A stretch of DNA of 32,000 nucleotides, taken from NCBI RefSeq assembly GCF_000015025.1, contig NC_008578.1, positions 2,220,001-2,252,000 of the forward strand, written 5' to 3'. The notes under the pieces are model-generated. The model was not told the origin of the DNA and did not search any database. It saw only the letters and a program-made list of their open reading frames with translations. Shown here piece by piece: positions 1 to 32,000 of the stretch (within the stretch, counting starts at the first letter, position 1; each line of letters starts with the position of its first letter). A program made the translations under genes and the position numbers. Origin of the DNA: Acidothermus cellulolyticus 11B (GTDB lineage Bacteria > Actinomycetota > Actinomycetes > Acidothermales > Acidothermaceae).

Positions 1-55
1 CCGCAAGCCAGCGGCCGGTCCTTGACTCGCCTGACCGTCCGCCGAAGAGGCTCTC

Positions 56-979
56 ATGACCTACCTCCTCGGCGTCGCCGCTGCCATCTTTCTTGGCCTG
101 GGATTCACCCTGCAGCAGCACGCCGCCGCTTCCGCGCCTGCCAGCGATTTCCTACGGATACGCCTCCTCATTGACCTGCTGCACAAGCCGATCTGGATTG
201 TTGGTGTGCTGTCGATGATTGCGGGGCAGGTGCTCTCGGCCATGGCCCTTGCGACCGCAGACGTCTCCCTCGTCGAACCGTTGCTCAGCGCCAACGTATT
301 GTTCGCGCTGATTCTGGCCCGGCTGCTTTACCACCAGCCCCTGGGACTTCGCGAGTGGTCTGGTTCCCTTGTGCTGAGCGCGGGTGTGGGAGTTTTTCTC
401 TGGGCTGGCGACCCACGCGGCGGTGATCCGGACACCGATTCACTGCTCCGCTGGGTTCTGGCTATCGGCGTGCTTCTCCTCGCCCAACTCTGCGTCGTCG
501 AGGCACGTCGGCGTGGCGGCGAGGTCCGGCCGATGCTGCTCGCGGCCGCCGCCGGTCTGCTCTTCGGGGTCCAAGACGGGCTCACCCGACGGGCGACCGC
601 GGCGTGGCATGCCGGAATCGCAAAGATTTTCCTGCACTGGGCGCCGTACACGCTCATCGCCATCGGCATTGTCGCCATGCTGCTCGCGCAGAGCGCCTTC
701 GAGACCGGACGCCTGCGCACCACGCTGCCCGTCATCGCCGCGGCCGAGCCGTTAGCCGGGATCGCGATGGGCGTCATTGTTTTCGGCGAGCGCGTACGGC
801 TGGACACCCTGCCTCTTGCCGGCGAAGCCTGCGGCCTGGCCGCAATCGTCGCCGGAGTGGTTCTGGTCGGCACGTCACAGAATTTCCGCCAGCTGGAACA
901 GGCCTTACTGCGACGCCGTCCCCGCCTCAGTCATCGGCATGCGGACCTCAGGCTCACCCGCAACCACACGGTCGACTAG
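56..979 (+). CDS. DMT/EamA-like integral membrane transporter
   Basis: 307-aa ORF starting at ATG 56 with GAAGAGG upstream. The translation is almost entirely hydrophobic helices (about 10 predicted TM segments, two similar halves), which is typical of drug/metabolite transporter superfamily proteins. Confidence 0.6.
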   Translation: MTYLLGVAAAIFLGLGFTLQQHAAASAPASDFLRIRLLIDLLHKPIWIVGVLSMIAGQVLSAMALATADVSLVEPLLSANVLFALILARLLYHQPLGLREWSGSLVLSAGVGVFLWAGDPRGGDPDTDSLLRWVLAIGVLLLAQLCVVEARRRGGEVRPMLLAAAAGLLFGVQDGLTRRATAAWHAGIAKIFLHWAPYTLIAIGIVAMLLAQSAFETGRLRTTLPVIAAAEPLAGIAMGVIVFGERVRLDTLPLAGEACGLAAIVAGVVLVGTSQNFRQLEQALLRRRPRLSHRHADLRLTRNHTVD

Positions 980-1021
980 CCACGCGGACGCCGACGCCGC
1001 CACCGTCCGCTGCCGGAGTGT

Positions 1022-2395
1022 TCAGCCGATCCAGACGGTCTTGATGTTGCAGAATTCCCGGATTCCGTGGGCGGACAGTTCCCGGCCGTACCCGGAGTTC
1101 TTGATGCCGCCGAACGGCACCTCCGGGTACGACGTCGTCATCCCATTGACGAAAACCATGCCCGCCTCGAGTCCATTGACGAAGTGCTCCGCCTCCGCCA
1201 GATCGCGTGTCCACACATTGGAGCCGAGGCCGAACGGCGTTGCGTTGGCGAGGCGCAGCGCCTCATCCGCCGAGGTGACCCGGTACAGGCCCGCCACCGG
1301 ACCGAAAACTTCCTCGTCGAACATCCGCATCTGCGGTGTCACGCCGGCGACGACCGTCGGTGGATACCACCATCCCGGCCCCTCCGGTCGCCGTCCGCCG
1401 CACAGAATCTGCGCACCCTTCGCCCGCGCGTCCTCCACCAGCTCTTCCACGTCGGCGCGTCCCTGCTCGGTGGCGAGCGGGCCGATCTCGGTCGCGTCGT
1501 CGAGCGGATCGCCGACTTTCAGCGCGGACATTTTCGCGACGAACGCCTCGGCGAACGCCTCGTAGACCTCCGCGTGCACAATGAACCGCTTCGCGGCAAT
1601 GCACGACTGGCCGTTGTTCTGGCACCGGGTGGTGGTGGCGACCTCGGCGGCACGCTCGATATCCGCAGACGGCAAGACAATGAACGGGTCGCTGCCGCCC
1701 AATTCGAGCACGGTCTTCTTCAGTTCCCGGCCGGCGATTGCGGCGACCTGCCGGCCCGCGTATTCGCTGCCGGTCAGCGTCACGGCGCGGATCCGCGGAT
1801 CCGCGATTATTTTTTCGACCGCATCGGAACCCACGAGAACGGTGACGAAGGCGCCGTCGGGAAATCCGGCCCGCCGAAAGAGCTCTTCCAAGAAGAGCGC
1901 GGCCTGCGGCACGTTGCTCGCGTGCTTCAGCACCCCGCTGTTGCCGGCCATCAGAGCGGGCGCGGCGAATCGGATCACCTGCCAGAGCGGGTAATTCCAC
2001 GGCATGACCGCCAGCACCGGGCCGATCGGCTGGTAACGCACGAACGCCCGGCTCGCGCCGATAGCCGCGGCGTCAGCGGGCTCATCGGCAAGGAATTCCT
2101 CGGCATGTTCTGCATAAAAGCGGAGCGCCCGCGCACACTTCGAGACTTCCGCCCGCGCCGAACGGATGGTTTTGCCCATCTCAATGGTCAAAATGCGGGC
2201 GATCTCCTCGCGCTCCTCATCCAGAATGCGCGCGGCCTCCCGCATTGCGGCAGCACGTCGCTCGAAACTCCACGCGGCGAGAGTTTGAAAGCCCTGCAAA
2301 GCAGCAGTCAGCTTCGCATCGATTTCCGCCGGGGTCATCGGATCGAAGGTTTTGACAACCTCACCGGTTGCTGGATTTACCGTGGCAATAGCCAT
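1022..2395 (-). CDS. gabD: NAD(P)+-dependent succinate-semialdehyde dehydrogenase (aldehyde dehydrogenase superfamily)
   Basis: ORF 1022..2482 trimmed to ATG 2395 (MAIATVNPATGE...), with GGAGGA 5 nt upstream. ALDH hallmarks are present: VLELGGSDP, NNGQSCIAAKR (catalytic Cys) and PFGGIKNSGYGRE. Confidence 0.85.
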   Translation of the reverse strand: MAIATVNPATGEVVKTFDPMTPAEIDAKLTAALQGFQTLAAWSFERRAAAMREAARILDEEREEIARILTIEMGKTIRSARAEVSKCARALRFYAEHAEEFLADEPADAAAIGASRAFVRYQPIGPVLAVMPWNYPLWQVIRFAAPALMAGNSGVLKHASNVPQAALFLEELFRRAGFPDGAFVTVLVGSDAVEKIIADPRIRAVTLTGSEYAGRQVAAIAGRELKKTVLELGGSDPFIVLPSADIERAAEVATTTRCQNNGQSCIAAKRFIVHAEVYEAFAEAFVAKMSALKVGDPLDDATEIGPLATEQGRADVEELVEDARAKGAQILCGGRRPEGPGWWYPPTVVAGVTPQMRMFDEEVFGPVAGLYRVTSADEALRLANATPFGLGSNVWTRDLAEAEHFVNGLEAGMVFVNGMTTSYPEVPFGGIKNSGYGRELSAHGIREFCNIKTVWIG

Positions 2396-2585
2396 CGCCG
2401 TCCTCCTGGTACGTCCGCCTGCGGCCAGCCTACGACGCAATCGGAAGAGCACTGAACCGGCGGGCTCCGTGATGCACGCCACAGATCGCCGGCCGCACCA
2501 GGCGAACGTCCGGTTACCACGCCGGTGAGGGCGACAACGGCACGCCGCCGGAAGATCCGAACCTTCCCGGCGGCAGCGCCGCCGG

Positions 2586-3509
2586 TCAGCCCACCGCGTC
2601 GGGGGTACGGGACGGCGTCTCCGCCGCAGCCTGCCGCAGAATGCGCCGAATCACCAGGCGCCGGCTGATCCGCGGGGCAAATGCGGCACCGATCTGCAGG
2701 ACCACCCAGATCCCTGTCACGCTGAGCGTCAGGGGTGTCGGCGCGCCGACGAGTTTCACCGCCGATGCGAGCAGGACGACGGTGAGGATCGGCCGTACCC
2801 ACCCGACCGCGCGACCCGCGGAGAGCCGCGCGCCCAGATAAACGCCGGGAATTGCACCGACCAACAGCGACAGGGTCACCGAGATTTTGACGTCCCCGAA
2901 GAGCGCGTGACCCAACGCGGCGGCCCCGACCAGCGGTATCGCCTGCACCAGGTCGGTCCCGACGAGCTGACCTGCTCGAAGCTGCGGATAGGCGAGCAGC
3001 AGGAGAGCGATGACCAGCGTTCCCGAACCAACCGACGTCATTCCCACCGCAAGACCGCCGAAGACGCCGATGGCGACGGTCAGCAGCGGACGGACTTTGA
3101 CCTGGGAGACAGCGACAACAGGGACGTGCCGGGTCAATCGGTTGCGTACCAGCATCGACGCAATGGTCAGCAACAGGACGACGCCCAGCAGCACCTTGAC
3201 CGTGCTCTGCACGTGCGACCCGCCTAACGCACGGATGAGCAGCACACCACCGAACGCCGCGGGTACCGAGCTGACGATCAGCCAGAGCGCAAGTCGATGG
3301 TGAACCGTACCCCGGCGCCAGTGGACGGCCGCACCGACGGGTTTCATGAACAGCGACGCCACCAGGTCACTGGAGACCGCCGCCAGCGGTGCGACGCCAA
3401 AAAACATGATGAGGATCGGGGTCATCAACGCGCCGCCGCCCATACCGGTCAGGCCGATGAGAAAACCGACTAATGCGCCGGCGATTGATAAATCAGGGGC
3501 GATATGCAC
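2586..3509 (-). CDS. TauE/SafE (DUF81) family sulfite/anion exporter
   Basis: 307-aa polytopic membrane ORF with a GTG start at 3509. The N-terminal LIGLTGMGGGALMTPILI motif and overall TM layout are typical of TauE/SafE permeases. Confidence 0.7.
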   Translation of the reverse strand: MHIAPDLSIAGALVGFLIGLTGMGGGALMTPILIMFFGVAPLAAVSSDLVASLFMKPVGAAVHWRRGTVHHRLALWLIVSSVPAAFGGVLLIRALGGSHVQSTVKVLLGVVLLLTIASMLVRNRLTRHVPVVAVSQVKVRPLLTVAIGVFGGLAVGMTSVGSGTLVIALLLLAYPQLRAGQLVGTDLVQAIPLVGAAALGHALFGDVKISVTLSLLVGAIPGVYLGARLSAGRAVGWVRPILTVVLLASAVKLVGAPTPLTLSVTGIWVVLQIGAAFAPRISRRLVIRRILRQAAAETPSRTPDAVG

Positions 3510-3967
3510 AGCAACAATCCCTTCGTCGCTTGAGATCCGTGGTAATTTCGTTTGCTTTCGTGGACTCCCGTTGTGTCACGACCGATTGCGTCGTGGCTAC
3601 TACGTCAGCCTCCGGATTGAGGCTCACCGCGTCCGGCGGCAATACCAAGCCACCGGGAAATGCTGGGTGTTCGGGCAGACCATCCGGCGCCGCCGGCAGG
3701 CTCACTCCGCCGGCAGGCTCACGCCATTGGAGTCGCGCGACGCTGCGCCCATGCCTACGGATGGCGCCGCCGTGGCCCTGTCCGCATCGCGAGCGGCTCA
3801 CATGCCGTGCCGGTAGGCACAGCCGTGCACGTCGGTTTGGCGAAGCCGTCGCCGCGAGCGAACCGAGGTCTCAGTCTTCCCGACAGATGGCGCTGCAGAC
3901 GCGAAGATGATCGACATGACGACGTCGGGTCAGCCGAAGTCCGCGGCGCGTGGTCGGAGTCATGGCG

Positions 3968-4744
3968 TCATTCTGGCAGATCACGGTCGATGAGTCTAGT
4001 ACCTCTACCGATTTTGTGTGTTTTCCCACGGCCGGACGTCGAACCGGATGCCGGCCGCGGCTCATCTGCGCCGCCCGGCAGGGCTTTGCCGCCGCCGGAC
4101 GCCGAGCGACGGCCGTGGCGATCCGCCGGACGCCGAGCGACGGCCGTCGCGTCTGCCGGATCGGGCACGCCGGTTTCGTCGTCACCAGCGAGGATCGCGG
4201 TCAGCCGCTCAACCGCCGCAACGGCCGCATCGAGCCAGTCGTGGTCACCGTCCAGTCGGGGAAGCGCTGCCGCCAGCACTTGGGCGCGGCGTGCCCGCCA
4301 GCGGCGCAGCCGGGCTGCGGCGTGGGCGGAGGGATAGAGCCGCGCGGCACGGGCGTCCGCAGGGTCGCTGCGTCGTTCGACCAGACCGGCGGCGATCATG
4401 CCTCGGACCATCGTGCTCACGCTGTTTGGCGCAAGAGCGAGCCGTTCGGCCGCCTGATTGACCGACAAGCCGGGTGACTCAACGAGCAACCGAAGCAGGT
4501 CCAGCTGACCGACGGGCAGGTCGTCGTACGGCCACGCACTGCGCATCCGGGCCCGCAGGACCCGCCGGAGCGTTCCACTGGCGTCAAGCAGGGCGGCGAT
4601 ACGCCGTACGACGTCGTCACCACGCCGTACGTCGTGGTCATCCGGCCCGGGCGACGACCGTTCGCAGTCCCGGCGGCTCTCCGCCGGGGACGTCAGTCCG
4701 CGGCGGCTCGGGTGCCGCGCGTCGCTCGATGTCTCCGTGCGCAC
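3968..4744 (-). CDS. MarR-family transcriptional regulator (start uncertain, long low-complexity C-terminal tail)
   Basis: Winged-helix core LDLLRLLVESPGLSVNQAAERLALAPNSVSTMVRGMIAAGLVERRSDPADARAARL. The gene is divergent from an MFS efflux gene, the classic MarR-efflux arrangement. The true start may be internal (e.g. MRSAWPYDD...). Confidence 0.7.
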   Translation of the reverse strand: MRTETSSDARHPSRRGLTSPAESRRDCERSSPGPDDHDVRRGDDVVRRIAALLDASGTLRRVLRARMRSAWPYDDLPVGQLDLLRLLVESPGLSVNQAAERLALAPNSVSTMVRGMIAAGLVERRSDPADARAARLYPSAHAAARLRRWRARRAQVLAAALPRLDGDHDWLDAAVAAVERLTAILAGDDETGVPDPADATAVARRPADRHGRRSASGGGKALPGGADEPRPASGSTSGRGKTHKIGRGTRLIDRDLPE

Positions 4745-4837
4745 GCCCTCACGCTAGCCCAACAAATAGCTCGGTGGCCGAGATATCTCCGCTACGCTGG
4801 TGCCGTGGCACGCTCACGACCGGTGCGGACCTCCGGG

Positions 4838-6292
4838 ATGCGCCGATTCGTGGCGGAATTGTTCGTGGAGCCGCGCCGGCCGCCGGCAATCCGGGATCAT
4901 CCGCGGGCACCCTGGCTCGTCGTCGCGACGGTCTGTGTCGGCGCCTTCATGGGCCAGCTGGACGCGAGCATCGTGACGCTTGCTTTTCCCACTCTTGAAC
5001 GTGATTTCGCCGCCAGCGTGGCCTCCGTGGAGTGGGTGGCACTGGCATACCTCGTCGTTCTGGCCGGCACGCTCACCGCCGTCGGACATTTCGCCGACAT
5101 GGTCGGCCGGAAATTGCTGTACACCTATGGATTTATCGTCTTCGCGGCGGCATCGGTGGCGTGCGGTCTGGCGCCGAATCTCGGCAGTCTCGTCGCGTTC
5201 CGTGCCGTGCAGGCGCTCGGGGCGGCCATGCTGCAGGCGAATTCGGTCGCACTCATTGCCACCGCGTTGCCGCGGGACGCGGTGGGTGCGGGTCTCGGCG
5301 CGCAAGGCGCGGCACAGGCGCTTGGACTCGCGCTCGGGCCGACCGTCGGCGGTGTGCTCATCGACACGCTCGGCTGGCGATGGATCTTCTTCGTCAACGG
5401 GCCGGTCGGGCTGCTCGGCGTGCTGGCCGGCTGGTTCTTCCTTCCCCGCTCACGAGACCTGGCAGCCCGCGCGCCCTTCGATTGGACGGGGTTGGTACTC
5501 CTCCTGCCTGCCATCGGTCTTGGGCTGATCGGACTTTCGGCTGGCCAGCACTCCGGTTACATGACCCCCGGTGTTCTCGCCGAATTCGTGGTCAGCGCGT
5601 TCCTGCTGGGCGGCTTCATCCGGCACGAGCGACGCTGCGACCACCCACTTCTTGAGCCGCGGCTCTTCGCTGACCGCGTTTTCAGCAGCGGCATCGTGGC
5701 GGGTCTTCTCGCGTTCCTCGTGCTGTTCGGCACGCTGTTCGTCGTGCCGTTCTTTCTTGAGAACGGGCACGGCGTTGCGCCGGCCCGCACAGGGCTCATC
5801 GTCAGCGCCCTGCCGGCTGCGTTGGGACTCATCGCACCCTGGGCCGGACGCCGCGCGGCGCGACCGTGGGCGTTCCTCCTCTCCGCAGCCGGCCTCACCC
5901 TTGTCGGCGCCGCCCTGCTGGCTGCGGGTTTCGTCAGCCGGGGAATCGCCGTGGTCGTTGTCATTCTGGCCGCCGTCGGCCTGGGCTTGGGTGCCTTCAA
6001 CCCGCCGAACAATACGGCAATCATGACCAGTGTGCCGCGGCAGAGATCCGGGCAGGCGGCGGGAATTCTCAACACCACCAGGGCGTTAGGGTCCGCGCTC
6101 GGTATCGCGGTCGCCGGTGGAGCATTTGACGCCGCACGACACGGATACACGCACCCGACTCTCGGTGTCACTGCGGGATTCCGCGCCGCGGTCATCACGC
6201 TCAGCGGTTTCGCTCTCGCCGCGGCCGCGTTGACGCTCGTCAGAGGCGCAAAAAGGCGGCCCTCCGTAACGGCCGCCATGAACCATCAATGA
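4838..6292 (+). CDS. MFS transporter, DHA2 (EmrB/QacA-like, 14-TMS) drug:H+ antiporter
   Basis: ORF 4634..6292 trimmed to ATG 4838 (MRRFVAEL...). Motifs: GAFMGQLDASIV, GHFADMVGRKLLY (MFS motif A-like) and WRWIFFVNGPVG. The length and TM count fit DHA2. Confidence 0.8.
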   Translation: MRRFVAELFVEPRRPPAIRDHPRAPWLVVATVCVGAFMGQLDASIVTLAFPTLERDFAASVASVEWVALAYLVVLAGTLTAVGHFADMVGRKLLYTYGFIVFAAASVACGLAPNLGSLVAFRAVQALGAAMLQANSVALIATALPRDAVGAGLGAQGAAQALGLALGPTVGGVLIDTLGWRWIFFVNGPVGLLGVLAGWFFLPRSRDLAARAPFDWTGLVLLLPAIGLGLIGLSAGQHSGYMTPGVLAEFVVSAFLLGGFIRHERRCDHPLLEPRLFADRVFSSGIVAGLLAFLVLFGTLFVVPFFLENGHGVAPARTGLIVSALPAALGLIAPWAGRRAARPWAFLLSAAGLTLVGAALLAAGFVSRGIAVVVVILAAVGLGLGAFNPPNNTAIMTSVPRQRSGQAAGILNTTRALGSALGIAVAGGAFDAARHGYTHPTLGVTAGFRAAVITLSGFALAAAALTLVRGAKRRPSVTAAMNHQ

Positions 6293-6374
6293 CTGTCAGC
6301 CGTAAAGCCGCGGCGTCGGCGCGTCCGGTGCGGATTAGCTGCGCCGTTCCCGGCACGTGAGGTACGGCGAAATT

Positions 6375-6578
6375 TCAGCTCGCGGCCTTCTCGCCGTCCT
6401 TGCACGCAATCGTGCAATCGGCGCTGGGGAAGAACACCGCCTCCGTCCCGTCCTGCCACCGGACGACGTACGGCGGCGTGCCGTTGGCGCCCCGCACTTC
6501 GGTGATCACCCCATGACGCGCCGGTTCACCGACATGCCGGCTGTGTACCGCGATTTCATCACCAACGTGAGCCTGCAT
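6375..6578 (-). CDS. DUF1918 domain protein
   Basis: 67-aa ORF with ATG 6578 preceded by GGGAGG. The sequence MQAHVGDEIAVHSRHVGEPARHGVITEVRGANGTPPYVVRWQDGTEAVFFP matches the conserved DUF1918 pattern as I remember it. Confidence 0.65.
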   Translation of the reverse strand: MQAHVGDEIAVHSRHVGEPARHGVITEVRGANGTPPYVVRWQDGTEAVFFPSADCTIACKDGEKAAS

Positions 6579-6777
6579 CGCAACCTCCCAGCGGAAAGGT
6601 CACCCTCGTGCTCGGGCTGTTGGTCACTCTCGACTCGCATTCTTCCAGGGCTGCGGCACGGTGCAACCCCCCGACTGCGCAGGCCCGCCGGCATCCTGCC
6701 GCGCCTGCGGCTGCGGCGGATTCGGCCAGGGTCCGTGCCGCCACCCCGCCGGCGCTCTGCGGCGCCTTAGTCCGGTG

Positions 6778-7560
6778 TCAACCGGTCCGGCAGACCTCCG
6801 GGAATGCACGGAGAATCTGCCGGCAGATCGGTTCCGTGCGCGCGCCCAGTCCCATGTCGGCGGCACGCACCAAGTCGCACGGCGTGTCGACGTCGAGACG
6901 CAGCCGTTGCAAGCCGGCAAGGTCGAGACAGACCGCGCCCAGTACGGCATGGCGTTGCGCAGAATCCACGCCAAAGGCGGGGCGGAGCCGCTCAGCGGGG
7001 ATCGCCGTGAGCAGCGTCGTCCCTGCCCCATCGGCATCGGGCACATACGCAAACGGATGCCGACTCGCCCGATGCAGTGCGGTGGTGAGATCAGCCGGTC
7101 GCAGCGTCGGCAGATCGGCCGGCAGGACGGCAAGCCGTGTTCCGGGTGCCACGTGATGGGCGAACGCGGCGAGCACACTGTTCAGCCGCGGTTCACCGCT
7201 CCCGGACCCCACGCCGGCGGATTTCCCGTAGCTTCCCACCGTGCTGGCGGCGTTCTGCTGGACCGCGCCGGTGGGCCCGGCGCCGGCGACGACGTCCGCT
7301 TCGTCCACAACGGTGGCGGCTTGACGCCGGGCCAGTTGGGCGACCACCGCATCCGACGTCACGACGACGACGTCGCGGACGCTGGGACATGCCAACGCCG
7401 CCGCAAGGGTGTCCTCCAGGGCGGCCAGTGCGAACCGTGTCCGCCACGGGCCAAAGGCGGCCAGCCGGCTCTTGGCTTCGGCAAGGCGCTTCACCGGGAT
7501 GACGACCACCCACGGTTCGGAGGCGCGCGCAGCTTCGTCCATCGCGATGATGCTTCTCAC
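6778..7560 (-). CDS. fbiD: 2-phospho-L-lactate / phosphoenolpyruvate guanylyltransferase (CofC/FbiD), F420 biosynthesis
   Basis: The N-terminal [17 protein letters not shown]... motif followed by VVVVTSD is typical of CofC/FbiD. The GTG at 7558-7560 overlaps the fbiB stop (GTGA). An alternative ATG lies at 7542. Confidence 0.7.
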
Positions 7561-8849
7561 CGCCAGAGCATGACGTCGGCGGGATCCCGGGCGGGCCGCG
7601 GTGAGGGAGCTTCCGCCGGTTTGCCGACTGCGACGGCACCCATCGGCTCGAGATCGTCGGGGAGGTCAAGGACGGCGCGGACGACGTCCCGGCAGAACAT
7701 CGTGCTGGAAATCCACGCGGCACCAAGCCCTTCGGCGGCGAGCGCAACGAGGAAATTCTCAATCCCGGCGCCGGTGGCGGCGACGAACATCTCGCGTTCA
7801 GCCGATGCCCGGCGGGAATCCGGATAGCGGTGGGCCGCGCCGGTCATCGTCATGGCCGGGACGACGAGCAGCGGCGCGCGGTACAGCACCTCGCCCCGGC
7901 GCAATCGGCGGTGAATCTGCTCGGGCGTGAATCCGTCGCGGCGCAAATCCTCCCGCCAAGCCTCGGCCATCGCGTCGAGCAATTCCTTTCTCTTCTCCGT
8001 GACGACGATGAACCGCCACGGCACGGAGTGGTGCGGGGCCGGTGCGCTGACCGCGGCGGCGACCGCACGCCGGACGGCGTCCATATCGACCGGGTCGGCG
8101 GTGAATGCGCGGATCGTGCGGCGGTCGAAGACCGCCTGTCGCTTGGCTTCGTGGGTGCCGAGCCGGAACAAGTCGTCTTCCGGACGGCGGACGAGCCGAC
8201 GGGCGGTGTCGTCGGCGAATTCGAGGTCCAGACCGCGGACAATTGCGACCGGGACGTTCGACAATTTCCCCTTGACCAGGTCAGCGGCAGCGGCGATCTC
8301 GTCGGCGATTGCTACGACCGTCACGTCGAGCGGACGGCCGAACGCGTCCGGCTGCCCGCGGAAATCCCGTAGCACCGCAACACCAGCGGCGCCAATTGTC
8401 TGATCGACCAGACCGGTCCGCCAGGCCCGGCCCATGGTGTCCGTAATGATCACAGCTACGTCCACCCCGAGGAACCGGCGCAGGCCGTCACGAATGCGCC
8501 GAGCCGACGCGTCGGGATCCACGGGAAGCAGGGCGACCTGGCCGGGCGGCACGTTGCTGGCATCCACACCGGCTGCGGCAAGGACGAAACCGTGGCGGGT
8601 CTCGACGATACGGGTTCGGCCGCGCTCGGCGACGATCCGGACCGCCTCTCGGTCGATCGCGTCCTCCCGATCGAGGGCGACCAGCCGGCCCTCGGCTTTG
8701 CTCACCACCTTGCTGGTGACGACCACCACGTCGCGATCCCGAAGGCCCGGCTCAGCCCGCGCGATCAACGCAGCCAGGTCATCGCCTGCCCGGATCTCCG
8801 GCAGTCCAGTTACACCCCAGAGCTGGACACCACTACTCGGCGCGCGCAT
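7557..8849 (-). CDS. fbiB: Bifunctional F420 biosynthesis protein FbiB (gamma-glutamyl ligase CofE-like N-domain plus nitroreductase-like C-domain)
   Basis: ORF 7557..8969 trimmed to ATG 8849, with GAGGAGG 4 nt upstream. The N-domain shows [15 protein letters not shown]...[15 protein letters not shown]...[16 protein letters not shown]. The C-domain shows RRTIRAF...[11 protein letters not shown] (nitroreductase fold). Confidence 0.85.
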
Positions 8850-9077
8850 TCCGCCTCCTCGCCGCGTCGCACCACCAGGTACGACGTCGCAACCATGCTC
8901 ACACCGGGCGGAAAGCGTGGCACCGTCAGCGGTCCCGCCCGGGCACCGGCGGATTCCGGCCACCGACACCCGCGCGGACCGCGGCCTACGCCGTCCACCT
9001 TACGAGGGCAGCCCGTGTTGATCGGTGGCGTACGAGCAACGGGACCAACCCATCGCCGTCCGTCACAGGGGACCGCC

Positions 9078-9231
9078 GGCACCGGGCGTCGGCACCGGGC
9101 GGCGAATGGCGCAGGGCCGGGTGGCGCAGGGCCGACCGCTGGCGCCGGGTGGCGAATGGCGCAGGGCCGGGTGGCGGCACCGGGCGGCGTCGTACGTCGC
9201 GGGGCCGGGCGTCGGCACCGGGCGGCGTCGT
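9078..9231. repeat. G-rich direct-repeat cluster in the fbiB / CaCA divergent intergenic region
   Basis: The 11-mer ggcaccgggcg occurs four times, starting at 9078, 9091, 9176 and 9214. The 26-mer ggcgaatggcgcagggccgggtggcg occurs at 9101-9126 and 9151-9176. The 23-mer ccgggcgtcggcaccgggcggcg occurs at 9082-9104 and 9205-9227. Confidence 0.85.
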
Positions 9232-9262
9232 CGACAGCTTGGACGCTGGCTACGATCTGCAG

Positions 9263-9351
9263 CGAAGGGGAGTAGTCCCGCGTCAGTTCGTCGACATGCT
9301 GGAGCTCCGGCTCCCGGCGGCTGAGCCCGTTCCGGGTGGGCGAGACCTTCG
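9263..9351 (+). promoter_or_regulatory. Probable yybP-ykoY family (Mn2+) riboswitch aptamer
   Basis: The closing helix is CGAAGG (9263-9268) pairing with CCTTCG (9346-9351). The hallmark GGGGAGTAG box lies at 9267-9275, a GACATGC box at 9293-9299, and GCGAGACC sits immediately 5' of the 3' P1 strand (9340-9347). Internal hairpins are at 9301-9314 and 9325-9337. The element lies 73 nt upstream of a cation transporter gene. Confidence 0.55.
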
Positions 9352-9390
9352 ACCGCACGCTCACGAAAGCGGTTGCGGGTCGAGGCCGCC

Positions 9391-9417
9391 CCTCCTCCCG
9401 CAATCGCCGGGAGGAGG
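9391..9417 (+). promoter_or_regulatory. Shine-Dalgarno-sequestering hairpin (expression platform)
   Basis: A perfect 9-bp stem pairs CCTCCTCCC (9391-9399) with GGGAGGAGG (9409-9417), separated by a 9-nt loop. The 3' arm is the only SD for the TTG 9424 / GTG 9427 start. Confidence 0.6.
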
Positions 9418-9423
9418 AAACCG

Positions 9424-10458
9424 TTGGTGCACGTCGCATTGCTCGTCGGCACCGCAGTCGTCATCTACGTCGCCTGTGAGTGGTTCGTCAACGCCATCGA
9501 GTGGCTTGGGCTGCACCTGCGCATCGGGCCGATTGCCGTGGGGACGATTCTCGCCGCGGTGGGCACCGCCTTGCCGGAGAGCGTCGTCACTTTTGTCGCC
9601 GTCGTCTTCGGGCACAGTGCAACGTTTGACGCCATCGGGATGGGTGCCGCACTCGGCGGACCCCTGGTACTCGCGACGATTGCCTACGCGGTGGTCGGCT
9701 TTGTGCTTTTGTTGCGCGGACGGCGCCAGGTCGTGATGCGAAACACGAGGCCTGCGTCCGGAAATCCGGCCTGGGAATCCGATAGTGACGTCGAAGTCCC
9801 GACCAAACAACTCGTCCGCGACCAGCGGTGGTTCCTCGCGGTGTTCGTGGTCAAGGTTGGGCTGGGGCTCGTGACATTCGCCGTCAAACCGTGGTTGGGA
9901 TTTGCATTCTTCGCGGTCTACATCGTGTATTTCATACGTGAAGTATCAGCGGGCGGCGAACACGACGAATCCACTCTGGAACCGTTGAAACTAACGCCGC
10001 GCACGGTGCGGCCGCATGTCGGTGCCGTTGTCGCACAGACCGTGGGAGCACTCGCCGCAATTTTCGTTGCCTCGCAACTGTTCGTCGACCAGCTTGCCTG
10101 GGCCGGCAAAACCCTTGGGCTTTCCGCAAGCGTCGTCGCGCTGCTCCTTTCCCCGGTGGCCACCGAGCTTCCAGAAACCATCAACGCCCTCATCTGGGTG
10201 CGGCAAGGAAAGACACAACTCGCGCTCGCCAATATTTCCGGAGCGATGATGATTCAGGCAACGGTTCCGAGCGGTTTCGGGTTGCTCTTCACGCCGTGGC
10301 GGTTCGACGGGCCGCTTCTGCTGTCCGGCCTGGCGACCATGGTGGCGATCGGCTATCTGCTCGCGACGATCGGCCGTCACCGGCTGAGCAGCGCCCGGCT
10401 GGCATACGCGGCCGTTCCGTACGCCGGATTCGCCGCCGGGCTGATCTTCCTCCGGTGA
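9424..10458 (+). CDS. CaCA-family cation (Ca2+/Na+-type):H+ antiporter membrane protein
   Basis: ORF 9373..10458. The start is assigned to TTG 9424 (or GTG 9427), just after the GGGAGGAGG SD. Two alpha-repeat signatures are present, AAVGTALPESVV and SPVATELPETINAL. Confidence 0.8.
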   Translation: MVHVALLVGTAVVIYVACEWFVNAIEWLGLHLRIGPIAVGTILAAVGTALPESVVTFVAVVFGHSATFDAIGMGAALGGPLVLATIAYAVVGFVLLLRGRRQVVMRNTRPASGNPAWESDSDVEVPTKQLVRDQRWFLAVFVVKVGLGLVTFAVKPWLGFAFFAVYIVYFIREVSAGGEHDESTLEPLKLTPRTVRPHVGAVVAQTVGALAAIFVASQLFVDQLAWAGKTLGLSASVVALLLSPVATELPETINALIWVRQGKTQLALANISGAMMIQATVPSGFGLLFTPWRFDGPLLLSGLATMVAIGYLLATIGRHRLSSARLAYAAVPYAGFAAGLIFLR

Positions 10459-10554
10459 GAGTCGGGCGGCCCTTGGGTACGCCCGCGCGGGCGGGCCGGC
10501 GCCGGGAAGGAGACGGATCACGACGAAGCGCAGGCGAAGCCGCCTCAGGGAAAG

Positions 10555-10630
10555 TGGAGCCGCCTCGGGGATTCGAACCCCGGACCTACGCATTACGAGT
10601 GCGTTGCTCTGCCGGCTGAGCTAAGGCGGC
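10555..10630 (-). tRNA. tRNA-Thr (anticodon CGU), CCA encoded
   Basis: The reverse complement reads GCCGCCTTAGCTCAGCCGGCAGAGCAACGCACTCGTAATGCGTAGGTCCGGGGTTCGAATCCCCGAGGCGGCTCCA. It has a 7-bp acceptor stem, a D arm GCTC/GAGC, an anticodon stem ACGCA/TGCGT with loop CTCGTAA, and a T arm CCGGG-GTTCGAATC-CCCGA/G. Confidence 0.92.
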
Positions 10631-10673
10631 GGACGCTCAGCAGTGTAACGGGGTCACGGCCGGAGCGACCGGG

Positions 10674-10694
10674 CTGGCCGGATCAGCCGGCCAG
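10674..10694 (-). terminator. Stem-loop downstream of the PSP1 gene (possible intrinsic terminator, no U tract)
   Basis: CTGGCCGG (10674-10681) pairs with CCGGCCAG (10687-10694) around a 5-nt loop, 19 nt downstream of the PSP1 stop codon. Confidence 0.35.
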
Positions 10695-10712
10695 GCGGCG
10701 GGCCCTGCGCGA

Positions 10713-11552
10713 TCACTCCTGCGGCTCGCGGCGGCCGTACCGCTCCTCGTAGCTGCGGCGCGAACCGCACACGCTCGCCTTCGGACACACGCACCGTTCT
10801 CCAGTCGCGGTGAGCTTCACGACCACGTTTCCGGCCGGGACGTTGTAGCCGACGAGCACCCCGTCGCCGTCCGGTGTGGAGACCCGGCTCCCGATCCGCG
10901 GGAGATCCGCCTTGAATTCGGCGTACAACGGATGCTCGTATTTCAGGCAGCACATGAGCCGTCCGCAGGCACCGGAAATCCGCAGCGGATTCGCCGGCAA
11001 ATCCTGGTCGCGTGCCATGCGGACCGAGACCGGCTCAAAGTCCTTGAGAAAAGTCGAGCAACACGTGTCCCGGCCGCATGGGCCGATCGCCGTCTGCACA
11101 CGAGCCTCGTCGCGGGCGCGCAATTGCCGCAGCTCCACACGTGCGTCCAATTCCGCCGAGAGAGCGCGGACCAACGCCCGGAAATCCACCCGGTGCGGCG
11201 CGCTGAAATAGAACAGGAACGTATTGTCGGCGTCCAGAAAATCAACCCCGACCAGCTTCATCGGCAGGCTGTGTTCGCGGATCAACCGGCGGGCGACCAC
11301 CCGGGCGTGCGCCCGTCGCCCGCGGTTCCGCTCGTCACGGGCAAGATCGGCGTCCGTGGCAAACCCGGCGCAGACCGGCAGACCCTCGATCTCCTCGGAC
11401 ACGTACGTCGGGGGCCAGACGCACTCGGCAACCTCGTTGCCCGCCGTTGTCGGGTACAGCACCTTGTCGCCGACCTTCGGGGCGTACGGCCCGGGGTCAA
11501 GGTAATACAGCCTCCCGTATCGGTTGAAGCTGACGGCCATCATCATGCCCAC
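10713..11552 (-). CDS. PSP1 C-terminal domain protein (RicT/YaaT-like)
   Basis: The N-terminus is AVSFNRYGRLYYLDPG..., followed by GPCGRDTCCSTFL and CGRLMCCLKYE cysteine motifs typical of PSP1/RicT. Start candidates are GTG 11552 and ATG 11546/11543/11540. Confidence 0.8.
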   Translation of the reverse strand: MGMMMAVSFNRYGRLYYLDPGPYAPKVGDKVLYPTTAGNEVAECVWPPTYVSEEIEGLPVCAGFATDADLARDERNRGRRAHARVVARRLIREHSLPMKLVGVDFLDADNTFLFYFSAPHRVDFRALVRALSAELDARVELRQLRARDEARVQTAIGPCGRDTCCSTFLKDFEPVSVRMARDQDLPANPLRISGACGRLMCCLKYEHPLYAEFKADLPRIGSRVSTPDGDGVLVGYNVPAGNVVVKLTATGERCVCPKASVCGSRRSYEERYGRREPQE

Positions 11553-11655
11553 GTCTCGACCCTAGACCGCCCGCAACGACCGACGCGGCCTGTCTGGGCG
11601 AGCGCTCCGGCGGCCGCCGGGTCAGGCAGCGACGGAGCGAGGGGCCGGGCCAGGC

Positions 11656-11694
11656 CACGACGGAGCGGGGGCCGGTCACCTCCGGCGGCGTACC
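11656..11694. repeat. Left copy of the 39-nt imperfect direct repeat flanking the island
   Basis: The sequence cacgacggagcgggggccggtcacctccggcggcgtacc matches 20220-20258 at 34 of 39 positions, and the first 16 nt are identical. A partial extra copy, cgacggagcgaggggccgg, lies at 11630-11648. Confidence 0.75.
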
Positions 11695-11920
11695 TTCTCT
11701 GTCCACATGCCTGCGGTGCGGTAGTAACGGCATTACGGAAGATCGGGAGCGTAGCGAAGGGGGTGCAGCTCCTGCGATGACCGAGCGCGCCGCTGGCGCG
11801 GCGACGAAGCACTGGTGATCACGGCATCGTCATCGTCCATCAGGAACCGCGGGTGTGCTCGTCGAGACACCTCGGCTTTTGAGCTAAGGACACGCGATTG
11901 CGAAATATACGTGGCTCACG

Positions 11921-13723
11921 CTACCCGAGAAACCCCGGAATGTCGTCGTGCCCGTTGAGCACGGCTCGATCGAGGCCACGATTGAACGCCTCACAGGAGG
12001 TCTCGGGCACCAGCAGACAGTGGTGACACGCCCCTGGAGCGGAACCACTTCCGCGAGGTCCGGGCGCATCCTCTCCGCACACCGGGTCCGTGGCGCACCA
12101 TGACGCTGCGTCGACCGCAGCTTCGAGGATGTCGCTAAGCTGGCCCGGTGTGCCCAACTCGACTAGGCCACCGAGGGTGCCGTGCAGGTCTCCGGAAGCG
12201 GTATAAACGAGAAACCCAGTGCGCTCGTCCACCGCGAATATCCGTTCCCGAAGTGATGGAAGCGGGTATCCTGCGTGCGGCGCGGCGGCCCGCATCACAA
12301 GATGGGCTAACGTGTGAGCAAGCAGCCACCTCAACCGCTGCGATTCAGGTCCTGGGGGTGCGGCCCGCGCAGCGGCCGCCAAGCGGCTGTCACCGGCCAC
12401 GCGACCCGCCCACCTTGCCACTGCGACTGGCTCAAGGAGAAGCAGTATGCCCTCGCCGAAAACCTGGTATCCCGGCAACCAGTCGTCTGGCGAGTCCTTA
12501 GCGAAATCCTTTGGACGCGGCTTTCCCCAGAGCTGCGCGTAGCCTATCTCCGGGTCCGGCGCTATTGGCTCGACACGGCAGAATCCCACACAAACCCGCG
12601 TCTCGCGCAGCCTCGGAACCAGACTGACCGCCGCAAGGCAACGGCCGAGGCGGCTGTGCTGGAATTTGCCAATATCCTGTGGTTCGACAATAAGGTCCGG
12701 CAGCCTTGCCGTAATCCGTCGTGGATGGTCAGATGACAACAGCGCATTTAATTCTCGAGTACGCAATTCTTGGACGTGTCGAGGTACACTGACCCGACCA
12801 CTCTGTATAGCCTTGAGATGGCGTGTCACCTCAGCAGCATCGGTATGGATGCCCAAGCGTTCGGCAGTCTCCACGATCTTCTCGATGACCTCAGTCCTAC
12901 GAGTTAGTCGACTCAACGTCCGCAGCGTTGCATTCTCCGTCAGAGCGTGGAGTAGAGCCGGGTTGTCTGCGTCGGCCAGCGGTATGGTGAGACTTGACAG
13001 TTGCCATGCATAGTACGCAGCCGTCGACGTTCGTTCCAGCGGGCGAGCACAATGTGTACACGTCTCCGGCTCGGAGTGTGGCAGCCATGGGCGGGCGCCG
13101 GTGCACCTGAAGGTGGTATTTGGATCGAACTGCGCGCTTCGGCTGCAACTTTCGCAATTTAGATACGGACGATCAGCTACATCGGACACACGGTAGCGCA
13201 CGTCCGGAGCGCGACAGGATGAGCCGGGTAGAGCGTGCAGCCAGCCGACCCAGTCGATGTCGTCGAGATGACCAGCTGGGCAAGCGAGTACCAGCGCAGT
13301 CTGGAATGTCGGCCACGAGCGTCGTTTAGAGCTCGGCGGCGTACACGCGTTGCACCGTCCTGGGCTAGCATCCGCAGGACTGCGGTAAATCAGCCGAAAG
13401 CACTTAGGATTCGAACATGCTTCGACAAGCGGAAAGCGCGCCGCGGGCAGTAGCCAATCGCGATCTTTCTTTGGGTTACTACCGGACGGCCACGGCATGA
13501 CGAAGCGCGCAACGCCCGTTGCCGCCTGCAGGTTCGTGTCATTGATGGTCAACTCATCAAGCACGGGGACAGATCCAGAAGGGCGCTTCGGTAACGACTT
13601 CAGCCACGTCGCTGGCGCACAGACCACCGCGCTGACCCGGTCGCGGGTCAGCAGCAGCGCGCCGGGACCAAACGGGGCGATGACATGCGCCCGCCGGAGA
13701 GGCGTCACAGAGCGACTCACCAT
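11921..13723 (-). CDS. DUF1998 domain protein, DrmB-like
   Basis: 600 aa. The N-terminus is LRRAHVIAPFGPGALLL. The N-terminal half carries Cys clusters (C103/C108/C124/C127; C190/C193/C207; C222/C225). The C-terminal block reads LLAHTLAHLVMR...SLRERIF...LVYTASGDLHGTLGGLVELG...WCATDPVC...CHHCLLVPETSCEAFNRGLDR. The start overlaps the upstream stop (ATGGTGA). Confidence 0.8.
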   Translation of the reverse strand: MVSRSVTPLRRAHVIAPFGPGALLLTRDRVSAVVCAPATWLKSLPKRPSGSVPVLDELTINDTNLQAATGVARFVMPWPSGSNPKKDRDWLLPAARFPLVEACSNPKCFRLIYRSPADASPGRCNACTPPSSKRRSWPTFQTALVLACPAGHLDDIDWVGWLHALPGSSCRAPDVRYRVSDVADRPYLNCESCSRSAQFDPNTTFRCTGARPWLPHSEPETCTHCARPLERTSTAAYYAWQLSSLTIPLADADNPALLHALTENATLRTLSRLTRRTEVIEKIVETAERLGIHTDAAEVTRHLKAIQSGRVSVPRHVQELRTRELNALLSSDHPRRITARLPDLIVEPQDIGKFQHSRLGRCLAAVSLVPRLRETRVCVGFCRVEPIAPDPEIGYAQLWGKPRPKDFAKDSPDDWLPGYQVFGEGILLLLEPVAVARWAGRVAGDSRLAAAARAAPPGPESQRLRWLLAHTLAHLVMRAAAPHAGYPLPSLRERIFAVDERTGFLVYTASGDLHGTLGGLVELGTPGQLSDILEAAVDAASWCATDPVCGEDAPGPRGSGSAPGACHHCLLVPETSCEAFNRGLDRAVLNGHDDIPGFLG

Positions 13724-16700
13724 GCATCCTCCTCATCTACGTCGGTAGCAGAGTCCTGTCGGTGCATCACGCTCCTCCTTGCGCAGGGATCAGGCGGTAG
13801 CCAGTCCTCATCGATGCTTACCGCCGCGTAGGCATCGACGTTGCGCAGTGAGGTCAGCACCGCCCAACTGGCTTTATCAGGCGGCGCAGGATCCTCCAGC
13901 GCACGCAGAAACTGCGCGCCGTGGCGTCCGGCTGTACCCCAAGGCATTTTTTCGTTGATCGCGGCCCGTAGCTCGGTCACTGCGGCTCGTGTGAGGGCTT
14001 CAATACGCTCACCGACAGCTTTACCGACAAGAGCCCCTGCCCGGTCACGGATCGCGGCCGCGGCGGCCTCGACGAGCGGAACATCCGCTTCCACGACGTC
14101 TTTAAAGTCAGTTGAACGGATCTGACGTACAACCGCGGCTATCGTACTGCGCAAGCCCCTTGCTAGCGCAGCGTCCGTAAAAGGTGTAACACTCGCAGGC
14201 TCCACTGACCCGTAGAGTCGCTCGTGCACCGAGGTAAACCGCTCATAGTGGCTCATGTCACGGCCTGTCAACGGGTTGAGAAGCACAACCACGAGACCGG
14301 GCGCATTTGTCGGATCACGGCCGACTCGGCCCGCAACCTGGATGTACTGGGCTGAGGTCTTAGGCTGCCGCACGATCGTCAATAGTCCGAGTCGGTCAAT
14401 ATCAAGGCCGACCTCAATGACGCTGGTCGCCAACGCCAGATCAACCGTACCGCGCTCCCAACGGCGACGTGCAAGGCGTTCCAGTGCCTCGCTCGCCGCG
14501 TTACTCGACGCGCTGGTAAGCTCAATGTCCTCTAGCGTACGAATCGCGAGCCTTTGCTTACCCTTCTTAACCGGCCCAGTACGGACCCCTGTCGCCGACA
14601 CCAATCGCCACGCGTAACCACGAAGGTCGGTAGCAAGAAGTGCCTTCGCGTGACCGAGGTCCCGCAAGGAGCCAAAAAACACGAGATTCGTCCAGTAGGG
14701 GTCTACGCTAGCTCCGCACTGTTCAATCGCCGCAGCTGCATGCGCGAGGCTGGCGATTACGCGCATCTGTGTCCGAGGGAAACTGTTCACACCCGTGGCA
14801 CAGACGCCGACGAACTTGCGCGGCGGTATACGGTCGTCGCGTCGGGTAAAGAAGCGGTCGTCGATACTCAGGCCCGGCGGTGGGACTAGCCGGACCTGAT
14901 CGGCTGGGCAATTGTAGAGCGCTTCCGCCTGTCGGGCGTACGCCCGGGTTGTTGCCGTCGCGGCGACGACGTGAGGCGACTCACCCTTATCGTGACAGCA
15001 GAGTGCGTGCAGAGCGGACTCATAGAGAGCCACTAAGCTACCCAGCGGCCCGGAAATCAGATGCAGCTCGTCTTGGATGATCAGAGTGGGTGAAGGTCTT
15101 ACCCGCCGGCCCTGTCGATCGATGCCAAAGATGACACGGGCGTCTTCTTTCCACGCCAGCTGGGCGAACTTGTCCACGGTCGCAATTAAAAACGCCGGTG
15201 GTTTTTTGTAGATATCTTCATCGACTTCGTAGACCGGCAGACCACGACCGCCACTGCGAGCAAGGTGAAAGGCACAAACAGGATTCTCGCACGATGCCCG
15301 CACCCGGTAACTGTTCTCCAAGTGCTGCACGTCATACCCCAACACCCGTCCCTCGACGACACGCCCGATCTCGGTGGCGCACGCTGGACACCGGGAAAGT
15401 AGAAACGGCCTGGCATCACGACGAGCTTTTGCATCCTTCACAGTTTGCTCAAGCGCCTTAAGCGCATCTTCACGCCGGTTTGGGGTGCTGGCTTGGCCAA
15501 GCCAGACACCAATCGAAAACCGATCGTTGCCAAGTAGTTCACGGTTCTTTAACCGCAACGTCTCCAGCGCGCATATGAGCGACGCAGCTCGTTGTAGCTG
15601 CTGAGCCGTAAGTAGGCGCAGCGTGTAGCGCATGAGGACGGTGGTGCCGCCTGCATTCGATTGGGCGCGGCGTCGGTACAACATTGCAAAGGCTGCAAGT
15701 CCCAAGTACGCTTCAGTCTTCCCACCGCCGGTAGGCATCCATATGACGTCCACAACACCACGGCGCGGATGCCGGGGATTAATCACCGGGCAGAGGTTCG
15801 CGAGTAAGAATGCCAACTGGAACGGTCGCCATTTAGCAGGACCCGTTGTCGGCTCGGCGCCGTCAACCTGAACCTGGTCACCGACCAAGGTGACATGTCG
15901 CGTAGCCGCCGCATAGCTGCGGCGCTGCTGCGCCATTGCCACCGAAGCCCACTCTAGGCACTGACGTGCTATGCTATTGGTTTTGACGGTTTCCCATCCT
16001 TCTTCAATGGCGTCGGCAAAGGAACGACATACCTGCACATGCTTCTGTGCAGTCGCTCCTGCCGTGCCGGTGAGACGTGCAGCCTGCTCCTCGATTGAGG
16101 TGATCCAATCACGGTAGCTGCGAATCAGCCGCTCGACGGTGGCGACAGCCGATACTTCCCAGCGTCCAAGCCCATCCATGTCGACGGCGAGTGGGCCGTC
16201 CTCATCTTCGATGTCGGGTGTCGTCCCAGAGACTGCCGCAACCGGCAAGGCTTCCGTGCGCACAATGTCCTCACCTTTGACTCGGTGCACTACGGCGTCA
16301 ACTCCGTGTCCGACGGCACGAATGGGTGAATCCCTATATAAGAGCCGCAGGCTGGCGGCCTCCGCCGTTGTATCCGAGTCTCGTTCCGGGTAATCACACA
16401 GGAGACCTTCTGGGACGGCAACTGCAAGCTGTGAAGCGAATAGCACACGCTCAGCCAAGGCTGCTCCATTCCGCGGGGTGCGGTTTGCCAGATAACAGGT
16501 GACAACTCGCTTTCCGTCGGAAGATTTCCTTGCGCGGACACCTATTTCGAGATTTAGCGGATCGACGTCGATCAGCGTCTTTCCCCAAAATTCTGGCTGC
16601 TCGACCTGTAGCGAGAACGGTACCGTTCGGTCGATGGGTACGCGGTGCCAGGCTGTGCCCGGCTGACCGTTGGCTGTTGTATACGGGAATGGTTCGTAGC

Positions 16701-17205
16701 GCGCACCTGTCACTCGCAAGGTCAGTAACGGCGTCGTGTCACGTATTACGAAGGACACACCGAGTGACGACGGACGACCAGGGCGGTCCCTCGGCAAATT
16801 TTCGAGTACAACATCATCCTCGGCCATTCCGTGGCCGGACTCGCCTCCTCGTGTCGCGAATGGTTCGGGAATGGAATTTCCTGGATCCGTATCTAGATCT
16901 TCATCGGCTTCGTCTGGTCTAACCGGCGCCTGCTCAGCGTCGAGTATGTGTTCTTCGCTAAGGTCAAGCTCCATCGGGTACAGAACACCGATGATGTATC
17001 GGGATGTCGGCGAGGCCAAGAGGATTTCCTCGCCGTCGTCGGCAACGAAGAGTCGATCCCGACCCAACCGTCCGACCATGGAATATCCGCGCTCAATGCG
17101 CTTGGCCGTAGCCCCAGGATATATACCGGACTTGTCGACAAGCGGGCCGACCAGGTCTCGGCGGAGCGCATCGATAATCGCATCGCGGGTCTGTTCTGGT
17201 GTCAT
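13717..17205 (-). CDS. Large SF2 (DExH) helicase, DrmA-like
   Basis: 1162 aa. Motif I is MPTGGGKTEAY (15706-15738), motif II DELH (15061-15072), motif III AATAT, and motif VI QYIQVAGRVGR (14317-14349). The ~480-aa N-terminal region contains SRYIIGVLYP and an acidic stretch. A CxxC...Cx4C insertion lies between motifs I and II. The ATG overlaps the upstream stop (ATGA). Confidence 0.85.
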   Translation of the reverse strand: MTPEQTRDAIIDALRRDLVGPLVDKSGIYPGATAKRIERGYSMVGRLGRDRLFVADDGEEILLASPTSRYIIGVLYPMELDLSEEHILDAEQAPVRPDEADEDLDTDPGNSIPEPFATRGGESGHGMAEDDVVLENLPRDRPGRPSSLGVSFVIRDTTPLLTLRVTGARYEPFPYTTANGQPGTAWHRVPIDRTVPFSLQVEQPEFWGKTLIDVDPLNLEIGVRARKSSDGKRVVTCYLANRTPRNGAALAERVLFASQLAVAVPEGLLCDYPERDSDTTAEAASLRLLYRDSPIRAVGHGVDAVVHRVKGEDIVRTEALPVAAVSGTTPDIEDEDGPLAVDMDGLGRWEVSAVATVERLIRSYRDWITSIEEQAARLTGTAGATAQKHVQVCRSFADAIEEGWETVKTNSIARQCLEWASVAMAQQRRSYAAATRHVTLVGDQVQVDGAEPTTGPAKWRPFQLAFLLANLCPVINPRHPRRGVVDVIWMPTGGGKTEAYLGLAAFAMLYRRRAQSNAGGTTVLMRYTLRLLTAQQLQRAASLICALETLRLKNRELLGNDRFSIGVWLGQASTPNRREDALKALEQTVKDAKARRDARPFLLSRCPACATEIGRVVEGRVLGYDVQHLENSYRVRASCENPVCAFHLARSGGRGLPVYEVDEDIYKKPPAFLIATVDKFAQLAWKEDARVIFGIDRQGRRVRPSPTLIIQDELHLISGPLGSLVALYESALHALCCHDKGESPHVVAATATTRAYARQAEALYNCPADQVRLVPPPGLSIDDRFFTRRDDRIPPRKFVGVCATGVNSFPRTQMRVIASLAHAAAAIEQCGASVDPYWTNLVFFGSLRDLGHAKALLATDLRGYAWRLVSATGVRTGPVKKGKQRLAIRTLEDIELTSASSNAASEALERLARRRWERGTVDLALATSVIEVGLDIDRLGLLTIVRQPKTSAQYIQVAGRVGRDPTNAPGLVVVLLNPLTGRDMSHYERFTSVHERLYGSVEPASVTPFTDAALARGLRSTIAAVVRQIRSTDFKDVVEADVPLVEAAAAAIRDRAGALVGKAVGERIEALTRAAVTELRAAINEKMPWGTAGRHGAQFLRALEDPAPPDKASWAVLTSLRNVDAYAAVSIDEDWLPPDPCARRSVMHRQDSATDVDEEDAW

Positions 17206-18806
17206 GCGCCCACCTTCCTCGACAACGTGGTCACACGGCAGCCATGATCGTCAAACAAAGCGCCGAGGCAGCTCAGAGGAACCGGAACCGGCTCTTCAAT
17301 GCGAGCTGTCACCATAGCGAGTAGGAGCGTACCGAGGTCGCTAACGTCCAGTACGGCCCATCCGTTGCGATCTACATCGCTCGCCCAGCGTCGATCTTTC
17401 AAGCACTCGAGCAAATCGCGCCGAATCTCCTCGCCGGCTTGCTGGCGGGCGATGCGAATCCTGACCAGGTCGTCGAAGTGTGCGGCCAGATGCTCAACTC
17501 CAATGACCTTTGTCAGGGCTTCAAACGCCGTAGAACGCCGTGGAGCGATGTAAGACTCGTCGAGGGGACTGCGAAGCAACGTACGCGCGTACTCGCCATC
17601 GCCGAGTATGTCGGTCAGCTGGCGCCACAGTGTGTCGTGACCTTCGCGGTCAAGCGCGCGACGCAGAGCTTTTCTGATTTGGTCCGGGTATCCAGATACC
17701 CGTTCGATCTTCTTAAGCGTCCAGCCAGAACGACTCAACCACTCATTGGCGCGCACGACAATCTGCATATGGGGAGCCGTAGCGCAGCGCACAGCGAGCA
17801 CGTCGCCACGTTCGATTGCTTGGACTGGGCAGGGTAATAAGATAACCGCGCCGGCCTCATCGTCTACGCTTACGACATACGGCCGTGGACCAAGTTCGTT
17901 ATGGAAGAAGATCGCGTGTCCGGACCTGAGTTGGATCTCGACCGCCATCGTCTCGCCGACGCTCGAGGGAGCCTGTAGGCGTGAGATTCGACGCACCGAA
18001 GAAGGGGTTTCTACCGCGCAAGCCCAGTCGCGCGAGCTCTCTATGGGCTGTGCTGGACCGTCGTCGCACACGGATAGTTGCGGATGCGCCTCCGAGGGGA
18101 GCAACCAGATATCATCGGCTGGTAGCGTCGGCGCATCGACCGTCAGCACAACGCGGACCTTTGTCGCTGCCGGCGCTGTCAGGAGCCACCCGTATTCCCG
18201 GAGGATAACATCCTGGCCGCGGAACGGCGAAGCAAACGCAATCGCCGGATGGCCAAGGATAATGCAGACGCGTCGTATGTCGGACCGGGTTCGCAGGTCA
18301 GACGCTATAGCGACGTCGACACAGTCAAACTCTTCGGCGGCAAGCCAGTCCTGTATGGGATCCATCCACTCCGGACGAGGCACTGCTAAGACCGCCTCGG
18401 GAGTGCCATCTAGTGCTGCACCATACTCCGACAGAAGCTCCCCGAGCGCCGATGCCACCGGTGATTGAGTAGCAAACAGTTCGCGCAAAGCCTCCGTAAG
18501 CGATGCTGCACTTTGCCACAGTGTGTGGCCGGGCCTGTCGACAAGAAATTGCTCCAAGTCTTTAATTAGGAACCCAATGCCAGTAAGCTCGTGTGCTGGC
18601 CACAAAGGGGTGCACGTGAGCACCTTTCGCGCATCGAACACTCCGCGAAGCACTTTACCAGCTATTGTGGACGTCTCGACATGGGGTCGAAATGCCTTTG
18701 CCACTTGAAGCACGCGCGCGAGTTCCGGCCAAGAGACGCGGGTCACAACGACAGCCGGTGACTCCGCGCAATGCCACATCTCGAATAATGCCTGTAGCTC
18801 GCTCAC
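17202..18806 (-). CDS. Hypothetical protein B of the island operon (no recognisable domain)
   Basis: The ORF is open over 17202..18851 (TTG at 18851). I prefer GTG 18804-18806 because it overlaps the upstream TGA (GTGA coupling); ATG 18779 is another option. The lower-GC codon usage includes tandem TTA-TTA at 17835-17840. I could find no Walker A, HxK (PLD), HNH or methyltransferase motif. Confidence 0.6.
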   Translation of the reverse strand: MSELQALFEMWHCAESPAVVVTRVSWPELARVLQVAKAFRPHVETSTIAGKVLRGVFDARKVLTCTPLWPAHELTGIGFLIKDLEQFLVDRPGHTLWQSAASLTEALRELFATQSPVASALGELLSEYGAALDGTPEAVLAVPRPEWMDPIQDWLAAEEFDCVDVAIASDLRTRSDIRRVCIILGHPAIAFASPFRGQDVILREYGWLLTAPAATKVRVVLTVDAPTLPADDIWLLPSEAHPQLSVCDDGPAQPIESSRDWACAVETPSSVRRISRLQAPSSVGETMAVEIQLRSGHAIFFHNELGPRPYVVSVDDEAGAVILLPCPVQAIERGDVLAVRCATAPHMQIVVRANEWLSRSGWTLKKIERVSGYPDQIRKALRRALDREGHDTLWRQLTDILGDGEYARTLLRSPLDESYIAPRRSTAFEALTKVIGVEHLAAHFDDLVRIRIARQQAGEEIRRDLLECLKDRRWASDVDRNGWAVLDVSDLGTLLLAMVTARIEEPVPVPLSCLGALFDDHGCRVTTLSRKVGA

Positions 18807-19861
18807 CACATATCTTCTTCGTCGCAGGTGGTTTCTGGCTCTATCCGGCAAAAGATTTCAAGTCCCGCGGTTGGCTTCAGCAATGACACGAGTGTTGGTG
18901 GCAGATTTCTTGGCGCAGGCCAACCAGAGACAGATATCACACTGGCGACTCTGGATGCTGCTGGAGAGCGCCTCGACAACAGCAGGATTATTGGCACGTT
19001 TGGCCAAACGCTCCGTGAGCTGCGGGCCCATGCCGCTGAACCAGTGAAAAGAATTAATCGTGGCTGCAGCTCGCGCGCCCAGGGTATTCTCTCCGGCTGC
19101 GGGATAGTCCGCTCCGTCAGGACGGGGTGGCGGAACCACTCCTCTAGCCTGCCGCTGTGCATACGGCCTCGCACATGTAACACGGGGCTCGCCTTCGCAA
19201 GTAGGTCAACGTCCTTAAGAAATGTAGACCATTCGCCGACAACAACCACTGGATGGGCGGCCGACGCGGATAGTCGCTGACCGGCAATTTCCGGGTTACA
19301 TTTCAGCGCCTCCGCTACTTCCCTCCGCAATTCGTCGGGAAGGCGCCATCGGGATCGCTCTGGGAATCCCTCCGGCAGCCGGTGCACACTGCCCCGATCC
19401 CCGCGGAAATGTACGCCCGCGAACATCAGTTCCTCGTCACTCATACGATCCAGCGAAGCATCGATAAATTCGCCGCTTAACCAACCGGTCACCCTCGCCC
19501 CAACTTCAAGGCGCGTATGTGGGCAATCCCGACATAATCGGTTGACGAGTGTGGCACCGAGCGTGACAACAACTCCGGCAAGTTGCGGGGTTGGAACCGT
19601 TATGATCACCCGCAAGTTCCGGGCCGATGCGGTCTCAAGACAGGTAAGTGCCTGAGCCAAGCAATGCAGGTGGCGCAGACCTGCGGGTAGTACCTCCGCT
19701 TCTGCGCGGGCTCGTCGTTGCAACACGCAGATCACCTTGTATGCCAAGCGCACACGGAGATGGCTTTCGGACGTACCATACGCGCTACGGCGGACGTGCG
19801 CACGCCTTTCGGCGGAAAATGGTGGAAGAGAGCCGATCACCGTAGCTTCGAATCGACGCAC
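18803..19861 (-). CDS. Hypothetical protein A of the island operon (no recognisable domain; start uncertain)
   Basis: 352-codon ORF from GTG 19861, with no convincing SD at any candidate start. It contains four in-frame TTA codons (19535, 19478, 19178, 19055) and ends ...CDEEDMW. It is the first gene of the coupled four-gene operon. Confidence 0.55.
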   Translation of the reverse strand: MRRFEATVIGSLPPFSAERRAHVRRSAYGTSESHLRVRLAYKVICVLQRRARAEAEVLPAGLRHLHCLAQALTCLETASARNLRVIITVPTPQLAGVVVTLGATLVNRLCRDCPHTRLEVGARVTGWLSGEFIDASLDRMSDEELMFAGVHFRGDRGSVHRLPEGFPERSRWRLPDELRREVAEALKCNPEIAGQRLSASAAHPVVVVGEWSTFLKDVDLLAKASPVLHVRGRMHSGRLEEWFRHPVLTERTIPQPERIPWARELQPRLILFTGSAAWARSSRSVWPNVPIILLLSRRSPAASRVASVISVSGWPAPRNLPPTLVSLLKPTAGLEIFCRIEPETTCDEEDMW

Positions 19862-20219
19862 GTAGCGGAGTGCCTGCTAACCCAGGAACGCTGGCCTGGA
19901 CAGGACGATTACCGCGGGACGACTCCACGCTGGAAATCTGGTCAGACGGATCACCAGAGCGTAAGCGCTAACCCGGTGGAGGATGGCACTCGGATACCTA
20001 GACGCCTCCAGCAGCCGACATCAATGCGTCGCAACGACCCATATCGCCGGAGCGTGATCGTCGAGCAGGGCAGGGTGAAGAACGCGAAGTGTATCTACAC
20101 ACGTGGCACCACATACACACCAAATCCGTGGCGAAGGTGCCATGATTCTCAACGCAGCGAAGACCGATGCCACTGCCCGAAATGTCACGAGTGGTAGCAG
20201 TTGGGTAGAGGACCGGCAA

Positions 20220-20258
20220 CACGACGGAGCGGGGGTCCGTCACCCACGCCGGCGTACC
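20220..20258. repeat. Right copy of the 39-nt imperfect direct repeat flanking the island
   Basis: The sequence cacgacggagcgggggtccgtcacccacgccggcgtacc lies 11 nt upstream of the PPOX ATG and matches 11656-11694 at 34 of 39 positions. Confidence 0.75.
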
Positions 20259-20268
20259 CTGAGAACCG

Positions 20269-20727
20269 ATGACCACGACCCGAGACGAGCCGCACGGCAA
20301 GCTGCCCGCCGATCACATCGCTTTCCTTTCCGGCCGTCGCCTCGGGCACCTCGTCACTCTTCGGCCCAACGGATGGCCGCACATCTCCAACGTCCTCTAT
20401 CACGTGGACGCCGACCAGCCGATCATCCGGATCTCGGTTACCGATGATCGGGTCAAGGTGCGCAACCTTCGACAGGACCCTCGCGCGGTGCTGCACGTCG
20501 ACGGCCCGGACGGCTGGACCTGGCTTGCTGCCGAGGGAATTGCGGAACTCTCGCCGGTTGCCGCGCAGCCCGATGACCCGACCGTCGACGAACTCGCCGA
20601 GATCTACCGCTCGATCCGCGGCGAGGATCACCCGGATTGGTCGGAATTCCGGACAGCGATGGTGGCCGAGAAACGGCTCGTCCTGCGCATCCACATTCGT
20701 CGCACATACGGCCTGCTTCGTCGGTGA
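20269..20727 (+). CDS. PPOX-class (pyridoxamine 5'-phosphate oxidase-like) probable F420-dependent enzyme
   Basis: 152 aa with ATG 20269. The sequence LSGRRLGHLVTLRPNGWPHISNVLYHVD...RISVTDDRVKVRNLRRDPRAVLHVDG...W resembles the Rv1155-type split-barrel family. GC content matches the host. Confidence 0.75.
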   Translation: MTTTRDEPHGKLPADHIAFLSGRRLGHLVTLRPNGWPHISNVLYHVDADQPIIRISVTDDRVKVRNLRQDPRAVLHVDGPDGWTWLAAEGIAELSPVAAQPDDPTVDELAEIYRSIRGEDHPDWSEFRTAMVAEKRLVLRIHIRRTYGLLRR

Positions 20728-20760
20728 GCACAGCCCGGCCCGGCACGAGTGGGAGCCGGC

Positions 20761-22089
20761 CTACTCGGCGGCCTGCCTCACGTTGCCAGCCGCCAGGCCG
20801 CTGATCTGAATGGCCAACGCCTCGAACGCCAGCAGCGGATTGGCGTTCGCCGCCAGGGCCGCCCGGCACTCCATGATCGCGTCGATCCGGTGCAGGGTCA
20901 TTTCGGGAGTCGACCGGGCGGCAACGTCGCGGATTCGATCGAGGACGTCGGCGTTCATCACCCACGGACGGGATCGCGCGGCAACCCCGGGGACCGCCCC
21001 GGCAGCCCCGGCCCCGGAGACCCCTTCGGCAACCCCGGGGACCGCCTCGGCAACCCCGGACACCGTCTCCGCGGCCACTCCCAGTTGAACCAGCAGCACG
21101 TCGCGGAAGAACCCGGCCAAATCCATGAGGGTTCGGTCCAGCGCATCCCGCTGGGCCCGGCTGGCCCGGGATTTTTGCCGCGCCTCGAGCTCGCGGAGTG
21201 CAGCGGAACTACCTCGCAGCACGCCCGACGCGACCCGCCGCCGGTCGCCGGACGCCGTCCCACCCTCGCCGAGCGCTTCCCGCAGGGCAGCGGTCTCGGC
21301 CTGATCGAGCGCTTCCGTCTCCGTGGTCGCTTCGCTCGTCGCGGCGTCAACCAGGTCGGCGGCGACGCGCAAGCACCCGCCGAGATCGATCGGACCCGCC
21401 AACCGGGCCGCCGCCTCCAACACCGCCGATCGCCGGGCCCGCGCCCGCGCGTCGGTCGCCAGCCGCAGCGCGCGGCCGATATGCGCACCCGCCGCCCGGG
21501 CCGCCAGTTCCGCGGTGTCGGCGGCGACGCCGTTCCGCCGAATCAGCAGCTCCGCGACCGCGGCAACCGGCGGAGTGCGAAGGGTCACCAGCCGGCAGCG
21601 GGACCGGATCGTCGGCACCAGATCGTGCGGCGCGGGAACGCACAGCAACCACACCGTCCGGGGTGCCGGCTCTTCGATTGCCTTCAAGAGCACGTTCGCC
21701 GCGCCCTCGGTCAACCGGTCGGCGTCCTCGAGCACGACCACCTGCCAGCGGGCATTCGCCGGGGCCAACGCGGCGCGGGCGACCAGCTCACGCGCCTCGG
21801 CAACCCCAAGGGAGAGACCCTGCGGCCGGACGATCGTCACATCCGGGTGGGTTCCGGCGAGAACCGTCCGGCAGTCGGTGCACTCGCCGCAACCCGGCTC
21901 AGCCGCCCGGCACTGCAGGGCAGCCGCGAACGCCCGAGCGGCCACGCTCCGTCCCGAACCCGGCGGGCCGACGAACAGCCACGCATGCGTCATCCCGGCC
22001 CCCGACGCGCGGGCCGCCGCCGCGACCGCACGCAGCGTCTCGACCACCTGCTGCTGCCCGATAATTTCCCCGAAAACACCGCGGCTCAC
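20761..22089 (-). CDS. holB: DNA polymerase III subunit delta'
   Basis: The N-terminus reads VFGEIIGQQQVVETLR...HAWLFVGPPGSGRSVAARAFAAALQC...GCGECTDC (zinc module), followed by VVVLEDADRLTEGAANVLLKAIEEP and SRC. The GTG start overlaps the tmk stop (GTGA). Confidence 0.85.
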   Translation of the reverse strand: MSRGVFGEIIGQQQVVETLRAVAAAARASGAGMTHAWLFVGPPGSGRSVAARAFAAALQCRAAEPGCGECTDCRTVLAGTHPDVTIVRPQGLSLGVAEARELVARAALAPANARWQVVVLEDADRLTEGAANVLLKAIEEPAPRTVWLLCVPAPHDLVPTIRSRCRLVTLRTPPVAAVAELLIRRNGVAADTAELAARAAGAHIGRALRLATDARARARRSAVLEAAARLAGPIDLGGCLRVAADLVDAATSEATTETEALDQAETAALREALGEGGTASGDRRRVASGVLRGSSAALRELEARQKSRASRAQRDALDRTLMDLAGFFRDVLLVQLGVAAETVSGVAEAVPGVAEGVSGAGAAGAVPGVAARSRPWVMNADVLDRIRDVAARSTPEMTLHRIDAIMECRAALAANANPLLAFEALAIQISGLAAGNVRQAAE

Positions 22090-24182
22090 GGCGTCCCTCC
22101 GGCGGTTGACGGCAGCGGGTCGCGCGGAGCTCGTTTCGGGGGAAACGGCAAGACGGGCAGGATCCGCTGAACGACGAGCCGATGAATGTCCGCAGCGGAC
22201 AACCGGGCGTCGATGACAAGGTACCGTTCCGGATCGGCTTCGGCACGCTGCCGAAACACGTTCCGCACCCGCTCGTGAAAAGCCGCGTCCTCAGCTTGCA
22301 GACGATCGGGTGCGCGGTCCCGCCGTCCCGTGCGGGCCAATCCCTCATCCGGCGGAACATCCAACAGCACGGTGAGATCCGGGCGCAGACCAGACGTCGC
22401 GAACCGCGACAGCTGCTCGACGTCGCGCGGCGATAAATCCCGCCCGCCGCCCTGATAGGCAAGGGATGAATCGACGTACCGGTCGCTGATGACAATCGCA
22501 CCGCGCGCCAACGCCGGCCGAATCACCTTCGCGACGTGCTCCGCCCGATCGGCGGCGTACAGCAACGCTTCGGCGCGCGGGGAGGGAGCCGGTTCCCGGG
22601 GGTCGAGGAGAATCTCGCGAAGCCGATGACCGAGCGGCGTCCCGCCGGGTTCGCGGCTCACCACGACCTCGTATCCGCGATCGGCAAGATAGCGGGCCAG
22701 CAATTCCACCTGTGTCGATTTGCCCGCCCCTTCGCCGCCTTCGAACGCGACGAAGAAACCGGTGGCGACACCCCGCCCGGTCAACGGGTGCCAGCCGAAA
22801 ACGGCATCGATGAAATCACGCCACAACGGCACGTCGCGGTCATCCATCTGCCGATAGGCGACGAGGCCGACGACCAGTGCACCAATGCCTGCGAAGAGCA
22901 GCGTCATCGCCGAGCCGTTGACCGGGAACGTGACGTCGCCGATGCGCAGAACGTGCGTGCCGATGCCGCCAGAGAGAAACGGTCCCGCCGCAACCATCAG
23001 AAGAATGTCCACCTGCATGAGCGACTGCAACGTCGCCCAGGTGCGGCCGCGTGTGGCGTCCTCAACTTCCAAGCCGAGCAAGGTGTACCCGGTGACCCAG
23101 GCAATGCCGGCGCAACAGCCGAGCAGCAGCGCACCGAAAACAACAAGCACCAGATTATGGACCAGCGCGGTCGCCGCGAGAATCACTCCCGCTGCGGCGA
23201 TGCTCAACCCGAAGAGCCGACGCCGGGAGAATCCGCGCAGCACCCGCGGACCGGTGAACATGCCAATGGCCAACCCGAGAAAAACCGCCCCGAACAACAT
23301 GCCGTACCCGGCTCCCCCGCCGCCGAGATCCCGCACGTAAATCGTGGCGACACCGATGACGACCCCGGCCGCGCCGAACGCACCGAGCATTCCGACCGCA
23401 AGGCCGCGCACCACCGGTGTTTGGCCCATGAACCGCCACCCGTCGACGATTGACCGGAACACCGACGGATGCGTGACGACGCCGTCGGCGGTCCGCCGCC
23501 GTCCCCCGTGCGTGGAAATTTCCCGCAGGCTGAAAATCGTCGCCGCCGAGACGAGGAACGTCACCGCATCGAAATACAGGGCGAGGTCGACACGATTCGT
23601 CGTGAACAACGGAATCCAACGGGCAAGGACGCCGGTGAGCAGGCTGAGCAGTGCGAAAACCGCCGCGGCGATCGGGGCCGTGCCATAGGCGCCGAGGAGA
23701 TTCAGCGAGCCGGCGTCGCCCATGCGCTCACGAGGCACCAGATTCGGGACCGTCGCTTCCTTCGCCGGAATCCAGAACAGGCTCAACGTCTCAATGAGGA
23801 AAGTCGCGACAAAGAGCCACCAGAGCGTGTGCACGATCGGGATCGACGCGTAGAGCGCGAACCGTCCGATGTCGGCGATCACCATGGTGAGCCGGCGATC
23901 CAAGCGGTCAGCCAATGCTCCGGCCAACGGCGCGAGGGTCACCGCGGGCAACAACCGGACGAAGACCACCGTCCCGACCGAGAAATTCTGCGCCAGATAC
24001 GTGTGCCCGCTGGCCAAGCTGGCGGCCAGCGCCGTCTGGCCGAGAAAGCCCAGCCAGTCGCCGAAACTCGACACCGCGAGCGCGGTCCAGAGTTTGCGGA
24101 ACGACGGAATCCGCAGCACGCCGCGCAAATCCGACGTACCGACGGCATTCACCGCAGACCCGAGACGAGCCGTGTTGTCCAC
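22086..24182 (-). CDS. tmk: MFS-like membrane domain fused to thymidylate kinase
   Basis: 698 aa. The ~470-aa N-terminal part is polytopic and MFS-like. The C-terminal part, FFVAFEGGEGAGKSTQVELLARYL...SREPGGTPLG...DRYVDSSLAYQG, is a dTMP kinase. The same fusion and the topA-tmk-holB order are known in Streptomyces. Confidence 0.85.
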   Translation of the reverse strand: MDNTARLGSAVNAVGTSDLRGVLRIPSFRKLWTALAVSSFGDWLGFLGQTALAASLASGHTYLAQNFSVGTVVFVRLLPAVTLAPLAGALADRLDRRLTMVIADIGRFALYASIPIVHTLWWLFVATFLIETLSLFWIPAKEATVPNLVPRERMGDAGSLNLLGAYGTAPIAAAVFALLSLLTGVLARWIPLFTTNRVDLALYFDAVTFLVSAATIFSLREISTHGGRRRTADGVVTHPSVFRSIVDGWRFMGQTPVVRGLAVGMLGAFGAAGVVIGVATIYVRDLGGGGAGYGMLFGAVFLGLAIGMFTGPRVLRGFSRRRLFGLSIAAAGVILAATALVHNLVLVVFGALLLGCCAGIAWVTGYTLLGLEVEDATRGRTWATLQSLMQVDILLMVAAGPFLSGGIGTHVLRIGDVTFPVNGSAMTLLFAGIGALVVGLVAYRQMDDRDVPLWRDFIDAVFGWHPLTGRGVATGFFVAFEGGEGAGKSTQVELLARYLADRGYEVVVSREPGGTPLGHRLREILLDPREPAPSPRAEALLYAADRAEHVAKVIRPALARGAIVISDRYVDSSLAYQGGGRDLSPRDVEQLSRFATSGLRPDLTVLLDVPPDEGLARTGRRDRAPDRLQAEDAAFHERVRNVFRQRAEADPERYLVIDARLSAADIHRLVVQRILPVLPFPPKRAPRDPLPSTAGGTP

Positions 24183-24224
24183 GCTCGCTGGGTTCTCGGC
24201 AGGTGGCGTCAGCGCGGCGATGAC

Positions 24225-27023
24225 CTACTCCGAACGGACGGCGGCCCGGCGCCCCCGTCGTGGACGCGGCGTCGTGGGTCCACGACTGCGCCGATCCGCG
24301 AGCAACTCGCTGGCACGTTCCAGGGTCACGTTCTCCAGGGTGTCACCATGGCGGAGCGTTGCGTTGGTCTCGCCGTCCGTCACGTAGGGACCATACCGCC
24401 CGGTCCGCGCCGTGACGGTCCGTCCGGTCGCGGGGTCCACCCCCAGCTCCCGGACCTGCGCGGCCGCGGCCGGCAGACGACGGCCGCGCTGCTTCGGCTG
24501 CGCCAGCAGCTGCAGCGCCTCGTCAAGGGTGAGGGTGAAGAGCTCCTCCTCTGACCCCAGCGACCGGGTCTCGGCGCCCTTCTTCACGAACGGACCGAAC
24601 CGCCCGTTGCTCACGATCACCTGCTCGCCGTCGACCTCGCCAAGCACCCGCGGCAGGCTGAGCAGTTTCAGCGCATCGTCCAGGGTGATCGATTCAACGG
24701 TCATCGAGGAGAGCAGGGACGCCGTCCGCGGCTTGCCCTTGGCGCCCTCGGGCAGGACCTCGGTGACGTACGGCCCATACCGGCCGACCCGAGCGACGAT
24801 GGTGTGACCCGTCGCCGGGTCGACGCCAAGTTCCCGCTCGCCGGTCGGCTGTTCCAGCAACCGGGTGGCGAACTCGACCGTGACCTCGTCGGGTGCCGTG
24901 CCCGGCGGAAGGGACGCCCGCTGCCCGTCCCGTTCGACGTACGTGCCGTAACGGCCGACCCGGACGACGATCCCGGACTCACCGAGCGGGAAGGTGCTGA
25001 TGTCCCGGGCGTCGATCTCCGCCAACCGTTCGGTGACCAGCTGCTTGAGCCCGGCGGCACTGCCGCCGTCGGTCGGTGAACCGAAGTAGAACCGCGTCAA
25101 CCACTCCAGGCGGTGCGCCTCGCCGTTGGCGATCCGGTCAAGGTTCTCCTCCATTTCGGCGGTGAAGTCGTAGTCGACGAGGTTGCCGAAGTGCTTCTCC
25201 AACAGCCGCACCACGGCAAAGGCGAGGAACGTCGGCACCAACGCCTGACCGCGTTTGAAGACGTAATCGCGCTCGATGATGGTGCTCACGATGCTGGCGA
25301 AGGTGGACGGCCGACCGATGCCGCGCTCCTCCAACGCCCGGATGAGGCTGGCCTCGGTGTACCGCGGCGGCGGTGTCGTCGTGTGCTCCGCCGGAGTGAG
25401 CGCCGCGACGGGCACCGTCTCACCCTCGGTGAGGTCGGGGAGGGTGCGGCCCGAGCCGGAGTCGTCCTCCTCGTCGCTGCTCTCCACGTACACCCGGAGG
25501 AACCCGGGTTGCGTGATCACCGTTCCGGTGGCGGCGAATACCGCCTCCCGGCCGGCGTCCGTCACGGCGGCGATCCGGATGCTCACCGTGTATCCGGTGG
25601 CATCGATCATCTGGGAGGCTAGGGTGCGCTGCCAGATCAATTCGTAGAGCCGCAATTCGTCACCGGAGAGCTCCCCGGCCAGGTCAGCCGGCGTCCGGAA
25701 CCGGTCGCCCGCCGGGCGGATCGCCTCATGCGCCTCCTGGGCGTTCTTGACCTTCTTCTCGTAGCGCCGCGGCGCAGCCGGGAGCAGCTGGTCACCGTAC
25801 AACTCGGCGATCTGCGCTCGGGCCGCAGCAAGCGCCGTCTCGGAGAGCGTGGTGGAGTCGGTCCGCATGTAGGTGATGTAGCCGGCTTCGTACAGCCGCT
25901 GCGCAATCCGCATCGTGGCCTGCGAGCTGAGGCCGAGTTTGCGGCTCGCCTCCTGCTGGAGGGTGCTGGTGATGAACGGTGCAGCCGGCGCGCGCCGGTA
26001 CGGCTTGCGCTCAACGCTCCGGACGACGAACTCCGCGCCGTCCAAGCCGCGCACCAGCCGCTGCGCGTCGGCTTCCCCGAGATGGACGACGTCCGGGTTC
26101 TTCAACCGGCCCTGGGCGTCGAAGTCCCGGCCGACCGCCACCCGCTTGCCGTCAATCGCCACGAGGGTGGCGGAGAACGACGGGGTGGTCGCAATCTCGG
26201 CGATGACATCCCAGTACGCAGCCGGCCGGAACGCGATCCGCTCCCGCTCCCGCTCGACGACCATGCGGGTGGCGACGCTCTGCACCCGGCCGGCGGAGAG
26301 CGCCGGCATGACCTTCTTCCACAACACCGGGCTGATCTCGTAGCCGTACAGCCGGTCGAGGATGCGGCGGGTCTCTTGTGCGTCCACCAGCGCTTGGTCA
26401 ATTTCCCGTGGATTGCGGGCCGCCTCCTCGATCGCCTGGCGGGTGATCTCGTGGAAGACCATCCGGCGGACCGGCACGCGGGGCTTCAGCACCTCGACGA
26501 GGTGCCAGGCAATGGCCTCTCCTTCGCGATCCTCATCTGTTGCGAGATAGAGCTCCTCGGCCTGGGCCAGCGCCTGCTTCAGCTTGGTGACCTGTTTGCG
26601 CTTGTCAGCGGCGACGACGTACAGCGGTTCGAAATTCCGGTCGACGTTGACCCCCAGCCGGGCCCAGGGCTCTTTCTTATATTTCTCGGGAATCTCCGCC
26701 GCGGACGCCGGCAAGTCCCGGATGTGGCCGACGCTGGATTCCACGACGTAGCCGGGTCCGAGGAAGCCGGCGATCGTCCGCGCCTTGGCCGGCGACTCGA
26801 CGATCACCAGGCGGGTGCCGCCCTGCGAGGCCGGCCCTCGGCGAGTCCCGGACGCCGCCCGTGTCGCGCCGTCGGCCGGCGTGCCTGAGCGTCGTCCGCT
26901 CCGCGCTGCTGTCGTTGCCACTGCTTGGTCGTTCTCCGTTTCCGGTCCGGACGGCTTCGACGTCCGGGCTGTTGAGGTTCCGCCGGACACGGTAACCGGT
27001 CCGGGTGCCCGGCTGCGGCGCAC
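24225..27023 (-). CDS. topA: DNA topoisomerase I (start uncertain; about 70 extra N-terminal codons in the longest ORF)
   Basis: The TOPRIM domain reads LVIVESPAKARTIAGFLG...ATDEDREGEAIAWH, and the active-site region reads GYITYMRTDS. The long basic C-terminal domain has repeated GRYGPYV units. An alternative GTG start lies at 26921. Confidence 0.9.
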   Translation of the reverse strand: MRRSRAPGPVTVSGGTSTARTSKPSGPETENDQAVATTAARSGRRSGTPADGATRAASGTRRGPASQGGTRLVIVESPAKARTIAGFLGPGYVVESSVGHIRDLPASAAEIPEKYKKEPWARLGVNVDRNFEPLYVVAADKRKQVTKLKQALAQAEELYLATDEDREGEAIAWHLVEVLKPRVPVRRMVFHEITRQAIEEAARNPREIDQALVDAQETRRILDRLYGYEISPVLWKKVMPALSAGRVQSVATRMVVERERERIAFRPAAYWDVIAEIATTPSFSATLVAIDGKRVAVGRDFDAQGRLKNPDVVHLGEADAQRLVRGLDGAEFVVRSVERKPYRRAPAAPFITSTLQQEASRKLGLSSQATMRIAQRLYEAGYITYMRTDSTTLSETALAAARAQIAELYGDQLLPAAPRRYEKKVKNAQEAHEAIRPAGDRFRTPADLAGELSGDELRLYELIWQRTLASQMIDATGYTVSIRIAAVTDAGREAVFAATGTVITQPGFLRVYVESSDEEDDSGSGRTLPDLTEGETVPVAALTPAEHTTTPPPRYTEASLIRALEERGIGRPSTFASIVSTIIERDYVFKRGQALVPTFLAFAVVRLLEKHFGNLVDYDFTAEMEENLDRIANGEAHRLEWLTRFYFGSPTDGGSAAGLKQLVTERLAEIDARDISTFPLGESGIVVRVGRYGTYVERDGQRASLPPGTAPDEVTVEFATRLLEQPTGERELGVDPATGHTIVARVGRYGPYVTEVLPEGAKGKPRTASLLSSMTVESITLDDALKLLSLPRVLGEVDGEQVIVSNGRFGPFVKKGAETRSLGSEEELFTLTLDEALQLLAQPKQRGRRLPAAAAQVRELGVDPATGRTVTARTGRYGPYVTDGETNATLRHGDTLENVTLERASELLADRRSRGPTTPRPRRGRRAAVRSE

Positions 27024-27044
27024 CCGTCCGATCAGTGGATGCCG

Positions 27045-29429
27045 CTACGGGACCGACACGGTCTCGCCGCGCGGCTCCTGAGGTGCGGCGGCGGCCACCG
27101 CCACCGGCCGGCGTTTCGAGACGATCACTGCACCGACAATGATGGCGAACGCGGCGAGCGCGACGCCGATCCGCAGTCCCAGGTTGGCGTGCGTTCCGAC
27201 GCTGAACCGGACGATCGCCGGTGCGACGAGGAGCGACACCAGGTTCATCACCTTGATCAAGGGGTTGATGGCCGGACCTGCGGTGTCCTTGAACGGATCG
27301 CCCACGGTGTCACCGATCACGGTGGCCGCGTGCGCCTCCGAACCCTTGCCGCCGAAGTTGCCGTCCTCGACGAGCTTCTTCGCGTTGTCCCAAGCGCCGC
27401 CGGAATTCGCCAGGAAGATTGCCATCAGCGTGCCGGCGGCAATGGCCCCAGCGAGATAGCCGGCGAGCGCGCCGACGCCGAGGGCGAAACCGGTGGCGAT
27501 CGGGGCGAGGACGGCGAGCAGCCCCGGTGTGGCGAGCTCCCGCAGCGCGTCCCGGGTGACCAGGTCGACCACCCGGCCGTACTCCGGACGCGCGGTGCCC
27601 TCCATGATTCCCTTGATTTCCCGGAATTGCCGGCGTACCTCGAACACCACCGCGCCGGCGGCCCGCCCGACCGCGCTGATGGCCAGCCCGGCGAAGAGGA
27701 AAACGACGCACGCCCCGATGACGACGCCGACGATGGTGTTCGGTTGCGTGATGTCGGACGCCAGGTTGAGGCCGCTCAGCCCGCCGACCACCGAGGTGAC
27801 CCCGGCTTTGATCTTTTCCGTCGCGATGGAATCGGTGAACGAGCCGAACAGTGCCGTTGCCGCGAGCACGGCAGTCGCGATCGCGATCCCCTTGGTGATG
27901 GCCTTGGTTGTGTTGCCGACGGCGTCCAGTTTGGTGAGGACGACGGCGCCCTCGCCGTGCACGTCCTGGGACATCTCCGCAATCCCCTGGGCGTTGTCGG
28001 AGACCGGTCCGAAGGTGTCCATGGAAACGATCACGCCGACGGTGGTCAGCAACCCGGTGCCGGCAAGGGCGACCGCGAAGAGAGCGAGAATGACCGAGCC
28101 GCCGCCGAGGAGGAAGACGCCGTAGACGACGGCGGCGATGACCAGTGCGGAGTAGACCGCGGATTCAAAACCGACCGACACGCCGGCGAGAATGACGGTC
28201 GCCGGGCCGGTGAGCGACGTCCGGCCGATGTCCCGCACCGGCCGCCGGATCGTCTCAGTGAAATAGCCGGTCAGCTGCTGAATCGCCGCCGCGAGCACAA
28301 TGCCGAGGAGCACGGCGACCAACGCGAAGACCCGCGGGTCCCCGGAATGCCGAGCGATCTCACCGTTCGGGTCGATGCCGCGAAGAGCGGAGAATTTCGA
28401 CGGCAGAACCGTGAACGCCGCAATCGCGACCAGGATGAGTGAAAAGACCGCCGACAAGAAGAATCCGCGGTTGATGGCCGTCATGCCGCTGCGATCCCGG
28501 GCCCGGGGTGACACGACGTAAATGCCGAGCATGGCGGTGAGGACGCCGATCGCCGGCACGATCAACGGAAAGACAAGACCCAGGTCGCCGAAGGCGGCTT
28601 TGCCGAGGATGAGCGATGCGACGAGGGTGACCGCGTAGCTCTCAAAAAGGTCGGCGGCCATTCCGGCACAGTCGCCGACATTGTCGCCGACATTATCGGC
28701 GATCGTGGCTGCATTGCGCGGATCGTCCTCCGGAATATGCTGCTCGATTTTCCCTACCAGATCGGCGCCGATATCGGCGGCTTTGGTGAAGATGCCGCCG
28801 CCGACCCGCATGAACATTGCGAGGAGTGCGGCGCCGAAACCGAACCCCTCCAGCACCTTCGGTGCATTCTCCCGGAATATCAGCACAACGACGGCCGCCC
28901 CGAGCAGGCCGAGTCCGACGGTGAACATGCCCGCCACACCACCGGTCCGGAACGCCAGCCGCATCGCCCGGCGATCCTGGGCCAGCCTGGCCGCCGCCGC
29001 GACCCGAAGATTCGCCCGGACGGCGAGCCACATCCCGGTGTATCCGGTGATACCGGAGAACGCCGCACCCACGAGGAAGAAAATCGACCGTCCGATCCGC
29101 TCACCGGTGGAATCGGCCGGGAGAATGAAGAGCAGGAAGAAAACGATGACGGCGAAGACCGCGAGAGTGCGGAATTGCCGACGCAAGTACGCGGCCGCGC
29201 CTTCCTGTACGGCGACCGCGATCCGCTGCATGTTCGCCGTCCCCTGGTCGGCGGCAAGTACTTGTCGTGCCAGGCCGTATGCCACGACCAAGGCCAGCAC
29301 TGCCACGACTGCGATGACCAGAATCCAGGTGTAATTCCCACCGGTCACGTGCACGGTGTCTGCGAGATGCGCCGCCCCGCCAATGCGCCCGCCCGTGGAC
29401 CGGTTGCCTACCTCATCCAGCCAGGACAT
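27045..29429 (-). CDS. hppA: Membrane-bound H+-translocating pyrophosphatase
   Basis: 794 aa with ATG 29429 preceded by GAGGAGGG. Signatures: GGIFTKAADIGADLVGK, DNVGDNVGDCAGMAADLFESY and IGDTVGDPFKDTAGPAINPLIKV. Confidence 0.9.
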   Translation of the reverse strand: MSWLDEVGNRSTGGRIGGAAHLADTVHVTGGNYTWILVIAVVAVLALVVAYGLARQVLAADQGTANMQRIAVAVQEGAAAYLRRQFRTLAVFAVIVFFLLFILPADSTGERIGRSIFFLVGAAFSGITGYTGMWLAVRANLRVAAAARLAQDRRAMRLAFRTGGVAGMFTVGLGLLGAAVVVLIFRENAPKVLEGFGFGAALLAMFMRVGGGIFTKAADIGADLVGKIEQHIPEDDPRNAATIADNVGDNVGDCAGMAADLFESYAVTLVASLILGKAAFGDLGLVFPLIVPAIGVLTAMLGIYVVSPRARDRSGMTAINRGFFLSAVFSLILVAIAAFTVLPSKFSALRGIDPNGEIARHSGDPRVFALVAVLLGIVLAAAIQQLTGYFTETIRRPVRDIGRTSLTGPATVILAGVSVGFESAVYSALVIAAVVYGVFLLGGGSVILALFAVALAGTGLLTTVGVIVSMDTFGPVSDNAQGIAEMSQDVHGEGAVVLTKLDAVGNTTKAITKGIAIATAVLAATALFGSFTDSIATEKIKAGVTSVVGGLSGLNLASDITQPNTIVGVVIGACVVFLFAGLAISAVGRAAGAVVFEVRRQFREIKGIMEGTARPEYGRVVDLVTRDALRELATPGLLAVLAPIATGFALGVGALAGYLAGAIAAGTLMAIFLANSGGAWDNAKKLVEDGNFGGKGSEAHAATVIGDTVGDPFKDTAGPAINPLIKVMNLVSLLVAPAIVRFSVGTHANLGLRIGVALAAFAIIVGAVIVSKRRPVAVAAAAPQEPRGETVSVP

Positions 29430-29586
29430 CTACCCTCCTCGACCGGCGCCGCGCACGGCGACGCCATCCGGCCGCCGGTACACCTGGCGCGGTCGCCGCG
29501 CCGTCACGGCACCGGCGGATTCTGTGGATGCCGGAGTCTACGTCACCACATCCCCGCCAGCGCAAGCGATACCAGACTTGTCACGC

Positions 29587-29754
29587 GGTGACATCGCTCA
29601 CTCGGCGACGCCTTCGGCTGCAGGGTTCCCGCGAGACCCGTCCGGCAGTCGGGTGACATCGCTCACTCGGCGACGCCTTCGGCTGCAGGGTTCCCGCGAG
29701 ACCCGTCCGGCAGTCGGGTGACATCGCTCACTCGGCGACGCCTTCGGCTGCAGG
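29587..29754. repeat. Perfect 65-bp tandem repeat, 2.6 copies, overlapping the 3' end of the anti-sigma kinase gene
   Basis: Copies start at 29587, 29652 and 29717. The two full copies are identical, and the third matches for 38 nt. Each copy contains tcactcggcgacgccttcggctgcagg, the reverse complement of the gene's last 8 codons plus its stop. Confidence 0.9.
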
Positions 29755-30225
29755 CCACCGCAATGAGATCACCGCACCGGCCGGTCCGTACTCAACCCGG
29801 AGATCATCAACGAGGCCGGCGATGACCGCGAGGCCGAGCTGTTCGCGGGTTGCCGGGTCATCGACGTCAGTGAGTCCCTCGGCGCCGTCGAGACCGAGCA
29901 CCGCCCGCGCGGCGGCCGCATTGGCGTTCGGGCGTCCTGATGGCGGTTGGACGACAGCCCGCCCGGTGCGCGGAACGGCGTCCTGCACCTCGACGCAGAA
30001 GGTTTTCCCGTCGTCGCTCAGCCGTACCTCGACCGGCACGGCCGGCGCATGTCGTTGATGCGCCCGGACGGCAAGGGAGCACGCCTCGGAGACGGCGAGC
30101 CGTACCTCGTCGAGCAACGACTCCGGCAGTCCGGCACGACGGGCGACCGCTGTCGCGACAAACCGGGCAGTCCGCACGTGGGCGGGAAGCGCGGTAAACC
30201 GCAAGGTCACCGTCGACCGCACCAT
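29728..30225 (-). CDS. RsbW/SpoIIAB-like anti-sigma factor (HATPase_c serine kinase)
   Basis: ORF 29728..30252 trimmed to ATG 30225 (MVRSTVTLRF...). The N-box-like sequence is LAVSEACSLAV, and the G-box-like sequences are DDGKTFCVEVQD and QLGLAVIAGLVDDL. It lies downstream of a STAS antagonist gene, as in the Streptomyces bldG locus. Confidence 0.7.
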   Translation of the reverse strand: MVRSTVTLRFTALPAHVRTARFVATAVARRAGLPESLLDEVRLAVSEACSLAVRAHQRHAPAVPVEVRLSDDGKTFCVEVQDAVPRTGRAVVQPPSGRPNANAAAARAVLGLDGAEGLTDVDDPATREQLGLAVIAGLVDDLRVEYGPAGAVISLRWPAAEGVAE

Positions 30226-30489
30226 GGCCCCCCATCGAGTCTGTGAGCCCACATCCGTCGGTGAGCCCCCGCCGGTCTGCTCTCCAACCTTCTGTGATCG
30301 GTCACCTGCGGGCTCTCCCGTCGTGATCCCCTTCCGCCGGCACTGCCGTCTGCGGACCCCTGCTGCCGGCTCTCCGGTCCGCGGACCCGTTCCTGCCGAC
30401 GGCGGACCCCTTCCCGCGGGCCGCTCCGCGGTCCCTGGACCCTCACCCGCCGGCTCTTGCGCCGTTTGTGATCAGCATGGCGCACCCGA

Positions 30490-30831
30490 TCAATCCGTCG
30501 CGGCCAACGCCTCCTCGACCGAACTGTAGATCGGGAAGACCTTGGTAAGTCCCGTGATCCGGAAGATCTTCAAGATGCGCTCCTGGGTGCACACCAGCCG
30601 TAACGAACCATCGTGGGCGCGCACCCGTTTGAGCCCGCCCACCAAGACGCCGAGCCCCGTGGAGTCGAGGAATTCGACGTTCTCCATGTCGACGATGATG
30701 TGGTAGACGCCGGCTGACACAAGATCAATGAGCTGTTCGCGGAGTTTCGGTGCCGTGTAGACGTCGATCTCGCCGCTGACGCTGACCACCGTACGGTCAC
30801 CCTCGGTCCGCGTTGACAGGGTTAGGTCCAC
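30490..30831 (-). CDS. bldG: Anti-sigma factor antagonist (STAS domain), BldG-like
   Basis: 113 aa. The sequence [34 protein letters not shown]...[46 protein letters not shown] is near-identical in pattern to Streptomyces BldG as I recall it, including the phosphorylatable DSTG serine. Confidence 0.85.
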
Positions 30832-30882
30832 GGATTGCCTCCCAAGCAGATCGGTGGGTCGGGTTGGGTTGCCCTACGGTGT

Positions 30883-30924
30883 TGTGCCGGTGGCTACCCG
30901 CTCTTCTGTGCCGGTGGCTACCCG
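30883..30924. repeat. 18-nt direct repeat x2 (24-nt period) in the bldG/helicase intergenic region
   Basis: The sequence tgtgccggtggctacccg occurs at 30883-30900 and 30907-30924. Confidence 0.85.
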
Positions 30925-30940
30925 GTTAGGAGGTATTCAA

Positions 30941-31015
30941 TCACCCACGCCGGCGGGACGGCCGGGTCGATCCCGGGCGCCGGCGGGACGGCCGCGTCGA
31001 TCCCGGTCACCCACG
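30941..31015. repeat. Nested repeat: 28-nt tandem pair (30-nt period) flanked by a 9-nt direct repeat
   Basis: The 9-mer tcacccacg occurs at 30941-30949 and 31007-31015. The 28-mer gccggcgggacggccgNgtcgatcccgg occurs at 30949-30976 and 30979-31006, with one mismatch. Confidence 0.85.
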
Positions 31016-31040
31016 GCCCTGGCTGGGAGACTGGATCGGC

Positions 31041-32000
31041 GTGAAGGTGCCTGCCGCGGTGGTACGCAGCGCGAAGGAGTCCGAGCCCGGCGAATCCGGC
31101 GCCGTTCTCACGGCAGGTGAGCGCGACCATCCCGATGTCGCGGCGCTCTTCGCCGGACGCTCGGTCCACGTCACCGGAGTCGCGACTCTTGCGCCGCGGG
31201 CAGAGCGCGCCGAACCGTGGCCATCGTGGGTGCCGGCGTCCGTGGTCAATGCCTTGCAGGCCACCGGAATTCACCAGCCGTGGCGTCATCAAGTCGAGAC
31301 AGCGGACCTTGCCTACCGCGGACAGCACGTGATCGTGACGACCGGGACGGCGTCGGGCAAGTCGCTCGCCTGCCTTCTTCCCGGCTTGGCGGCGATCGCT
31401 GCAGCGGAGGCGCAAGGCCGCGGCCAGCGGCGGACGCCGACCGTGCTGTATCTCAGTCCAACCAAGGCACTCGCAGCGGACCAGCTGACCCGGATTCGAG
31501 CGTGGGCGGTCCCGGGCGTCTGTGCGGCGATCTATGACGGAGACAGTTCGCCGGCGGACCGGTCCTGGGCCCGCCGGTACGCGAACGTCGTCTTGACCAA
31601 TCCCGACATGGTGCACTACGGGCTGCTGCCGGGTCATCGACGGTGGACGTCGCTCTGGCGTGGACTCCGCTACGTCGTCGTCGATGAATGCCACTGTTAC
31701 CGGGGAATTTTTGGCGCCCAGGTCGCCGCCGTGCTCCGCCGATTGCGGCGGATTTGCCGACACTACGGCGCCGATCCCGTCTTCGTTTGCGCATCGGCGA
31801 CGGTCGCCGAGCCGGACCGTGCGGCCCGGCTGCTCACCGGCGTACCGGCCCGGGTGGTACACGGTGACGCGGCTCCGCGCGCACCGCTTCGCTTCGCCTT
31901 CGTTGAACCAACGGGTGGATCGGCGGTGGCCGAGGCCGCATACGCTGTGGCGCAGCTGGTAGCCCGCGGTCAACGGGTCATCGCGTACATCAATTCGCGC
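31041..32000 (+). CDS. DEAD/DEAH-box helicase, MrfA/YprA (Rv3649-like) family, 5' partial (runs off the window)
   Basis: This ORF is absent from the supplied ORF track because it is open-ended. My hand translation from GTG 31041 (frame opens at 30930; GGGAGA 11 nt upstream) gives ...HQVETADLAYRGQHVIVTTGTASGKSLAC (Walker A 31338-31364), LYLSPTKALAADQ, and VVVDECH (DECH at 31683-31694). Confidence 0.8.
   Translation, partial: MKVPAAVVRSAKESEPGESGAVLTAGERDHPDVAALFAGRSVHVTGVATLAPRAERAEPWPSWVPASVVNALQATGIHQPWRHQVETADLAYRGQHVIVTTGTASGKSLACLLPGLAAIAAAEAQGRGQRRTPTVLYLSPTKALAADQLTRIRAWAVPGVCAAIYDGDSSPADRSWARRYANVVLTNPDMVHYGLLPGHRRWTSLWRGLRYVVVDECHCYRGIFGAQVAAVLRRLRRICRHYGADPVFVCASATVAEPDRAARLLTGVPARVVHGDAAPRAPLRFAFVEPTGGSAVAEAAYAVAQLVARGQRVIAYINSR

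What the first reader, a model, noticed from the sequence alone, without database searches (positions are those of the whole stretch)
11656..20258. 39-nt imperfect direct repeats bracket the whole island: an att-like footprint without an integrase
Seen:
- 11656-11694 and 20220-20258 match at 34 of 39 positions in direct orientation, and the first 16 nt (cacgacggagcggggg) are identical
- a third, partial copy sits at 11630-11648
- GC content and codon usage change between the two repeats
- the repeats lie in the promoter regions of PSP1 (minus strand) and the PPOX gene (plus strand)
- no integrase, transposase or recombinase ORF lies between them
- the island is ~1 kb from tRNA-Thr but is not inserted in it

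Established: holB and a PSP1/RicT-type gene are close neighbours in many Firmicutes and Actinobacteria, and the topA-tmk-holB order matches Streptomyces.

Inference: an 8.5-kb cargo-only element was inserted site-specifically, or captured by recombination, into the PSP1-PPOX intergenic region. The target was duplicated, and the mobility functions have been lost or act in trans.
Basis: partly seen in the sequence, partly recalled or inferred. Interest (0 to 1): 0.65.

Follow-up and report, generated by a model that had tools for sequence, protein, structure and literature searches.

The report
Repeat-flanked defence island without an integrase
The two 39-base repeats are real junction repeats of an 8.5-kb foreign island carrying a rare DISARM-like anti-phage gene set, inserted at a recurrently used spot where close relatives have a single repeat copy and no island, and the enzyme that inserted it is unknown.

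Summary
11656-11694 and 20220-20258 match at 34/39, with the first 16 identical, far beyond shuffles.

Eight contigs of the same species (Acidothermus cellulolyticus, flanks 97-99.7% identical) have ricT/PSP1 and PPOX 185 bp apart. They carry one copy of the sequence, and in one of the two empty-site alleles it is identical to the right-hand copy.

A third allele, in a conspecific MAG, holds an unrelated ~9.9-kb sugar-catabolism island in the same segment. It also has no recombinase.

The window island (11695-20219, low GC and GC3) carries four genes: X, Y, a DrmA-like helicase and DrmB. This rare DISARM-related module has no methylase or nuclease and is conserved as a unit in distant actinobacteria.

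The "third copy" is one unit of a pre-existing 28-nt tandem array. The left copy is not a simple duplicate of the target. It lies in a 104-nt patch about 15% diverged from every empty allele, next to 900 nt of perfect identity.

Most likely these are attL/attR-type junctions at an insertion hotspot, made by a recombinase acting in trans or since lost. Import by short-homology recombination is the main rival. No recombinase, remnant or circular junction was found.

The parts
10555..10630 (-). tRNA-Thr (CGU). It is a nearby landmark and not the insertion target.
   Evidence: ARAGORN; Rfam tRNA
10713..11552 (-). ricT/PSP1 gene, the left flanking core gene (gene callers start it at 11546). It is 100% identical at the DNA level in all empty-site strains.
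   Evidence: Pfam PSP1 and NCBIfam RicT_YaaT; 0 mismatches over 10650-11549
11591..11694 (.). Patch of the spacer about 15% diverged from every empty allele and one 28-nt unit shorter. It contains the left repeat.
11616..11675 (+). 28-nt tandem array (2.2 units).
   Evidence: TRF; the same array with 3 units at empty sites
11656..11694 (+). Left junction repeat (attL-like): a 16-nt core identical to the right copy, then a 23-nt arm with 5 mismatches.
11695..20219 (.). Island-specific DNA (8,525 bp), absent from empty-site strains, with low GC and GC3.
   Evidence: blastn homology breaks at 11678 and 20222
11921..13723 (-). DrmB-family protein (600 aa).
   Evidence: NCBIfam NF038324, 310 bits, above the cutoff of 240; PADLOC DrmB 6.5e-55
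13717..17205 (-). DrmA-like SF2 helicase (1162 aa).
   Evidence: PADLOC DrmA 1.5e-177; NCBIfam DISARM_DrmAS 770 bits, below the cutoff of 950; 63% identical to the M. parmense homologue
17202..18806 (-). Y, a 534-aa protein of unknown function sitting at the DrmE position. The family has no name in any library searched.
   Evidence: no Pfam, PADLOC, NCBIfam, PHROGs or PDB hit; 25 clusters at 90% identity; 445 representatives by profile; one distant member hits DrmE_C at 22.5 bits, below the cutoff of 27; AF2 pLDDT 81 with no fold match, TM at most 0.24
18803..19861 (-). X, protein of unknown function. The real start is probably 19726 (307 aa).
   Evidence: only 8 homologue clusters, 308-311 aa; no domain hit; AF2 model unusable, pLDDT 41
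20220..20258 (+). Right junction repeat (attR-like). Positions 20222-20258 are identical to the single copy at empty sites of the attB-1 type.
20269..20727 (+). F420-dependent PPOX-class oxidoreductase, the right flanking gene. A TANNNT-like hexamer TACCCT (20255-20260) lies 8 nt before its ATG.
   Evidence: Pfam PNPOx_N and TIGR03618; sequence; the promoter reading is inference
20761..22089 (-). holB (DNA polymerase III delta'). In most related genera it lies directly upstream of PSP1.
   Evidence: precomputed Pfam DNA_pol3_delta2; synteny

Best explanation
The two 39-mers are the junction repeats (attL/attR type) of an 8.5-kb horizontally acquired island. Its only cargo is a four-gene DISARM-related defence module: X, Y, a DrmA-like helicase and DrmB.

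The island sits in the 185-bp spacer between ricT/PSP1 and a PPOX gene of Acidothermus cellulolyticus. The insertion point is the last unit plus the 23-nt tail of a 28-nt tandem array, 10 nt before the PPOX start codon. This segment is a recurrent insertion hotspot in the species.

I infer that insertion was a conservative, site-specific exchange between a chromosomal site (attB) and a similar but non-identical site on the incoming DNA (attP). The crossover would fall in the 14-16-nt identical core CGACGGAGCGGGGG. That leaves the native arm next to PPOX and the element's arm (5 mismatches) next to ricT. The recombinase is not on the island, so it acted in trans or was encoded on a part since lost. 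Today the island is an immobilised or cis-mobilisable cargo element.

- **Shown:** the insertion, the single-copy empty site, reuse of the site by a second island, and the absence of a recombinase.
- **Inferred:** the type of recombination, the position of the crossover, and the defence function.
For: 1. **Empty sites.** Eight conspecific contigs from separate datasets have PSP1 and PPOX 185 bp apart with one copy. They are L092, L094, L089, L082-L084, L120 and L124. Their flanks are 97-99.7% identical to the window. Homology breaks at 11678 and 20222.
2. **Significance.** The repeat is far beyond chance, and beyond the 13-16-nt background around homologous modules elsewhere.
3. **Hybrid structure.** The right copy is identical to the attB-1 empty allele. 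The left copy shares the 16-nt core and then differs at 5 of 23 positions.
4. **Second island.** The MAG GCA_023512095.1 (L115) has an unrelated ~9.9-kb island between the same genes: LacI, a sugar ABC transporter, dehydrogenases and an amidohydrolase, GC 0.53-0.60, no recombinase. Its junctions lie inside the same 39-nt segment. Its amidohydrolase has no homologue above 64% identity elsewhere.
5. **Local divergence at the site.** Two empty-site lineages differ at only 9 positions in 2.55 kb, and 8 of them fall within 96 nt at the att segment. This is what repeated exchange at the site would leave.
6. **Foreign composition.**
7. **The module travels as a unit.** It is found in Mycobacterium, Blastococcus and Cellulomonas at 35-63% identity, in some cases near serine or tyrosine recombinases.
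Against: - No recombinase or remnant was found in either island. None is seen among the called genes of the surrounding ~30 kb.
- The second island's flanking repeat is weak: ungapped score 12, reached by 8 of 300 shuffles. Its breakpoints are offset from the window's by 6 nt on the left and about 19 nt on the right. A single common crossover point therefore needs an extra indel or an unseen attB allele.
- The divergent patch extends about 65 nt to the left of the proposed crossover. Simple site-specific exchange does not explain this.
- The inverted repeat GACGGA-N7-TCCGTC in attB does not fold better than shuffles.
- No circular attP junction was found in JGI metagenomes. No similar att sequence was found in phages, plasmids or IMG/VR.
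Confidence: 0.5

Rival explanations
1. Import by homologous or short-homology recombination. The island arrived on DNA from a more divergent relative that already carried it at the same locus. One end recombined in or next to ricT, where homology is long. The other end joined at the 14-37-nt stretch of similarity beginning CGACGGAGCGGGGG. This could be homology-facilitated illegitimate recombination, or Campbell-type integration of a circle carrying a short homologous segment. No dedicated recombinase is needed, and the repeats are donor and recipient versions of the same spacer sequence.
For: - There is a sharp step from 0 mismatches in 900 nt (ricT) to about 15% divergence plus a 28-nt unit loss in 11591-11694, directly abutting the island. 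This looks like a recombination tract carrying a donor allele.
- The right flank shows no such patch.
- Neither island has a recombinase.
- The breakpoints of the two islands are not identical.
- HFIR is a documented route for foreign DNA (PMC3240628).
Against: - It does not explain how the repeat arose in the first place in the donor.
- Two unrelated islands within the same 40 nt need a further reason, such as a fragile or permissive site.
- No donor is known. The closest Y homologues are only 53% identical and sit in other contexts.
- A 14-16-nt identity is short for RecA-dependent exchange.
Confidence: 0.3
2. The island is ancestral, and the empty sites are deletions produced by recombination between the two repeats.
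For: Direct repeats of 39 nt can mediate precise deletion. Presence or absence is polymorphic among very close strains.
Against: - The island's GC and GC3 are foreign.
- All empty alleles from at least two lineages share a three-unit array. This array cannot be produced from the window's two-unit left flank by repeat-by-repeat deletion.
- Another strain has a different island at the site.
- Related genera lack the module here.
Confidence: 0.08
3. The repeats are pre-existing elements of the spacer, such as tandem-array units or regulatory sites for the divergent ricT and PPOX promoters. The island simply landed between two of them, so they are not insertion footprints.
For: - The first ~18 nt of the repeat belong to a 28-nt tandem array that exists without the island.
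- TANNNT-like hexamers end both copies.
- The genome has many intergenic tandem arrays.
Against: - The 19-23-nt tail (TCACC...GGCGTACC) occurs once at empty sites and twice in the window.
- No Rfam family or promoter-like match was found.
Confidence: 0.07

Closest known systems
Cis-mobilisable elements (CIMEs) and immobilised genomic islands
   Same: Cargo DNA bounded by attL/attR-type direct repeats, with no integration or transfer genes of its own (definition in PMC5704250). Close relatives carry an empty site with one copy, and another element occupies the same site in another strain.
   Different: CIMEs are decayed ICEs or IMEs, usually at the end of a tRNA or protein gene, and a cognate integrase-bearing element is known. 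Here there is no remnant of int, xis or transfer genes, no cognate element is known, and the target is an intergenic tandem array.
Gonococcal genetic island and other Xer-dependent integrated elements (IMEX)
   Same: An island without its own integrase, flanked by one perfect and one imperfect direct repeat, and moved by a host-encoded recombinase (PMC10272882).
   Different: The repeats here are not dif-like: there is no ATAA-N6-TTAT core anywhere in the window. The locus shows no GC-skew switch, so it is not at the replication terminus.
Defence islands carried by integrase-bearing elements, flanked by 16-20-nt direct repeats (ARMADA, Druantia and similar; Bell et al. 2025, bioRxiv 10.1101/2025.09.15.676423)
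   Same: A YprA/DrmA-family defence module delivered as cargo and bounded by direct repeats. That paper also describes immobilised islands.
   Different: Those elements target tRNA or tmRNA genes and retain integrases or their pseudogenes. This island has neither, and its repeats are longer and imperfect.
DISARM (class 2: DrmE-DrmA-DrmB-DrmC-DrmMII)
   Same: A DrmA-like helicase followed by DrmB. A ~530-aa protein immediately upstream occupies the DrmE position, and a distant member of its family weakly matches DrmE_C.
   Different: There is no methyltransferase and no PLD nuclease DrmC. An extra protein X of ~307 aa is present. DrmA scores below the NCBIfam equivalog cutoff.
Homology-facilitated illegitimate recombination
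   Same: One end is anchored in long homology and the other is joined at a short similarity. No element-encoded recombinase is needed (PMC3240628).
   Different: HFIR does not by itself create flanking direct repeats. It also does not explain two unrelated islands within the same 40 nt.

Membership tests
Integrase-mediated integrative element (attL/attR) | Direct repeats at both junctions sharing an identical core | tested here: met
   34/39 with a 16-nt identical core; score 24 against a shuffle maximum of 13
Integrase-mediated integrative element (attL/attR) | Empty site with a single copy (attB) in close relatives | tested here: met
   Eight conspecific contigs
Integrase-mediated integrative element (attL/attR) | Element-encoded tyrosine or serine recombinase next to one att site | tested here: not met
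   No such domain in the four genes or in the ORFs of the island ends
Integrase-mediated integrative element (attL/attR) | Excised circular form or attP junction | tested here: inconclusive
   The exact attP junction is absent from JGI metagenome contigs. Read-level data were not searchable.
Cis-mobilisable element (CIME) | attL and attR retained while integration and transfer genes are absent | tested here: met
Cis-mobilisable element (CIME) | Derived from, and mobilised by, a cognate ICE or IME with the same attB specificity | not testable with these tools
   The whole genome could not be scanned. No att-like match in phages, plasmids or IMG/VR.
Xer/dif-dependent island (IMEX, GGI type) | Flanking repeats are dif-like 28-nt sites at the replication terminus | tested here: not met
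   No ATAA-N6-TTAT in the window (the dif core is recalled from memory). The cumulative GC skew is monotonic.
Transposon with target-site duplication | Short perfect duplication, terminal inverted repeats and a transposase | tested here: not met
   The repeat is 39 nt and imperfect. The inverted-repeat score between the island ends is at shuffle level, 97 of 300. There is no transposase.
Integron gene cassette | attC site with R''/R' boxes (GTTRRRY) and an intI/attI platform | tested here: not met
   The repeats contain no GTTRRRY. No integrase is seen among the neighbouring genes.
DISARM defence system | DrmA helicase and DrmB (DUF1998/MZB) core pair | tested here: met
   PADLOC and NCBIfam. 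DrmB is above its cutoff and DrmA is below the equivalog cutoff.
DISARM defence system | DrmC (PLD nuclease) and a methyltransferase (DrmMI or DrmMII), with DrmD or DrmE | tested here: not met
   No methylase or PLD domain in the island. There is only a weak indirect DrmE_C link for the Y family.

The most novel reading that the evidence does not exclude
The ricT-PPOX spacer, with its 28-nt tandem units, is a dedicated chromosomal docking site. A recombinase encoded elsewhere in the genome, neither an integron integrase nor Xer acting at dif, captures and exchanges integrase-less gene cassettes there. The window holds a defence cassette and a sister strain holds a sugar-catabolism cassette. 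The tandem units would then be scars of earlier capture and loss cycles.
Probability: 0.12. Interest if true: 0.8.

Novelty: new variant of a known kind. Interest (0 to 1): 0.45.

Why it matters
This locus gives a clean natural before-and-after comparison. Near-identical strains carry an empty site, a defence island or a catabolic island at the same 40 nt, and none of the islands has a recombinase. That makes it a tractable case for asking how integrase-less defence islands enter and leave actinobacterial chromosomes. It also singles out a compact four-gene DrmA/DrmB module, with no methylase or nuclease and not named in any library searched, for functional testing.

Tried and rejected
- **attP junction.** The exact reconstructed junction was not found in JGI metagenomes. 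The PPOX-side flank pattern recovered only the already known contig.
- **Core in viral contigs.** The core pattern was not found in IMG/VR.
- **att sequences in phages and plasmids.** attB and attP gave only chance-level hits.
- **Y family on mobile records.** No match in plasmids, phages or IMG/VR.
- **Hairpin or cruciform.** The att copies do not fold better than shuffles, z from -0.9 to +0.8.
- **Longer homology.** Nothing significant links the island's left inner end to the PPOX 5' end beyond the 39-mer.
- **Shared arm sites.** The inner ends of the two islands share no similarity.
- **Recombinase remnants.** None in the small ORFs of the island ends.
- **RNA families.** No Rfam family at the repeats.
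- **Promoters and terminators.** No consensus hits.
- **Structure of X.** The model is unusable, pLDDT 41.
- **Fold of Y.** No meaningful PDB match, and no sequence match in PDB.
- **Repeats around homologous modules.** Only chance-level repeats in five other genomes. One possible 19/20 repeat brackets integrase plus module in Blastococcus and was not evaluated further.
- **The holB-PSP1 gap in other genera.** It holds ordinary genes and no integrases among 20 sampled ORFs, so it says nothing about mechanism.
- **Not possible.** The whole A. cellulolyticus genome could not be scanned for further copies of the core or for candidate recombinases.
Full report
**1. The observation**

They match at 34/39 in direct orientation, and the first 16 nt are identical.

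The match is not chance. The best ungapped score between the two intergenic regions is 24. In 300 dinucleotide-preserving shuffles the mean was 9.3 (sd 1.0) and the maximum 13. The same search around homologous gene modules in four other genomes found only 13-16-nt matches.

GC drops from 0.66-0.74 to 0.58-0.62 between the repeats. GC3 of the four enclosed genes is 0.58-0.64, against 0.76-0.87 for the neighbours. tRNA-Thr(CGU) lies at 10555-10630, 1,026 nt from the left repeat.

**2. Gene content**

All four island genes are on the minus strand.

| Gene | Coordinates | Size | Evidence |
|---|---|---|---|
| X | 18803-19726/19861 | 307-352 aa | no domain hit |
| Y | 17202-18806 | 534 aa | no domain hit |
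| DrmA-like helicase | 13717-17205 | 1162 aa | PADLOC 1.5e-177; NCBIfam DISARM_DrmAS 770 bits, below the cutoff of 950 |
| DrmB-family | 11921-13723 | 600 aa | NF038324, 310 bits, above the cutoff of 240 |

X and Y hit nothing in Pfam, NCBIfam, PADLOC, PHROGs or PDB sequences. There is no methyltransferase, PLD nuclease, integrase or transposase.

The flanks are ricT/PSP1 (10713-11552, minus strand) and an F420-dependent PPOX-class gene (20269-20727, plus strand). Beyond PPOX lie holB, tmk-MFS, topA and an H+-pyrophosphatase, all on the minus strand.

**3. The organism and the empty sites**

Exact-protein look-ups place the window in Acidothermus cellulolyticus. A conspecific MAG carries that name. 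The window's own contig is 2,443,540 bp, which I recall as the size of the strain 11B genome.

Eight contigs from independent datasets have PSP1 and PPOX adjacent, 185 bp apart:
- two JGI metagenomes (L092, L094);
- one ENA assembly (L089);
- four Logan assemblies (L082-L084, L120);
- the NCBI MAG GCA_019683725.1 (L124).

Their flanks are 97-99.7% identical to the window. Homology breaks at window positions 11678 and 20222.

The empty spacer reads ...[GGCCAGGCCACGACGGACCGAAGGGCCG][GGCCAGGCCACGGCGGACCGAGAGGCCA][GTCAGGCAG-CGACGGAGCGGGGGTCCG]TCACCCACGCCGGCGTACC-CTGAGAACCG-ATG(PPOX). That is three 28-nt tandem units followed by a tail.

The segment CGACGGAGCGGGGGTCCGTCACCCACGCCGGCGTACC occurs once in it, and is identical to window 20222-20258. 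A second empty allele (attB-2) reads CGGCGGAGCGGGGGTCCGCGACCACGCCGGCGTACC.

**4. A second island at the same place**

In the MAG GCA_023512095.1 (L081/L115) the same two genes are separated by an unrelated ~9.9-kb block. It encodes LacI, an oxidoreductase, a sugar ABC transporter, an epimerase, a dehydrogenase and an amidohydrolase. Its GC is 0.53-0.60 and it has no recombinase. Its amidohydrolase has no homologue above 64% identity elsewhere, so the block is accessory.

Its junctions lie inside the same 39-nt segment:
- Left: ...CGGCGGAGCGGGGGGCCCGTCACCCACGCCGG|AGCTGCAGG
- Right...GGCACGCGGAGCGTTACGGTTAAACGGTCTCA|CGACCACGCCGGCGTACC-CTGAGAG

Its flanking direct repeat is short. The ungapped score is 12, reached by 8 of 300 shuffles. 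A perfect 13-nt inverted repeat lies 9-21 and 20-32 nt inside its two junctions, a score reached by 1 of 300 shuffles.

Short contigs from sister samples of the empty-site contig L120 carry the same amidohydrolase. Empty and occupied alleles therefore seem to coexist in related samples.

**5. Fine structure that bears on mechanism**

(a) The right copy equals the native site. The left copy shares the 16-nt core and then differs at 5 of 23 positions. This is the pattern of hybrid att sites made from similar but non-identical partners. It is not the pattern of a replicative target duplication, which would start out perfect. The island is polymorphic among strains only 0.3-0.6% apart, so in-place decay of 13% is unlikely.

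(b) Between the window and every empty allele there are 0 mismatches across 900 nt of ricT. Then come about 21 mismatches plus the loss of one 28-nt unit in 11591-11694. To the right of 20222 the flank shows only background divergence. The left patch extends about 65 nt beyond the core. Two readings fit. It may be a donor allele imported with the island. Or it may be the lineage's own older allele, with ricT later homogenised by recombination up to the heterology.

(c) Two empty lineages differ at 9 positions in 2.55 kb, and 8 of them fall within 96 nt at the att segment and the first codons of PPOX. The site is therefore a local hotspot of sequence exchange even without an island.

(d) attB contains GACGGA-N7-TCCGTC. 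The attB-2 allele changes one arm pair in a compensatory way. However, folding energies are no better than shuffles, so I give this little weight.

**6. What I infer**

It is shown that this is an insertion with junction repeats at a reused site.

My preferred mechanism (about 0.5) is conservative site-specific recombination, with the crossover in CGACGGAGCGGGGG. The recombinase would be absent from the island, either acting in trans or lost. This would make the island CIME-like or immobilised.

The main rival (about 0.3) is import from a divergent relative by homologous recombination on the ricT side and a short-homology join on the PPOX side (HFIR or Campbell type). This rival explains the diverged left patch and the non-identical breakpoints of the two islands. 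It does not explain the origin of the repeat or the reuse of the same 40 nt.

Deletion of an ancestral island, and pre-existing regulatory repeats, are unlikely. The composition is foreign. The three-unit empty array cannot be derived from the window's left flank. The tail occurs only once at empty sites.

**7. The cargo elsewhere**

The X-Y-DrmA-DrmB order is conserved in several distant actinobacteria:
- Mycobacterium parmense;
- Mycobacterium sp. SM1;
- Blastococcus;
- Cellulomonas;
- metagenomic actinobacteria.

DrmA is 63% identical to the M. parmense protein.

In M. parmense the module lies in a larger island with serine recombinases and a Thoeris-type TIR gene. In Blastococcus it lies 2 kb downstream of a tyrosine integrase gene. 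In one metagenomic contig (L126) it sits alone between a 5-FTHF cyclo-ligase gene and a penicillin amidase gene, without repeats.

The word-based search found the Y family in only 25 clusters among 5.8 billion proteins. A profile search found 445 representatives, all about 500-545 aa. One distant member weakly matches Pfam DrmE_C (22.5 bits, cutoff 27), and Y occupies the DrmE position.

The AF2 model of Y is confident (pLDDT 81) but has no PDB fold match. A recombinase fold for Y is therefore not supported. X could not be modelled.

Bell et al. (bioRxiv 10.1101/2025.09.15.676423) mention "many uncharacterized DISARM-like classes" in the DrmA clade. They also describe defence islands bounded by 16-20-nt repeats with integrases at tRNA genes, including immobilised ones. 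That is the closest published frame.

**8. Comparison with known kinds**

- The element behaves like a CIME or immobilised island (PMC5704250), but it lacks any remnant of its supposed parent.
- It resembles the gonococcal genetic island in having no integrase and one imperfect repeat (PMC10272882), but its repeats are not dif-like and the locus is not at a skew switch.
- It is not a transposon, because the repeat is long and imperfect and there are no inverted ends or transposase.
- It is not an integron cassette.
- It is not a canonical DISARM system, because the methylase and DrmC are missing.

**9. Limits**

- The complete genome could not be scanned, so genome-wide frequency of the core and candidate recombinases remain untested.
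- Within the 32-kb window the core occurs only at the three known places. In about 1.9 Mb of related loci it occurs only as two unrelated coding matches.
- All occupied contigs are essentially one strain (99.98-100% identical). Diversity within the island is therefore uninformative.

**10. Verdict**

It needs correction on "target duplication" and on the third copy. The mechanism is unresolved between trans or lost site-specific recombination and short-homology import.

This is a new variant of a known kind, of moderate interest.

Noticed in passing
window 17202-19861 with 11921-17205; L109, L111, L112, L113, L126: X-Y-DrmA-DrmB is a conserved four-gene DISARM-related module with no methyltransferase or nuclease. 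X and Y match no library family. One distant Y-family member weakly hits DrmE_C. The Y family has 445 representatives by profile search and matched no Pfam or PADLOC family above its cutoff.
   Followed up: partly
L115 1484-11408 (MAG GCA_023512095.1): An unrelated sugar-catabolism island of about 9.9 kb, without a recombinase, lies at the same ricT-PPOX site. It has a perfect 13-nt inverted repeat (GCTCCGCGTGCCA / TGGCACGCGGAGC) just inside both junctions.
   Followed up: partly
window 10650-11549: ricT/PSP1 is 100% identical at the DNA level in all conspecific contigs, although these differ by 2-4% on either side. This suggests a recent recombinational sweep of the gene.
   Followed up: partly
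window 29587-29781: There is a perfect 65-nt tandem repeat (2.6 copies plus a degenerate one) downstream of the H+-pyrophosphatase gene. Empty-site strains L120 and L124 appear to have one copy fewer.
   Followed up: no
window 9077-9233: There is a complex GC-rich tandem array (periods 13-38 nt) between fbiB and the Na/Ca exchanger gene. It varies between strains (duplicated blast pieces for L092 and L094). Together with the arrays at 4092-4160 and 30948-31006, this suggests that the genome is rich in VNTR-like intergenic repeats.
   Followed up: no
window 20979-21080 (inside holB): In-frame 21/27-nt repeats lie inside holB. The holB length varies between strains (440, 442 and 463 aa), and most differences between the window and its closest empty-site relative cluster here.
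   Followed up: no
window 20749-22170 (+): The 473-aa plus-strand ORF is a shadow of holB on the minus strand (20761-22089). Its tblastn hits in relatives fall on the strand opposite to topA, tmk and PSP1.
   Followed up: yes
L001-L080, between holB and PSP1: The holB-PSP1 gap ranges from 45 nt to 8.3 kb across 73 related genomes. It holds ordinary genes (subtilase, LMW phosphatase, fructosamine kinase, GH92) and no integrases in the sample. PPOX is present there only in Acidothermus and one uncultured relative (L001).
   Followed up: partly
L126 7602-15281 (ENA ERZ23497145): The same four-gene module sits alone between a 5-FTHF cyclo-ligase gene and a convergent penicillin amidase gene. There is no integrase and no flanking repeat, and its GC (0.68-0.72) is lower than that of its flanks (0.74-0.81).
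   Followed up: partly
L112 5039 and 17482 (Blastococcus): A 19/20-nt direct repeat brackets a tyrosine integrase gene plus the four-gene module (12.4 kb). These may be the att sites of an intact carrier element, or a chance match in GC-rich DNA.
   Followed up: no
window 22086-24182: Thymidylate kinase is fused to an MFS transporter-like domain (698 aa). The fusion is conserved in the relatives.
   Followed up: no

Follow-up and report, generated by a model that had tools for sequence, protein, structure and literature searches.

Does the block of four genes at positions 11,921-19,861 of the DNA analysed from Acidothermus cellulolyticus 11B (the window, 32,000 nucleotides in full) encode a defence system of a new kind or a form of one that is already known? 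An earlier note on this DNA favoured the former, reading the block as a helicase and a DUF1998 protein accompanied by two novel proteins. The comparisons presented here lead to the latter answer, namely that the island is a compact variant of class-2-like DISARM and not a new kind of system. The block constitutes a low-GC island of approximately 8.5 kb (58-62% GC within, 66-70% outside) that is inserted between a PSP1 gene and a PNPOx-like gene inside a housekeeping block (topA-tmk-holB...tRNA-Thr), and its flanks are housekeeping genes without defence genes. Its features, in coordinates of the window, are:

11656-11694, plus strand: right-hand copy of an imperfect 39-nt direct repeat, downstream of D and adjoining the PSP1 gene.
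11921-13723, minus strand: ORF D and gene D (Acel_1965), a predicted DrmB (OB-CON-DUF1998) of 600 aa with a C-terminal CHHC...C zinc cluster.
13717-17205, minus strand: ORF C and gene C (Acel_1966), a predicted DrmA SF2 helicase of 1162 aa with motif I MPTGGGKT and motif II DELH.
17202-18851, minus strand: maximal ORF B.
17202-18806, minus strand: gene B (Acel_1967), 534 aa, with a GTG start overlapping the stop of A.
18803-19861, minus strand: maximal ORF A, 352 aa.
18803-19726, minus strand: gene A (Acel_1968), approximately 307 aa, with the start (GTG at 19726) placed by homologue alignment.
19727-20219, minus strand: non-coding leader of approximately 490 nt, separating the start of A from the island border.
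20220-20258, plus strand: the other (left-hand) 39-nt repeat copy, located upstream of A, just before the PNPOx-like gene starting at 20269.

The two repeat copies are identical at 34 of 39 positions and occur exactly twice in the window, with 0 matches expected by chance, which upholds the earlier description of the locus as repeat-bounded; the mobile unit, as judged in Acidothermus, holds only the four genes. These minus-strand ORFs run stop to start into one another. At the A/B junction (...GAT ATG TGG TGA) the GTG start of B lies inside TGGTGA, with B beginning at 18806, while the B/C junction reads ATGA and the C/D junction ATGGTGA, giving overlaps of 4, 4 and 7 nt. All three junctions were read directly and fall where they had been placed before, and A-D are a single translationally coupled four-gene operon. 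No promoter or terminator signal above chance was detected within it. The operon promoter presumably lies in the leader; 19727-20219 yielded no consensus sigma-70 site, and the leader is not conserved among related cassettes, upstream similarity being confined to closely related Mycobacterium loci.

The last two genes encode what sequence matches identify as a true DrmA (C) and a true DrmB (D). The helicase motifs already reported for C (MPTGGGKT, DELH, TAT and QYIQVAGRVGR) and the pattern reported for D (FGPGALL, HTLAHLVMR, CHHC and NRGLDR) are present in the translations, and database searches carry the assignment beyond mere likeness to the DISARM core pair. C matches the PADLOC DrmA model at E 1.5e-177 (DpdJ weakly, 1e-13) and DrmA of the solved complex PDB 7S9V at 1.3e-183 as a profile and 2.5e-131 as a single sequence; with NCBIfam DISARM_DrmAS it scores 770 bits, under the equivalog cut-off of 950, and is thus a family member and not an equivalog. 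D scores 310 bits with NCBIfam DrmB_fam (cut-off 240) and matches PADLOC DrmB at 6.5e-55 and chain B of 7S9V at 2.1e-59, and this separate drmB directly follows drmA with the 7-nt overlap. An acidic, disordered insertion in C (approximately residues 81-140) aligns opposite approximately 180-230 of 7S9V, the position of the trigger loop in Serratia DrmA, and its alignment position and amino-acid composition suggest that it could be equivalent to that loop.

What links the locus to a particular class of DISARM is B. On its own, B gave zero matches in single-sequence searches of Pfam, PADLOC and NCBIfam, and did not score with NF038316 or NF038323 at E<0.01. As a family, it aligns by hhalign with 18 long DrmE_fam proteins at 98.6% probability and E 1.3e-15 (B 14-522 to DrmE 346-858), and HMM matches between the two were found in both directions. 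The long DrmE partners themselves score 193-438 bits on NCBIfam NF038316 (cut-off 80), and 4 of 26 diverse B-like proteins also match this model (best E 1.3e-19), the sole curated family matched. B would accordingly belong to the DrmE family as a short member, corresponding to the C-terminal approximately 520 residues, or about 60%, of long DrmE proteins of approximately 870 aa. Because the NF038316 proteins match the canonical DrmE equivalog model NF038323 only weakly (E about 1e-5), B stands two steps from the DrmE of the DISARM literature. It carries a conserved RxAHQxAGExIR motif without catalytic motifs, its AF2 model (pLDDT 80) weakly resembles SF2 helicase folds, and a profile search returned 475 cluster representatives, mostly of 500-545 aa. 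To our knowledge, neither the function nor the structure of DrmE has been established.

Since the B family aligns over its whole length with the C-terminal part of DrmE-family proteins, the locus is placed in the DrmE (class 2) lineage as a DISARM variant that has diverged, and not as an undescribed system built on two novel proteins. The earlier note had listed a diverged DrmE among the identities of A or B that would refute its reading, and for B this is what hhalign found; of the novelty claimed for both proteins, the half concerning B falls and the half concerning A stands.

Among the four proteins only A appears to be left without a relative. It gave zero matches to Pfam, PADLOC, NCBIfam and PDB sequences, and Foldseek returned nothing with its AF2 model, which is unusable (pLDDT 45). 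Because 13 homologues align from the GTG at 19726, A is most likely 307 aa long and not 352 aa, the form annotated in GenBank for Acel_1968. A CxxCxH motif is invariant in the family, whose members end in an acidic ...DEEDxW tail; every cassette opens with A, and in each locus the gene immediately after it is B-like. Its position suggested that A could be the missing N-terminal part of DrmE; profile comparison found no similarity of A to DrmE, DrmA, DrmB or B, and detected no counterpart of the N-terminal approximately 345 residues of DrmE in either A or B. Across the same loci, A and B (34-55% and 33-53% identity) diverge faster than C and D (52-63% and 53-72%), a pattern that would fit a specificity or arms-race role.

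The four proteins, as well as all ORFs of 60 aa or more in any of the six frames of 11601-20300, were scanned with regular expressions, and no HxKxxxxD, (D/N/S)PP(Y/F/W) or C5-methylase PCQ motif was found. A PLD nuclease (DrmC) was not seen in the island by HKD motif, Pfam or PADLOC match, nor was a domain or motif of an SNF2 DrmD or an N6-methylase (DrmMI), and no methylase motif or domain was present in the island or among the flanking window ORFs scanned. Together with the Pfam, PADLOC and NCBIfam searches, these scans agree with the earlier report that methyltransferase, PLD nuclease and SNF2 protein are missing. With PADLOC HMMs only DrmA and DrmB match in the island. As PADLOC requires DrmA, B, C, D and MI for type I and DrmA, B, C, E and MII for type II (PMC9252829), the island lacks two required component classes and falls short of both rules. 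A similar picture is seen around its relatives: no HKD-motif ORF was flagged beside eight related loci (L001-L008), no methylase Pfam match was found within 10 kb of L001-L007 or among the L008 neighbours tested, and a recognisable methylase, PLD nuclease or NERD-helicase is absent within 7-10 kb of the nine close cassettes. Gene content within the 32-kb window thus suggests that the system may work independently of methylation.

The same A-B-DrmA-DrmB order recurs in Mycobacterium sp. SM1, M. parmense, M. paraense, Cellulomonas sp. WB94, Blastococcus sp. and two metagenome contigs, and also in distant subfamilies (L088, L089, L090, L091, L092 and the P0148 contig). The close cassettes (n=9, four genera) are patchy in distribution and each lies in different, unrelated flanks that are often defence-rich. 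The gene-neighbourhood check proposed in the earlier note came out in its favour, as homologues of A and B accompany DrmA and DrmB in every locus recovered, several of them among defence genes. Genes flanking the relatives include RES-Xre, ThsB-TIR with caspase, Hypoth_Ymh, Abi_2, Schlafen-AlbA, a McrBC fragment, a NERD-kinase, recombinases and an integrase. The A-B cassettes group as a single clade in a distance tree of DrmA; the island's DrmA is only 31-39% identical to its nearest relatives beyond that clade. Just outside the clade branch L028 and L029, which share the split layout (a gene of approximately 330-350 aa, then a short DrmE of approximately 520-540 aa) and carry a NERD/UvrD-like helicase between short DrmE and DrmA; L028 has a C5 methylase after drmB, and L029 an N6/N4 methylase approximately 1.5 kb upstream on the opposite strand. 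Next in the tree are operons of the type (C5 methylase)-long DrmE_fam-NERD/UvrD-like helicase-DrmA-DrmB (e.g. L009-L027, L040 and L083), in which the C5 methylase is nearly always present, and class-1-type loci occupy a separate part.

These DISARM-like operons and the split L028/L029 form hold the closest relatives of the island's DrmA, DrmB and DrmE, although the Acidothermus/Mycobacterium clade lacks both their methylase and the NERD-nuclease/SF1-helicase fusion between DrmE and DrmA; no published name for either type was found in the literature searched. A close described system is class 2 DISARM, DrmE-DrmA-DrmB-DrmC-DrmMII (Ofir et al. 2018, via PMC9142583, PMC9252829 and bioRxiv 10.1101/2021.12.28.474362), in which loss of drmA, drmB or drmE abolishes defence (bioRxiv 10.1101/2021.12.28.474362). 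The island has a candidate counterpart for each of these three genes reported as essential, namely DrmA, DrmB (DUF1998) as a gene of its own and, directly ahead of drmA in the same orientation, the putative short DrmE-family gene. It differs by the absence of the DrmMII C5 methylase and the DrmC PLD nuclease, by a DrmE homologue that covers only the C-terminal approximately 520 residues of long DrmE, by the unrelated-looking gene of approximately 307 aa that precedes it, and by a DrmA under the NCBIfam equivalog cut-off. With class 1 (DrmD-DrmMI-DrmA-DrmB-DrmC; Serratia, PDB 7S9V/7S9W) it shares a homologous DrmA-DrmB core (E 1e-183 and 2e-59) and the acidic insertion where the trigger loop lies, but its DrmA is short (1162 aa versus about 1325 aa) and SNF2 DrmD, N6 methylase and PLD nuclease are lacking. 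ARMADA, Druantia, Dpd, BRIGADE and TALON (Bell et al. 2025) likewise use a YprA-family helicase with OB-CON-DUF1998 as the central defence motor. These systems differ in having a fused helicase and DUF1998, in carrying BrxA-like, MarR-like or nuclease domains, and in their BrxHII/PglX, DruH or deazaguanine partner genes, all absent from the island. Bell et al. mention only 'many uncharacterized DISARM-like ... classes' (bioRxiv 10.1101/2025.09.15.676423), and the literature search found no published description of this compact variant.

The proposed explanation is a lineage in which a short DrmE is preceded by a separate gene of approximately 310 aa and in which methyltransferase and nuclease would have been lost. 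DrmA and DrmB would form a heterodimeric ssDNA translocase as in the Serratia structure, where a trigger loop and a 5' overhang let DrmAB discriminate on the basis of DNA structure (PMC9142583), and protection has been attributed mainly to drmA and drmB (bioRxiv 10.1101/2021.12.28.474362). The acidic trigger-loop-like insertion would keep the complex off the chromosome until exposed 5' single-stranded ends of injected, replicating or conjugating DNA displace it and turn on ATP-driven translocation. Self and non-self would then be told apart by DNA structure and not by a methyl mark, the cassette having no methylase of its own. B and A would be an indispensable accessory pair, coupling or targeting DrmA-DrmB activity, possibly with all four proteins in one complex, and a role for A in the system appears plausible. 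Interference could arise because the translocase strips DNA or stalls replication, or through a host nuclease recruited in trans. Homology, signatures of horizontal transfer and the defence-gene neighbourhoods of relatives all point indirectly to a defence phenotype, and the island is probably a horizontally acquired, self-contained anti-phage and anti-plasmid cassette of the DISARM family.

Whether the four genes alone are a complete immune system, a natural minimal DISARM that senses exposed 5' ssDNA with no epigenetic mark and no dedicated nuclease, can only be advanced tentatively. In that case A, which bears the CxxCxH motif and an acidic tail resembling that of SSB, would act as a novel sensor or adaptor in place of DrmE's N-terminal part. 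Association with R-M genes is part of the definition of DISARM, and the cassette could be one module of a larger methylation-dependent partnership, a dispersed class 2 DISARM whose methyltransferase and perhaps nuclease are encoded at another genomic site or by an R-M system nearby. The methylases in the L028 and L029 loci and in nearly all long-DrmE relatives speak for this, as do two distant cassettes with long flanks, L090 and L091, which both adjoin a type I HsdM (one with HsdS), L091 also having a NERD protein 51 nt after drmB; in addition, Bravo et al. propose that DrmAB can recruit host PLD nucleases in trans (PMC9142583). Yet nine close cassettes in four genera and unrelated contexts have no methylase within 7-10 kb, the repeat-bounded moving unit contains only four genes, and class 1 DISARM of Serratia tolerates the loss of both its methylases without autoimmunity (bioRxiv 10.1101/2021.12.28.474362), so that a dispersed partnership seems rather unlikely. 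DrmC, for its part, is reported as non-essential and is often missing (PMC9142583).

A role in housekeeping or stress-related DNA repair, like that of MrfA/MrfB (YprA/YprB), in place of immunity is very unlikely. In its favour, some YprA-family helicases do form a genuine repair branch (Bell et al., bioRxiv 10.1101/2025.09.15.676423), the housekeeping surroundings of the island include genes related to replication and repair (topA, tmk, holB), and both nuclease and methylase are absent. MrfA/MrfB, which belong to that branch, also combine an SF2 helicase with a DUF1998 zinc module, but in a fused architecture, with an exonuclease partner and no DrmE-like gene, whereas C and D belong to the DrmA/DrmB group with separate genes, a DISARM hallmark according to Bell et al. 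(bioRxiv 10.1101/2025.09.15.676423), and resemble the solved DISARM complex much more closely than they do any repair helicase. The low GC content, the bounding repeats, the patchy occurrence across genera, the DrmE-family gene and the toxin-antitoxin, Abi, TIR and McrBC genes around relatives likewise argue against repair. A decaying, non-functional remnant of DISARM that has lost methylase and nuclease would account for the two missing PADLOC-required component classes and for the shorter DrmA (967 aa) called in one M. parmense assembly (L002). This is highly improbable, however, as the four ORFs are intact, the overlaps and the helicase and zinc motifs are kept across loci only 33-72% identical in protein, a divergence that would have destroyed reading frames not under selection, and several deeply diverged subfamilies share this four-gene layout.

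In DISARM the nuclease is reported as dispensable, and the methylases are not needed against autoimmunity in class 1. A compact lineage without methylase or nuclease would offer a clean minimal system for reconstituting the DrmA-DrmB-DrmE machinery and a route to asking what actually stops phage, and it would help to define a conserved DrmE core, the C-terminal approximately 520 residues with the RxAHxxAG motif. If the four genes do act alone, they would allow a direct test of how interference proceeds when DrmC is dispensable and of what DrmE does. Because current defence-finding rules demand a methylase and DrmC, this DISARM class is likely uncounted. PADLOC DrmE models miss even NCBIfam-validated DrmE-family proteins, and the cassette genes in Acidothermus are annotated only as 'hypothetical', 'DUF1998 domain-containing' or 'helicase-related'. 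Conservation of the lineage extends from thermophilic Acidothermus to Mycobacterium, Cellulomonas and Blastococcus, and the wider family comprises hundreds of sequence clusters.

Four overlapping minus-strand genes at 11921-19861, A, B, C and D in order of transcription, form a cassette that clearly belongs to the DISARM family, judged from the sequences of its DrmA (C), DrmB (D) and DrmE-family (B) genes. Profile and structure-sequence matches identify C and D as a real DrmA and a real DrmB from a diverged branch. C matched the PADLOC DrmA model at 1.5e-177. In the solved Serratia structure 7S9V, a profile of C with six orthologues matched DrmA at 1.3e-183, and the profile of D matched DrmB at 2.1e-59. 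Among NCBIfam models, D passes DrmB_fam (310 bits, cut-off 240) and C scores 770 bits against DISARM_DrmAS, which is under the equivalog cut-off of 950. Aligned pairwise with 7S9V, C has an acidic low-complexity stretch (residues ~81-140) opposite residues ~180-230; the autoinhibitory trigger loop of Serratia DrmA comprises residues 176-232 (Bravo et al., PMC9142583).

An earlier note, made from sequence alone, had described the four ORFs as an operon, and its coordinates proved correct. Direct reading of the sequence likewise gave the junctions it had reported: ...GAT ATG TGG TGA between A and B, with the GTG of B inside TGGTGA, ATGA between B and C, and ATGGTGA between C and D. The helicase and DUF1998 motifs quoted there were recovered in the translations. 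The absence of PLD and methylase motifs, noted by eye, also held in a regex scan, as PLD HxKxxxxD, (D/N/S)PP(Y/F/W) and C5-methylase PCQ gave no matches in the four proteins or in any ORF of 60 aa or more in the six frames of 11601-20300. Promoter and terminator signals within the operon were at chance level, and no conserved leader or regulatory element was found 5' of A across the cassettes compared. The existing annotation carries no DISARM label for any of the four genes.

Existing annotation retrieved by exact look-up
18803-19861, minus strand: A, Acel_1968, 'hypothetical', 352 aa
minus strand: C, ABK53738.1, 'helicase domain protein'
minus strand: D, Acel_1965, 'hypothetical / DUF1998 domain-containing'

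The positions of B and C point to Acel_1967 and Acel_1966. A RefSeq WP_ accession for A was not among the listed entries.

The earlier note went further and proposed a new defence system with two novel proteins, A and B. This holds for A, which has no known relative; the core is canonical, and B is DrmE-like. B itself gave no matches in Pfam, PADLOC or NCBIfam, and its close family comprises 25 proteins among 5.8 billion, all actinobacterial or metagenomic. The B profile retrieved 475 clusters from 1.84 billion representatives, mostly 500-545 aa, and when searched against 80 loci gathered around DrmA relatives it matched the C-terminal portion of proteins of ~870 aa whose genes lie just 5' of drmA. 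These long proteins belong to NCBIfam NF038316, 'DrmE family protein' (193-438 bits, cut-off 80). In the reverse search, a profile of 18 long DrmE alone matched B-family ORFs collinearly, and hhalign aligned both families with 98.6% probability (E 1.3e-15, 487 columns), B 14-522 corresponding to 346-858 of the 870 DrmE residues. B and long DrmE have the signature RxAHxxAG in common. In an independent check on 26 diverse B-like proteins, DrmE_fam was the sole curated NCBIfam family with repeated matches (4 proteins, best 1.3e-19). As the long DrmE_fam proteins match the canonical-DrmE equivalog model NF038323 weakly (~1e-5), B stands two steps from the DrmE of the DISARM literature. The PADLOC DrmE and candidate-system models matched neither A, B nor ten distant B-like proteins; they also missed the NCBIfam-validated long DrmE, and a PADLOC negative is therefore uninformative on DrmE membership. 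Against solved and viral structures, the AF2 model of B (pLDDT 80) gave weak Foldseek matches, the best of them to SF2 helicase folds (MDA5, XPF, RIG-I, Hef, phage SNF2; probability at most 0.98, TM ~0.2, E at least 0.003), and B may, on this model, contain a RecA-like domain. A single metagenome scan with diverse B alignments returned one locus.

The PADLOC rules define type I DISARM by DrmA, B, C, D and MI and type II by DrmA, B, C, E and MII (PMC9252829). The cassette has neither a methylase nor DrmC and thus falls outside DISARM class 1 and class 2 as defined. ARMADA, BRIGADE and TALON were ruled out by architecture, set against their published descriptions (Bell et al., bioRxiv 10.1101/2025.09.15.676423), as was identity with the McrBC-linked DISARM-like cassette, and the cassette is not Druantia or Dpd either. 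In the literature searched, no mention was found of the Acel locus tags, of a class 3/III DISARM or of a methylase-less DISARM class. The value of the cassette lies in its being a naturally minimal DISARM together with one truly unknown, always-linked protein, A.

This linkage is found well beyond Acidothermus. Genes that overlap or abut in the order A-B-DrmA-DrmB were recovered from Mycobacterium sp. SM1, M. parmense (two assemblies), M. paraense, Cellulomonas sp. WB94, a Blastococcus sp. and two metagenome contigs, with a different genomic context at each locus. Across the same loci, A (34-55% identity) and B (33-53%) are less conserved than C (52-63%) and D (53-72%). All more distant B subfamilies sampled (relatives' loci L088, L089, L090, L091, L092 and the P0148 contig) show the four-gene layout as well, so that homologues of A and B accompany DrmA and DrmB wherever the neighbourhood comparison suggested in the earlier note was made. 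Among the genes beside these relatives are RES-Xre, ThsB-TIR with a caspase, Hypoth_Ymh, Abi_2, Schlafen-AlbA, an McrBC fragment, a NERD-kinase, recombinases and an integrase, which are typical surroundings of defence islands and mobile elements.

A rough map of the genes at the 80 DrmA loci, combined with a neighbour-joining DrmA tree, places the cassette among DISARM-like operons. Class-1-type operons (SNF2, N6 methylase, long DrmA, DrmB, HKD protein) make up a single large group. The nearest relatives of the Acidothermus DrmA, at 33-39% identity, lie in operons of the order [C5 methylase]-long DrmE-NERD/UvrD-like helicase-DrmA-DrmB. This operon type, with a helicase of ~590 aa, is widespread (L009-L027, L037, L040, L079, L083), and its long DrmE_fam proteins go unrecognised by the PADLOC DrmE models. 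It differs from canonical class 2 DISARM in carrying the NERD-helicase at a site where the latter has no gene, and in usually missing the PLD protein DrmC; no name for it was found in the literature searched. All A-B cassettes form one clade in the DrmA tree, and L029 (Micrococcales) and L028 (Verrucomicrobia) branch just outside. Both of these loci encode a ~330-350-aa protein without known identity, a short DrmE, a NERD-helicase, DrmA and DrmB; in L028 a C5 methylase follows immediately 3' of drmB, and L029 encodes an N6/N4 methylase on the other strand, ~1.5 kb upstream. Read most simply, a DISARM-like ancestor with a split DrmE gave rise to the Acidothermus/Mycobacterium clade, in which the NERD-helicase and the methylase were then lost.

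In class 2 DISARM, loss of drmA, drmB or drmE abolishes defence (bioRxiv 10.1101/2021.12.28.474362) and DrmC is reportedly dispensable (PMC9142583). DrmAB is autoinhibited by the trigger loop and switched on by DNA carrying a 5' ssDNA overhang, and can thus discriminate by DNA structure (PMC9142583). The Acidothermus cassette retains exactly the essential trio DrmA, DrmB and DrmE, the latter shortened, and adds A. From this observed gene content and architecture, read together with the published behaviour of DISARM, we infer that A-B-DrmA-DrmB would act as one translationally coupled machine. Such a complex would load where foreign DNA, incoming or replicating, exposes ssDNA ends, and would interfere through ATP-driven translocation, either alone or with a host nuclease, and the cassette would supply no methyl mark of its own for interference.

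Alternatively, the cassette could depend on an unlinked methylase or nuclease. This ranks first among the rival explanations, although we consider it rather unlikely. No methylase, PLD or NERD-helicase gene was recognisable within 7-10 kb of any of the nine close cassettes. Two distant cassettes with long flanks, L090 and L091, both adjoin type I HsdM, and one of them a NERD-domain gene in addition.

Neighbours of the two distant cassettes
L090, 10027-13446: type I R-M genes, HsdM with HsdS
L091, 502-2478: HsdM
L091, 11624-12700: 358-aa NERD-domain protein, 51 nt 3' of drmB

These adjacencies may reflect a functional association or plain clustering in defence islands, and the wider family may therefore depend in part on neighbouring R-M or nuclease genes. 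A repair function in place of defence, ranked second, appears improbable, and the idea that the cassette is a decaying remnant is the least probable of the three, as the ORFs are intact and coupled even though the proteins are just 33-72% identical among relatives.

The proposed translocating machine would include A, for which Pfam, PADLOC, NCBIfam and PDB sequences gave no matches. Its homologues are ~308 aa long and their alignment begins at GTG 19726, so that A probably comprises 307 aa from this start and not the annotated 352 aa. The AF2 model of A, built from 12 sequences, was unusable (pLDDT 45), and at this pLDDT a Foldseek search against the PDB returned no matches. The A family has an invariant CxxCxH and an additional near-invariant Cys (in the 307-aa protein, residues 65-70 and 143; window ~19300-19535), which suggest a small zinc-binding site. 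This putative site recalls the many zinc-binding modules of defensive YprA-family systems. The size of A and its place in the operon would fit an N-terminal third of DrmE that has become detached. Using three A alignments (13, 19 and 21 sequences), hhalign gave 0.1-0.3% probability against whole DrmE and its residues 1-345, which rejects this as an identification. When the A profile was searched against 8,968 ORFs, its best match outside the family was the same-position gene in L028, and E fell from 0.12 to 0.029 with the larger profiles; this is a suggestive, not significant, hint at a relation to the DrmE N-terminus. A degenerate RecA1/helicase domain, with 'VTVPTxxLAG' resembling motif Ia, was dropped as well, since the profiles of A are unlike those of DrmA, DrmB, B and the NERD-helicase.

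The C-terminal tail of all A-family members is acidic and closes with an aromatic or hydrophobic residue (...DEEDxW, ...DEDAF, ...EEDEWLF, ...DDEELI), and DrmA of the A-B clade ends in ...EEDAW (compared at 18803-18830 for A, at 13717-13745 for C, and in A-family members of L088, L090, L091 and L092). The tail codons GAAGAAGAT and GAGGAGGAT are also Shine-Dalgarno-like purine runs directly 5' of the next gene's overlapping start. Given this double use, the tail could be an interaction motif like the SSB C-terminus, a ribosome-binding constraint, or both.

The island that holds the cassette has a GC content of 58-62%, against 66-70% in its flanks, and is bounded by an imperfect direct repeat that occurs in the window only at these two borders (0 copies expected by chance); 11616-11671 contains an additional, partial tandem copy. 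The island is inserted between divergent PSP1 and PNPOx-like genes, and it encodes no integrase or transposase that would account for the insertion. Housekeeping genes adjoin it on both sides.

Island borders and flanking features
10555-10630: tRNA-Thr
10713-11552: PSP1, on the opposite side of the island from the PNPOx-like gene
11656-11694 and 20220-20258: 39-nt direct repeat, 34/39 identical
20269-20727, plus strand: PNPOx-like gene
20761-22089: holB
22086-24182, minus strand: tmk-MFS fusion
24225-27023: topA

The tmk-MFS ORF (698 aa) combines a thymidylate kinase with an MFS-transporter-like region at its N-terminus. Within the holB ORF, at 20979-21080, a 21/27-nt G+C-rich unit (CGGCAACCCCGGGGACCGCC...) occurs four times in tandem; the copies are in frame and would encode a short peptide repeat.

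Follow-up and report, generated by a model that had tools for sequence, protein, structure and literature searches.

A putative split and highly divergent DrmE-family protein heads a minimal DISARM-like cassette in Acidothermus cellulolyticus

What kind of protein do the two genes at the head of a four-gene operon in Acidothermus cellulolyticus encode? ORF analysis of the window (the whole 32,000-nt stretch of DNA that was analyzed) places these genes, here called A and B, ahead of DrmA and DrmB in a minus-strand A–B–DrmA–DrmB operon. We consider it probable that a highly divergent DrmE-family protein is here split into two polypeptides, A and B, which together with DrmA and DrmB form a minimal, mobile, putative DISARM-like anti-phage cassette. 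The operon comprises the following features:

18803-19861, minus strand: open extent of the gene A ORF, a long ORF
17202-18851, minus strand: open extent of the gene B ORF, a long ORF
18803..19726, minus strand: gene A, putative N-terminal module of a split DrmE-like protein; 307 aa, start GTG 19726
17202..18809, minus strand: gene B, putative C-terminal module of the split DrmE-like protein; 535 or 534 aa
13717..17205, minus strand: DrmA, DISARM-type YprA-family SF2 helicase; 1162 aa
11921..13723, minus strand: DrmB, OB-CON-DUF1998 partner of DrmA; 600 aa

Are A and B real genes, and where do they begin? A preliminary description of this DNA had reported two long minus-strand ORFs, coupled stop to start with each other and with the helicase gene, and both observations hold. 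The stop of each operon gene overlaps the start of the next, with ATGTGGTGA at the A/B junction, ATGA at 17205-17202 between B and DrmA, and ATGGTGA at 13723-13717 between DrmA and DrmB. Given the A/B overlap, B would start at GTG 18809 or 18806 (hence 535 or 534 aa). The 352 aa originally given for A yield to 307 aa, as its homologues are 307–311 aa long, their alignment begins at the residue of GTG 19726, and an AAGGTG Shine-Dalgarno sequence lies at 19738-19733, 6 nt 5' of this most likely start. The portion of the A ORF upstream of 19726, up to 19861, is probably untranslated. That both are genuine genes, as had been proposed, is borne out by homologues, conserved synteny, and dN/dS values of 0.26 for A and 0.40 for B (from the least saturated pair, the two Mycobacterium copies); B is 100% identical to an A. 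cellulolyticus hypothetical protein.

The two downstream genes are readily assigned. DrmA is matched by PADLOC DrmA (1.5e-177), and its best NCBIfam model is DISARM_DrmAS (4.7e-231), with 770 bits, below the 950-bit equivalog cut-off; its motifs GGGKTEAY, DELH, and QVAGRVGR are intact. DrmB is matched by PADLOC DrmB (6.5e-55) and by NCBIfam DrmB_fam at 310 bits, above the 240-bit cut-off. The operon they share lies within an 8.5-kb low-GC island (58–62% GC vs. 66–70% in the flanks), bracketed by a pair of repeats:

11656..11694: left 39-nt imperfect direct repeat, between a PSP1-domain core gene and the end of DrmB
20220..20258: right 39-nt direct repeat, between the upstream region of A and ATG 20269

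The two repeats are identical at 34 of 39 positions, a 16-nt exact core included, and we read the plus-strand ORF starting at ATG 20269 as PPOX/F420-type. Homologous cassettes are patchy in distribution, plasmid-borne, or found beside recombinases and other defense genes; the neighbors of other copies include recombinases, an integrase, a ThsB-TIR with a caspase-like gene, and RES-Xre. The four-gene A–B–DrmA–DrmB unit recurs in differing contexts in Acidothermus, two Mycobacterium species, Blastococcus, and metagenomes. Purifying selection acts on this conserved cassette, which moves among genomic contexts that are unrelated.

Could the operon instead be a helicase module that serves the host in housekeeping or DNA repair, as MrfAB does, with A and B as repair accessory factors and not anti-phage proteins? 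YprA-family helicases do include the repair enzyme MrfA, and the island sits among the replication genes topA, tmk, and holB. However, DrmA and DrmB score as DISARM-type and not MrfA-type, the presence of the helicase and DUF1998 as two separate genes is the DISARM signature, and the foreign GC content and flanking repeats of the island, like the patchy and mobile or defense-associated occurrence of its homologues, argue against a housekeeping role, which we regard as very unlikely.

To what family does B belong? Single-sequence searches of Pfam, PADLOC, and NCBIfam returned no match for A or for B, in agreement with the initial view that neither has a recognizable domain; profile searches depart from that view by linking B to DrmE. 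B has 12 close homologues, and a profile search recovered a further 259 more distant cluster representatives, nearly all ~500–545 aa. Seven of the 81 members of the ~520-aa B family match Pfam DrmE_C (best 2e-7), and eight match NCBIfam DrmE_fam. Residues 57–500 of one member (P0188) correspond to positions 363–835 of the 838 in the DrmE_fam profile (E 1.3e-18), and B-like proteins from Nostoc match the same profile at 3e-19 and 3.6e-18. The DrmE_C gathering score of 27 is passed by the Nostoc B-like protein of locus L013 (35.5 bits), by P0169 (31.3 bits), and by P0155 (29.8 bits), and intermediate B-like proteins reach 65–69 bits against DrmE_fam, below its 80-bit cut-off. When the window-type B family was aligned with the DrmE-positive B-like proteins, hhalign gave 99.8% (E 1.2e-27) over 478 columns. 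As judged from sequence, homology to DrmE-family proteins extends along all of B and covers their C-terminal ~2/3.

The link of A to DrmE runs through an intermediate family. A has 27 homologues of ~300–350 aa, and in all complete loci examined the B-like gene is immediately preceded by an A-like gene, also ~300–350 aa, an adjacency seen in Actinomycetota, Bacillota, Cyanobacteriota, and other phyla. The A family aligned with these A-like partner proteins at 61% in hhalign when four A-like sequences were used and at 93.6% (E 2e-7) with 27, and in reciprocal hmmsearch each family was the top match of the other. In at least 12 loci, a single ORF of ~840–1130 aa upstream of DrmA carries both parts, with the A-like part as its N-terminal third and the B-like part, beginning at about residue 320–420, as its C-terminal two-thirds; two examples are

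L048:3258-5858: fused protein
L050:3562-6171: fused protein

The fused proteins upstream of DrmA measure ~840–950 aa, and the name DrmE for them rests on their length, position, and B-like match. Their N-terminal part aligns with the A-like proteins at 91.7% (E 8e-7, 259 colinear columns) and their C-terminal part with B at 93.8% (window-type alignment A2) or 99.9% (family alignment A5), vs. 0.1% for each of the two cross-controls (fused N-terminal part against the B family, fused C-terminal part against the A-like proteins). Seven colinear motifs are common to the split and fused forms, and the summed length of the window proteins (307 + 535 = 842 aa) compares with the 838 positions of the DrmE_fam profile. 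Because the A-like proteins align to the N-terminal third and the B-like proteins to the C-terminal two-thirds of the fused proteins, A and B together would constitute a split DrmE homologue. A direct comparison of the A family with the fused N-terminal part gave 0.1%, so the homology of A to the N-terminal ~1/3 of DrmE-family proteins is transitive, by way of one intermediate family.

How do A and B compare with the DrmE of class 2 DISARM (NF038316 DrmE_fam, NF038323 DISARM_DrmE, and PF24957 DrmE_C)? Both lie directly upstream of drmA-drmB, as that protein does; together they match it in length and, like it, show no known catalytic motif; and full-length profile-level homology is present, directly for B (to the C-terminal ~475 profile positions) and by the transitive link for A. 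In contrast to the single ~785–840-aa polypeptide of DrmE, the window version is divided between two overlapping genes (307 + 535 aa), has diverged beyond every curated DrmE model so that neither A nor B reaches the cut-offs of NF038316, NF038323, or PF24957, and is accompanied by neither drmC nor drmMII. The suggestion that A and B are a split or diverged DrmE analogue is thus upheld, and strengthened to homology, by the B-DrmE alignment, the fusions, and the DrmA/DrmB neighbors.

The accompanying placement of the operon in class 2 DISARM (drmE-drmA-drmB-drmC-drmMII) is only partly right. The window cassette has the short-type DrmA, DrmB, and a DrmE-family component upstream of DrmA, but drmC and drmMII are absent: no DrmC/PLD family member was detected in the main window ORFs scanned, no HxK-motif ORF next to related minimal cassettes, and no DrmMII (C5 cytosine methyltransferase) or other methyltransferase family in the window or in the Pfam tables of loci L001–L005. 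The PADLOC definition of a type II system requires both DrmC and DrmMII. Class 1 does not fit: neither DrmD (SNF2) nor DrmMI (N6 adenine methylase) lies upstream of DrmA in the window, and none of the class 1 loci surveyed contained A-like or B-like genes.

Do A and B carry an enzymatic activity or a shared fold? The earlier finding of no catalytic or nucleotide-binding signature extends to their families: Walker A occurs in 0 of 27 A-family proteins, 0 of 27 A-like proteins, and 2 of 81 B-family proteins, the latter as scattered, nonconserved matches to a loose pattern. The AlphaFold2 models (pLDDT 87 for A and 92 for B) show an alpha/beta domain with a beta-barrel insert in A and a parallel alpha/beta domain in B. 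Among the higher-probability Foldseek matches, SF2-helicase cores were the only ones that recurred, for both proteins (WRN, SWR1, and RIG-I for A, with a best E of 5e-3 at probability 0.96; LGP2, MDA5, XPF, and phage helicases for B), all of them weak, with TM at most 0.25. In the A-like proteins, the motif hhhhVPT(R)xLA recalls motif Ia of helicases, and neither protein has the Walker A (motif I) and DExx (motif II) that define SF2 helicases. With structural matches this weak (TM up to 0.25, E ≥ 5e-3), "pseudo-helicase" is a lead only. The N-terminal helicase-like domain of XPF/Hef, with its lost Walker A, offers a parallel in the weak SF2-core matches and the motif-Ia-like VPT(R)xLA, as an analogy for a possible way of working and not as membership, with TM ≤ 0.25.

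A loosely similar segment had been pointed out in A and B and taken as a hint of a common Rossmann- or TOPRIM-like fold or an ancient duplication. Both models do contain a parallel alpha/beta domain, both proteins draw weak helicase-core matches, and the segments quoted are beta-strand-plus-loop elements of these domains. Profile-profile comparison of the two families nevertheless gave a probability of 0.35% (E 0.17) and paired different segments; the cross-controls with the fused proteins stayed at 0.1%, and no TOPRIM or Rossmann family was matched. Even if both proteins were RecA-like, A and B would represent different lobes of a helicase core and not a recent duplication. We therefore find no statistical support for the segment, the fold, or the duplication, and paralogy of A and B through an ancient duplication of one such domain is the least probable of the readings considered here.

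A further alternative is that catalysis is hidden in A, in B, or in both, so that in this lineage they would take the place of NERD or PLD as an effector (for instance a nuclease with a new fold) and would not be a noncatalytic adaptor. The cassette is conserved though it has no recognizable nuclease, window-type A proteins have a lineage-specific, near-invariant C65/C68/H70/C143 cluster, and the beta-rich domain of B draws weak Hint/intein-like structural matches. Against this, A-like and B-like proteins are alike in size and motifs with or without a NERD gene, neither the B family (81 members) nor the merged A-like alignment has an invariant acidic, His, or Lys residue, and sequence and fold searches matched no nuclease or NTPase family or fold. 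We judge such an effector improbable.

How widespread are related loci, and is the window cassette complete? In a survey limited to 80 loci, those with a C5-MTase, DrmE-like protein (split or fused), NERD-like protein, DrmA, and DrmB occur in many phyla, and we found no description of them in the literature searched. The four families of the window cassette (A-like, B-like, DrmA, and DrmB) are arranged in them in the same order; what the window lacks is the methylase and the NERD-like gene of ~580 aa that separates B from DrmA, and window-type cassettes contained no methyltransferase, PLD, or NERD gene. In a rough neighbor-joining tree of DrmA, A and B are fused in one clade and separate genes in another, and the window DrmA branches with this split-DrmE clade, most members of which carry the C5-MTase and the NERD-like gene. 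The cassette might then be a decaying remnant of such a system that has lost its methylase, nuclease, and defense function, the more so because loss of drmMII is deleterious in class 2 and might be tolerated only in an inactive system. However, none of the four ORFs is disrupted, each stop overlaps the next start, helicase and Zn motifs are preserved, dN/dS is 0.26–0.40, and the same four-gene unit recurs in varied contexts across the taxa named above. Bacillus/Priestia has cassettes without NERD and MTase as well, as do Nostoc, Rivularia, and Caldora, and these fall at no fewer than three places in the DrmA tree. We consider decay unlikely, if less so than the other alternatives.

How might a split DrmE work with DrmA and DrmB? 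The translocase DrmAB is autoinhibited until 5'-overhang ssDNA activates it, and the role of DrmE is unknown (PMC9142583), its interplay with DrmAB being listed as an open question (Bravo et al. 2022). According to a preprint (bioRxiv 10.1101/2021.12.28.474362, citing Ofir 2018), deletion of drmA, drmB, or drmE abolishes protection by the class 2 system of B. paralicheniformis, drmC is dispensable, and loss of drmMII is deleterious. On this basis, the cassette would correspond to the essential "restriction core" alone. The gene fusion elsewhere and the stop/start overlap here suggest that A and B associate as a DrmE-like heterodimer, and the lack of a Walker A and of invariant acidic, His, or Lys residues across the families suggests that it is noncatalytic. 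Each subunit may be built around a degenerate SF2-helicase-like alpha/beta module, and the heterodimer could be the subunit that binds DNA or a partner and thereby gives specificity to, and licenses, the DrmAB ssDNA translocase. DrmAB would be the motor, one that needs no dedicated nuclease to interfere with phage DNA entering the cell. Lacking DrmC and DrmMII, the cassette encodes no self-marking; self DNA could be spared through an unlinked host methylase or by DNA-structure sensing only. Because methylase loss is deleterious in class 2, the cassette could also be inert or need unlinked genes. We tentatively raise the possibility, doubtful as it stands, that DrmE (A:B) and DrmAB form a self-sufficient, modification-independent immune module, in which a degenerate, ATPase-dead helicase-like heterodimer senses invader-DNA structure or a phage protein and licenses DrmAB to block phage DNA without nuclease or methylase. 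If so, methylation and the PLD or NERD nucleases would be accessory add-ons to DISARM and not its basis.

The A and B families, and the cassette as a whole, are currently invisible to PADLOC, Pfam, and NCBIfam annotation, and DrmE would be much more widespread and divergent than curated models capture. It would have two separable modules, each of which exists in nature as a gene of its own, and the small split subunits may offer a tractable route to its function. Cassettes of DrmE, DrmA, and DrmB alone appear to be maintained in nature, which poses the question of how a DISARM core without a linked methylase avoids autoimmunity, given that removal of the methylase is deleterious in class 2.

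What occupies the low-GC stretch of this window? GC content is 66–70% across the window as against 58–62% at about 12–20 kb, a stretch filled by four minus-strand ORFs.

18803–19861, minus strand, long ORF of gene A
17202–18851, minus strand, long ORF of gene B
13717–17205, minus strand, long ORF of the helicase (DrmA), 1162 aa
11921–13723, minus strand, long ORF of DrmB, 600 aa
11656–11694 and 20220–20258, two copies of a 39-nt imperfect direct repeat (34/39 identical, 16-nt exact core)

The repeat copies bracket this low-GC block exactly, with no integrase between them; a plus-strand ORF that we read as PPOX/F420-type (20269–20727) has its ATG 10 nt past the end of the right copy. Both flanks consist of housekeeping genes: topA, an MFS-tmk fusion, and holB beyond A, and genes for a PSP1-domain protein, tRNA-Thr, and a Na/Ca exchanger beyond the 600-aa gene. 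Repeats and block together fit an 8.5-kb insertion between two core genes, of which the repeats look like att-site remnants. The gene between topA and holB (22086–24182, minus strand) encodes a 698-aa thymidylate kinase with an N-terminal MFS-type membrane domain, and the other large ORFs of the window encode an H+-pyrophosphatase, transporters, an aldehyde dehydrogenase, and an F420 ligase. The main ORFs scanned across the 32 kb matched no family of methyltransferases, of PLD nucleases, or of nucleases of another type. Signals from a promoter/terminator scan were not above chance, the 5' leader folds no more strongly than background (z = -0.34), and a tRNA was the sole Rfam match.

The helicase is DrmA of the DISARM anti-phage system (PADLOC, 1.5e-177); it matches NCBIfam DISARM_DrmAS at 4.7e-231, with 770 bits, below the 950-bit equivalog cut-off. 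We identify the 600-aa protein as DrmB (PADLOC, 6.5e-55; NCBIfam DrmB_fam, 310 bits, with a cut-off of 240 bits). DrmA has intact helicase motifs I, II, and VI, and DrmB an intact C-terminal Cys cluster. DrmA also carries a long acidic, low-complexity N-terminal stretch (residues about 85–150; window about 16750–16950), which may correspond to the DNA-mimicking trigger loop of class 1 DrmA.

Are the two genes ahead of DrmA genuine? A has 27 homologues and B has 12 close ones, and a profile search with the B family recovered 259 cluster representatives (E ≤ 1e-3), almost all of 500–545 aa; two Mycobacterium copies give a dN/dS of 0.26 (A) and 0.40 (B). On this evidence both genes are real, as the preliminary description had considered very likely. 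B is 100% identical to an Acidothermus cellulolyticus hypothetical protein. The stop/start coupling proposed for A, B, and the helicase is borne out by overlapping codons at each junction: A stop and B start overlap as ATGTGGTGA, with B starting at GTG 18809 (535 aa) or GTG 18806 (534 aa), B stop and helicase start as ATGA, and helicase stop and DrmB start as ATGGTGA. For A, a later start than that of the 352-aa ORF is the most likely: all A homologues are 307–311 aa, the alignment begins at residue 46, and GTG 19726, at that residue, has AAGGTG upstream with 6-nt spacing, which points to a start there. An acidic tail closed by Trp ends both A and DrmA of the window lineage (DEEDMW and DEEDAW before the stop), with DDEDAW, DDGEAW, and GPEDTW among relatives; the feature is shared by loci L001, L003, and L004. 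Both junctions (18803–18825 and 13717–13740) read GA(R)GA(R)GAY-NNN-TGGTGAG; this could be a shared docking peptide, or simply a Shine-Dalgarno-plus-overlapping-start coupling signal.

Both proteins had been described as lacking a recognisable domain. This holds for single-sequence searches, in which neither A nor B matches Pfam, PADLOC, or NCBIfam, but not for B once its family is searched by profile. Among 81 diverse B-family members, none matches PADLOC, 7 match Pfam PF24957 DrmE_C (several above the gathering score), and 8 match NCBIfam NF038316 DrmE_fam. The latter model has 838 positions, and the ~520-aa B-family proteins map onto its back part: residues 57–500 of family member P0188 correspond to positions 363–835 (E 1.3e-18), and two Nostoc proteins to positions 453–802 and 393–802 (E 3e-19 and 3.6e-18). 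In profile–profile comparison, the window-type B family (B and its close relatives) aligns with these DrmE-proximal proteins over 478 columns (99.8% probability, E 1.2e-27). The best-conserved element is a helix, I..AH(R/Q)QAG..IR(K/R).LL, which in the window reads IARQQAGEEIRRDLL. On these profile matches, we assign B to the DrmE family.

If B corresponds to the back of DrmE, where is the front? The A-B-DrmA-DrmB unit also occurs in Mycobacterium sp. SM1, M. parmense, Blastococcus, and one metagenome contig, in different surroundings each time. In plasmids of five further organisms (Rhodococcus opacus, two plasmids of Nostoc sp. HK-01, Bacillus sp. FDAARGOS_235, Priestia megaterium, and B. 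toyonensis), a B-like gene linked to DrmA-DrmB is immediately preceded by a gene for a ~300–340-aa protein; tblastn of B-like proteins against plasmids returned just ~520-aa B-likes. On the B. toyonensis plasmid pDC11_1 (L006:7977–15931), the pair sits downstream of DrmB rather than upstream of DrmA, in the permuted order DrmA-DrmB-A'-B'; the pair moves as one unit relative to DrmAB. Scanning species-representative genomes with a DrmA alignment gave at least 80 further loci; local phmmer/HMM searches together with motif checks served to sort their genes into classes. Among the loci listed, at least about 22 have a split A-like/B-like pair and at least 12 have a single ~840–1130-aa ORF whose B-like part starts at about residue 320–420, while class 1 loci (DrmD + DrmMI + DrmC) have neither form. 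The parts of these fused proteins compare with the split families as follows.

Profile–profile comparisons (hhalign) of fused DrmE proteins with the A and B families
Fused N-part (9 sequences) vs A-likes (27 sequences): 91.7% probability, E 7.8e-7, 259 columns, colinear
A-likes vs window-type A family: 93.6% probability, E 2.1e-7, 276 columns
Fused C-part vs B family: 99.9% probability, E 7.7e-31, 482 columns
Control, fused N-part vs B family: 0.1% probability
Control, fused C-part vs A-likes: 0.1% probability

Compared directly, the fused N-part and the window-type A family show no match (0.1%), so the link to A is transitive, through the A-likes, which have no NCBIfam or Pfam match even at E 10. 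A merged alignment has seven colinear motifs common to fused, split, and window-type sequences (lP.W..f..LG; hhhhvP(T)r..Aa.l.alG; l..G..v; lvG; hhh(D/T)G; hhhl(d/s)R.e; and G.E..x(W/Y)), and A and B sum to 307 + 535 = 842 aa, compared with the 838 positions of the DrmE model. We conclude that A is the missing front of DrmE, and A and B together a split DrmE homologue; the earlier suggestion of a split or diverged DrmE is thus upheld by the DrmE matches of the B family and by the fused proteins. An 801-aa protein of L. plantarum pMK02 (L015:6501–8906) lies between a C5-methylase and DrmA, the DrmE position, and has a weak intein-splicing-domain match. It has no DrmE-model match and no profile similarity to A or B, and is left as either unrelated to DrmE or diverged beyond recognition.

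The preliminary description had also seen a segment shared by A and B, hinting at a common fold or an ancient duplication. Comparing the family profiles gave 0.35% probability and paired other segments, so the shared segment lacks support; with the cross-controls of the fused parts at 0.1%, the idea of a duplication was rejected, and a TOPRIM fold likewise. The AlphaFold2 models are confident (A: pLDDT 87, pTM 0.88; B: pLDDT 92, pTM 0.85). In that of A, a small beta-barrel (residues about 78–116) interrupts a single parallel alpha/beta domain. B is modeled with an N-terminal helical region, an alpha/beta domain (about 139–250), a beta-rich domain (about 286–342), a long helical domain bearing the DrmE_C signature, and terminal beta-hairpins. 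At E ≤ 1e-3, Foldseek found nothing for A in the PDB and nothing for B in the PDB or BFVD, and profiles of either family found no relatives among PDB chain sequences. The higher-probability Foldseek matches, all at E > 1e-3, were repeatedly SF2-helicase cores (WRN, SWR1, RIG-I, and Dbp5 for A; LGP2, MDA5, the XPF helicase-like domain, Dicer, and phage helicases for B), and the A-like motif VPT(R)xLA is similar to helicase motif Ia. As a lead only, A and B may derive from a helicase core. Because none of the 54 A-type sequences examined has a Walker A motif and the B family lacks any invariant acidic, His, or Lys residue, both proteins look non-enzymatic. A near-invariant CxxCxH...C cluster (C65, C68, H70, C143) occurs only in the window-type A family, being absent from other A-like and fused DrmE proteins, and could form a Zn site specific to this lineage.

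How does this cassette compare with its relatives? Most split and fused loci have two extra genes, a C5-methyltransferase and, between DrmE and DrmA, a ~580-aa homologue of a protein named "NERD domain-containing" by PGAP. The resulting five- or six-gene order (C5-methyltransferase, split or fused DrmE, NERD-like, DrmA, DrmB) recurs across many phyla (L019, L023, L024, L028–L034, L036, L038, L041, L042, L044–L048, L050, L051, L054, L065, L069, L080, and L095); in it the NERD-like gene substitutes for the PLD nuclease DrmC, and no description of it was found in the literature searched. Both extra genes are missing from the window-type cassette and from those of Bacillus/Priestia, Nostoc, Rivularia, and Caldora, as well as from two fused-DrmE loci. 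In a rough neighbor-joining tree of DrmA, split-DrmE loci form one clade with minimal cassettes at three or more places inside it, a pattern suggesting that the two accessory genes were lost repeatedly while the core was kept. A fifth conserved gene after DrmB was rejected, as the downstream genes differ in every window-type locus. On a Tsukamurella plasmid (L008:4720–7965), genes for a 464-aa RelA/SpoT-like protein and for a UvrD-like helicase precede DrmA-DrmB in place of DrmE, and those for a DEAD/DEAH-box helicase that matches DrmD queries and for a methylase subunit follow. Mycobacterial cassettes adjoin other defence-type genes (L002/L003 19680–21327; L001 7178–8194), namely ThsB-TIR with a caspase-like peptidase and a RES-Xre toxin–antitoxin pair, with serine recombinases nearby.

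The DrmE family and DISARM are already known. The literature searched contained neither the fission of DrmE into two genes, nor the breadth of the A-like and B-like families, nor a conserved DrmE-DrmA-DrmB cassette free of methylase and nuclease; searching for a DISARM named "class 3" gave nothing relevant, and Bell et al. 2025 mention just "many uncharacterized DISARM-like classes." DrmAB is an ATP-dependent ssDNA-binding complex that is autoinhibited by the trigger loop and activated by 5'-overhang DNA, and the role of DrmE is unknown (PMC9142583). In class 2, deletion of drmA, drmB, or drmE abolishes protection, drmC is dispensable, and absence of drmMII is deleterious (10.1101/2021.12.28.474362). 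Our working model is that A:B would form a DrmE-like, non-catalytic subunit giving DrmAB target recognition or licensing, with DrmAB interfering with incoming DNA. By analogy with class 2, where drmA, drmB, and drmE are essential and drmC is dispensable, the window cassette would be the essential core by itself.
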